Source: Takakia lepidozioides (Eukaryota > Plantae > Bryophyta). Taken from it: DNA of 64,000 nucleotides. Location: NCBI GenBank assembly GCA_030704615.1, contig CM060731.1, positions 54,002,001 through 54,066,000 on the forward strand, in the 5' to 3' direction. This document shows positions 1 through 64,000 of this stretch, in pieces. The notes beneath the pieces were generated by a model. The model had not been told where the DNA came from and made no database searches. It saw only the letters and a program-made list of their open reading frames with translations. The position numbers and the translations under genes are program-made. Each line of letters starts with the position of its first letter. Positions within the stretch are counted from its first letter, which is position 1.

Positions 1-178
1 ACCAGCCAACCACACCATGCATCAACATTCCAAACACAATAGGACGCACAATATTTGGAACCCATTTCCTTTATCACAAATTTTTGTACAATACAAGTTT
101 TTGCAATCGGATTCCTGAGCTAGCTAAACCGGGCTAAGCATGCATTTCCTCCCCCACGCTCCAAGGTTGATGTCCCCA

Positions 179-3100
179 TCAACGCTTCTTCCGCTTTTGA
201 GGTCGCCCTTCGAACGCTGCAACTGCCTCGGATGCGTTTCCCATTTCTGAGGCACGCACCCAAGATGCCTCCACAAGATGATAGCCCTTCCATTTGACGA
301 GATACTCCGTTTCTTGGTTCTTGAACCTCCTCGACTTAAGTATTGCCTCCACCTCGTACTCGGGTTCATTTTCATGATCCAACAGCATAGGTGGCGGACG
401 CAACACTTGCTGCCGATTCGGACGTGCTTCATCTTTGAAGTAAGGCTTCAAAAGGGAGACATGGAATACTGGGTGCACCTTGCTGTTTGCTGGCAGCTCC
501 AATTCATACACATCTTCATTCATAACCCTCCGAATGCGAAAGGGACCCGCATACGGAGGTACGAACTTCGGACTCATTTCCGGAGGTAGTCGAAAATTCT
601 TGATGTTCAACCAGACCTCTGTGCCTGCCTCAAACTTCACTTCCCTCCGCTTCCGATTCGCCTGCCTTTCATACCGTTTCCTAGCTTTGGCAATGTTGTA
701 CTTTGCGAGCTTCAACAAACGCTCGCGTTCTTCCAGTACCGCCGCTACTGCCGGTTCCTCAACGTCCTGGGCGGCCCAACTTGTCGGCACCAGAGGTGCT
801 TTTCCATAGACCAACACAAAAGGGGAAACTCCCGTCGCGGAGTGTTCTGTGTTATTATAACAGAACTCTGCCGCGTCTAAGTGTTCCATCCAGTCTGATT
901 GGTCTGCCGACACGTAATTCCGCAAGAATTGCTTCACTACGGAATTCACTCTTTCCGTTTGGCCGTCCGTCGTAGGTCGGAAGGCGGTGCTCATCTTCAG
1001 CCTCGTCCCCATCTTCTTCCAAAGTGCTCTCCAGAATTTACTCGTAAACTTTGGGTCGCGGTCCGAGACAATATCCTTCGGGACTCCATGATGCTTTAAG
1101 ACGTGGGCGAAGTAAAGTCGCCCTGTCTCCTGCGCAGTAGCCGTCTCCTTGGTGGGGATGAAATGGGCCATTTTACTGAACCTATCTACCACCACCATGA
1201 TTGCATCGAATCCTTTTGACAGCGGCTTAGCAGTCATGAAATCCATCGAGACGCTTTCCCAAGTCCCCTCTGGAATCGGCAAGGGTTGTAACAGCCCCGC
1301 TTGCTTTTTATACTCGCTCCGGTTTTGTTGGCATGTGGTGCATGTCTTTACATACTCCTCTGCCTCCTCCCTCAGTTTGGGCCAGAAATACTCTTTCTTC
1401 AAGAGTGCCGCAGTGCGCTTGGCTCCACCGTGGCCCGCAAGCGGGCTATCATGGCATTCTCTCAAGAGACTATCCCTGATCCCTCCCTTTGGCACATAGA
1501 GACGTTTTTGCTTATACCGGAGCAGTCCGTTTTGCAAGTGGAACTGCGATTTAACCCCCATTCTCAAGTTTTGCATCACGCACTTTGCCAGCTCATCCTT
1601 CCGGCAAGCCTTCCGGATCTTCCTTTGGAGCGCCGTCTCGCCCTTGTACACCAACAAGAGCTGCTGCTTTCTACTTAAAGCATCGGCCACCACATTGTCC
1701 CGTCCCGGTTTGTACTGGATATCCACGTCGAACACTGCCAAAGTATCTTGCCACCTAAGTTGTTTTGGGGACAACTTGGGCTGCGTGGCAAAATACTTCA
1801 CCGTGACATTGTCCGTGAACACCTTCACTGGGTTGGAACCAACATAGTGGCGCCAGAGTTCAAGGCAATGTACCACCGCCTTCATCTCTTTTTCGTGCGT
1901 CGGCCACCGTCGCTCCACTTCATTCAGTTTCTTACTTTCGTAAGCCACTGGACGTCCATCTTGCATAAGTACACCCCCAATTGCGAAGTCCGATGCATCT
2001 GTATGAATCTCAAACGGACGATCGAACTCCGGGATTTTTAAGACTGGAGCTTCCGTCATCCGCTGCTTCAATTCAGCAAAAGCTTGGCCACAAAATGTGT
2101 TCCATACCCAGACTTTGGATTTACACAGAAGGTCCGACAGCGGCCCCGCGATCTTGGCAAAATTTCTCACATACTTCCGGTAATAGGAGGCGAGTCCTAG
2201 GAAGGATCGCACTCCCGGGACCGAAGTCGGAGGCTCCCAGTCCAAGATCGCCCTCACCTTTCTGTCATCCATTTTGATCCCATCCTGTGTAATCACGTGC
2301 CCCAAGAACTCCACTTTTGTGACCCCGAATTCGCACTTTGAAGCTTTGGCATACAGCTTCCCTTCTCGCAATTTTTGGAACACCCTTTTGAGGTGCTCCA
2401 GGTGCTCCTCCTTTGTTTTCGAGTACACCAAGATGTCGTCGATGTACACGATCACAAAGTCATCCAACCACTCCTGGAAAAGGCTGTTCATCAGCGTGCT
2501 AAATGTCGCTGGTGCATTGGTGAGCCCAAAAGGCATCACCAAGAACTCATATGAACCATACCTTGTCCTGCACGCGGTCTTCTCCTCATCTCCTTCCGCC
2601 ACCCGAATTTGGTGATAGCCGGAGCGCAAGTCGATCCGGCTGAAATACTTCGCTCCTGCCAACCGATCGAAGAGGTCGTCGATCCTTGGCAAAGGGTACC
2701 GGTTTTTGATAGTCACCTTATTCAGAGCCCTGTAATCGACACACATCCGCAGCGTCCCATCCTTCTTGTCTGCAAATAGCACCGGGGCTCCGTAAGGTGA
2801 CTTACTCGGCCGGATGTACCCCTTTGACATTAGATCTTTGAGCTGAGTCTTCAGCTCGACCAACTCTTTGTGGCTCAACCGGTAGGGCGCCTTGGCAGGC
2901 GGTTCCGATCCCGGTATCACCTCAATTTTGTGGTCAACTCCTCTTCGCGGTGGCAAGCCGCTTGGTAAATCCTCCGGCATCACATCCTGGTATTTCTCCA
3001 AAATCCCCTTGATCCAATCTGGGCTCGGCTCCCCATCGCCTTCTCCTTTCACTTCTCTAATGTAAAGCAAAAACTGGGACTCGTGTGTCTCCTCCACGGC

Positions 3101-4741
3101 CCACTCCTTTGCTGATAGAAGGTTTATTCGCCCTCCCACGGATTTGGGCGTTTCCGACACTCGTAAAACCTCGCCACCATTCCCACATGGCAGCGTGACT
3201 ACTCTCTTGCGGCCATCTATGACCGCTCCGGATTTGCTCAAAAAGGTCATTCCCAAAATGAGATCCACTCCATCGATCTCGCAGATAGTGAAGTTCTCAC
3301 GTCCCTCCCAACTCCCCAGTTGAAGAGGAACATCAAACGCCAACCTTGTTGCCAACTGAGGTTCTCCTTTGGCAGAGCGCACCTCAATAGAGGCCCCCAC
3401 GTCACTTGTCGGGAGTCCCAACTTTCGCGCCGCCGCCGGCGTCATGAAGGAGTGCGACGCTCCTGTGTCCACCAACAACGACACATTAGTTCCGGATATT
3501 ATCCCATCCACGAACAATAACTGACTCCCTTTTCGTAAGGCGCCAGTTTCCTGATACAACTCACAAGAAAATTTGCCTACCTTGCAAGTCCTGGCGACCA
3601 CCGCTTCCACCAAGCGACTGATGGTATCTTCCGACAGCTCCGTGGTCGCCCGAGTCATGTTCAATTGCCGGGGCTTCGTGCACTTCTTGGCCATGTGCCC
3701 GGGCTCCCCGCAATTGAAACACACTCCATCAAAGGTCGCCTTCTGCCCGCCATAAGTCGCTCCACCCGCTTTTCCTTTCGAAGCACCGGGTGCCGCCTTG
3801 ACGTGTGAAGGACCTCCCTTCGATTTCCACGTGCCATTTTCGCCGCGTGGCCTATCCCACTTCTTTTCCGGTCGGGAGGAGTCACCTTCCCGCCGGGTCT
3901 TCTTGTGGTTCAGCTCCGTACGGCCTTGTCTCTCACCCCTAGGGACATCCGAGAAACATTCAGCTCTCTCAATTGCCTCGTTCAAAGTCTTGGGTGGCTT
4001 CTCCTCCAACTTCCGCCTAGCCCATGGGGCCAGTCCCGCCACAAAGTTGAAGACCATTTCTGGTTCTGCCATGTCCGCGACTTCGAGCAACAGCACATTG
4101 AAAGCCTGGACATACCCCCGAATGTCATCTGTTTGCTTCAAATTCCTCATCTTGTCCCGGGCAAGCCAGGATGCGTTGAGGGGCACAAACTGTCTCTTCA
4201 TCAATTCCTTGAACTCACTCCAGTTCAAGGTTTCCGGGCTTGGGCCTCGGTCGTGAAGGCGTTTCTGCCACCATTGTTGAGCATAGCCCCTCAAATAGGT
4301 GGGAGCCACTTCCACCCGATCCTCGTCACTCAACTTGGCCGCCCGGAAGTACTGCTCTAGCTCCAGGAGCCAGGTGTTGAGTGCCTTCCGGTTTCGAACG
4401 CCCTCGAAGGTGCCGGGTTCCTTAGGCTTCACCTTAAACTTTGCCTTGGTGGAAGTGGCATTAGCCGCCTTCAACACGTCTTTCAACGTCCCGCCAAACT
4501 GCGCCAACAACCCTTCCCAAAAGGCTGCCGGCATGGGAGGCATCTCTTGGTTTGTCGGAGCTCTCAAAGATTCCTCGGGCTCCGACTCCTCGGATTCCTC
4601 CCGCTCCTGAGCGGCCTCGTTTTCGGAAACATTAATCGCTTCCTCAAACGGCCGCCTCGGTGACACGTCGCCCCCATCGGGCTCACCGGGATCATCATCT
4701 TTTGGGCCGTTCCGCTTTCGCTTCGGCTTGCCCGACCCCAT
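179..4741 (-). CDS. Gag-Pol polyprotein (gag, CCHC knuckle, protease, RT, RNase H, integrase, chromodomain)
   Basis: Uninterrupted ORF with [53 protein letters not shown], and C-terminal [17 protein letters not shown] chromodomain. First ATG after the PBS is at 4741. Confidence 0.95.
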
Positions 4742-4782
4742 GATGAGGCCAATCCCAAGGACGATCGCGTACTGAACTCTAA

Positions 4783-4794
4783 GCTCTGATACCA
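4783..4794 (-). other. Primer-binding site (tRNA-iMet)
   Basis: TGGTATCAGAGC on the minus strand, 2 nt downstream of the LTR end. Confidence 0.9.
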
Positions 4795-4796
4795 AA

Positions 4797-5975
4797 TGTC
4801 GCACACCTCAGTTCGGTAAACTCCCCTTCAAGTCATAGTTACTCGCTTTGATGCGCGCGCCTGACTCCCAACCTGGCCGCCGGGCCAACTTGGAGTTTCG
4901 GCTGCTCACCGGGACATAACGGTCCCCTTCCGCTTCCCTCTAAACCCTCCACCTATTTGGGACTAGGAGAATTCCCTTTGGTAGATGGCAGTCCGGAACA
5001 GCTCCCCACTCTTTGGTCGCTTTCCGGCTCGCTCGCTTACTCACTAGTTTTTGGTCGCCAACGGGCTTGCACCGTTCTCGGGGTTACTACTCCCTATATA
5101 TACTTCTGTAGCTGTCCGCGGGGGATTCATAACCAGCCATGCCATTTTATGGCGAACCACCACGAAAACCCTCGACTCCCGGTGGTGAGTCGCGGTGAGT
5201 CTTGGCCCACTCACCGCGGCCCCAATGGACCGTGATGAGTCCCAAGACTCCCCACGACTCCCACCTCGAGGTCTCCACCCCATGGTGAGTCCTATGCCAC
5301 CCCCACTAAGTCCCACTAAGCTACCACCACCCCTTGTGGAGCCACCTCCACCGCAACCCGGTGTGCGGGGCTCCACCTAGTGAGCGCCTCCGCCTCCTTG
5401 AGTGCCTTGGGCACTCAAGGGTGCTTCAGCCCCCCCATACCTATCGCTGCCGCTGCCCCCACCACAGGGGCAGCCCCTCATGTGTCCCGACCCCCTGCCC
5501 TCAAGGCAAAGGGCCGCGACACGCACGTTCTTGCCAGGAGGGAAGCCAGGCGGCAGGAACAAACGACAGGGGAGGAAAAGATCGAAGAAACACTCGCAGA
5601 TTGGCGGCTGCGATGCAATGCCCTAAATACGGATGGATAGGATGGCAGTGTGGCTTGACGGTCAGATGTGCGCCACGTCATATAGGGTCTGCTTGGGTCC
5701 GCTTGGGTCCGGGTCTGTCGGTTCGGTCTGCTCTTCCGGCAGACCCAACAGACCTAGCCTGGGTAGACCCAACTTGGGGCAGACCCAGCGGGGACGGGCG
5801 CGCCGGCGGACACAGCGGTGACCACGGGCGGCCTGAGCTGCGGGCCGGGGGCCACGGACTACGGGTGCGGTGCTGCCGACCGCGCTGCGCCGCGCGGATG
5901 GCCGGTGCGGGGGCCGAGCGCGGGGGCGACTCTGCAGCCGTGCGTCCGTGTGCGCCCTGGCCCGCACGTGAGACA
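4797..5975 (-). repeat. 5' LTR (~1.18 kb)
   Basis: Plus strand reads TGTCGCAC...GTGAGACA (TG..CA with short inverted ends), adjacent to the PBS. No second LTR in the window to confirm the outer end. Confidence 0.75.
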
Positions 5976-6043
5976 TAAACTCCCAATTATTCAAAAATGA
6001 GAGGCGAAAAATCTACAGTAGAAACCCTAACGGGGCTTAAACT

Positions 6044-6286
6044 TTCTTTTTTCTTTTTTCTTTTTCTTAAAGAGAAACACCTGGGAGCGACAGATCACAA
6101 ATCGGGCCCCCTTAATAGTGAGAGGAGAAAATAACCTCTTTCACGGTAACCTCTCCATGAAGGCATCCAAATGGGACACCGCCCAAAGGAAGGGAGAATA
6201 GCATACCACACCCATCAAGTAGCAGGATTTGATCCCAGAATCATCTGGGTGGCACTCATCCGACTGAGGTACTGACTGTTGGTGGG
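6044..6286 (-). mobile_element. tRNA-derived SINE, copy 1
   Basis: Inverted homolog of 10921-11156, A-rich tail, flanking direct repeat TTAAACT (6037-6043 / 6287-6293). Confidence 0.7.
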
Positions 6287-6606
6287 TTAAACTGAAGCGA
6301 CAACTCTGCGATGCCTCGATGATCCGCTTTCAAAAATGTAATTGGACCCAAAACATAAAGTGGCACTGGCGGTGGTTTCAATCTCGCTATCACCAGATTA
6401 TGTTTCTCATCAGTGATTCAGATGTCGCCATGTCTACATCTTCCGACTTCACGACCGTGTGAACAGGCCAGAACTTACTTAGAAGGGTTCGGAGCGGCCA
6501 TGTGTGCGTGGATCCAAAGTTGATGTGAAGGTAGCGTGCCTCACTGTCCACAGGGGGAGCTACGTACATATGTATGGAGGTGGGCCCGAGCAGATAGAAT
6601 TGCAAC

Positions 6607-7419
6607 CAACGTCCGGGGAGAACCGGCAGCCAGTTACATGCTAGCCGACTGAATTCTAGAATTTCCGAATGAAATATGAAACCGAGGGAAATGGATCCGA
6701 GGGAAAAAATGGCCGAAGTGGAAATCAACCGGGTGCCCTACTTTTAGGAAGGATATTTGCCTTTCCATTTCATTACAGACAGGAAATCTGCTAGTTGGCA
6801 AGGCCTGGACGGATTCCGGCCCTTCTTATATTACAAAAAATGGAAATGGCCGTCGAAGTCCACCACATGGCAGAAATCCAACGTGCCAGGCCGGGTTACA
6901 TCCAAGGAAGGGCGTTTAGGTGAAAAAATATTGAACTCAAAGAGGGCGGGCCGCGGGCAAACCCTACTAAGTCTGGACGTTGCTCTCGCAGCCCCAGCCC
7001 CACGCCTGCTTGCACTCGCTGCCTGCTATCACAGCTCACCTGTCCACGCGGGTTCAATTCTTGGCCTCCATGTGGTTTGAAGGCATTGACAGGTCCAACT
7101 TCTATAAAGATACAATGTTCTTCACTTGTTTGAATTGCTTAAAACTGGTTGTGATTATTTATTATTATTATTATTTACTTATTGTTGTGCATTTGACACT
7201 TGTGTTGTCAACCGGTTGATATTTATAAGGGCCGGATTTATAGCTGAACACAAAATAAATCATTAGGAATATTACCGGTTGTAAAGAAATTATCTCGGAA
7301 ATTGACCGGGTATAGTTACCACTAAGGGGCAGCAACCGACTGCCCAACCCACTTAGCCGATTGCTGCTGGGAATCAGCGGCTACTGGCTGGTTCAACTGA
7401 AATTATTTCCCGGACGCTG
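6607..7419. mobile_element. hAT-type MITE, copy 1 (~810 bp)
   Basis: Termini CAACGTCCGGG..CCCGGACGCTG, 8-bp TSD ATTGCAAC, near-identical to 12068-12873 and 40575-41389. Confidence 0.92.
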
Positions 7420-8333
7420 ATTGCAACAACTGGAAGCACCAACGTGGCCTCGTTGTGCCCATGTCGGTATTAGGGAAGGGTCGTTCCCAAGGCCTTTCCT
7501 GTTTTGAGAGCACTGTCAAGGAGGGCGGAGCCGTAGTTCGGGGTGCTTGAAAATTCAGGAAGGGCCGCGGGAACGACCCTTCCCAAACGTGAAAAACTGG
7601 GAAATTTTTGAGGAGCTTCCTTGCCCCCGCAAATCGGGGGACCCTTCCGGCCAGGGAGGTTCCTTGAATTACAAAGAATTTTTTTCCCAGTGAAATTTTA
7701 CGTGTGCCGCCACCGATACAAACACTGTACAAGATTTTTGGATACCATGTACGTAAACAGCGTTCCAGTCACAGTGCAAACTTATTGCACTGTCCACACT
7801 ACACACGTCATTGACTGCATAATACACATCATGACATAATGACCAAAACAACAGAATCATAATGATAATTAAACATAATCGACAACATAATAAAGGCACC
7901 CCCTTGAACTTCGAGATATGTACTTCCGAGCGTGGGAACTGGGATCTGGATTGTGTGAAAATGATTGATCTGCAGGGCCTCAAGTGCAGTGTTGATCGGA
8001 GACGTCAGTGTTGGTTGGGATGCAAATGAATTTCGTCGTTGGATCTCTGAATGCTTACCACGCAAGTGGGTGGCAATCGACATTGTAGTTTTGAATTCTT
8101 CCACAACAGTACGGATTGTTGGAGGAGGGAACTGAGAGTAAAGGTCTTGTAATTCAGGTCGAAGCGTGGAGCTTACTACAGCATAGGTGACCCAAAGCTA
8201 TCCAAAGCATATCGAAACAAGCTGAAAAGTCAGCCAAATCTCAATTACAAAGCTCATGGCAACGCAGACTAATATGTAACTTATTCTCTCCTGTTGTCAG
8301 GAACATCTACTGTATGTACATATGTACTAAAGT

Positions 8334-10235
8334 CTAGTATTTGGGGATTTTTAGGAAGACGGTATGAGCTGGCCCATCGTAGGTCGTTCGGATGGTTTGG
8401 AGGCCATGCGGAATTTTGAAACACTGTTGACCAGGGAAGGAGCTGTTGTACCAGAAGGCAGCGATGCAGGAGCAGTCTTTTAGGCAGAGTGCTTGACACT
8501 CACTTGGGGACACCGAAAAGCTTGGATAAGTAGGAATCAGCTCACCAAACCAATAGAAATCCTCCAAGAATGAGTAGCTATATCCGACTAACTCCACCAC
8601 TGAGTTTCCATTGCACCCCTTCAACGGCCTCACTGGCATGCAACCTTGACTCAGATCCGAGGGTTTAGCGGGCTGAAAATGCGGTGGACAGCCAGTGCAC
8701 TTATATGCGTTGCTTGAGATTGATGGCGCACCACAAATACCATAAGGGCCACACGCGTTGGGTAGCTCGCATAAGGTTTTGACGGCTTGAAAATTGAGCT
8801 GCCACTGGCCTCCTGTATACACGTACGTTTTCAAGTTGCCATCAGACTCCAGCCTTGCATACTCGAGGAGATTGCTACCTGGGTTGAGGTTGTTACTTGT
8901 TGTCCGCCCAAATGAGTTACCATCCTTGTCATATACACTAAGGCCATTGCTCAACTCTGCGTACCTCACTTGGTATGCTGTCCATGAATTCTGTATGACT
9001 CCAAACTCTGTCTGCAAGGTCCAGTAGCGGTCTGCCCCAAATGATTGATTGTAATCTGGGAATGGCATATTGTAGCTGTACAGCTTAGCGAAGTCTGCAA
9101 AGAGCGACAGATCATTTGAGTAGCTGTTCACCCTAGCAGAATAGATCCCTCCGGAAGAATAGGGCCAATCTTTGGCGGCAGCAAACATGATGCTGCCCAC
9201 ATAGAACTTCTGGCTACTAAGAAGCGTGTCGGATGGATGGTCAAAGCTCTGCCACACAGTTGTGGCCTGACTGAGAAGAACCAGGTCACCACTCTCCTGC
9301 AGCTCCATGACATTTACACTCTTTCCTTTCGTGTTGCTGCTCCAGATCACCGACTTGCTGTCTGACAGTACCAAATTTCCATCTTTACCCAGAGAGAGAG
9401 TGCATCTCTGTTCCAGCAGCAAACAACACCAGAATTGTTATGAACTCAAATGACCCGATTGCGTGAACATTGTCTAATGTCATTCAACTTGGTGGTCTAG
9501 TTGATTTCTAAGCTAAAGTATTGTGTCAGACCTTAAACATCCTACGGACTCTTTCCCTCAAGCAACGCTATCGTGCCCAGAAGGCGCTGCACTAGAGAGA
9601 AATTTCTGTAACAGCAGCACAACAAAATAGCCGCATGACGCAGATTCGATAAGTTCTATGTTCAAAGTATCTGAGTCTTCTTGCTATCCCTCCATTAACT
9701 CCCGTTCTCTAGCTGTACATAGGAAATCAGTTGACGAGAGCTCTGCTGAGTCCTAGACTTCCGTTGAATTTGGAAGGGAGATCCGTATTCGCACTGTGAG
9801 CAAACAGCTGCGCCCATTTCAGCACTGATCCGTGTCTGCAGGATCCTCATCTTCACAGCCACACCTGGGAGAGCCGTTGCTTAGAACTGGGAAAATACAG
9901 ACCAACGATGAATATTAAACCACTTGCAGCATAATTACCCCATTGACGAAATGGCCGCTGCGAGCATAGAAGTTGGCCACCCACACCTGCAGCTCCGATG
10001 GTGCATGGTTCACTGTCAACACGCATGTAGGATTCCCCGCTGGTGCTGTGGGAAGCTCCAGCAAATTCAAGGAAAATGTGCCCTTGGCAGAAGTGAGGAC
10101 AGTCACACTCTGCCTCCCCTTCCCACTTGTAGTCCATGATTGCCCAAGTGACGCTCCCTCGCCAGACTGCGACAAGAGCTGCAGAAGGGTGAAAACAAGG
10201 AAAACAAAAGCACCAGGAATCAGTGAACTCGCCAT
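8334..10235 (-). CDS. Secreted EP1/S-locus-glycoprotein-like protein (bulb-type lectin, SLG, EGF, PAN; no kinase). Exons 10235-9939 and 9407-8334
   Basis: Signal peptide, LGKDGNLVL..WQSFDHPSDTLL, LESDGNL, CELPNACGPYGIC, CQALCLKDCSC. A phase-0 GT-AG intron joins the two ORFs. Confidence 0.9.
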
Positions 10236-10801
10236 GTTGTGTAACTACGGCAGTCTGAGTTCACGACTTCATGCCCCTCCGATTTCGAGTTTCATTGCTC
10301 TTCCATCTCCTTTTCTGCATTTCCGATGTCGCACCAGACAGTTGACCAGCGCCGCAATGTCTGCACACACTTATGCTAACTCCACATTGTCAACGGAACA
10401 TCATATCCCGTCGTTCTCATCGTCATCCTCGGCCCGCCGTCCTGCAGGTGCTGCCAAAGGGCATTTCGAGCTCCAGCTGCACTGTTGACAGGTACTCATG
10501 CGCGAAACTTATCCGAAACGGACAAGGATAACTAAAATTGGGTCGGACTCCGCGTTGGGGTGTGCAGGGTGCATTGCCTTCACAGTGCACGAGTGAGTTG
10601 ATAAGCACGCTCCCTGCTCATTCTCTAGTCAAACTCATCGAGTAGACCTCGCAGTTGACTCTTAAGTCTCTTATTAGAGCCTTTCCTTGTGTATAGGGCT
10701 AGAGACTTTCCGTAGTGGGAACTTGGCTGATCCGGCAGTGAAGTGCCGAGTATTTATTTTCTTTACAACAAAACACTTGGGCACAACTTAAGGAAATTTC
10801 T

Positions 10802-10865
10802 AGATTTTACGGCAATGCCATGATGAGATTTTAAGATTTTACGGCAATGCCATGATGAGATTTTA
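10802..10865. repeat. Perfect 32-bp tandem duplication
   Basis: AGATTTTACGGCAATGCCATGATGAGATTTTA x2. Confidence 0.9.
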
Positions 10866-10920
10866 AGTAATTGGGCTGTGACTCCCTTCATGAACTTGCT
10901 CTATCTACTGTACCATTATG

Positions 10921-11156
10921 CACCAACAGTCAGTAGTTTAGATGGCACCGAGTGCCACCCAGATGATTTTGGGGTCAAATCTTGCTGCTGACGGGTGGTA
11001 TATGGTTCCTGGGCGGTGTCCCACTCATTCGCCTTCATGGCGCATAAATGAAAGAGGTTATTTTCTCCTCTCACTACTAAGGGGCCAAATTTGTGAGCTG
11101 GCGCTCCCAGGTGTTTCCCTTTTTTCGAAAAAAAAAAACAAAAAAAAACAAAAAAA
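10921..11156 (+). mobile_element. tRNA-derived SINE, copy 2
   Basis: A-box-like TAGTTTAGATGG, B-box-like GGGTCAAATCT, A-rich 3' tail, flanking ATTATG direct repeat. Confidence 0.7.
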
Positions 11157-11639
11157 ATTATGTGGGTTGTTAAGAGCCATGAGAACATTATGGTCAATCA
11201 TCAAATGCAGTGATTGTTCAGCCAATTATTCTAGGATTTCTCAGAGCTAAGGAAAATATTTTCCTAGAGCTTCATGCCTTGAAACATGCATTTGGAGATT
11301 TGATATTTGGAGTTTGTTTGAGATTTTAGGCATTTTTTTAAAAGTTTCTGGAATTTTGGCAGTTTTTCCTAAATTTTCACTTAATTATTAGGCAGATTCA
11401 TTTCTAATTATTTAGTGCCGGATCAGCCTTCCCATTGCGGTAGACCATGTCCTTTTTTTTTTCTTTGGAGAAACTGAAACCTTTAGCTCTCGACTTTTGA
11501 GTATGTACGTATGTACCAGTGTTGGTATGGATGTTACATAGTTTTATACAATTTGTTTCCGCAATATACTTGATAGACGTTTAATTAAAGTTGGCACCTA
11601 AATGGTACCAATATTGATACCTGATACCAGTTGGACTTC

Positions 11640-13450
11640 CATTCTCTAGACAGAATACATATACTATTTTTTGATATTATCCAAAAAGCATACATAGACT
11701 TCAATCCCCGAATAATACAATCAAGCAATCAGCTGGGAATCTATAGAGCATTTCAATAGTCATTGAATTAATTGTGATCTACCTTCTATTTGCACAGTGC
11801 TATCGATTACTCCCATGGAGTACATGGACATTGTCTAGTTTGATGTAAAAATGAGATTAATATATGGCGAAATCTGAGAAGAGATATTACACATGGATGA
11901 AGCCTCTGCGTTTGAGGATAGTATGTCTCCTCACAACGTTTGTAGCTTTCAAAAGTCTATCTATGGACTTAGGCAAGCTTCTGGAGTGTGGAACAACCAA
12001 CTGTTCTCATACTTCATCACTTGACACCTAGTATAGGTGACCCTTGTGTCATTTCAGCAGTCAAGCACAACATCCGGGGAGAACTGGCAGCCAGTTACAT
12101 GCTAGCCGACTGAATTCCAGAATTTCCGAATGAAATATGAAACCTCAGGAAATGGATCCGAGGGAAAAAATGGCCGAAGTGGAAATCAACCGGGTGCCCT
12201 ACTTTTAGGAAGGATATTTGCCTTTCCATTTCATTACAGACAGGAAATCTGCCTTAGTTGGCAAGGCCTGGACGGATTCCGGCCCTTCTTATATTACAAA
12301 AAATGGAAATGGCCGTCGAAGTCCACCACATGGCAGAAATCCAACGTGCCACATCCAAGGAAGGGCGTTTAGGTGAAAAAATATTGAACTCAAAGAGGGC
12401 GGGCCCGCGGGCAAACCCTACTAAGTCTGGACGTTGCTCTCGCAGCCCCAGCCCCACGCCTGCTTGCACTCGCTGCCTGCTATCACAGCTCACCTGTCCA
12501 CGCGGGTTCAATTCTTGGCCTCCATGTGGTTTGAAGGCATTGACAGGTCCAACTTCTATAAGGATACAATGTTCTTCACTTGTTTGAATTGCTTAAAACT
12601 GGTTGTGATTATTTATTATTATTATTATTTACTTATTGTTGTGCATTTGACACTTGTGTTGTCAACGGGTTGATATTTATAAGGGCCGGATTTATAGCTG
12701 AACACAAAATAAATCATTAGGAATATAATCGGTTGTAAAGAAATTATCTCGGAAATTGACCGGGTATAGTTACCACTAAGGGGCAGCAACCGACTGCCCA
12801 ACCCACTTAGCCGATTGCTGCTGGGAATGAGCGGCTACTGGCTGGTTCAACTGAAATTATTTCCCGGACGCTGGTCAAGCACCTACATTGCTTCTTACAC
12901 TTTTTGTGGACGATGACTTGCCTACCCTGTTAGTCTTCAATCATCCGACTCTTGTCTACATGGAGGATATTTTTGAGATCAAAACTAGGATACTAGCGTG
13001 TTATGTTCGTATGCTCATTACACGTGATCAATGTCGTCACTTACTTTACATTGACCAATAACAATACATTGAACGTACTGTCAAGAAATTTGGTTATAGT
13101 GAGGACACCAACATTGTGGAAATGCCTCTTGATCCCAATGTTCACATTAGTTAGACTATTGTGTCTAATGATGAACCTGATATCCATATCCCATATCCTG
13201 CTATTCGGAGACCACGTTGACTTTACTTGAGTATGATAATCAAAGTTGTACCAAACTTGCTCACAATCCTAACTTCCAAAACAAACCAAACATATCAATT
13301 GACATTAAGTTTCACATTGAGAAATTGTAGGAAGGCAAGATTCATATCTCAGACATATCTACTCATGACCAAACCGTTGATATGTTCACCAAATGATTAC
13401 TTGCCGAGAAATTTTAACTTCTCCAAGGACTTTTGGAACTTACTGGAGTA
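11640..13450 (+). pseudogene. Degenerate Ty1/copia RT-RNase H remnant, split by a MITE
   Basis: Remnant motifs FDVK, QKSIYGLRQASGVWN, LFVDD and DQTVDMFTK with many stops and frameshifts. Boundaries approximate. Confidence 0.8.
12068..12873. mobile_element. hAT-type MITE, copy 2
   Basis: Same family and termini, 8-bp TSD GTCAAGCA, inserted in the Copia remnant. Confidence 0.92.
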
Positions 13451-14950
13451 ACTTCCCGCGATCATTGAATGCGAGGTTTTGTTGATGCAGGAGGAGCATT
13501 TGCTGCAGTGCTCACTAGTTCGCCTAACTATATTTAGAACATTTTTGGAAAATGTGCCTAAAACCTGGAAAAACTCCTGAGAAGTGCCTAATTGCTAAAA
13601 AATTGCTCAAAAATCCAAAATGTCCAAACATGTGGAAAAAATGCCTAAATTATTTTATTTAAAGTCCAAAAAATGGCAAAAATGCCTACAATTTAGATTT
13701 TCATGTCCATACAACTTCCAAATGGCCCTGCAACATCTCATCACCTACCTCATGTGAATCTTCTGATTCTAAGAGAAGGTTAAGGTCAGGAACATCATGA
13801 TCCTCGATATGCATGTTTGCAAGACATCAGCTAATGCACCACACTTCCATCAAGGTAGACATCAGGAACATCCTCCATGGCAAGATCTCCTTCCACTTGG
13901 GTGTTTGGGTTTGAAAACAAAGAAAATGTAAAATTGGCTCTCATTGCCTCACCTTGAAAGACATCTTCAAATGCTCGTAAAATTCCACAAGTCTCCAACT
14001 TGACAAAATCATCTCCCTTTGGCTCTTCACCTCCACCCAAGACTCATACAACCAACATTATGTGTTTTTAAAATAAAATAACCTCAATCATAGTTTTGAG
14101 GGAGGTCAAAAACAATTATCCAGGGTAGACTGAAATACATGCCTAATATTTGGAAATTACCTAGTTGAGGTGCCTAAATAATAAAAACGAATCTGCCTAA
14201 TAATATTCCATTTTTATTAATTATTACGCACGGAAGTGCCTAATAAGCTAGGTAAGTACGGTATAGCCAGTCATTTTGTTAGCTCACCGATAAGTAATGT
14301 AAACTACTTATTTAAGAGTTCGTTACAAGTTAGTTTCTCATCATATAGTTAGTTCCTAGTTAATTTATGGAAGACAATAGGAATAATGTAAGAACTTAAT
14401 GAACGCGTGTGATCTGATGGTACTTTTGACGGATTCCGGCAGCCTGGGCTCCTCCTGCGGGGCACCTGTCGAATCCTCGCCACCCCCTCTTACCTCGGTT
14501 ACACTATTAAATACTTCCGAATCCGAGTGGGCTGCAAGCTGTGGTGGCTACGGTGATGGTAAGGTGATAACGAGTTTGAGGGTTCGAGTTTGAGGGTTTG
14601 ACTCTTGATGGGCGGCTCCTGTAGTGTAACCCCGGTCAATGTAACCCTTCATTGGAGTAACCCTATGTAACCCCGGTTTCTCGTGTAACTCTAGTAGTTA
14701 GTCCATTTTATACTTCGCCAAATTTGGACTTGGTCAAATTTCGAGACCAAGTGTGAGTTACACTGAGTGGAGTTACACATCTCGTAGTGTAACCTAATGT
14801 AACCCCAAGTGGAGTTACACACTTAGTCGTGTAACCCTGACTGGACTTGACACTCCTTCAGTTCCATGTCACTCGCAAGAGAGGGTGGGGAAGATTTGAC
14901 ATGCTGGAAGCCGGCGTACCATCCTGTCATAGGTTGCACATGTGCATTAA

Positions 14951-16160
14951 CCCTTAAGTGTCAAAACTCATTTTCACCCTCTCATGGAAAAACATGACCC
15001 TGGCCCACAATTTTTTTTATCTTGAAAATCTCTGTGTCCCTGTAAAACTGACCTTTGGAATTACTTCCCACCTACCCCACCTCCTACCACAAAAAGTTTC
15101 ACCAAAATCCAACTGCCAGATCTGAAGATTATAAAGTGCAGAGTAGGGACAAAATAAATCTCCACTAAGAACTAGGTGCCAAAAAAAGCAGTTTTTTGCT
15201 CGTATTTGGGCAGTTTTAATTTTTCGAGTCTCAAGAATGTTGTTCCATACCTGATAACACACATCATCATAAATTTTCAGTTTGTTCTGAAATGTTCTCA
15301 AGTGAGCTCCTTTGTAGTGACAAATTGGGGGGTCAAAATATGCCATTTTCTTTGGGAGGCCAAAATCTCTTATGCAAAAAAATTCAACCGGTCAATCCCT
15401 AATCCCTCCCCTTGAAATGTCATGGGCTTCCATATGAAGTCCCCGAAAAACTTTGAGACCAATCAGCCAATGCACCGCATCCTTAGGTTCCCTGCCCAAG
15501 ACTTCAAATGGCACACCTATGTTATAGCCTGCAGGCCTAGGATATTTGGAGCCGTAGCCCAGAAGGGCACGGGGTTTGGGAGCTCCTCTGGCTTACCCGG
15601 CCCTGTTTTCATGGGGGGGCACTCCACCCCCAACCCTATCAAACCCCTTGCCTAGGTTTGGCCCACCCCTCATGGGAGATTTTCTCGAGCCGCGAGCTTT
15701 GCCGCCATAGCAGCTGCACTCCCTCCAGTCCGCCCTGCTATGAGCCCATCGTGTTGGCCGGAGCTGCTATCTCCGTCGATCTCAGGTTAGGGTGCAGGCC
15801 TGGGAATACCCAGACCTGCGCAGGCAGCCTTACCCGCCGGGCAATCAGTGGGTTTGGGGAAGCGTGCCGCCCATCCCTTTTTGGGGCCTAACCTGACCGC
15901 AGTTGCCATGTCAGCAACTTGGGCAGGTTAGGGTTGCCAAAATGGCCTCAAAAGCTGAGTTGGCCCCCTTCCAATTGGTCGAGATCCTTACCCCTTCCGG
16001 CATCGACCAATAGGCCAATGCCGTATGAAGGGGGACCCGATTATCTCTCGATTGAGCCCAAAAAAGGGCCAATCAGCCTTAATCAGCCTTAACCACAGGA
16101 AGTTATGGCTGGTTAAAGAAACCTAACCAACCCAAAACGGGTCGGTTTGACACTTATGGG
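14951..16160. mobile_element. Non-autonomous piggyBac-like element (1.21 kb)
   Basis: TTAA|CCCTTAAGTGTCAAA ... TTTGACACTTATGGG|TTAA: 14/15 TIR match and TTAA on both sides. Confidence 0.75.
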
Positions 16161-17659
16161 TTAAGATTCCTATTATCTTCCTTAGTTTATTTATGATACA
16201 TATAGCCCACTCTTGGCATAATTGTCGAGCTCTCTCTTCACGTTTTGAATATGAATAAGGTAAGTTGGCAACAGGCGTCTATGACGGAACACCCCATTAA
16301 CGCTTCTGTTAGTACCTATGACCATGCAGTGCTGGTCCCAAGACTGTCCATTTTTGTCACTTGGCAAAACAATCATTTGATATAACCCCCCAAAAAGTGT
16401 GATCGGTCATAGGGCTCTTGGTGTATACAAGCATTCTGATTGGTTCGACTTTGAAACCCTACAACTTTGTGTAGGATTCATGAAATCAAATAGTTCCAAG
16501 TTTGTAGGTTGCCCCATATGTGGGACACCTTATGAAATTTACCTGAGGTAAAAATGACAAAAATTCACAGTTAGATTTTTCACCATCGTTATTTGAATGG
16601 TTATAGGCCAACATACCCTAGTTGCGCGTAGATCCCTGTTGCACATGTATGCAGTGAGAAGACGATGGACGGCCTAACAAAAGGAGCATAATAAGTTTTA
16701 TCGTAGTCAATCTCATGGTATTGAGGGAAGCCTTTAGCCACCACTAGTCGAGCTTTGAACCAGTCAATTGTGCCATCAATTGAGCTTAATATAAACTCGT
16801 TTACATTTGATAGTATGTCGTCCTTGCCGGTAGATCAACCAATCGCCAAGTTTCACTCTTTTGAAGTGATTCAAACTCTTGAGCCACAACCTATTTGCAG
16901 TCCGTGCTATGTTTGGATTGAATAGCCTCCAGATATCGTTTTGGCTCAATAGGGCTAAAATTCCATTGGAATGCCCCTCGTTTTTAAGATATTAAGGTCT
17001 TAACGGCGCACGCTCCAGGACCGTGGCGAGGCCCATGCACAGCCCATCGGCCATGCCCATTGACTCATCCGCTGCAATGTGTGGTCGCCAAGCCTACCCT
17101 CCGTCTGCTCTGCCTCGCATGTGGTCGTCAATCTCGTAATTGAGTTCCCCTACACGGCGTCTGCCGCAGGCTGCCCCAGTTCGTTACAGTCTGTTTAGGT
17201 CTGTTGCGCAATCCATTCCTTCCCTAGCATTTGGACAGTGCATCTAGAAGAGCACTGTCGTGTACATACGTTGCGTCCCTGCCACCACGCGTTTCTTCTT
17301 CAAGAAACGTAAAACATTATGTTGCTCTGCGACTTGTGCGTTGCAAGTTCTCAAGCGTGTCTTGTGTACTGTGAAGTTCATGGAAATAAAAGCAACATGC
17401 ATGCAATGAGATAAAACACACTGAAAGCCTGCTTATACGCTCTCTTTGCCAATGTTTGCACGTTGAATTCCCGGCAATAGTAAAACATACGGATAGTGCA
17501 GAAAATGCATCCCCACTTCCCAATGGCGTGATGGGCCTACACTTCAAAAAAATTGCATGCCCGGCAAAAAAACCTTTGTAAACTTGCTACTCTAGCGGAG
17601 GAATATAGAGGGCGCCGTATTTGACCTGCTAACTCATTGTTGGAGCATGGGCTCTGGAC

Positions 17660-17887
17660 CAACCAACGGGGAGAACCGGCAGCTAGTTACATGCTAGCCG
17701 ACTGATTCTGAGGATTTCCGAGTGAAAATTGAAACCTTCGGAAATTTACAGAGTATGTTCACATAGGAAATTGACTATTGCAGTTACCATTAAGGGGAAG
17801 CAACCGACTCCCCAACCCACTTAGCCGGTTGGTTCTCAGAATGAGGGGCCATTGGCTGGTTCAACTGAAATTATTTCCCGGACGCTG
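17660..17887. mobile_element. Short (228 bp) relative of the hAT MITE family
   Basis: Shares both terminal regions with the ~810-bp MITE, 8-bp TSD CTCTGGAC. Confidence 0.88.
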
Positions 17888-18514
17888 CTCTGGACACCAA
17901 AGTGGTACCGGCCTCCAACATGTATCATGTGCACATTGAGGAAGGTCAAAAAGTAAAGACAATGCATTAGTGAGTGCAAGGTTGGTACTATGCAATATTA
18001 ATCCCACAAGTCCATGGATTCAAATTTATCATACCTTGTGATGATTTGCTCCAAATGTTGGGTCTCATGCAACAATGCATAAATGGCTTAGTTCTAACAT
18101 TCCCTACCGTTGCCACTCATTCTGGATCCCAATCTCCATCATAATGCTTGAATGTTGGCGCCAAGGTCTCGGGACCTTCAAACGATTCTAACAATTGATG
18201 CTTGTAGGACTCTCTATATTTTGACTTCTTTCTCTTTGGGCCTTTGTTGTTCGAGCTCCTACAACAAGTCATCTATGCTTCACTTTCGAATCCCCACAAT
18301 CGCTTTGTTGGTGCGCTTACCATTGCATTATTCTGATTTGTGCCACATATTATGCTTTCATGGTTCCACAACTCCATGGATATTGACTATATATTTCATG
18401 TCTAGGTATCAATGTTGCAATGGTAAATAATGACTAACAATATAATTTGCAAGGATGGTGCACATAATATTGGTCAAGACTGTGTTTTCACTAGGAACCT
18501 TTGGTACTCGTAAA

Positions 18515-19157
18515 GACCCGAGCAAGAATTTTTAGTTAGAGAGGATGGCGCCTTACACGGACGAATTTTCACGCCAAGTGAGCATGGCACCTTATGCTGC
18601 GTAAGGTTCCTCCTCTCCTTGAGAGGAAGGCACCTTACATCGCGTAAGGTTCCTGCTCTTGTGAGCCGCCCGATTTAGATGATCCCAGCCGTCGATGGTA
18701 AAGGAAATCCTTTAGGCCGGGTAAGGTACCCTATACCAAGTTGCACTTTCATGTGACCATGAACCCAAAACTGAGTAGGATACTCATCCAAACTCTCATC
18801 TCCAAGCACAAAGTCTACCAATCTATCCCTAGGTATGTAGGCCATTTGATTAGTCATTCACGCTCCCATTTCCCCATATTGCGTTTCAGTTTTCAATGGA
18901 GGTTTTTGTTGTTGAACAACCATCCCTTTGATGTTTTACATTGCATAAAGAGCCCGACATGGATGGCTCGGATTAAAATCTAATGGACGGTTTAGATTAG
19001 TATAGATTGGAGGCAGAACCTTAAGCACGGGCGGAAGGTTCTCTTGTCAAGGGAGAGGAACCTTGCGTTTGAAGGGCACCATCCTACACCAACCAAGAAA
19101 AACTCCATTTCCTGATTAGGTGCCATCCTTCAACACTAGGAAAATTGTGGCGGGTCA
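18515..19157. mobile_element. Probable old MITE
   Basis: Degenerate inverted ends GACCCG..GGATGGCGCC / GGTGCCATCC..CGGGTC with repeated AAGGTTCC/GGAACCTT motifs. No clear TSD. Confidence 0.4.
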
Positions 19158-20328
19158 TAAAGCACTTTGAATTTTTTCTCTTTGTTATTATCTGCTCCTT
19201 GTATAGCATTTTAGCGCGCTTGGCCAGGGCAGTGCATTACACGCCGGTGTAATGCCCTGGTACGCAAGGGCGGTGCATTACACTCCATACATTTCTTTGT
19301 TGCATGTGCTTTATGCAGGGGAAGCCCCCGAGTGGAGGGCATTCCTCGATATTTGGGCATTCCCTGGGGCTCCCGCCCTTGGGCCAGTGCCCTTATATCG
19401 AGGAATGCCACCTTCCCCTATACTTTCCCACCTTATTATCAGCACTCAAAACTTCACGTGGAATTGTGCTTATGTACTAGGTACGGAGGAATGTATCAGC
19501 ATTTGCTTGTGCGGCCTTTGCATGCGGGCTTTTCTTAACCCCTAAGGGCCCGCCATTGGGCAATTTCAGCCCCCAGAAAAGTAACATTTGAGGCTACACA
19601 CCTACGATATTAGATCCAAGATTTGAACCTTATCATATTCACCTTGCCTACCATGAACATCCGCCCAGCAAATTGGGGAGAAATTCACCACACGACCACA
19701 AACTTTTTAGTGTTTTAGGGAGATTTTCGTGTTTTTGGATTTTGCAAAGTATGAAACTTGAGCTTTGACGAAGCTCTTTGAGTGACAAAATGACTTTTCC
19801 CGCTCCTACCTCCCACAGAAATGTGGTATGATATCCTAAGTACTGTACAACTTTCAAGTAAAAACAGCCTTTTTCATTATTAGGTCCTTTGTATTTGCTT
19901 ATGTGGGGGGTTCCAAATGATCTCCACAGCTTAGCAAATCAAGGTCAGCCCATGCAAAAATTAACTCTTTTGTTAGATATCTCAATCCCCTTGGTGAGGG
20001 TCTGGAATACATTATCCCCATAGTGAGTCTGGTAAAAACAAACTGTGAATAGACAGCCAACCTTCTTGCATGCTGACCCACACGTTTTCTAGAATGTGAT
20101 AATTCATGAAAAATTGTTAACGTGAGAGGGGGGGCCACGAATTAACTGCAGTTAAAATATATTAACATCTACAAAAAGTACAAACCTGAAACGGTCTTGT
20201 GGGCCCTTGAGAAGTCAGTGACTCCCCAATGCCTCCAACTTACCATCTGAAGATAAAGTGGGCTCTGGCGGTGGGGTCAATCTTGTTATCACGAGATTTC
20301 GTTTTTGATCAGTGATCGAGATGTCACC

Positions 20329-20650
20329 TAGGGAATTCCAAAAAGGCCTTGATGTGAAATGCAGCGCAATTCACTTGATCAGATGCCAATTCAATTGAAC
20401 TAACCCTAATTTGCAATTCAATTGAATTGCTGACTGCAATCAATTGAATTGTAATCTATAATTTTTAACGCAGTTTTGTATATAATATATATAATATATT
20501 ATCATGTATATGTATATGTATATGTATCATATACACATATGCATACGAGAGTATAAGCTGAATATACATGTTGGCCCGTCTATTCCTGCTGCCCGTCCAT
20601 CCTTTGCTTGTGGTAAGGCCTAAGTCACGTAGCCTAAAGGAGAGATATAT
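20329..20650 (+). repeat. Left TIR of giant transposon
   Basis: Near-identical reverse complement of ~39431-39767. Confidence 0.92.
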
Positions 20651-20654
20651 AATA

Positions 20655-20916
20655 CACATATATACTAGTAGATGTATCGTCATTAGGTTGTAGCCCTGTT
20701 TGATATATCTACAGAGGTATAGTATTTCATTTTACAAGAAAAGTTGGCCAAATTAATCTATATTTATGCGGAGGTATCGTCATGAGACAGTAGCCCTGTT
20801 TAGTATACCACCAGAGGTATAGCGCCTGACTTACAAAGAAACCTGGTCAAATCAGCCTATATGCAGGTTGAGGTATCGTTATGAGGTAGTTGCCCTGTTT
20901 AGTATACCTACAGAGG
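20655..20916 (-). repeat. Inverted copy of ~2.5 units of the ~100-bp internal repeat
   Basis: Nearly identical reverse complement of ~35695-35955. Confidence 0.85.
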
Positions 20917-21952
20917 GACTGGCAACGTACGCATTCTTATCTCTGTTTTTATCCCAGTCCTCGCTTGTTAGATTCTACAGCTATTCATCGCGTAGCACTT
21001 GGCTACATGATTGTCTATTGTTTCTAGTTTACTCAATAAGAAAAGTGGGATAGAAATGTCAAGTGAGTTTTTCATGGTACGTGTCATGGTTGGGTGGACA
21101 GGAAGAGGCCAAGGAAGAGGCAGCAGCAGAGCTGACACATTTGGTAAGGCAACCGTGTCCATCCTGAGTATGAAGGATGCTGCACCCTCGGAAATACAAG
21201 ATGCTTCAAGTAAGTTCAAAGAGCTTTCTTCTCTTTCTGGTGTGCTGGATATGTATGCGGAGGACAATTAATATCACCTTAGGTGCCAAGGGAGAAACAA
21301 ACAACCAGACCCTATTTCATTTCATTTCTCTCTCTCTCTCTCTCTCTCTCGTGTTTCTCCCTATCCTCTAGGAAGCCTATTGACATTGGGTGGACTTGAA
21401 ACGGGAGTACATTAATGTCTCTGTCACTAAATGCCGGCCTTCTGACCTCGTGTCCTTGTTTGTTTCGACCTTAAGCGTTTTGCTTCAGGTAAGGTAGTGC
21501 ATTGGATTTAGTTGGAAAGCTTGGGGACTTTCCCTCTTTAGAATATGCCTACACGGGCCATTCCCTGCAACTCCCTGGAGTGTGATCTCTGAATGGTAAC
21601 AAGCGGACTCCTACCGCTTGGGGGCAGCCCCTCCGCCCAAATTGGGCAGTCGTATGCTCTGTCTAGCATACTCGGCACTTGGGCTCGGGTTGGTTCATGT
21701 GCTTAAACTTATGGCCTGCGAAAACAATCAAAAATTTAGCTCCTATCAACATCAACACTCCTCAGGGTGATCCCTGGGAATTGATTACTTATGCCAAATC
21801 TAGGGCTTCATGTGTAGTTTTTGGGGTGAATCCCAAGATGGACGATGTGTCCTTTAAAACTACATGCTCTACCTTAGGCTTGGATTTCATGGTTAATGGT
21901 ACCATCTCGAGACTTGATAACAGGGGTACGTTGAAGGTTGCAATGACCAAAA

Positions 21953-24886
21953 GTGCTTCTAATAGAGTCCCGCATCAATTCAATCTCAAATAAGTTCGTC
22001 CGTGATTTCTTGTTTGACAATTGTGAAATTATCAACAAGGGTTTGAGGTACGAGCATAGTATCTGGCTAAAACTGAATTTGAAGGGCGGCATGAGTACTC
22101 TGCTGGACCTCTTTGTCCGTTGTGTTTACATGCCCACAGAGGGGACCCTGTGTGCTGACGCAGACAAGGCCTCACAAGTTTTGAAGCTGGACTGTGCTTC
22201 GTTCCTTGCCAAAGGTCAGGTGGTACTATTGGGGGACTTCAATGCCTGGGTGGGCAAAGGGATCCATCAAGACGATATCATTGGACCTTTTGGTGAGGAC
22301 GAGCTGAATTCTAATGGCAGACGGTTAATTAACTGTCTAGAAGAGCTTCAGTTTTTGACCTTGAATAACAGGACAAGAGGTGACCAAGTGCAGTGGACTC
22401 GTGAGAAACCCCAAACTGGGGAACGTTCCATTGTGGACTATATCATAATGGACAAAATTTTGTTCCCCCAGTGTGCCGATGTGTTGATCGACAGAATTGA
22501 TATTGGTACCTCTGACCACTTGCTGGTTTGGACTGACATCAAAAGGTGTTTTCCCAACACCAAGAGATCTGTGAAACGTTCGATTCGGAGGTGGCGCATA
22601 GAAAAATTCCACAATGAGGAGGTCAAGGCTGAGTACGTCCAGGCCTTGCAAGAGGCTCTCCCTCATTTTGTCCAATCGCTCCAAGAACTTCAGTCACGCT
22701 CTGTTAACGCAATAAATGAAGCCGAAAGAGCAGTGGACTCTTGGGAGAGTTTCGTTTCCTCCGTGGCTGACAAGATCATTGGGAGGAAACTAATTGTCTG
22801 CGGTAGAGCAGTTAATTGGTGGACTAATGAGATTAAATTCAAGATAGCTAAGAGACGAGCCCTCTATAAACAGTGCTGCAATTTGGAAACCAACAGAGAA
22901 TTGTGGGCGAGGTACTACCAGCTCCGTAAAGATATCAATCAGCTTGTTAGGTCTCAGAAAAAATTATACTGGGACAAGTTATACAGTGAAATAAACTCAA
23001 ACCACCATGGTGGTAATGACAAGAAATTCTGCTTGGCCCTTCAACGTTTGTACAAACCGAAAAACGGTCAGCAAGTACAAGCGCTGAAGACTACTAAAGG
23101 TGCAGTGGTGACTTCATCGGTTGACATTGTCAAAACCTTTGAAACTCACTACAGTATCCTTGGCAGAACTTCTTGGTATAACAGTGAGGGGTCTTCTGCT
23201 GAATGGAGGGACACAGTTGGAAAAACTGTTCCTATGATTCAAAACAGCCTTGATGAACTGGAGTATATTTCAATGGCTTATAATGCTCCCATTAGTTCTT
23301 CTGAGATTCTCGAAGCAATTGAACATTTAAATGGAGGTAAAGCTCCTGGACCAGATGGTATTGTCAACGAGCTTATCAAGCACAGTGGCGATCCCATGAT
23401 AGAGGCCCTACTTCTCCTCTTTAACCTTCTCTGGAAGACTGAAATGATCCCCTTTCGCTGGCGACAGGGGGTCATTGTCAATCTATACAAGAAGGGTGAC
23501 AGAGAAGAACCGGGGAACTACCGTGGCATCACGCTCCTCAATGTTGTTGGCAAGACATTCTGCTTATTTATAAGCACTCGTCTCGAGGTTGATCTGGAGT
23601 CTACAGGTTGTTTCCACGAAGGCCAAGCTGGCTTTCGGCGAAACAGGGGCTGTGTGGATCATATCTTCACTCTAAGCCAGATTATCCAGGGAAGGAAAAA
23701 GAAGGGAAACCCACTTATGTCTTTTTCCTGGATGTCAAAAAGGCTTATGACACAGTGTGGAGAGATGGCCTATGGTTCCGCCTCTGGTCTTGTGGGATCA
23801 AGGGAAAGATGTGGAGACTTGTCCACAACTTGTATGCTCACACCAAAAGCTGTGTCACTGTTAACGGACAGAAGTCCAACTTCTTTGACTTGACCAAGGT
23901 GTAGCTCAAGGATGTACTCTCTCCCCTCTGCTCTTCAATGTTTTCATCAATCAACTCCTCGAGGATGTGGAAAGTGAGGGATTTGGGTTAAGGGTGGGTG
24001 ATACCACCATACCAGCCCTTATGTTTGCGGATGACTTCGCAGGCATAGGGGAGACTCCAACCAATCTCCAGGAGTTGATTGATTGCGCGAAGACATACTT
24101 TGATCTTTGGGGGCTAGAGGCTAATGTCAGCAAATGTGCAGTGGTAGCATTCAACGACAGAGGAGAGGGAGGAAGTGATCTTAAGTGGCAGTGGGGTAGC
24201 CAAGAGATCCCGGTCCTCCCTTCCTACACTTACCTGGGCGTTGAGTTCTCCTCCAATTGTAATTGGGATGCACATATCTGGAAAGTTGTTCAAACTGGCA
24301 AGGGCAAAGCACTGGGGCTCACTAAAATTTTCCACTGCAGAGGGGTCAACTCTGAGGTTAAGAAAACCATGCTTTGTCGCGTTATTAGACCTGCCTTGGA
24401 GTACGGATCTGCTATATGGGTTGATAACTCCAACCAGGCTAAGTCTCTAGAATCCATTCAAGTGGGGGTGCTTAAGGAGTGTATGTCAGCATGCTCCAAA
24501 ACAGCCAATGTGGCTGTTCGGGGTGAGTTTGGCATTCCGTCCTTCAGCTCCCGACGACATGAATTCAAGGTCAGATGGTGGGGTCAGCTGCAACATATGC
24601 CCAACACCAGATATCCTAAATTAATCGACTCTATATCTTGGAAACAGGACCGCCCTGTCAAACAGGCTAAGTCCTGGCAGAAGAGAGTACAAGAGATCCT
24701 CAAGGACCTGGACCTGTATCCACAAGGCTTGACCCTGCTGGATAAGTCTGACTTAGAGGCTCTAGTGTCCTCAACCATGTCTGTTGCCATGAGATTGTCT
24801 GATGAAAATGAAGTTAGGCAGAAAACTTCCCTGAACTTGTTTCCAGTCTGTGACATGGGGGAGGACATGTTGGATGACCTCAAGGA
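21953..24886 (+). pseudogene. LINE ORF2 (APE endonuclease + RT), frameshifted and 3'-truncated
   Basis: LGDFNA, SIVDYI, SDH, KAPGPDG, YRGITLL, QAGFR, DVKKAYD, GVAQG, FADD. Frameshifts near 23700 and 23895. Same family as 55052-57700. Confidence 0.9.
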
Positions 24887-25551
24887 TAAGAGTAGGTGTG
24901 AAAGTTACTTGACAAGCTTTTGTGCAAATTGTAACAATAGTCAGGGTTTACTGTGGGTACACGGAAGCTACATGCACCACTCGTGACAAGGTACATATCT
25001 AAATCAATCTGAGACATGCTTATTTCAGATGTGGTGCTCAACATGGTTAACAATGTTAGGAAATGAGTTTAGGGAGTTGGGCGGCTTCATTTTGTTTCTG
25101 CTGTCATTTCCATTGAAAGGGTGTGACTTGAACCTTGCTAGCCAGCAACATGTGTTTGCAGTGCTTGTATTCTTTGAAGATGTGAGCAAGAAGGCCCTAA
25201 CTGGTAAACTAGTCTGTGAGCAAAACACATGAAGAACAATTGGAGTGAAGGGGTTAGTGTTTGTGTCATGGCTCGTCTGTAATGCTTGGAATTAAGTTTA
25301 GGTTGATGGTCATTGTGACTGTTGAGTGTTTATTGTCTCCGCAATATTAGGTTGCTGGCCAATTTGCTAAAAAAAAGAGCCACATCTCAAGAGCTTGCAG
25401 GCAGCAGTAGACAACTTCATGGTGTGTTCTTTGCCCTATAACAACATTGTCTTTTTGTGAAGATAGGAATATGGGTCCAGTGCTACGAGCTCGGAGCACC
25501 GAGCTTTTCAAACAACATTGTTTTTTCCAGGAGACAGGAAGGTATCTAAAC

Positions 25552-26615
25552 ATGGGAAGATCCAACATAACAGGGAAGCGTATCAAAGTGAAGTCAAGAC
25601 GTCATGAAGCCCCTTCATCTTGCGTTGTGTCTGTTGTAGCAAACAGTGACGTCGTACCAACTCCTGTTACCTCGACAGAGCCGGCGCGTACAGGAGGAGG
25701 GCAAGGAGTGCTAGGAGGGCAAGGAAGTAAGTTCATGCTTATTAACAACTCTTGGGACTCCTAGGGGATTCCTAGTTTCAAGTACATTTTCATTCTTTTA
25801 TTGCTTGGATTGTATGCAACGTCTTTACTTCCACAGAGGTATTAAAAGGTGTCTTTTCTGTACAGAGGTATGTGCATTATGTGCAGGATAGGTGTAGTGC
25901 TAAAACACAGAAGTATAATAGATGCCTAGAGACAAATATCTTTACAAAGGTATCATCATGTAGGTGAATCTCCATTTCTAAAACCCTGGTATGCCTAATT
26001 TCACACATCCACTATCTATGTTATTTAGGTGGTTCGTTTGCACAAGAGGGGGTGCACTACAAACGGGAGAATGGACATTGGTTTTGTTTGATCTGCGGCG
26101 AAGGACCTTCCATGGGTTGGAAGGACAAACATAACTTCCAAAACCACCTTGTGGTAAAGTGTGGAGGTCCTCGCCTCCTTCCAGGTAAGCCTGGTCGCCC
26201 TACGGATGGGAAGAAGAGAAAACAAAATTACCATAGAACGAACATGAAGATCTATGGGGATGCAGATAAGAGAAAGAGGGTGTATGAGAACAAGGCGCGT
26301 TACAGGTTCAAATTGAAAGCGGAGCGACTGTGGGAAATGGCACAAGGTGGTTCTATGGCCATGGAAAGCAAGAGCAAGCGAGCACCATTGTTGGCAACAT
26401 TGTTCGATGAAGATGTGTACGACCACTTCGGGATTCGCAAATGGGGAAGGGGCGATTTATCAGCTAAGACCTTGGATGATATCGTGGGTGCGAATGCGAC
26501 TGGTAAGTGGGTGAGGAACAAACTTGCTCAGTACAAACCGATTAGGGGTTACAAGCAAGACTTGGCACGGATGAAAAGAATCTATAGGGATGGCAAGGAT
26601 TACTGGAAGATGTAG
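25552..26615 (+). CDS. Two-exon Zn-finger/AT-hook-like basic protein of unknown function (exons 25552-25726 and 26029-26615)
   Basis: Phase-compatible GT-AG intron. WFCLIC-x15-H-x4-C followed by KPGRP and K/R-rich stretches. Confidence 0.55.
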
Positions 26616-26996
26616 TTTTGAGACTTGTTTGTGTGTTTCTTCTTACTCTCTTTTTGACATTCTAGTTGCCTAAGAAAAGTGCCCAAATAATGGTACAAAG
26701 ATACGGACTACACTACTCCATTGTAGGGAGGCTATGTCGCTATTGTCCTACCTAGAGGAATGTGGTTTGCAGGCTGTGTAGGCGCCGGGTGGTTTTCCTA
26801 GCCTCAAGTATAGCTCCCAGGAACCTTTGCTAAATGGGTGCATACAACATAAAAGTTGTAGGCCGAGGCTATGTACATATTTTGAGGCTGTGGATACAGT
26901 GACTGCTTTAGGATTAAGCATGTAAATGGGTACATTGGGAGTCCAATTCACTTACTCTTTGGCCATGTTGCTGATCTGGTGCTTGTGCATTTGTAG

Positions 26997-27116
26997 GATT
27001 TTAAGCAGAAGTATCCAGACGTGATTGTGCCAAACCCACTAGAAGCCATTCAACAGCTGCGAAACAGGCAGTCGATGCTTCAGGATGTGGCCGATCTAGA
27101 CCTTTGTGACTATGTG
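26997..27116 (+). pseudogene. Isolated exon of an inositol-tetrakisphosphate 1-kinase (ITPK) gene
   Basis: After the acceptor TTGTAG the frame reads DFKQKYPDVIVPNPLEAIQQLRNRQSMLQDVADLDL, resembling plant ITPK HPEVTVLDPPDAIQHLHNRQSMLQDVADLNL. Confidence 0.75.
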
Positions 27117-27855
27117 GTTGGTTTTTCTCCAGTACACAGTGCCTTCAACCAGCTCTTATATCTATTTGACCTGGAGTTTCGGTTTAGGGGCATCAATTTA
27201 ATCAATTTTACTCACATTGAGAACCAAATTCTGAGTAACCAGTCATATTGCAGACTTAAGTTAATTTAAATCTCAGTGATTGAGTGAGTGAGTCCACGGC
27301 AATGCCTGGATACATGAGAAGTTGACCTGCATTTTGTTGTTTTCCATTTCTTGCAGCTTTTGGAATTTGAATATGGTCCTGGACGACCATCCGATCTGCT
27401 TCCTTCTTTTCATAGCCCCGTGTTTTCATTTTGCTCGTGTTGTTTGCAATCTGAGTATCCCGCAACAAAGAGGAAGATTTAAAGAACTTAGTTGATGAAT
27501 TATGTTCTGCATGATTCCCACATCTGAGGAACAACGGAATCACCAGTCATGAAGCAGGTTAGAGGTCTGCTACAAGTGGTCACTTGCGTATGGGCTAATA
27601 TGGACTTGGTAGTGATCTTCCTGTGCAGACCGTTGTCCATGTGCTTTTCAATCAATCTGCGGTTCCAATACAAAAGAATGTAGAGGTATTGAGCACAAGG
27701 GGAAGCAATATAACTTGGCATAGGGGCTGATATGGACTTGACATTGATCTTCCATGTGCACACCTCTCTCTATGTGCTGCTCATCCACCACTCTACCCAC
27801 TGCCTGCGTATCGCTGGTTTGACTAAGTGACTAGTCACTAGATCACCAGTCACAC

Positions 27856-27990
27856 CTTCATAGGAGTGGGCATGTGGCTTGCAAGTGTTGGGCTGCCAAT
27901 AACAAACCCACTACAACGTTGCACTACAACCATAATCTCATCACTATTGTAAAACTCAGCATTCATGCTCTCGATTCCCACTCCAGCCTT
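27856..27990 (-). pseudogene. Isolated exon fragment of a flavodiiron protein (FLV) flavodoxin domain
   Basis: KAGVGIESMNAEFYNSDEIMVVVQRCSGFVIGSPTLASHMPTPMK followed by a GT donor, resembling Flv1/FlvA KAGVAVESINCE..GFIIGSPTLGGHAPTP. Confidence 0.75.
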
Positions 27991-28679
27991 TCAAATTCCT
28001 CAACTTCCATTCAGCATCCCATGAACCCCACATGCAGCCCGAGTGTTATTACAAGCACGTTATGTGCTTTGGTAAATACTGTTGTTGGAATGAGGCAAAG
28101 CCCTCAAACCTTGGCCAAATGTTTATGCAAACCTCCTTAAACTGCTTGTGAGCTAAATGGGTTTGATGTGCATGCCAGGGCTAGCTCCATCTCATTTTTT
28201 GGGGGACCCTTTGGGAGACAGATGGCTTACTCAGAAGTGCTTCAGCTTCCTCTGATTCACTGGCAAAAGAAATATGGCTAGCTCTGAAAGAAACAGACAA
28301 TTTCAAACCTCACAATTGATGAATGGCTTCCCCTGCATCATCATGTACTCCCCTGGCACTAGTATCTGGCCCCCATGACACAACCCCAGAGAAAACAAAA
28401 GACATGTTCATTTCGAGAATTATCTCCAATAATCTTGTTTCGATACCCTTACAAAGGTATCATGTTGCAATTGGGCTGTGTGTTCGATACAGAGTTTAAT
28501 ATATCAACTCTTAGACGTTGATACTCTTACAGTGGTATCATGTTTGGTATATGTACATAGCCATATATTGGCACTATAAGGGCTTGGCAGTATGAAATTG
28601 GTTAGTGTCTCAAGGTGCAGATGAAACATGCTAACATATTTAGATTGTAAGCAACACCCACCAGTCAAACTCATCCTCA

Positions 28680-29155
28680 GAAGAGATTGATACACAAAAA
28701 TTTCTCAGGGTCGTTGGTGCGCAGGCTTTTGTCAAGGGCTTGATATCATCATCGGTCAACTCAAAGTCAAAGACATCAAGGTTCTACTTCAATCTCTCCA
28801 TCTTGTCTGACTTAGGAATGACAATTGTCTTGTGCTCAATGCCCCAGTGCATCGCAATTTGTGCCGGTGTCTTGTTGTACTTTCTAGTGTGTTTATAGTG
28901 TGTGAGAGAGAGAGGGAAGCGAGAGATCACGCCTTACATAGAGTTATGAATCACAACTGAAGTCAATAATTCATAAGGGAGCACTTAGGGAAGATGCAAA
29001 CCTGAAGAACAGCGTCATCAAGACACGAAACGGTGCCCAACAAATTCCGTGTTATCAACCCCACCACCAAATGGCGTGTGGGCAGTGACAGGTATCCCAT
29101 GCTTCTGGTAGAAATTCACCAATGATTCACGCTGGAAGTAAGGATAGGTTTCGAT
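28680..29155 (-). pseudogene. 3' fragment of an aldo-keto reductase (S6PDH/M6PR-like) gene with retained intron
   Basis: IETYPYFQRESLVNFYQKHGIPVTAHTPFGG, KYNKTPAQIAMHWGIEHKTIVIPKS, NLDVFDFELT, LRTNDPEKF, with stops and frameshifts. Confidence 0.8.
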
Positions 29156-30749
29156 GGTAGCTTAATCTTTGAATATGCCGGGTCAAAAAGATGTCGTAAT
29201 TTCTGCCAAACACATGCTGATTAGAAAGGAGAGAGCCCATCCTTGCTCTCTTGGCTTGCTGGTCTACAATTTCAATCAAATGCCAATACATAGAAGATAA
29301 AGGTATAGAAAACTGCAGAGATGAGGATAAAATAGTACAAGAAGGAAAACCAGACCGGGAGAAAAGAGAGGAAGTGCAAGGATTCCCCGAAGCTCAGTCC
29401 CAAACATTACATCCAGAACATAATCAAAACAAGACCTTGTCAATTCCTGAAGTTCGCATAGCAATGGACTTACAATTGCATCTGTCTCGCCAACAATATG
29501 CCGCTCCGTCATATCTCCTCGATGCAAGACCAGCAAACACAAATCTTCATTGTGGGTTGAAATCTCACCTAAGGTTAAGTTGGCAAAATAAAAAGGGTGG
29601 AAATAGATGGAAATACATAACATAATTTTGGATGGGTGTTAGGGACAACTTAACACACCAAATTACCGTTATTGTGGTTATTTTGAAGATGTTAGAAGGA
29701 GAATGGAGCCCATTATTAAAAGCCCATTAATATGCTAATAAGCCTGTTAAGAACCTAAAAAGATAACCACCATGAAGCCCATTATTGAAAGTGAACAAAC
29801 GGAACACGCGCTAGAAGTTTAGGACATCGCGCCATAATGACAGCAGCCAAAATTGAATCGAAATCACTTCCTGGCTTGATACCATTGTTTCTCAATAACT
29901 CCAAGGAAGTCAGCAACTCACTTCCTGGTGATGGAAGTATAAGGAAGGAGACTTCTCTCGTGTTCTTTTCAGCGAGTGAAGCCAAGTGAACATTCTTGGT
30001 CCATATCTGTTGAATTACAAAGACAGCGCACACACACCAACAAAGGCATTTCAGGGAAGGTGTCTCACTAGCATAACTCGCCCTGAACTCATCGACAGCC
30101 ATACTACCCACCCTGGCTTTCACTTCACGCTGCAACTACAAAAGTAAGTCTCCCGGGGACCTCTGTGCTTCTCTGCGAATTTACCACTTCCCTCTGCTCT
30201 CCCCTTCAACTCATCATGATGTCAATTGCATCCCCTCTCTCTTCTCCCATACCATAACCTCTCTCAATTTTCTATGTCAACGAGAGAGGAAAGAAGGAAA
30301 GAGAAAGCAGAAGTTTGTTGCGACCACAGTAGTGCGTCACAATGTAACCCCCAGTCTAAGAAACCCAAACAGGTAGAATGCTAGTCAATTTATTCCTTGT
30401 AACTGAAGCCCACCGCCAGGGAATTTCTCTACACTATCGTTTCTTATATATCATAGTTACAGTATCTTCATTCAGACTGCCGGCGCTCTCTGAAAAATGA
30501 CAAGCATTTATGCTCACATGTATAGCGTATCTCTAAAGTGGCCATATTGTATACCTCAAGTAAGCCAATCCAGGTGTTTTTTTCAGAAGTCTAGAGCTCA
30601 AGTAGGTTACTGAAGAATTAAGCCAGCACACAATGGAAGACTGGTAACCGTGTGACACTTGAGCATTGGTGACAAAACCCTGCCAATTCCTCACAACGTG
30701 TAAAATTCGTGAAAAATCCCCATTGTTTAATGGATCTCAACTCACAAAT

Positions 30750-31035
30750 GCACCAACCTCTATAGGTATATACCAAAGAGGATCACTACTACATAATGAC
30801 GATACCTCTACTAGCATATATAGCTAAGTTTCTTTGTAAATCAAGCGTTATACCTCTATTGGTATACTAATCAGGGCTACTACCTCATGACAATACCTCC
30901 ACATAAATATACACTGATTTAGCAAAATTTATTTGCAAATCAAACGCTATACCTCTATAGGTATACCAAACAGGGAAACTACCTCATGACGATAGCTCTA
31001 CCTACATATAGTCTAATTTTGACTTAGTTTCTTTG
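30750..31035 (+). repeat. ~3 units of the ~100-bp internal repeat, upstream of the HECT gene
   Basis: TACCTCT..GGTATAC.AA.CAGGG..ACTACCTCAT.ACGATACC units. Confidence 0.8.
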
Positions 31036-31314
31036 GAATGCAACAGATCTCAATGGATCTCAATTCTTACTTTTTTGGCAGGTTCACAAATGCGTGCACG
31101 ATATAGAAATGTCCAAACAAGATGAAGACTGGACGCACCACTTGCAGGATATTGACCCTGGTTGTGCATCACAAAACAATGAGGATTCTTTAGTACAAAA
31201 CTTGCCACAAATCCCGCGTCGAGTAAGTGTTTTGCATATCCACCTAGATTTGGATCTTCTTCAAGATCAAATGTACCGGCACCACCCCAAGGCCAAGGTC
31301 ACGACGTCCAAGGT

Positions 31315-34300
31315 ATGGCAAATGTACCAAGTCTTTGTGGACCTACTGAAATTGGCACTGTCAATGACTTGAATGTTTCTGTTCCTCGAAACATTTGCGA
31401 GTCGAGAACACAACGAACAAGACAGCCTCAAGCATCTTCTAATGTGCCTCCCAAAGATATTCAACGGCGCATCCATATGCTTCCAAGGTCAACAGAGTGG
31501 TCAACCTATCGTGAGGCTTTAACGCCATTGATTTCCAACTGGGTTCCAGACAACCCAGTTGTTTTGGTCTCTCTCAAAGCAAACCTTCAGTGGGGTGGGC
31601 AAATCTATCCCGAGCCATTCTGTCTTGGAACAGTGGAGTTTCAGATTGCTGCCCACTTTGCACAACTTGAGCCTCATCGTCAAACACCTACACCACGTGT
31701 GACAGGGTGTTTTTTCAAACGGACCAGGAGAGCAACAGGCAAATATTTTCTCGAGCCATTGATTCGAAAACGTGGGGCTCTATGGGGCCGATTGCCAGCA
31801 ACAACATTTGTTGTTTACATCCCTGATAGCAGCGAGGTTTCATATGTTCCTGATGTAAGCACAGTCCCAAGTGATGGAATTGTTGCTTATCAACAATTCC
31901 TAAGAAATCCACCTAAGAAGAGGGATAGAAGGTGTAGGGAGGTTGACAATGAAAGAAGGTCCAATGCCCATGGATGGCGATGTGGTAGTGCACAGATCAG
32001 GCCTATGGAGATTGAAGATTCTCAATCTCTGTCCTCATCAAACGATGGTGAACCTTTTCATATGGCCCCATCACAAGTTCAAGATGTTCATGTCACCCAA
32101 GTGCCCCAAGATGTTCGAAGGGTCGAAAGGCCTTATGGTATGACAACATCTCACATTGAAGCTGATAGTACGTCACAAGTACCGAAGCGTGTCAGAGGTT
32201 CAAATGGGGTAAGGCCTTCTACGACCCTGCACATCACGGGATTAAACAGTGATGTGTCTTCGTTTGGATTGATGGAACAATCAAGTGGCAATATTCCGAC
32301 TAGCAGCCTTGGAGATTCTGATTCAGATTTTATGAGTGAGCCGCCTCGAGGTGGATGTAGGAACGTGCAACGGGGGAATGTCCAAGGTCACTATAATCTG
32401 GCATTACCTGCATCACCAATCACAACAACGCATGTTGGTATGTCCTCCTCATCTAGTATGATTGTTAATGAGATGGACATAATCTCCTCAATACCCACTC
32501 ATTGTACATGGGCAGCTGAAGATGAAGTTCTGAACAAGATGGCAGAGACATGGATCAAACATCAAGAGGCATACTTCGAGGCATTGGGGGAACGTGATGT
32601 TAAATCTGCATATGAAGCACTCGATGTCCACAAGGATGAACAGGGATCCCAAGCTTTTTGGTCAGCTTTTGACATGTTTAAAGTTGAGCTCCATACAGAT
32701 TCTTTCAATGATGAAGTGTTGAGACGTATTGGTAACGAGCTTTTTAAAAGAAAAGAGCTTCGTAGGGGTTCCACTACATCTGAGGCTAATCTCAGTAGGG
32801 TTACTATGCACCCTTCCATGAGCATGTATAATCCTGGCGATATTCGAATTCAGTTTGAGCTCATGGCGCGACCTTTTTGGAAAGATTGGGATGCATGGGA
32901 TCTAGCTATCTCTAAGTCCTCGAATGTTGGTCTATGTATCCCAACAGCAGAAGAGATTCTACAACACTACAACATCAATGGAGGTTCTCTAGGTGATGAA
33001 GATCACACCTTCAGTCAAAGAATCCATGAGACATTGAAGTTATGTGCTTTTACCAAATTTTCAAGGGCCCACCTTGAGCTTATGTGTTGCTCAGACAAAA
33101 TTGAGACTCACCAAGATGAGGCGACACTTTTGCAATCAAGAGAGAAGGTTGATGAAGCCATATTGAAATACCAACGGTATTATATGAGTCAAATTGTTTT
33201 CAAGCCGTACAAAAGATGGTTGGGCTTTTCCAACATCACTATTACCAAGATTCCGGTGAGTTCATGCACTGTCATGATCGTATTTAATTTTGTAAGCTTG
33301 CTTTCACTTAGAATTAGACATTTCGAAGTTGTTGAAATTTCCGTGTTGTTTTTCAAGGTGACCCAAACGAAGGAGCTTCAAGCTTTCAACCTTGAATGGA
33401 ATGAGATCAAACATGAAAGAGCTTGCTATAGACCAAAGGTTGAATTTATTCATTGCAGCGGCATTGCTGAAAGATTGACTATCGATGAAGATGGTTTGCG
33501 TGATGCATGGCTTACAAATACTTGGAAGCAATTTTGGTCTACCTCTTTCGTAAGCAGTAAACACAAACTTTTTTCATGTCTTAAGATTATTTGTAATCTT
33601 TTGCTTTGATGCACATTTTGCATACTTAGGAATGTTTTTTGTGCTTTTTGCATTTTATGACAAACTTGAATTGTACTAGCAAAGACTGATGATTTTGTTG
33701 TTGGTTTTCAGAGCTACAATTCCATATTTGAATATCCTGATAATCTTCAAGGAAAGTTGTTGCATCCAAAATTGGATTCTGAGGTCATACGCACAGACAT
33801 TCAATTGGATGCGGTGAGATTTGGATTGCAAAGTCATTTGTTTTAGATTGACATGCATGAATTATTTTTAAAGATACTCCCATGACAGTCATTTCTTGTG
33901 TTTGAATGTTAGGTATCATTGTTGATTCTTACTATTTGTTTGTGCATATTGCAGGCCAAAATGCTAGGGCATTTGATCTTCATGCTCGCATCGAACGAAT
34001 TGGAAGTCTCAAGACCTTTTTCATTCGCAACTTTGGTCATGTTTTGTGACCAAGTCCCCGAGTCCAAAAACATGTCCGTTGGTGTGGAGCCCAAAATGAA
34101 AAAGGATTTAGAACGTGATTTTCGATTGGGCTGGGCCGCAAAATGGTCAATCTTAAATTGCCTTAGAAAATCAAGAGATGAGGCAATGAAATTGATTCGA
34201 AGACTCCAAGAGGATGAAACACATGAAGACTTGGCTTGGACATTCTCGGATTTCAATCTGACAGAAGAAAATTGGGAATCTGAAGTTGAGCACAAGATTG

Positions 34301-34793
34301 GAGCCATTGTTTGGAGTCATCTTTTCAATGGACGCAATTTGATTGTGAAGGCAATGCAAGAGGGGTTTTACATGGCTGTGGAACAAGCACCATGTGCACC
34401 CACCATAAAAGATCGAATGAAAGACAGTTTGAAAGGCAATCTCCTGATACAATGCGTGTTGTATTCAATGGTGCCTGTGCAATTGAAGCAAGTGATTTCT
34501 TGAGGAAGTGCATATTTGATGTATCTATATTGCCCCTCCAACAAAAATGGTTTCGAGATTGTGTGGATCAAATGACCTATGCTGAGAGGTCTCGATTGGC
34601 TATTTTTATCACTGGATTGGAGTACTTTGGCGGCAAAGACATCAATATACAACTTCTCAATCGACACGACTATCCATGCATTCAAGCAAGCACTTGCTTT
34701 CAAGTTCTATATCTTCCCCCATACAAAGATGCCTCAATGATGATGACGAAGATTAACTATTCTACCATGGATAGTAGTTATGGTCGTGCATGA
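31315..34793 (+). CDS. HECT-domain E3 ubiquitin ligase-like gene (exons ~31315-33255, 33358-33549, 33712-33812, 33955-34793; one frameshift near 34430)
   Basis: C-lobe WFRDCVDQMTYAERSRLAIFITG..IQASTCFQVLYLPPY..KINYSTMDSSYGRA* with putative catalytic Cys at 34695. N-lobe-like KVEF..TIDEDGLRDAW. GT-AG junctions visible. True start uncertain. Confidence 0.78.
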
Positions 34794-35559
34794 CATGTGG
34801 AGGTGAAGGGTGTGAGTCATGGCTCAAACAGAGGGGTTGATTTTGTGGTATCATAGATAATTGAAATGCTCTTGGAGTGGTACTGTGAGTGTGACATCTG
34901 GTTGAATGTTAAGTGTTACAAGTTCGCTGAGTAGTGCCATCTGGTTGTGGCCCAAGGATGGGAATCCATTTTTGTTGTCGGTTGTTACATTTCCAGCTGT
35001 TGGTGACTTTTGCACAAAAGTCATCAATGGATGAGGATTTTGACAGTGAGGTATAGCTGCGGTCCCCTATCTTCTTGCACCCATTAATGGAATGCTGCTA
35101 TACTGCATATTTAATATGGTAAGTGGAGTACTCTACTATAAAATGTTTATTAGCTAGTTTGACATTCTTATGCGCTGTATGAAGTGCTCTAATATGTTTT
35201 AGTCTTGGGGGAGAGGGTGGGAGAGAGGCCCACCTGCCGTATGATTTCTGTAAAGCTTCAAGACATTATTACATTGTAAATATCACCCCATGAGAAGTAT
35301 CACAGTTCAAGATTGTCTTCTTTGATGAATTGGTCATGCCCTGTTGTTTTCCTTGAAAGCTAGTGAAATCTCACACATGTTTTAGGGTTTATCCAATGCC
35401 ATTTTAAGGTTTAGAAACATCCACAGCATTACACAATTGGCAATAAGAAAGTGGGTAAGGTAACATGTGTTCACTAATTTGGGCACTCCTATGGTCTTAT
35501 GCAGATATGTCTGAGCTTTTGCTGTGCGGGAAGTCATTTTTTCAGCTGCGACCAGGGGC

Positions 35560-36400
35560 ATATAGACTGAATTATCTTAGGTTTCTTTGTCTTCCAGACA
35601 GTATATCTCTGTAGGTAAACCAAACATGACTATTACCTCTTAACGATACCTACAGCCTGATTTATCTTGAGTTTCTTTGGCTATCATGCGTTATACCTCT
35701 GTAGGTATACTAAACAGGGGAACTACCTCATAACGATACGTCAACCTGCATATAGGCTGATTTGACCAAGTTTCTTTGTAAGTCAGGCGCTATACCTCTG
35801 GTGGTATACTAAACAGGGCTATTGTCTCATGACGATACCTCCGCATAAATATAGATTAATTTGGCCAACTTTTCTTGTAAAATGAAATACTATACCTCTG
35901 CAGATATATCAAACAGGGCTACAACCTAATGACGATACCTGTACTAGTATATATAACTAAGTTTCTTTGTCAATGAAGTGTTATACCTCTGTCGGTATAC
36001 TAATCAGGGCTACTACCTCATGACAATATCTGCCCATAAATATACACTATTTTTGACATCAAATTTATTTGTAAATCAAACGCTATACCTCTGTAGGTAT
36101 ACCAAACAGGGAAACTATCTCATAACGATACCCTTACCTACATATAGTGTAGTTTTGACTAAGTTTCTTTGGAATCAAACGCTGTACCTCTGTGAGTATA
36201 CCAAACAGGGAAATTACCTCATAACGATACCCTTACCTACATATGGTGTAGTTTTGACTAAGTTTCTTTGGAATCAAGCGCTGTATCTCTGTGAGTATAC
36301 CAAACAGGGCTAGTACCCAATGACGATACCTCTACCTACATATAGACTAATTTACCAAAATTAACTAAGTTCCGTTGTAATCAAGTGCTATACCGCTACA
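35560..36400 (+). repeat. Array of ~8 degenerate ~100-bp tandem repeats
   Basis: A TACCTCTG-type motif recurs near 35694, 35793, 35893, 35984, 36086, 36185 and 36284. Confidence 0.88.
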
Positions 36401-37152
36401 CCTGCGCAAAGGGCGTCCATTCAGTAGAGGTTGAAACTTGACTTGGGCATCTCAAAGTAGACTCCTAACCTATCATGCCAAGTGATACCATTCATCATCA
36501 TACCTGTCATACCTATCATCATCATGCCAAGTGTAAGGTTGTTGACCACTTATGTGAGAAAAATAAATGTTACATGGAAGCAAAAAAATTCTACTTTGTG
36601 GTTGTACAGGCTACAGGAGTGTTCCAGAACCTGGAGAGATAGACCTCTCGGTGGCTATGGAAGGTATACAGCAGTTGGAGAAACCATGACTCCAATCAAC
36701 AGAACACAAGTTATCAGATTTTAAACTCAAGGTACATGGCATATAAGAGACAAGGGTGCAGCTATAAGTCCTGGTTGAATATTCGTGTCTCCATGAGTGT
36801 ATATTCAGATTTTTATTACTGTATGCAAAATTCTTAGATTATGAATAGAGGGTTCTTGAAAATGAGGCAAGTTGGTCATCATTGTCTCATATGTGGGGCA
36901 GACAAAGATTGTTGGAGATAAAAGGCGGCCTCATGAGCCTCACGCTGTGCACTTCCCAATGAAACCCAACAATTTCACAACCCTCCAGAGATCGTACAAC
37001 CTAGGCCCTGCCCCCAAGTAGTATGGTTTGATGTTTAGGGTGTATGGTTCAATATGGACAATGGATATGATGATGACATTTATTTAACATAAATCCTCAA
37101 AGTACGTGACATAAAATAATTATCTTTGAATGTGATTGTCCCACTTATTCAG

Positions 37153-38842
37153 TTAATCACAATTACATACAAGAGCTTGTGTAATTAAAAGTTGGAGAGC
37201 TTCCCTACTTAACACGGTATTACCAATGAGGTCCAATTGATCAAAATATCTATGTTCATGCGTTGCCAAACCACAATACCGAGACATGTAGTAGTGGAGA
37301 TGAAAACAAGAGATCGAATCCTTCCCAACCTTTCCAATTTCATAAGCTTGTGCACGGACACGAACCATGTCAGGAATGAGTTCAGCTCCTTTGGTAGGAA
37401 GGTCATGCAAACCACCTGCACATCGCCACCTTTGATTCCCACGAGGCCCCAAGTCTTGGTTACCAATGTGTCGGGGGTCTTCCCTGAATCGTGGATCATC
37501 AATAAGGTGGCTGGTCCATCTACATGATCAAACACATCACCACATTAGAATAACATTCCAATGTAAATTGTAGCTTAACAATGAAAGTACAAACAAGAGA
37601 AAACCATGAGCTTACCCATGCAAACGTTCATACTCGCGAAAGAAACGAGCAGGAACATGTGATCGACGATATCGACCGTTTTCATTAATCGTGCGAACTC
37701 GATGTCCATTCCAAATCTTCACGTATTCATCAACAGCTTCTTGTAGTATGGGCATATATACGTCAATAAAAGATTGTCGTTGCCACGGATCGTCCATATC
37801 CAAAATCCATCATTGACCATTGCTTGGAAGCAATTTTTGTAGTAGAACATTACCTTCTCCCATAGATGCCGCCAAAAGTGTTCAATCCTCTAACGTGGTG
37901 ATTACACCACACAAAGTATTAGGAATATGCACAACATTACACACTCAATGATTAATAAAGATGAACCAAGAAATATGACAGAAACGTAAAGTTGATATGC
38001 AAGATAGAATTGTATAGAACACTAACCTGATTGTGTGTAGAAGACCCAGTCAAGTACGGATTGGGTGTTTCAAAACGTGTGGCTTCAATGTGTTGTTTTA
38101 TAAGAGAGTGCTATACTGCAAAATCAGATCGAATTCGTAAAGGTGCTCCAAACTTGGAAACTGCATCGTGATATCATTTGAAAATGGTTTTTTCTTTCTT
38201 GTTTCTTGCAACGTTCGCCCATAAAACAAAATGAGAGGCCCCATCAATGCCAGCATGTACTCGAAGACCAAACATAATCAATTTGTCATAAGTTGCACCA
38301 CGAATTGCATACATGTTTTAGTTTGCCTACAATTTTGTGCGATATGTAATACAAGAAAACGTCTTGCATGTGCATCTTCAAAGAACATTAAGATGCATGA
38401 GATAAAATACTTACAGTCAATGTGCCATAGAGCCATAGGCATTGTCACATTATACTGAGTCCTCCGAATTGCCTGTGCCCTTCTCCTACGCTCATAATGG
38501 TAGGGTGAGATGATTTTCAGCTTCCCCCACCTTCCTTCGAGGAATCCGCCAATTTGACCTCCTTAAGGCAGATTGCACTGTTCTCATTCCCCAATTTGAC
38601 CCATTCTCTTCAATAGGAAGCAACTCTTGAATATTTTCATACAAGCGTTGGACACTCAATTCATGATGAACTTTGAAAGGAGACCCTTGGACTTCTGATA
38701 GCAATCTTCTCAATGGTCGTACATCATCAAAAGAAAGGGCAGTGGCGATTGATTTCATTGTGGCACCCTCATTCAACATTGCTTCCACATAAAGTACTAA
38801 ATCATCCACTACTTTGTCACCATCCAAATGGTTGTTTTCCAT
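37153..38842 (-). pseudogene. Intron-containing DDE transposase/integrase-core gene (IS3/IS481-like), decayed
   Basis: Manual splicing gives WGMRTVQSAL, IRRTQYNVTMPMALWHID|SYDKL..HAGIDGAS, FGAPLRIRSD, TGSSTHNQ|RIEHFW, YVKIWNGHRVR. D-D-E triad present, with two in-frame stops, frameshifts and one mutated acceptor. Confidence 0.85.
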
Positions 38843-39430
38843 GCTCACATGATCTGTCTTATCTCTGCTTAATAGCCCCAGTGCCAATGCCTTCGACCTT
38901 GCCCTTGTTGTAATTGTTTGCTGTTAATTCTGTAGTCACTGCATCCACTCACAACCCATAGGACTTATGTCACTAAAGTTCACATAGGCTATCAAGTAGA
39001 TGAACCAAATGTACTTTGAAACAACAACTACTCTATCCTAAAATGTATTAGCAAACCACAGTACACAGTGTGGGCAGGTTGAAGACAAACCATGTGACAA
39101 AACTCATGAGTCACCTGCACGTACACAAGAACTACAGCTTTAGCTAAAATGATATCTTTATCAATGATTGGGGGAACTCATGCCAATATGGGAATGTGCT
39201 TACTCATGGGCAGATCTTGTCATTTGGTGATCCAAGAAGGCTTCCATCATACATAGCGCCACCACCGCTCCACCACCGCTCAACCCTAAACTTGTTGTTG
39301 CATTCTTCTCTCGTTACTTCTCGTCCTCCAACTGATTTGATCCTTTCACTTTTAGGGCATCTCTGCCCTAAAAACCCTTCATCACTTCATTTCTCTCTCC
39401 CTTTCCCTCGCTCTCGCTCGCTCTCTAGTA

Positions 39431-39564
39431 TATATCTCTCCTTTAGGCTACGCGACTCATGTCGTGACTTAGGCCTTACCACAAGCAAAGGATGGACGGG
39501 CAGTAGGAATAGACGGGCTAGCATGTATATTCAGCTTATACTTTTGTATGTATATGTGTATATG

Positions 39565-39600
<36 letters not shown>

Positions 39601-39767
39601 GATAATATATTATATACAACACTGCGTTAAAAATTATAGATTACAATTCAATTGAATTGCAGTCAGCAATTCAATTGAATTGCAAATTAGGGTTAGTTCA
39701 ATTGAATTGGCATCTGATCAAGTGAATTGCGCTGCATTTCACATCAAGGCCTTTTTGGAATTCCCTA
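39431..39767 (-). repeat. Right TIR of giant transposon
   Basis: Reverse complement of the left TIR, differing by a few substitutions, small indels and (ATATAC)n length. Confidence 0.92.
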
Positions 39768-40574
39768 GTCACCCTCTATGTATATATGACGCCTATCAAA
39801 GGACTGTAAATTATGGTGTCTCTTGACCCCCAAGGGCTACCTACTGCCTTCCAGCATGAAGGTGGACACCTTCGTGACACCAATACCACAAGCACTTCCG
39901 AGGTGGTATGTGCCCATTACCATTGGGCCACAACTTGGTTGTCAGATGTCACCATGTCCCTGTGGTATAGGGCAAAGCGTTTGATGTGAAGGCAGCGTGT
40001 CTCACGTCCACATGGGGAGCGGTATCCAAAATCTTGTACTTGTGTTTATGTCGGTGGCGGCGCACCGACATGGGCACAACGAGGCCACATTGGTGCTTCC
40101 AGTTGTTGCAATTCTATCTGCTCGGGCCCACCTCCATAGATACTTCCATAGCTTCTCCTCACTCCGCCTTGTGACTTGTCCACACTACACACATCATTGA
40201 CTTCATAGTAAACTTACTAACATAATGAACAAAACAACAGAATCATAATTACAATTAAGCATAATCGACAACATAATAAAGGCACCCCCTTGAGGGACTT
40301 CGAGATACTTCGGAGGATTGTGTGAAAATGTTTGATCTGCAGGACGCTCAAGTGCAGTGTTGATCGAGGACCTCAGTGGGGGTTGGGATGCAAATGAATA
40401 TCGTCGTTGGTTCTCTGAATGCTTGCCACGCAAGTGGGTGGCAATCGAGATTGTAGTTTTGAATTCTTCCACAACAGCACGGATTGTTGGAGGAGGGAAC
40501 TTGAGAGTAATAAGAGGGCACGTCAGAGAATTCCTCGGATCTGCCCCGAGTGTTTGAGATGGATGAGATGGATC

Positions 40575-41389
40575 CAACGTCCGGGGAGAACCGGCAGCCA
40601 GTTACATGCTAGCCGACTGAATTCTAGAATTTCCGAATGAAATATGAAACCTCAGGAAATGGATCCGAGGGAAAAAATGGCCGAAGTGGAAATCAACCGG
40701 GTGCCCTACTTTTAGGAAGGATATTTGCCTTTCCATTTCATTACAGACAGGAAATCTGCCTTAGTTGGCAAGGCCTGGACGGATTCCGGCCCTTCTTATA
40801 TTACAAAAAATGGAAATGGCCGTCGAAGTCCACCACATGGCAGAAATCCAACGTGCCAGGCCGGGTTACATCCAAGGAAGGGCGTTTAGGTGAAAAAATA
40901 TTGAACTCAAAGAGGGCGGGCCGCGGGCAAACCCTACTAAGTCTGGACGTTGCTCTCGCAGCCCCAGCCCCACGCCTGCTTGCACTCGCTGCCTGCTATC
41001 ACAGCTCACCTGTCCACGCGGGTTCAATTCTTGGCCTCCATGTGGTTTGAAGGCATTGACAGGTCCAACTTCTATAAGGATACAATGTTCTTCACTTGTT
41101 TGAATTGCTTAAAACTGGTTGTGATTATTTATTATTATTATTATTTACTTATTGTTGTGCATTTGACACTTGTGTTGTCAACCGGTTGATATTTATAAGG
41201 GCCGGATTTATAGCTGAACACAAAATAAATCATTAGGAATATTACCGGTTGTAAAGAAATTATCTCAGAAATTGACCGGGTATAGTTACCACTAAGGGGC
41301 AGCAACCGAGTGCCCAACCCACTTAGCCGATTGCTGCTGGGAATGAGCGGCTACTGGCTGGTTCAACTGAAATTATTTCCCGGACGCTG
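40575..41389. mobile_element. hAT-type MITE, copy 3
   Basis: Same family, 8-bp TSD GATGGATC, ~0.5 kb upstream of the second lectin gene. Confidence 0.92.
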
Positions 41390-41862
41390 GATGGATCCCT
41401 ATGTGCGCCCTCAAGTGCCCACATTGCGCAGTAATCCGTGCGAAATCGATTGTATAGTCATTACATTCCATTGACGCATTCATCGGGGCCAGACACTGTT
41501 GGGTGAATCACCACCCTCAATCCGTAAGTTAGTAGGCAAGGGCAACCTCGGGACGAGAATCTGCAGTATGCAAATGCCTGCTAGGAAAGCTGACAGGCCA
41601 AGTACATGAAAGGACGAGTCGTCACTCTTGAATGATGATGAGGCAGCTATGAGAATCCTAGGCTCCGCAAGCCGAATGTGACTCATCACGTGGGTCATGT
41701 GACAACATCAGTGGACGAGTACATTTTGGTTTGGGCCGGGCCTGAAGTGATCTCCCTAGCTATATATTCCTGAGCACTACTTACTAGCACATTCAGTCAT
41801 GCCTGTGCTCTGATTGTGGGTGTTGGCTCTACAGTGATAGAACTGTCTCTTGTGCGATCTCT

Positions 41863-44154
41863 TTGTCCGACATGGCTAGAGGCATTGAACAGAAGGTATG
41901 GCACATGGGTGCCTTCATGGACTACAAGGCGTTTTTCATCGTCATGGCCTTGTGCGTACTTGGCAAATGCTGTAATGCGGTTACACTGCCATCTCTCACG
42001 GGGCTCCCCATTGGTACAGTCGTCAGCCTCGCCGATTCAGCCACAGCCAAACCCATACAGGTCCTCGAATCCACTTTTCGTTCAGCTGGGGGAAGCTACG
42101 TCTTGTCCCTGGAAGGCGGACCTTGCAAAATAACCATAAGACACTTGTATTCGTCTCCAACCGCGTGGCTGTTGTGGGTTGCCAACTACTTCAAAGCTCC
42201 CACCGCAAGCAATCCCAAGGTAATGTGCACTCTGAAGCTTACAATGGACGGCGATCTGCAGCTGCTGCTGGGGAACACGCTGATCTGGAACAGCGGCACG
42301 ACTGGGAAGGGTGTGAAGAGCATGCAGCTTTTAGATAGTGGCTTATTCCAGCTCCTTGATGCCAAACAGCAGCCCGTCTGGCAAAGTTTCGACAATCCGG
42401 AGTTCGCCCTGTTGCCCGGCCAACAGTTCAGGTATGTCAAACTCTAGAGGTCAGTGTTCAAATTATGCTTGAGAATGTCTGTAGCTTCCAGTAGAAGTCC
42501 ACGCTCCGACGCTCCGACGGAGGGCAAGCTTGTTTTTCACCGTTGTCTTTGTGACGGCTAAGTGAACTCCCTCGCACATCCTTCACCCCAGCGCAAAGTG
42601 ATTCAGGCCATGGTTTACCAGCGGGATCCAAGCATTTTGCACAAAATTTTACATATGATAATTGTTTCGAGCAGGTTTAAGAGATTCAAGGTGTGATACC
42701 CTGGCATATGCAATGAAGGTTCAAAGTTCACTGCATTGGAATTTTATATCATGCTTCTTTGTTTAGAACCCTACAGTACATTTGTCGAGCTAATAATTAC
42801 AACCGAGTGACTGAGTTCTTGAAATTTGGGCAGTTCCGCCTCAATTGGCAATGTGACATATGGGTTGAGGGCTAAAGTCATGGATGTGTTGATCTAAAAA
42901 AGCGCAAGCTGCAACGCCGCCCCCTAAAGCCTAGCTAGCAATCCAAAGCGTGTGAGCTTGGCACCCACTCCGATCCAGACTGTTAGTTCCAGTCTGGGTT
43001 TAACCGGGTCCTTATTCTTCGTTTTAGTTTCCTCTATCTTACATAACTCTGACAAAGACTAATGCAATCGCACTTACTGGAGAGTGTTCTGTCACTGCTC
43101 AATTGATGTCGGATGTTCAGGCCAGGCATGACATTGGTGGCCCCAAGTGCTTATCCCACTGGTTATAACTTCTCTGGAAAAACTTACACCATGGAGCTTC
43201 AAGCAGGAGATCTTCGCCTCTATTCTAACTTTGGCAGCGGACCAAAGATGTATTGGAGCCTCAAACAGAAGTTATTTCCTACTGGGGACCTCAGCAATGT
43301 GGCATATGCAGGTATACTCGTACACAGCATCAAAATTGAAGCTTAAGTAAGAGTACTCTTGCATCCCATGGCGCTTTGGCAGAGGGTGGGCTCCCCCTAC
43401 CTTGTTAAGTGCACGCTGACCTCCGTGCAATGGCTACATTTGAATGCAGGCCTGAGTGAACCTAAATCCGGTAGTCGCAAAGTTAGAGAGTACAATGTTC
43501 ACGTATTGCGTGATTTCATACATGATGGTATGGCAAGTACACCTGGCCCTGACGTAAGATGGTGAAACTGTGTTCTGTGCAGGCGTTGTGAACAGCACTG
43601 GAGGCCTAGGATTGTTCAAAGCTGATGGGTCCATCGTGTACCAGCATCCAGTTCCATTTCCTGTGTCCAGTGCACCTGATACATACATCAGTTTGGACTT
43701 AGATGGCAACCTGCGGACCTGGTTCCTCTACAAAGGGGAGTTCTGGGAGTCCAACTTCCAAGTCCTCAATACAAGCTGTGACTATCCCAGGTTCTGTGGT
43801 CCTTACGGCATCTGCAGCAACAACAGTACTTGCAGCTGCCTCGCAACATTCAAACCTGTGTCTCCGTCGGACCTTACTCAAGGCTGTGCGGCTCCAGCAC
43901 GACTAATAAATTGCAATAGCATCACTAGTTATCTCAATCTAACTGGATACGATTATGTCTATAACCAATACGCAGCACCGATCACAGCGCCATTGGCCAA
44001 ATGCAAACAACTGTGTACCCAGGACTGCAAGTGCGTCGCTGCCTTTTATCATTCTGACAAAGGCTTATGCTTCCTGGTTGATGGAGAGCTGAGCACCATC
44101 CAGAAAACATTTGATGCAACCAAGTTGGCCTTCATCAAGGTTGCTACAAAGTAA
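41863..44154 (+). CDS. Secreted EP1/S-locus-glycoprotein-like bulb-lectin/PAN protein (exons 41863-42431, 43121-43311, 43583-44154)
   Basis: Signal peptide, LTMDGDLQL..VWQSFDNP, LDLDGNLR, CDYPRFCGPYGIC, CKQLCTQDCKC. Both introns are phase-compatible GT-AG. Start may be a later Met. Confidence 0.9.
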
Positions 44155-44709
44155 AACTCGTTGTGTACGTTTTCCATCGTATTAGGCTCTCCAGCCACAG
44201 CAGCCTGCTCTGCTCAGCAGTGTTCATTCACTGGCTTCGATTCCTTTGTCGACTCGTCATGTGCAGGCAAGCTTAACTTACTACTGCGTTATGGGCAGTG
44301 TGCATCATCCGAAGCCAGCCTAGATATTATTTGAAATTTTGTGCGCTATACGCTACAAGCAAAGAACAAGCTGTAAAGTTTGCAATACGGCTATAGGCTA
44401 GAGATAAAAGATAAATTCGTTTAACGTCCAGAGAGAACTGAAGTGCCCTTTGTAAACCAAAGAGCCAACTTCACGTTACCAATCCATGCAGAGTTACGAG
44501 TGGGTACGAAGTTTCTTTTCAATATAACTGATTTTCACTCATTAACAGAATATACTTGCACTATTGCAATGTTTGAGGCCAGGCCATCAGCATACTGCAA
44601 CTGATATCTCCTTACAATCTGAAGAAGGAAAATTGAAAATACGCTCTACTGTCCACAACTACGCTTGTACACACGTTATTACTGATTGTTCAGCTTACCA
44701 TGTCATCAA

Positions 44710-44790
44710 GTCAATATGGCCGAGTTGGTCTAAGGCGCCAGTTTCAGGTACTGGTCCGAAAGGGCGTGGGTTCGAATCCCACTGTTGACA
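44710..44790 (+). tRNA. trnL-CAG: tRNA-Leu(CAG)
   Basis: Cloverleaf with TGGCCGAGTTGGTCTAAGGC, anticodon arm CCAGT-TTCAGGT-ACTGG, long variable arm, GGTTCGAATCCC, downstream TTTT. Confidence 0.96.
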
Positions 44791-45134
44791 TCCTTTTCTT
44801 TAATACACTAATTCTGAAACCGTGGAGGAAGTAAGGAACATATCTGAAGTGCATTCTAAAGTGGCGCACGTCTGTGTCTTTCAGCTCCCACCAGTCCATC
44901 ATCATCCAGGAAGACATAAGGCACTTGGCAGGAAAAATATCCTCATGGTTTTTCCATGTCAAAGCAGAGCTATGGCATTAAGTGCTAGAAATTGCACAAC
45001 ACATAACTTTGAGGTTCCTTGAAAGATACATCTGCACCCATGTGACTCACTCCCTTTGCTCAAAATACCCTTTTTGAATGTCGTAAACATCCATGTTAGT
45101 CAAGGCTGAATTGTCTATTAAAAACTAGGCAAAA

Positions 45135-47346
45135 CTAAGCCACATGTTCGGCCAAGGTCAAGATTTTCACATACTTCCGCTGACGCAGCTCATGAGGAAC
45201 TGGCCCGAAAATGCGGGTTCCTAGAGGCTCACCCTGCTTATTGACTAAGACAACGGCGTTCCCATCAAACTTAATCTCGCTCCCATCACTGCGCTGCCTT
45301 TGCATTGCAGTTCTCACTATAACACAGTTGACCACCTCTCCTTTCTTCACCTTGCCCCTGGGGACAGCATCTTTCACGGAGGCTATGATAAGGTCCCCAA
45401 GCCGGCCAGTCCTGCCTCCCCGTAAAACTTGGATGCATTGGACACGTTTTGCACCCGAATTGTCTGCAACCATCAGGCTTGACCGCAATTGAATAAATGT
45501 CCGCCGTTGCTGCACGAGTCCATGAATGGTACAGAGATTAGTTTCATTACTGCTCCATTCTCACCTAATGCAACGATCTCTCACTCTCTCTCTCATAAAC
45601 TGCTTATTTCTTCCTTTCACCTGGTCAAGGACTTGACTCACTGACCAGACATGGGCCACAAGACAAAAGTAGGAACAGAAACAGACGTCCTGGCACGGTC
45701 AAAGGAGAGGAGGCCGAGGAGCATACCTGGAGATGGACAGGAGGAGAGCATGATGTGACAAGATCCATACCAGGCCAGTGCATGAGCCTATTTTGCAAAG
45801 ATGAAAATAGATTATGCTGCGACCTGTATGTTCCCTGTGTTGCTCCGTGCCCTGCAAAACACCGCCACATATGCCATTGCCAAGGTTCATACAGCTGTTG
45901 ATATATCACTGATTAAACGTCAGTGTGGCAGTGCCTGAGATTATAGATACCAGTTAAAAGGTGAGGGACTTTTGATGCAAAGAAACCACAGCAGAGATGA
46001 GAGTAGGGTGCATAGAAGTCATCATCTACCAAACAGAGAGAGAGGCAGATAAGACAAGAGAATACATTTTCCATCTCATGAGTTGACACCCGGTTCCGAT
46101 TGGGAGCATGCTGATAGCTACTCCCTGGCCTCCAAACTTTCAGCAGAAAACTGCTTACCCTGAAAAACTGTGTCCCCAGTTTGTGCAGAGGCAATGAAGG
46201 AGAATCCCGCCACAGGCTTTCCTTCCTTCACAGTCACAGCTGCAATGCCCTGACACAACCATAACAAGCAACCAAAACCAACAGCATCAGTCACGTTGCT
46301 CCCATACGGCCAGCTGCTTCTCTGTTACCGGTATGCTACTCCGTAGACATCCATGAAGAACACAAAACAAACGACTAGATACATTTCAGTCCACCAAGGA
46401 AATCCACCCCTCTCAAAGAAAGCAAAATCCTCCTACACCATTCTGTGGTTCTTTAAGCTATAGCTGGGTTCAAACGGCGAGGTAACATACCACCGTTCCC
46501 ACGGATATTTCATGTTACTTATCAAACCGAGTTTCGTACAACTTTCTAACCCTCCCTTTGTCTCTGCGGTACAAGTGAGTCTCAGTGCATCTGCTGTTGT
46601 GACCCTAGTGATTGCGAACTTATTAGTGCAATTCAACTGCCTCATTTCTCGGTAGCAGCTGCAATTTTCGTATAGACTTCTTTCCCACCACAGTGTGCCG
46701 GATTGATATCTGCCACCAAATATCGTAAAGCTTAATCTCACACACTTACACCTTTATTGTGAAAGAATTCTGGCAGTTCCATACTCCCGCCAGTGGGGGT
46801 TATATCCAGCGATCCAAGATCGCAAGGCAGTAGTCTCTGTGATGTGGTAAGCATTACATTTATGACTACATTCTCTACTGCGCGTGCGGTCGTTGCAGCA
46901 GATACCCACGTACAACCACGCATATCTCTCCCGGCTCACATATGACACAATTATCGTACCTCGACGGGAAGGTGAGAAGAAGTATGGCTTTTGTCCCCTG
47001 TTAGAGTCTCAGTAGTGATACGGCACTCATCCAGCTTGGGCAAACAACACATCAGAGAACTTGATGTGGAAGCAGGAGCTGTTCGAAGTGCTGCAGATTC
47101 GCTGGAGCCACCAAACATTCCCAAATCGCCGGTTGTACTGCCTCCACATCGAAACGAAAATGGAAATGTCAGTCCATTTTTTCTGATTGCCCCTCTCAGA
47201 CCAGGCTCCCGGGCTGGTGCGAGGTGACATCCAAGCGCCTCGAAGTTGGAGTTTACACCAAGATTAGAACTCCCTTTGTGAAATGTTCGAAAAAGATATT
47301 GCGAGAGCCCAGTGTTGCTGCCTCTCCGCACGCCCGATTTAAGCAT
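45135..47346 (-). CDS. rpl14: Nuclear-encoded mitochondrial ribosomal protein uL14 (HLP/HLL-like); predicted exons ~47346-46960, 46250-46159, 45851-45727, 45509-45135
   Basis: Last exon has [33 protein letters not shown]. Upstream exons join in phase and start with a mitochondrial-transit-like peptide, but are less certain. Confidence 0.85.
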
Positions 47347-48216
47347 GCTGCCTGCTGATGGCTGGGATCGGCCTCGTGCAGGCCTGATGCAGAACCAGGA
47401 GAAAGACAGCAAACGTCCAAGGGGTTTTCCTAAACCCTAATCTACGTAGAGTATCATAGCCTTAGACCCAGGACAGAATCCTGCCACAACGGAACAGACT
47501 TTGCGGTGAACAGGATAAACGTGTGTCTGCATCCAGGCTAAGCTTTCCTTCACTTTTGTGCATTGGAGCCTGCTTCCTCAAATTGCTCTGTTGATGTGTC
47601 TGAGAAGGCACAATGGTGAAGAAGACGAGCTACGTCTGGGGACCTTAACCTCCCCTGAGAACAACGCTGTAGATTACTGGAGACACAGCGGATTCCTGTC
47701 CAACAAATGATGTCTCGTGGTGAACTACTGATTTGTATTTTCTTTTCATCAACAGTAGTGGCCATGGGAAAGTAGGGTCCGGTAACAAACCAAGTTCCAA
47801 GGCGACCTTTCTTCGATTACACAGCAACGTCACAATTCCATTTCACATTGCATAGGATCTCCAAAAACTTCTACACTTAAACCGTTGCTCTGCTTTTTAT
47901 TGCCCTCTCATATATTCTCTTTACCACAACCCTTGGCACTAAAGCAAGCTCTCTAAATCCCTCTTATCACCTCACTCCCCCAAATTTCAAGGGGGCTCTA
48001 CAATTCTGGAAGTCCCATCTAATGAACACATCCTGAGCAGACAACCCCAGAGCCATAATAGATACTCAGGGCATGGACTAGTATAATGAAATTCGACGCG
48101 CATCTGCATAGCTTAGAAGATAGAAAAATCTGTCTAGAGCAGTGAACTCCAACATATGAAGAGGCCTCAGCACACGGAGATGCATTGGAAGTCCCGAACT
48201 TTATCCAGACTTCTGA

Positions 48217-50626
48217 TCAATACTGTGTACATCTGGTCCCCACTGAAGGTTCCAACATCTGTTTGGAAAATGGGACTGCCAAATCTGGAGAGAATGCAGC
48301 ACAATCCTCCATCACTTGTGCCATGAGTTTAAACTCCCTGGCCTTTCTAAGACCTCTGCATATGATCTCGTAAGTTATCTGCTCTGGTTTCATTTCAGAG
48401 CGTTTGATTTCTTCATAGACCTCATATGCGCGAGAAATATTGCCGCTGCGTACATATGCGCCCATGAGCTCCGTGAGTATCATGACATCGGGTGAGAGAC
48501 CTTCCTCTTGCAGCTCCTTCAAAAGCCGCTCCACCTCCTGATATAAAGGTAGAAAGATTACAATCTTTGTATTTGCATGTAGATTTGAAATTAAGCTGCA
48601 AACACATAAATGAAACCATGTTCACATCGGAACACAACCATCTTACCAAGACGCTGAAGCAGTTCACATTCTGTCATATCTTTGAAGGATTTACTGTGGT
48701 CTACATCTGTGCAGATAGATACGTTACTCTGACTACCACTTTCTCACATTAACCCCACACATGGGCACAAGACAGTATCAGGGAAAGCTTCACAACAAAA
48801 CTCCAAACACTCAACCTCCTTTGAAAATTACCTCAATGCGACCATTTTTTCCCATGGTGTCCATCATTTCACGATATAAATACAAGTCAGGTTTATACCA
48901 GTCCTCCTTGCGCACCATATTAAATATCTGCACCCCATACCAGGGACATTGCTTTGAGTGTTTCTGCTGGCTATGATTCAATCCTACACCCGATGACTTT
49001 GATATCTGCCAACTCTGATATGAACGCCACATTATGAATATATCACAGATGCAAAGATACACAAATAACAAAGCAGTATTAATCCAGCCAACTTACAAAT
49101 GCATGAGTCAAGCTGATCAGACAACCACAAAATGATCCATTATGAGTAGAGATGAAGAGGAGATAAAAGGGCACATTAAACATGTCCTGAATATGTCAAT
49201 ATGGGCTCTGTTTAATGGTCTACTTAGTGCAGCAACAAATATTTGTTGTTCAATTTTTCCTGGAGACTCAAAATCACCGAGTATCGAATCTTAGACAAGT
49301 AAGCAAGGAGCCTCACCTAGCCAAAACAATCCGGATAGTCAGAAAATCCTACAACAGATTGCATTGAGGTTCAGAATCAAGCCATCAAAAACAGATTCGA
49401 TGATGGGGGAACAATCCTTTTGGGCATTGGGGGGTGGCAGGTAAAAACCTCATTAGCAAGGGACCACTCATCCTGGCGGCGGAGCTCCACAAGCACCATA
49501 AGCAAATCCATCTTCAGCAACCGTGAAGCCCCCGTCTGCAAAACCTGAACCTCCATTGGCACCAGACCAGGTACTTAAAAGTCATGCAGGATGCACAGTG
49601 CACACACTGGAGATTCTTCCTCAACCTCTGGACTAGCTAAAACTGTGTTTGCTGCATTGATAGGCTGCGGGCAACCGAAGCTTATGAGTACATTGTATGC
49701 TGTATTGATTTGCCGATAATTTAAATGAGCCAAAGCACCAGATGTAGTGCGCAATTAATGAAGCCGCAACTGTAACAAGAAAGAGCATGATTTTTGCTAC
49801 CGCTTGATTCCTGACCGCATTTCTTCATACTTTCTAATGCGTTCCGGTTTGACATGCACGTGCAATTGGTGACTACATCACTGTTGTAGAAAAAGCCAGT
49901 TCTCCAGAGAGTAAGGACTTACCGACTGCCTTGCTCGATAATGTAATCAGATACAACTCGTGAGACCACTCGTGATGCAAACTTGGTGAAAAGCGTTACT
50001 ACAAAAACAGGCACTAGGTGTACTACATCAGGTCATAAACTCACTTTCTTCTCCTTATTGTAATCGCCCTTCGCTCTCTTCAGATCAACAACGACTTGCA
50101 AGGCTTCTTTACTCACACCCTTCCGTTGTCTCCACAGTGGACCTCGAGGCTTTCCCTTCGCCTTTATGCTACCACTCCACCGGACCTGATGCCAGCTTTT
50201 CAAGCCAAAGCTCTCCATAAGTCCTGAACCTACCCCGAACCACGGTGATGCATTGCCGATTAAACCCTTTCTCGTATCCTCTCCCAGCAACACTCTGGAA
50301 CCAAGGGTAGCGGTTACTGTCCCAGATGAAGACCTTGCCTCATGCATAGTCCATGTTTGCAGCCATCGCAGGCCTGAATCCAATCCCCTGGTAGAGCAGT
50401 AATGCATGTTTCTTGAGGAAGATGTAACACTGGACGTCAATGAAGCTGCAGCACTCAAAACAATGAGACCTGCTCCATGCCGACGCCTTTGCACTGCCGA
50501 AGAAACTGGAAAGGAGAAGGTGCGGCTTATGGGGAGTTGCGAAAAGCAGGGACACTGGTAAAAGCTTGGAAAATTCAGCAAGGATTTGTCCAGACAAGCT
50601 CGGGCCATGCCGGGCAGCAAGCCCAT
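48217..50626 (-). CDS. THA8-like short PPR protein (4 exons, organelle-targeted)
   Basis: RGPLWR..VSKEALQVVVDLKR, RLLKMDLLMVLVELRRQDEWSLA, RKEDWYKPDLYLY, and PPR motifs PDVMILTELMGAYVRSG / PEQITYEIIC. Confidence 0.85.
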
Positions 50627-50996
50627 AGATTATAGCTTGCAGTCTAAGGGTCGGGCACAGCACTGTGCAGACCACCATTCCATTAAACGATCCACGAATC
50701 CCTCCTCCCTCGTCATTCCACACTTGTTGCCGGATGCTCTTGAAATTTCGAACACTGAAAAGGGATTCATTTCATTAGGGTTTAGGGTGCACATAAAAAG
50801 CCATGTTGCGTACAGTGACCTTCCAGTGGGGGTGACTGCTCAAGCTGAACCCTAAACCTGAGTTCACTGCTCCGTCGTCCTCGTCCTCCACAGCATAGAG
50901 ACGTCCGACGTGGGGAGGGATCTGGTCTTCAGGGATCGGTTGGGACGTATTTTCATAGAGGCAGAGCTGACAGTGAGGTATTGTTGGCTTGGTCCC
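50627..50996. promoter_or_regulatory. Short divergent (bidirectional) promoter region between the PPR and ValRS genes
   Basis: Head-to-head ATGs ~370 bp apart, with telo-box-like TTAGGGTTT (~50775) and ACCCTAAAC (~50850). Confidence 0.5.
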
Positions 50997-51321
50997 ATGT
51001 CGAAGATCGATGGGCCTGCGGATGGACGACCCTCACTGGAGAAAGGGGAAGATTCTGCTCCCCAGCCACAATTGAAGGTATTTCTATGCACTTCTTCTTG
51101 TTCTAGAAAATTAGCACATGGCAGCTCAGGTCAGGGACTTACCGGAATGAGGAATGCTGCCAGGTGGACGTCGGACAAGGAGCTGATGGAGCAAAGGAAG
51201 AAGATCCAGAGAAGAAGAAAAAGAAAGAAGAGAAGGTATGTAGCACAGCATGTTTGACTGTGCGAGAAAACTGGGATTTGGGGCATTGGATATAGTTTTT
51301 AAGTTGGGTGAAGATGCGTGT

Positions 51322-51366
<45 letters not shown>

Positions 51367-54300
51367 CGGTGGTGGTTGAGGGCATTGTGTATGATGCGCG
51401 CAGGCGAGGGAGAGGCAGCTTAAGGTACTAAAGGCAGCACAAAAAGCACAGGCTGCCAAAGTTCCAGCCCCACCATCAAAGAAGGCAGAGCAGAAGGCAA
51501 AGAAGGCAGCAGCTGTTACAGATGAGGCTGAGGCGGTTGACCCGCCCACTCCTGCGGGTGAGAAGAAGCGTTTGGCCCCAGAGATGGCGAAATCCTATAG
51601 TCCCAAGGCTGTTGAGTGCTCGTACGTTCCTCTCCCTAATTATCTCTTATGTCCCCATCCATAAGCCGCATCTCTGAATCTCTTCCATTTCCAATCTTCT
51701 CTTTTTATCTTAGAGAAAGAACATAAAATTTAGTCTGGCTTTGGGTCGGTTTGTCAGGGGATTAACAGTTCACTCTTCATGTCAAAAATCTTATCAAGAC
51801 AGGACGACACTGCAATCTGGAGATACTGACGTACTTTGGGGAGCACATGTGTGGCAGGTGGTATGAATGGTGGGAGAAGGCAGGCTTCTTTGTTGCTGAT
51901 GCCCAGAGCAAGAAACCTCCCTTTACAATCGTAAGTGTCGGTTGTTTCTACTTTTTCTCCACAATCCAGTAGAATTATTTGGAAGCAAAACTGTCCAAAT
52001 TTCTTTCACAAATTCAAGAATGGCGCTTCCTAACACTGTGGGAAGAATGGTTATGTGGCTGGTCTTGGTCAGGTGATACCCCCCCCAAATGTGACAGGAG
52101 CACTCCACATTGGTCATGGTCTCACAGGTGCAGTTGAGGTAGATCTCTTTTGACCCAACAAAGTCAGAACATGGTGTCACCTAACCATCTGCAGTACACT
52201 ACTTTTCAGACATTTGTCATGTTTTTGTATCTAAACCACTTAGTTGTTGATGGAACTGCAGGATATGATTGTGAGGTGGCGGCGGATGAGTGGGTACAAT
52301 ACTCTCTGGGTTCCGGGGGTTGACCATGCTGGCATTGCCACCCAGGTACTGCATAAGTCTCTCTCCTTGTGAGGGCAGGAGTCCTACAGTGAGGTTTTTC
52401 GTAATCAAGTGTATGATTATGCAAGGCCAGACATTTATTAAGGCCGTGCTTTTGGTTTGCGCAGGTAGTGGTAGAGAAGAAGATAATGAGAGAGAGAAAA
52501 ATGACCCGGCACGACCTTGGGCGGGATCAATTTGTGGCTGAGGTACACCTATCTCCCCTTTTCCCTTATCTCACAATCCCCACATAGATGATATGCTTTA
52601 GGTCTTTTGACAACCTAGGTTCCTGTGCTATACTATTGGTTTTGACCAAGCAAATGCCTGGGGTCGCTGTGCATCAATTGCAGGTGTACAAATGGAAAGA
52701 GCAGTATGGGGGCACCATTTGCAATCAATATCGACGTCTTGGAGCTTCTCTTGATTGGTCCCGAGAAGTAAGACTTCACTCATGGTTTATTTGTCCCTCT
52801 TGCTAATTGGAAGGTGGAATTTATCGAACAAGTATCCACAAAAGTCTGGATTAAAAAAAGTAGAGCTAAGTGGCAGAGGGGGTGAATGGAGGGTGACAGT
52901 GTTTCACAATGGACGACAAGCTGTCTAAGGCAGTAACAGAAGCGTTTGTGAGGTTGCATAAGCAGGGTCTCATTTACAGGTCTATTTCCCCTCCCCTTTC
53001 CCAACCAGTATTTAGGCATTTTCCCCTTTATCATGGTTGTTGAGCCTTGTATACAGTTCTCGTAGAAGAAATGTCTTCAGTCAATCATTTAGCCTGTTGT
53101 TTTCCTTGTTTAAGCAGTGTTGTACATATTCAACTCTCAGCGAATAGGCACAAATGTTTACCAGGCAGGGGTCTGTTTTTGTGGTTAAGAGTTAGTTTTG
53201 ATGTGGACACTAACCTTTGTCATTCTGTTCTAAGAAGGAACCTTTTAATTTAGCCTCTTCAAATATGAATCTGCTGCTAAGTGGTTCTTATTCAGGCCCC
53301 AGTCGTGAAGACAAACCTTGGGGATTGAGATGACAGTTCTTGGCACTTGACACGAATTTAGCACACAACTGTCAAAAAATGAGTGTTTGTTCCCAAGTAG
53401 CTCCCATGCCTTCCATTTGTCTGTACAAGTCTCAGGAGTCGGATAACAGTTCTGGGCATTCAACACAATTTACGCACATCTGGTGCGTCAGTTACAGGGA
53501 TATCACAAAAGGCCTTATTTTGTAAGCTGCTGGTTGTTCTTGCAGAGACAACCGACTTGTGAACTGGGATTGCGTGCTTAGAACTGCTATCTCAGATATA
53601 GAGGTGGGCTCACCCCTAGTGTGTGCTTTGTTATGACCCCTAGTGTGTGCACATATATCATCTTTGTCTTTGCCCCCAACATGTAGATTTTACTTATTTT
53701 CTCGGCCCTAGACCATCAGTCTCTCCTCCTGTTTTCTGCTGCCTCCTCCCTTTTGTCCTCATACCATAGAACTCAGTGAAAGGTAGAAAGATGTCTCTTG
53801 TGGTGGCTGTCCAAATTAAGTGTTTCTCAGAAAGTACTCAGCTGTGGGAATTATACAGGTTGACTACATCGACCTAAAAGGCCGGACATTGAGGCGAGTA
53901 CCAGGGTATGAAAAGCCTGTGGAATTTGGTGCTATCACCTCATTTGGCTACCCCCTGGAGGGTGGGCTGGGTGAAATTGTGGTGGCCACTACACGGCCTG
54001 AAACTATGCTTGGAGACACAGCCGTAGCTGTACACCCTGAGGACCCACGCTACAAGCACCTTCACGGCAAGTTTGTAGTGCATCCGTTCAAGGGGACGAA
54101 GATCCCTATCATATGTGATGCCACGCTTGTTGACATGGCATTTGGAACAGGTGCTGTCAAGGTGAGATATGACTACTGAGGTTTTTAGTTTTGTAATGAG
54201 TTTGTTGGAAATGAAGTTGTCTGTCTTTCACATTTGTACAGACAGTAGGACAGGTTAGCAACATTTGGTTTGCAGTAGCATAGAGTTCCTTTGGGATCAT

Positions 54301-57300
54301 AAGCAACAAAAGCACACGGACTTCCGTCATCCCTGCAGATCACCCCAGCTCACGACCCCAACGATTTTGAGGTGGGAAAGCGACATAAATTGGAGTTTAT
54401 CAACATTTTCATGGATGATGGCAAGATCAACAGCAATGGGGGCAAGGCATATGAAGGCATGAAACGCTTTGATGCTCGTGTGGCTGTAGTTAAGGCCTTG
54501 GAGGAGAAGGTAGGTCTTTTTCTTTTAATGTCCTGGTATCAGTTGTTTGGAGCATGTCACATCGTTGAGCATTAGAGACTTTCCCAGGAAGCTAGTTTGT
54601 TAAGGTCATGGCCAGGGCTTGACCTTGCGCATACTCACACCTATGGATTGAAGTTTTACAGATTGGCATATCCTCAGTAAGCTGCTGTATGATAATAGAT
54701 AAATACTTTGGTTGGTTCAACTTGAAATGGCAGGGATTGTACAGAGGGGTTGCCGACAATGTGATGAGGCTTGGTATTTGCTCAAGAAGTGATGATGTGA
54801 TAGAGCCCATGATAAAGCCACAATGGTATGACGCCTTAATTATGTGAATGATTGTTTTGAATCTTGTTCACTTTGTCTCCATAAGTACATATTTCCATTC
54901 ATTGTTGGAAAGTTATCAAGCAAGCACAGCGCCTGGCAACAAGAAGCTGATTTATGGTGATCTGGGTCTGATCAAGGAAGATGAGAATCAGCAAGAAGTT
55001 TATCAACTGAGATTGTAGCTCGTTTGCATGCTAGTGGCTCATTCCTAGAGATTGTACTCATTGGCCATTGACCCCGCGCCCAGTTTGAGCGGGAACAAAA
55101 GGGACAGAACGTACCTCTGTCAGGGGCTGACGTTGGTAGTAAGACTTACCTCCATATATAGAATTAATCCGGGTTTTCCAGATATCCTCTAGAAATCCCT
55201 TCACACAAGCATCAATCTGCTGTGTGTGATTTGCCCAAAAACTAGGCCTCAGGAGGGCCTGGGCTTTTGGCTCAGCCTCGAGACTTTCAAAGTTGGTAAA
55301 CAGGGGTACAGGCATAATACCCTTGATAGATTTGAAGAGAGCGTCTCTTTGGTGAGAGAACCCCGGACAGTGTATCAGAAAATGAATACTGTCTTCAGAT
55401 TGCCCACACAACGGGCAATTGCACTCTCCCTTTCCTCTCTGCTTCTGTTTGCTGTTCAAAGGTAGGCTTCCTGCCCTGAGTTTAAATTTCAGTCTAGTGC
55501 CGAGAGTGGGTAGACCCTTGAGGTCATCCAAGATGTCCTCCCCCATGTCACAGACTGGAAACAAGTTCAGGGAAGTTTTCTGCCTAACTTCATTTTCATC
55601 AGACAATCTCATGGCAACAGACATGGCTGAAGACACTACAGCCTCTAAGTCAGATTTATCCAGCAGGGTCAAGACTTGCGGATCCAGGTCCAGGTCCTTG
55701 AGGATCTCTTCTACTCTCTTCTGCCAGGACTTAGCCTGTTTGACAGGGCGGTCCTGTTTCCAAGATATAGAGTCGATTAACTTAGGATATCTGGTGTTGG
55801 GCATATGTTGCAGCTGACCCCACCATCTGACCTTGAATTCATCTCGTCGGGAGCTTAAGGACGGAATGCCAAACTCACCCCGAACAGCCACATTGGCTGT
55901 TTTGGAGCATGCTGACATACACTCCTTAAGCACCCCCACTTGAATGGATTCTAGAGACTTAGCCTGGTTGGAGTTATCAACCCATATAGCAGATCCGTAC
56001 TCCAAGGCAGGTCTAATAACGCGACAAAGCATGGTTTTCTTAACCTCAGAGTTGACCCCTCTGCAGTGGAAAAATTTAATGAGCCCCAGAGCTTTGCCCT
56101 TGCCAGTTTGAACAACTTTCCGGATATGTGCACAATTGGAGGAGAACTCAACGCCCAGGTAAGTGTAGGAAGGGAGGACCGGGATCTCTTGACTACCCCA
56201 CTGCCACTTAAGATCACTTCCTCCCTCTCCTCTGTCGTTGAATGCTACCACTGCACATTTGCTGACATTAGCCTCTAGCCCCCAAAGATCAAAGTATCTC
56301 TTCGCGCAATCAATCAACTCCTGGAGATTGGTTGGAGTCTCCCCTATGCCTGCGAAGTCATCCGCAAACATAAGGGCTGGTATGGTGGTATCACCCACCC
56401 TTAACCCAAATCCCTCACTTTCCACATCCTCGAGGAGTTGATTGATGAAAACATTGAAGAGCAGAGGGGAGAGAGTACATCCTTGAGCTACACCTTGGTT
56501 TATGTCAAAGAAGTTGGACTTCTGTCCGTTAACAGTGACACAGCTTTTGGTGTGAGCATACAAGTTGTGGACAACTCTCCACATCTTTCCCTTGATCCCA
56601 CAAGACCAGAGGCGGAACCATAGGCCATCTCTCCACACTGTGTCATAAGCCTTTTTGACATCCAGGAAAAAGACATAAGTGGGTTTCCCTTCTTTTTTCC
56701 TTCCCTGGATTCTGGCTTAGAGTGAAGATATGATCCACACAGCCCCTGTTTCGCCGAAAGCCAGCTTGGCCTTCGTGGAAACAACCTCTAGACTCCAGAT
56801 CAACCTTGAGATGAGTACTTATAACTCTGCAGAATGTCTTGCCAACAGCATTGAGGAGCGTGATGCCACGGTAGTTCCCCGGTTCTTCTCTGTCACCCTT
56901 GTATAGATTGACAATGACCCCCTGTTGCCAGCGAAAGGGGATCATTTCAGTCTTCCAGATAAGGTTAAAGAGGAGAACTAGGGCCTCTATCATGGGATCG
57001 CCACCGTGCTTGATAAGCTCGTTGACAATACCATCAGGTCCACCAGCTTTATATCCATTTAAATGTTCAATTGCTTCCACAATCTCAGAAGAACTAATGG
57101 GAGCATTATAAGCCATTGAAATATACTCCAGTTCATCAGGGCTGTTTTGAATCAAAGGAACAGTTTTTCCAACTGTGTCCCTCCATTCAGCAGAAGACCC
57201 CTCACTGTTAGACCTAGAAGTTCTGCCAAGGATACTGTAGTGAGTTTGAAAGGTTTTGACAATGTCAACCGATGAAGTCACCACTGCACCTTTAGTAGTC

Positions 57301-60300
57301 TTCAGCGCTTGTACTTGCTGACCGTTTTTCGGCTTGTACAAACATTGAAGGGCCAACCAGAATTTCTTGTCATTACCACCATGGTGGTTTGAGTTTATTT
57401 CACTGTATAACTTGTCCCAGTATAATGTCTTCTGAGACCTAACAATCTGATTGATATCTTTACGGAGCTGGTAGTACCTCGCCCACAATTCTCTGTTGGT
57501 TTCCAAATTGCAGCACTCTTTATAGAGGGCTCGTCTCTCAGCTATCTTGAGTTTAATCTCATTAGTCCACCAATTAACTGCTCTACCGCAGACAATTAGT
57601 TTCCTCCCAATGATCTTGTCAGCCACGGAGGAAACGAAACTCTCCCAAGAGTCCACTGCTCTTTCGACTTCATTTCTTGTGTTAACAGAGCGTGACTGAA
57701 GCTCATTCCTAGAGAAATAGAATGAAGCTTTGCTGACATGTACGGAGAGTTGAACGGTCGCACATCCATTCTTATTGGCAGGTATGTCAATAGCAAAGAA
57801 ATGGCTGAGGAGGCTTGTGCAGCAGTGCGAGATGGTCGGCTTGAGATCATTCCCAAGCAGTTTGAAGACACCTGGTTCAGGTCTCTCTTCGCCATACCAG
57901 CCTTTTCCATACTCTATAAAAATTTGGGTTCATAGCCTCTTTGTTTGGAAGAAACATCTAAGGCTCTCATTTCACATCCTATTGCACCATAAGAATGCCT
58001 TTTTTTGTCTGCAGGTGGCTGGAGAACATCCGGGACTGGTGTGTATCTCGGCAGCTCTGGTGGGGCCATCGTGTGCCAGCATGGTATGTGACTCTTGATG
58101 ATGACTCGATGAGGGAAGTAGGCGCTTACGCTGATCATTGGGTAGTGTGCCGTGATGGAAATGAAGCAGAGGCAATTGCAAAGGCGAAATTTCCAGGGAA
58201 GAAGTTTCGGCTGGAGCAAGACCCGGATGTGTTGGACACATGGTTTTCATCAGGGCTGTTCCCGTTCTCTGTCATGGGATGGCCAGAAAATACACCAGAT
58301 CTGCGCACCTTTTATCCCACCTCACTGCTGGAAACTGGGCATGATATTCTATTCTTCTGGGTGGCACGTATGGTGATGTTAGGCATGCGACTCACAGGGC
58401 ATTGCCCCTTCAAACAGGTACTTTGAAAGTATAGAATGAGCTACATGGTGATTCACTTCATATGCAGTCTACGGAAGTGCGCATGAAATGTAACCATGCT
58501 TTGTGGCGGCAGGTATTCTTACATGCAATGGTGAGGGATGCACATGGGCGTAAGATGTCAAAGTCACTGGGCAATGTGATAGATCCACTGGAGGTCATAA
58601 ATGGGGTGACCCTGGAGGATCTACATAAGCGGGTGGAGCAAGGTAACCTGGATGCACATGAAGTTGAGAAAGCCAAGGCCGGTCAGCTGGCAGACTTTCC
58701 AAATGGGATTGCGGAGTGCGGGGCTGATGCCCTTCGCTTTGCCCTTGTGGCTTACACTGCCCAGGTAATGCTCAACATTGAGGTTCTCCCTCAGAATCAA
58801 TAAATTGTATCTTTCTGATAGGTGAATGTCAGGATTGTATGGACCATTCTATTGATGGTGAGCGTGTGTTGTGGTCAAAGAAGGCTCAATCTTTGTATCA
58901 GGTCAAGTGTGTAACTCTTTGGAACATCAACACCAGAGCTTAGTTTTTTGACGCTGCAGTTTTGTCAAATAGATCTGCTAGTAGTGAAGTTTGCATGTGC
59001 TCCATTTCATGGACCAAAGTTTGACCAATATTCTGTTTTTTTGGGGGTCCCAGTCTGTGAACATAAATTTGGACATTCTACGTGTGGTTGGATATCGTCA
59101 ATGGTGCAACAAACTGTGGAATGTGATTCGCTTTGCTATGATTAATCTGGGGAGCAATTTTGAGCCCTCTCCAGCCTTGGTCCCTGCATCTCTCCCATTT
59201 AGCTGCCAATGGATTCTTTCGGTGCTCAACAGGACAGTTGATAAGACAATAAACAGTCTCGAAAACTACAACTTTTCGGAGGCAACCACTGCCTTACATT
59301 CTTGGTGGCTATATCAGCTCTGCGATGTTTTCATTGAGGTTATCAAACCAGCCATGTTCGGGGACGATCAGGATCCCAAGGCTGCGACTGTGAAACAAGC
59401 AACAAGAGACACGCTCTGGGTGTGCCTAGACACAGGACTGCGCTTATTGCACCCTTTTATGCCATTCTTGACTGAGGAGTTGTGGCAGCGGCTCCCACAG
59501 AGATCAGATGAGTCTACAGTGAAGTCATCGATCATGGTGGCAAACTATCCCATAGTGGACCCGGTAAGTTCCTAGTCTTGCTCCTCACATCTGAGTGTAA
59601 CTGTTTCTACTTGGCTCCTCGCACCCTTATAATTTCTTATCTTCATTAGAAATTTTACTCATTTTCCTATGCATTAAATTCACATAACATTCTTCACTGT
59701 TGAGATGGATGTGACCTTGGTCATGGAGTTTTGTAGCCAATGAGACTGCTTGGGGTGAACTTTGTGTGGATGAAACAAGGTGCCAGTGTTCCCTTTGTCT
59801 ATTTCTCTTCAGGAAATAGAAGGTTTTTCTTAGAAATCTAATAATTGTATAGAAGTTGTCATACATTAATTGTGCTTGTAAATATTAGGGCATAGTGCAC
59901 CTTTATTGCTATTAATCTAGGTTCAAAATCCAACATCAAAAAGTACATGAGATGTCACATGAAGGCAGTAATCTGCTCAAGCATTTGAACCTAGGTAGCA
60001 GATGAATGCAGATTTGAAAATCAGCTCTGTATAGTATCGACTCATTTTGATGCCACCATGACTCATGTAAGTCATACATACTCCTGTCGAGGAGTATTCT
60101 TCCTTTTGTAAATTGAGTGTACACTGTTTTCAGGGATGTTTTGAAGCACAAATGTAGTGCCCTGTGTGTATTTTGTGAAGGAGTGGACAAACGAGAATGT
60201 GGAAGCACAGATGGCTGTGATTGATGCAGCAGTCAGAGCAACTAGGTCGCTCCGCATGGTTTATGAATTGCAACCCAAGCTTAGGTAAACCTCTTCGTAT

Positions 60301-61998
60301 GTCCTGCTGGTTGAAGTCTCCTGATGTCAACAGTACTGTTGTGAGAACTGTATAGGTGATTTGGTAGCTGTGGTACTACTTATCTAAACCAAGAATCTGA
60401 ATGTTTGAATGTAATTTGGCCACTCCTAACCATAAACCCTGCAGCATATAACCCTCCAGGTTGGATGAAAATATTGCACTAGCGTAGATCTCTCTAACAG
60501 GCAACATTGGCTCATTTATGAAATTTGGCTTTTCCTCAGCTGGTCATAATACGGCCCTGGTGTCAATTGTTTTCCCTTAAGTTCAAATCTACTGATTTTT
60601 AATTTTCATGCACAAAATTCCTCCTTATGCCTAGCTCACTCTGGTATTCCTCCACAGGATATACATTGTTAATGGGCATGTGTGCTACTGGCCTCTGTCA
60701 CAGGCCAGAATTATATGTAATGTGCCGAGCTGAAGAGGTGGTTGAGGTGGTGCAAAAGGGTGCTGCTGAAATTGCTACGCTGGCTACGCTATCCTCTGTG
60801 AAGGTGAGAGGGGGGTCTCTGTGGGGAGGGGGCTCAGAGAGGGAGAGAATTCTTATGGGTGACGGTGAGCATCTTCCAATGCGGGATGGGAGGTTTTCCA
60901 AGAAGTCTGTCAGGGAACTGGTTGCCAAGCAAAGTCTCAGTAGCATTTGTCCTTCCTCACCTCATTGCTTTGATTTATGTGCTCTTAGGAAAGTTTCTTT
61001 TGTTGTTACATCGTATCTTTATGTCCACCAGTCTTCTGCTGATGGTGATCTGACATAATGTGACAGATATTGCGAGAAACCGATGAGCCGCCACTGGGAT
61101 GTGCTGTGTCAGTTGTGAACGAGAACATGACGGTGTTTTTGCTGCTGCGAGGAGTAGTCGATGCTACAGTAGAGATTTCCAGGTTGCAAAAGAAACGGGG
61201 TGATATCCTGAGGTACGGAAGTCTGTAATGTTTTATGAAGATTGTAGATCTAGCTCAAAGATCGTGAGTTCTGGGGATTGGGTGGTACTGAAGACTCCAT
61301 GTCGCTAAGTCCTTCCATTGGAGCTGCTACATGATTGCGCACTGTAGTGGCAAGAGGGTGAGAGGGAGTCTGTTGCCACATGCCTGGCTAGACCCGGTCC
61401 TCGGTTTTGAAGAAGCAGACCTGAGGGGGGAGAGATGTTTCTCATAACGTCATTTCTCTATTACATATGTTGGTAATGAAGGACTCCGTTGAGTACTGGT
61501 AGCTATTGAGTTGGAGAGAGCTCTTGTTTTACAAGATTGCTGTGGTTGCACTACTATCTTAGCCTGGACCAAGGCCCCACATTCCGATGGGGTCTGATTC
61601 TGGTGTAGCAGCCTTGGGATGATTGCACCACAAAGCTGACCTTCCTACAGATGGAAACATGTTCCCATTTGGAACAAGAAACTTGCAACAGAGACAGAGT
61701 GAGGGATTTCCATTTTAATTTGGATGGTATCAAGGAGAGAAGTGGGAACAGGAATGATCTTTAAGAGGTGGTGAGTTTTTGCACACTATGTGATGGGTGT
61801 GTGTATCTGGCAACCTCAAAAACTGTGTGCAGGCAGCAGGAGGCTTTGACCAAGAAGATGGATGTAGCAGGCTACACTGAGAAAGTGCCCGCATCTGTTC
61901 GTGAAGAGAACCTGTCCAAGCTCAGCAAATCCTCTGCCGAGCTCGAAACTGTTCAGGAAGCCATAGGCAATTTTCAGAGGCTTATAATTGATGCTTGA
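50997..61998 (+). CDS. valS: Valyl-tRNA synthetase (eukaryotic cytosolic type), ~21 exons
   Basis: [13 protein letters not shown] (~52080-52117), [32 protein letters not shown]|[41 protein letters not shown]-terminal coiled coil. Confidence 0.95.
51325..51363. repeat. (GA)n microsatellite in a ValRS intron
   Basis: About 19 GA units. Confidence 0.9.
55052..57700 (-). mobile_element. 5'-truncated LINE (RT + C-terminal CCHC zinc motif) inserted antisense in a ValRS intron
   Basis: 15-bp TSD GCTCATTCCTAGAGA (55037-55051 / 57701-57715), FADD RT motif, CPLC..HFLIHCP, frameshift near 56710. Confidence 0.92.
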
Positions 61999-64000
61999 TA
62001 CGCAAGAGCTAGGATTCTTTGGGGAACTGTGATTTTGGGCTGCTATCGATGGATTAGGATTTGTGGTCAATTGACCATCAGGGAGTCTTTGACTGTGTAT
62101 GGTTAGTTTATTTGATCTGGTCAAATTTGCAGGCCCCCTTCATTTTCAGTTCTTATTGAAAGAATCCAGGGTCTGACATACAGTTGGTCGGGCAATCAGT
62201 ACCATCTTTTCCTTCAGTACTTTGGCATTAGTCAACTTGGTTGATGTAGATGCGGTTGGGCTGGATCAATATGGATGGGCATCTTGCATTGCCTTTGATT
62301 TTGTAAGGATCCCTTACCAGTGATCCGTCATAGACGATATATCCATTGGCTTACCAGTAGATCTCTAATTAGTGCTAGCGCGCGCTTGTGTTCACATGTG
62401 CACCATCATGGTAGTGGCTATGGTAGAGCAAGTTAGGAAACGCAGAGTCAAACTCTTCCAAGGCAACTCCTGGGACCCATGTGAGATCACATGAAATGTA
62501 AGAACAAAGATGTACCAGTGTTATCATATAAGCTGAAAGTTACATATAACTCAAGAGCCTGCAAACAGCAGGCTTTGGTCTTCTACCCAACAAAGGAGAC
62601 CTACTTGTCCACTTTTGGACCTGTGCCCTGATTGGGGTGTAATTCTCAAGGACAGATGAAAACTGCTTTGCATTACAGAAACTCCCAACCGGCTTCGACA
62701 AGAGAAGAGGCAAAAGCACTACAATAGAGATCTCTGTTTGACCCAGTTGATGTTGCTATCACTCCTTCACAGTGGCAACCAGCACCTCAGTTGCTGACAT
62801 CTAACTTACAGTGCAGGCTTCTTCAGTCTGTAAGAAGTGCCTGCCCTCCCCTTACTCTGGGTCAGCCCTGATTTGTAGGTGCTGAGTTAGCAGGTCTTCT
62901 TCAAAACCAAAACATGGGTAGGGCTGTGTCCAAGTATGCCAGGTACTAGTACATGGAGTAGGCATCCTGATTTGCAGGTCTATCTCCAAGAGAGCTCCGT
63001 CTTTGAGGAGCTGGGCCAGTGTCACCTTGGGATCATTCTTTGAGTAGCACGATCACTTTATCATCTTGCAATGTTTTAGTAGTTGATGTTCCTCTCCTGC
63101 AGGCAATTCAGGTTACGGCTGCTCCAGATGTTGGTGTTTGCAGAAGTGTAGAATTGAATTCCATGTTCTAGTCCAGAGCTTCTGACTACAGGAGTTGTAG
63201 TGTTCCCAAGGGAGGACATATGAAGCAGGCACTGAAGGTTTATCTCGAAGGTAGAGATGGCAAGTAAATGTGCAGTCCTGTGATGCCCTTAGAGTGTGGA
63301 TGTGTAGAGCCTTGCATGCCCTTAAGAAACCAACTTCTTCCACAATGAGAACTCTTGAAATTTTGGGCGGGTGAGGTAGGGGCCAGGTAAGCATCAGTTT
63401 TCGTTGATGAATGTTGGGAAATTTGTTGGTGGATTTCATTTAAGAAATTTGAGCGAATAGAAAAGTAAATTCAAAAATATTAGGTTACGAAGGTCGGGTG
63501 AGAATGTGCGAGAGGAGGAGTGGAGAAGGAGAAGGGCAACGAGGAAGGAAGGGGCGATCGCTGCAAGGTGGTGAATGATTCCCTTCGATGGAGTCCGCTG
63601 ATGCTGAAGCTGTGGCGTGCACAGATGGGGCAGCTGGGGAGGCCGAGGTTAAAGAGACCCGCTCTGAGATGCTTTCTCGCCATTCGTGAGCATTTCTCTC
63701 TTTCCACCTCTCTGCCTCATTGGGTAGTTTTCCAGGGTTAAGTTTGGTGTGCTTTGGAGCACAAGAGATGGGTTTCTCAGGAAGTAAATAGAAGGGAAAC
63801 ACTGCAGACAGTGGATGTTAGAGACGAAACCTGGTTTGTGTGATTTGTGTGTGGGTGGGTACGTGGCCACAAATTGGTATCAACGATGAATATAGGTAGA
63901 AGAATGGACTTATTAGACAATGCTAGCAGTGATTTGTAGTTCCAACAGTGCAGAAGTATGAACGAGTTGGTGACATGGTTGCACTTCAACAATTTTTCCT

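Follow-up and report, generated by a model that had tools for sequence, protein, structure and literature searches.

A decayed GingerRoot/IS3EU-type transposon in Takakia lepidozioides and the HECT-like gene that accompanies its transposase

As described by Cerbin et al. (2019, PMC6839031), GingerRoot transposons occur in Selaginella lepidophylla, with matches to their DDE region in Bryopsida; they have 6-bp target-site duplications (TSDs) and TA..TA ends, and they capture fragments of host genes. GingerRoot forms a single lineage (99% bootstrap; PMC10045372) with the IS3EU elements of animals and fungi, which likewise have TA..TA ends and 6-bp TSDs (Repbase; PMC10045372, PMC12730594), and fungal members of IS3EU carry stable accessory genes, namely TET/JBP and alpha-kinase (PMC10045372, PMC12730594). 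Among plant elements with terminal inverted repeats (TIRs), the Mutator-type VANDAL and MuDR also possess an accessory protein of their own, VANC and MURB, respectively, and VANC sets a precedent for an anti-silencing role (PMC10398659, PMC12973397). The locus described here, positions 20329-39767 of the window (the whole 64,000-nucleotide stretch of T. lepidozioides DNA that was analysed), is very probably a decayed member of a multi-copy family of GingerRoot/IS3EU cut-and-paste DNA transposons, in which a second gene, encoding a protein with ubiquitin-like (UBL), helical and HECT domains, has travelled with the transposase through deep divergence.

The element is delimited by a left TIR (20329-20654, plus strand), which begins TAGGGAATTCC, and a right TIR (39426-39767, minus strand), and its TA..TA termini lie within these repeats. 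The TIRs, ~330 bp each, are identical at 315 of 343 aligned positions (92%), including the outermost 111 nt, and the 20-nt terminus has exactly two exact occurrences in the window at a chance expectation of 0.01. The hexamer GTCACC directly abuts both TIRs on the outer side (20323-20328 and 39768-39773, plus strand), forming a perfect 6-bp duplication. A preliminary description of this DNA had reported TIRs of ~320 bp with this same TSD, and both were recovered. The 19.4-kb span, for which it called the transposon giant, is also real, but a LINE piece of ~3.4 kb accounts for part of its size, and without that piece ~16 kb remain. The empty site proposed at 6356-8140 agrees well on one side only: on the left, 6352-6429 aligns with the flank at 81% as far as the target hexamer, of which it has a single occurrence, GTCGCC (6424-6429), but on the right a separate high-copy repeat stands between the element and the clear homology, which resumes only at 39981. 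An Rfam search of the element gave no match.

The spliced DDE integrase-core gene announced near the right end was found on the minus strand and consists of four exons. Exon 1 (38415-38938) contains the probable ATG at 38842 and ends with WHID, exon 2 (38027-38292) encodes RSD and GSSTHNQ, exon 3 (37616-37889) RIE..WNGH with the catalytic E, and exon 4 (37153-37519) runs to the terminal stop at 37155-37153. A 108-aa ORF at 37209-37535 was rejected as exon 4, since it is in the wrong frame and homologs match the other one. Three pieces of the gene match Pfam PF24764 rva_4, collinear with the model, and WHID, which holds the first catalytic D, lies ~140 residues past the probable ATG, inside the range of 100-300 residues from the N-terminus that characterizes IS3EU/GingerRoot. 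Counted by eye, ~54 of 117 residues (~46%, with one gap) are identical to the DDE region of the published GingerRoot Sl-GR-005. The exon translations and Pfam scans revealed neither HHCC nor GPY nor a chromodomain; a homolog search with exon 1, limited by query length, found none, and the viral contigs searched held no relative of the transposase core.

On every feature compared, the element matches GingerRoot/IS3EU, a placement made by these features and not by a tree. With GingerRoots as portrayed in PMC6839031 it shares the GC-rich 6-bp TSD, the TA..TA termini, the integrase-related DDE core with GSSTHNQ(K/R)IE.FWRHL.EKV..YYK, the capture of intron-bearing host fragments from more than one source gene and, in mosses, transcripts. 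It is, however, longer (19.4 kb, or ~16 kb without the LINE, versus 3.9-12.9 kb), has longer TIRs (~330 versus 100-150 bp in the plant GingerRoots described there), and contains 99-bp repeat arrays as well as a conserved second gene of UBL-HECT type, the latter absent from the published descriptions consulted. Its size, its TIR length and the second gene might suggest that it falls into a new superfamily or into a different group of integrase-like elements (IS481EU, Ginger1/2, Maverick/Polinton), which we regard as highly improbable, because it is IS3EU/GingerRoot that is marked by TA..TA ends together with a 6-bp TSD and the core is matched to ~46% by the GingerRoot DDE region. IS481EU has TSDs of ~4, 15, or 25 bp (PMC10045372) and Ginger1 and Ginger2 have TG..CA termini (PMC6839031); for Maverick/Polinton, the span would need an ORF for protein-primed DNA polymerase B, of which none was seen, and termini of the AG..CT type in place of its TA..TA. 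The earlier assignment to the IS3EU type of DNA transposon, bearing gene cargo and falling outside hAT, MULE, CACTA, PIF, and Mariner, holds. The idea that this type may be undescribed in plants does not, because GingerRoot is already on record from Selaginella and mosses (PMC6839031, PMC10045372), so that the occurrence of IS3EU/GingerRoot in mosses and clubmosses, as a headline, adds little.

By analogy with the family, the transposase of ~440 aa would bind the TIRs, excise the element and insert it at a 6-bp staggered cut. The window copy is dead: its transposase gene has five lesions, namely frameshifts near 38518 and 37803, in-frame stops near 38176 and 38113 and a lost splice acceptor at 38293, and the HECT gene is frameshifted near 34431-34440. 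This decay had gone unmentioned in the preliminary description. The copy would now be mobile only if transposase were supplied in trans. Single contigs over the transposase reach a depth of ~600, compared to ~25-33 for low-copy contigs, and these high-depth contigs are open at all five lesion sites, which suggests, as a rough estimate from run depth, that in ~20 nearly identical copies the transposase frame is open. In two runs (X6 and X7), contigs ending at 39767 are joined to other flanks; the element thus belongs to a multi-copy mobile family with ends at differing flanks. In run X6, which we guess to be RNA, the intron 38414-38293 is spliced out. The family appears to have amplified recently and to be transcribed, and intact copies should therefore exist.

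The repeat arrays, LINE piece and host exons noted earlier between the TIRs are present, the arrays being those of a 99-bp repeat. Array A (35561-36397, plus strand, ~8 units) is located between the 3' ends of the HECT and transposase genes, array B (30756-31039, plus strand) just upstream of the long HECT exon, and array C (20658-20916, minus strand) is an inverted 97% copy of 35696-35954 that joins the TIR at ~11 bp of microhomology. The APE-RT LINE piece (21370-24885, plus strand, 5' limit approximate) is 3'-truncated at 24885 and shares 96.6% identity with a copy bounded by TSDs at ~55050-57704; it is probably a nested or captured passenger. One host exon (26997-27117, plus strand) derives from inositol-tetrakisphosphate 1-kinase, a weak but specific assignment (E 0.034, four of four matches being ITPK), and further host exons with introns (28643-29161, minus strand) from a mannose-6-phosphate reductase-like aldo-keto reductase (E 5e-12). 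Two ORFs at 29279-30135 (minus strand), without Pfam or PDB match, are probably host fragments as well; one of them (29785-30135) appeared mTERF-like by eye, for which Pfam and PDB gave no support. A flavodiiron fragment was not confirmed in the pieces scanned for one. The host exons are Pack-type captures at the DNA level, most likely made via template switching during gap repair. What had been called a zinc-finger gene is a 187-aa ORF (26052-26615, plus strand) with a basic region and a C2HC-like pattern (C-x2-C/H-x4-C), and it is CNG-depleted like the element's own genes. The ORF is an orphan: Pfam, the Atlas and homolog searches yielded no match and related loci contained nothing matching, and it is therefore not counted here as an accessory gene conserved among the elements.

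The left arm is an inverted, microhomology-joined copy of the right arm minus the transposase, which fits template switching during gap repair. Its structure, a right TIR joined to array A by short microhomology, could also mean that the 19.4-kb span arose only once, as a composite or by rearrangement, with two copies of one end bracketing DNA that was acquired once, and that the convergent gene order results from inversion of the segment between the internal inverted repeats of 259 bp. TIR, internal repeat, and LINE are each 2.7-3.1% diverged from their partners, the two genes are in tandem in all six outside elements examined (see below) versus convergent here, and inverting 20917-35695 would restore the tandem order. 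The perfect TSD, however, implies that both ends inserted together, and we consider such a one-off origin unlikely. As regards superfamily, it is compatible with the favored reading as a decayed GingerRoot/IS3EU copy.

The accessory gene (31315-34793, plus strand) has at least four coding exons, with an uncertain 5' start possibly near 31109, and encodes a ubiquitin-like domain, a low-complexity linker, a helical domain and a divergent HECT domain with the catalytic Cys. The reported HECT ligase gene was confirmed by a Pfam match at 34311-34790 (E 1.8e-9), which spans model positions 179-297 of 306. The C-lobe with its catalytic cysteine, as expected of a HECT domain, is present; for a putative E2-binding N-lobe, a region of roughly the right length is conserved among elements, with Pfam and PDB sequence matches confined to the C-terminal part. 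Since sequence recognizes the C-lobe alone, E3 activity is only predicted. The N-terminal domain is modeled (pLDDT 79) with a ubiquitin-like fold, and ubiquitin-like domains make up nearly all of its best 50 structural matches (Z 5.4-6.7, all <8). The middle helical domain (model pLDDT 76) gave no convincing structural match. Plant host HECTs comprise six conserved subfamilies with ~6-12 genes per genome (PMC3712016). The HECT C-lobe and catalytic Cys are common to host UPL1-8 and the element protein, which, unlike them, has an N-lobe unrecognizable by sequence and a novel helical domain and is multi-copy and element-borne.

Transposase and HECT genes stand in tandem in six related elements from other assemblies (L001, L003, L004, L006, L007, and L010, the last fetched via its transposase alone). 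L001 is complete, with 13,286 bp, the TSD TCCATG and ends TATGGATTGCCAAAAGGGCC; its terminal motif recurs in L003 and L006, and L001 and L003 also have TA..TA termini. In these six elements the HECT gene is multi-exon with exon boundaries in common, at 30-55% protein identity, and the catalytic Cys is retained in the window and in all six loci with a recovered C-lobe. Values of dN/dS are 0.11-0.39 where measurable, synonymous sites being otherwise saturated, and the HECT gene shows purifying selection and changes faster than the neighboring transposase. Both genes yield the same two groups of elements, and their co-divergence is only suggestive (Mantel test, r 0.44, p 0.06, six elements); in these analyses L006, which has two transposase copies, is represented by one transposase segment from each. 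CNG depletion of the HECT gene resembles that of the transposase (0.60 and 0.51), unlike the host exons (1.0-1.1). A passive capture of a host gene, like the ITPK and aldo-keto reductase exons and without a role for the element, would be in line with the uptake of host gene fragments by GingerRoots (PMC6839031), the frameshift in the window copy and a Ceratodon HECT copy (L005) with no transposase within 10 kb. It is nevertheless very improbable and already largely refuted by the recurrence of a whole multi-exon gene beside the transposase, its selection and its transposase-like CNG depletion; moreover, the homologs looked up included no named host UPL protein. Beside two more distant transposases (L011 and L012) no HECT was seen on contigs that end ~2 kb downstream. 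The multi-gene cargo of the preliminary description is thus real for the captured host exons, but the HECT gene is not cargo: it is a conserved, long-standing second gene of the element, and not Pack-type captured host DNA.

The HECT protein may be an accessory E3 ligase maintained by selection for the element's benefit. Granted such a benefit, the most likely role, at somewhat short of even chances, would be ubiquitination of a host silencing or chromatin factor, keeping the element expressed; turnover or stripping of the element's own transposase is a weaker candidate, and a non-catalytic adaptor function a slightly weaker one still. That a GingerRoot lineage in mosses encodes an active UBL-bearing E3 ligase, that this enzyme brings about the degradation of a silencing factor of the host, and that the orphan zinc-finger protein perhaps directs it to the 99-bp arrays, is a speculative proposal that we think rather unlikely; if true, it would represent transposon counter-defence via the ubiquitin system, for which literature searches gave no precedent. 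VANC targets repeated motifs inside its element, whereas array binding here is only hypothetical; moreover, VANDAL and MuDR belong to another transposase superfamily, and neither VANC nor MURB is a ubiquitin ligase. Literature searches returned nothing on HECT paired with IS3EU or Zisupton, and fungal IS3EU elements carry TET/JBP or alpha-kinase genes in place of a HECT ligase. The remaining novelty is a ubiquitin-ligase-like gene kept under selection over a divergence that saturates synonymous sites. Should the HECT protein be an active ligase, the element would give an opportunity to test how a DNA transposon enlists the ubiquitin system, be it against its host or alongside it. Annotators should also bear in mind that a divergent HECT gene in a moss genome can belong to a transposon.

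The transposon at 20329–39767 is real and ordinary at the superfamily level, and is set apart from the known kind by a conserved accessory gene with a ubiquitin-like (UBL) and a HECT domain. Bounded by inverted repeats and target hexamers, it bears out the near-identical terminal inverted repeats (TIRs) and 6-bp target site duplication (TSD) claimed in the preliminary description: the TIRs measure ~330–340 bp and share 92% identity, their first 111 nt are identical, TA stands at each tip, and GTCACC lies immediately outside either end. The 20-nt terminus occurs twice in the window (chance expectation 0.01), and its position at 39767 was confirmed by sequencing-run contigs that end there with different flanks. 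The suggestion that the family might be undescribed in plants did not hold, since GingerRoot elements have already been described from Selaginella lepidophylla and traced in Bryopsida. According to the original description, they have a 6-bp TSD, mostly TA..TA termini, TIRs of 100–150 bp and sizes of 3.9–12.9 kb; 29% contain intron-bearing fragments of host genes, related DDE reads occur in 18 Bryopsida species, and transcripts in two mosses (PMC6839031). IS3EU and GingerRoot form a single lineage with 99% bootstrap support (PMC10045372). In its ends, its TSD, its transposase and its capture of genes, the element therefore agrees with a described plant family.

The transposase has four coding exons on the minus strand (38938–38415, 38292–38027, 37889–37616, and 37519–37153), which code for ~440 aa counted from 38842, the probable ATG. 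Three pieces match PF24764 (rva_4) in model order, and by eye the core shares ~54 of 117 residues, across a single gap, with the GingerRoot DDE region as printed in PMC6839031. From family membership and anatomy, this DDE enzyme would move the element by cut-and-paste with a 6-bp staggered cut. The window copy is dead: its transposase carries five lesions, namely two frameshifts (near 38518 and 37803), two stops (near 38176 and 38113) and loss of the splice acceptor at 38293. In the DNA sequencing run, the transposase region is covered by single contigs at a depth of ~600 versus ~25–33 for low-copy contigs, which suggests, as a rough figure, 20 close copies; these high-depth contigs are open at all five lesion sites. 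In a second run, presumed to be RNA, one contig connects 38415 directly with 38292 and others break off at exon edges, which makes transcription and splicing of the family probable.

The HECT gene (31315–34793, plus strand) is convergent with the transposase and is frameshifted near 34431–34440 in the window copy. HECT was recognized by sequence in the C-lobe only; homologs of the N-terminal part fall into 30 clusters at 27–41% identity. The N-terminal domain is predicted to be folded (pLDDT 79), and ubiquitin-like domains make up nearly all of its 50 best structural matches. The Z scores of these matches (5.4–6.7) are too low to be decisive by themselves. For the middle helical domain, the structural search gave no convincing match.

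Seven distinct loci were fetched from other assemblies via homologs of this N-terminal part. Five (L001, L003, L004, L006, and L007) have the same transposase 2–5 kb upstream of the HECT gene, in tandem, and a sixth (L002) retains a remnant of transposase exon 4. The seventh, from Ceratodon purpureus (GCA_014871385.1), holds a partial UBL-HECT gene (L005, 10001–12459) with no transposase within 10 kb, and is a remnant or orphaned copy. Conversely, a locus retrieved by transposase alone (L010) again has the HECT gene downstream; the contigs of two more distant transposases are too short downstream to show its presence or absence. L001 is a complete element of 13,286 bp; it has a 6-bp TSD, its terminus closely resembles that of the window element, and the terminal motif recurs in L003 and L006. 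HECT exon boundaries are common to the related elements, and the catalytic Cys is retained wherever the C-lobe was recovered. A literature search for the pairing of HECT with this transposase found no paper. The 11.7-kb element at L003 (1187–12855) is flanked by GTTGGT and GCCGGT, a decayed TSD two C-to-T changes apart. L006 (456–12491) has two transposase copies in tandem, and three introns found in the HECT genes of the other elements are missing from its own, suggesting that they were lost.

For the HECT gene, dN/dS is 0.11–0.39 where synonymous sites are unsaturated. Both genes divide the elements into the same two groups, although the Mantel test of transposase versus HECT divergence is no more than suggestive (six elements, p 0.06). 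CNG depletion marks the transposase (ratio 0.51), the Zn-finger ORF (0.56) and the HECT gene (0.60), against 1.0–1.1 in host exons outside the element and little depletion in the LINE piece (0.91), a pattern consistent with a long stay in methylated transposon DNA. There is good support for the view that the HECT gene serves the element, and it probably encodes an active ligase. Identity to the window copy is ~30% for HECT and ~60% for the transposase; by this measure HECT evolves faster. As putative target, a host silencing or chromatin factor is our first choice, given this faster evolution and the parallels with VANC and the TET/JBP genes carried by fungal IS3EU (PMC12730594). The element's own transposase would come second, and a role as non-catalytic adaptor third.

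The preliminary description had also reported host exons between the TIRs, and these were confirmed as an ITPK1 exon and aldo-keto reductase exons with introns. They are DNA-level captures of host sequence, as in GingerRoot (PMC6839031). The LINE piece, whose 3′ end is cut at 24885, shares 96.6% identity with an ordinary insertion elsewhere in the window (~55050–57704, minus strand); the element measures ~16 kb without it. That insertion is 5′-truncated, lies in a valyl-tRNA synthetase gene intron and has the target duplication TCTAGGAATGAGC; the similar CTCTAGGAA near the 5′ side of the transposon's LINE copy hints at a target preference. In the left arm (20329–20916), the right TIR reappears in inverted orientation and is fused through a short microhomology with part of 99-bp repeat array A, the transposase being skipped. 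TIR, internal repeat and LINE are each ~3% diverged from their partners, which, with the arm structure, is consistent with gap repair by template switching. The convergent gene order could have arisen by inversion between the internal repeats.

The proposed empty-site control at 6356–8140 stood on the left side only. There, the flank matches 6352–6429 at 81% identity as far as the target hexamer, which is single at that site; homology on the right picks up only at 39981, beyond a separate, very high-copy repeat of ~140 bp (39806–39943) within the right flank (39774–39956). This repeat and a second AGATGTCACC near 39947 indicate that the transposon inserted at the margin of a small, older insertion. 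An 815-bp repeat, probably a young non-autonomous element, with three copies 97–99% identical (6606–7419, 12068–12874, and 40574–41389) and a partial one near 17655–17890, explains a large share of the seeming paralogy of the right flank to 6356–8140. Bulb-lectin/S-locus/PAN genes near both paralogous flanks (8334–9422, minus strand; 41863–44154, plus strand) suggest an old local duplication. An inverted repeat of ~240 bp (6043–6284 and 10921–11148, 76% identity, 4.7 kb apart), with the lectin gene between its arms, could be an old pair of TIRs or a small element present twice. Elsewhere in the window, an uninterrupted Ty3/Gypsy gag-pol ORF of 1541 aa (179–4804, minus strand), ending by eye in a chromodomain-like region, apparently belongs to a young LTR retrotransposon.
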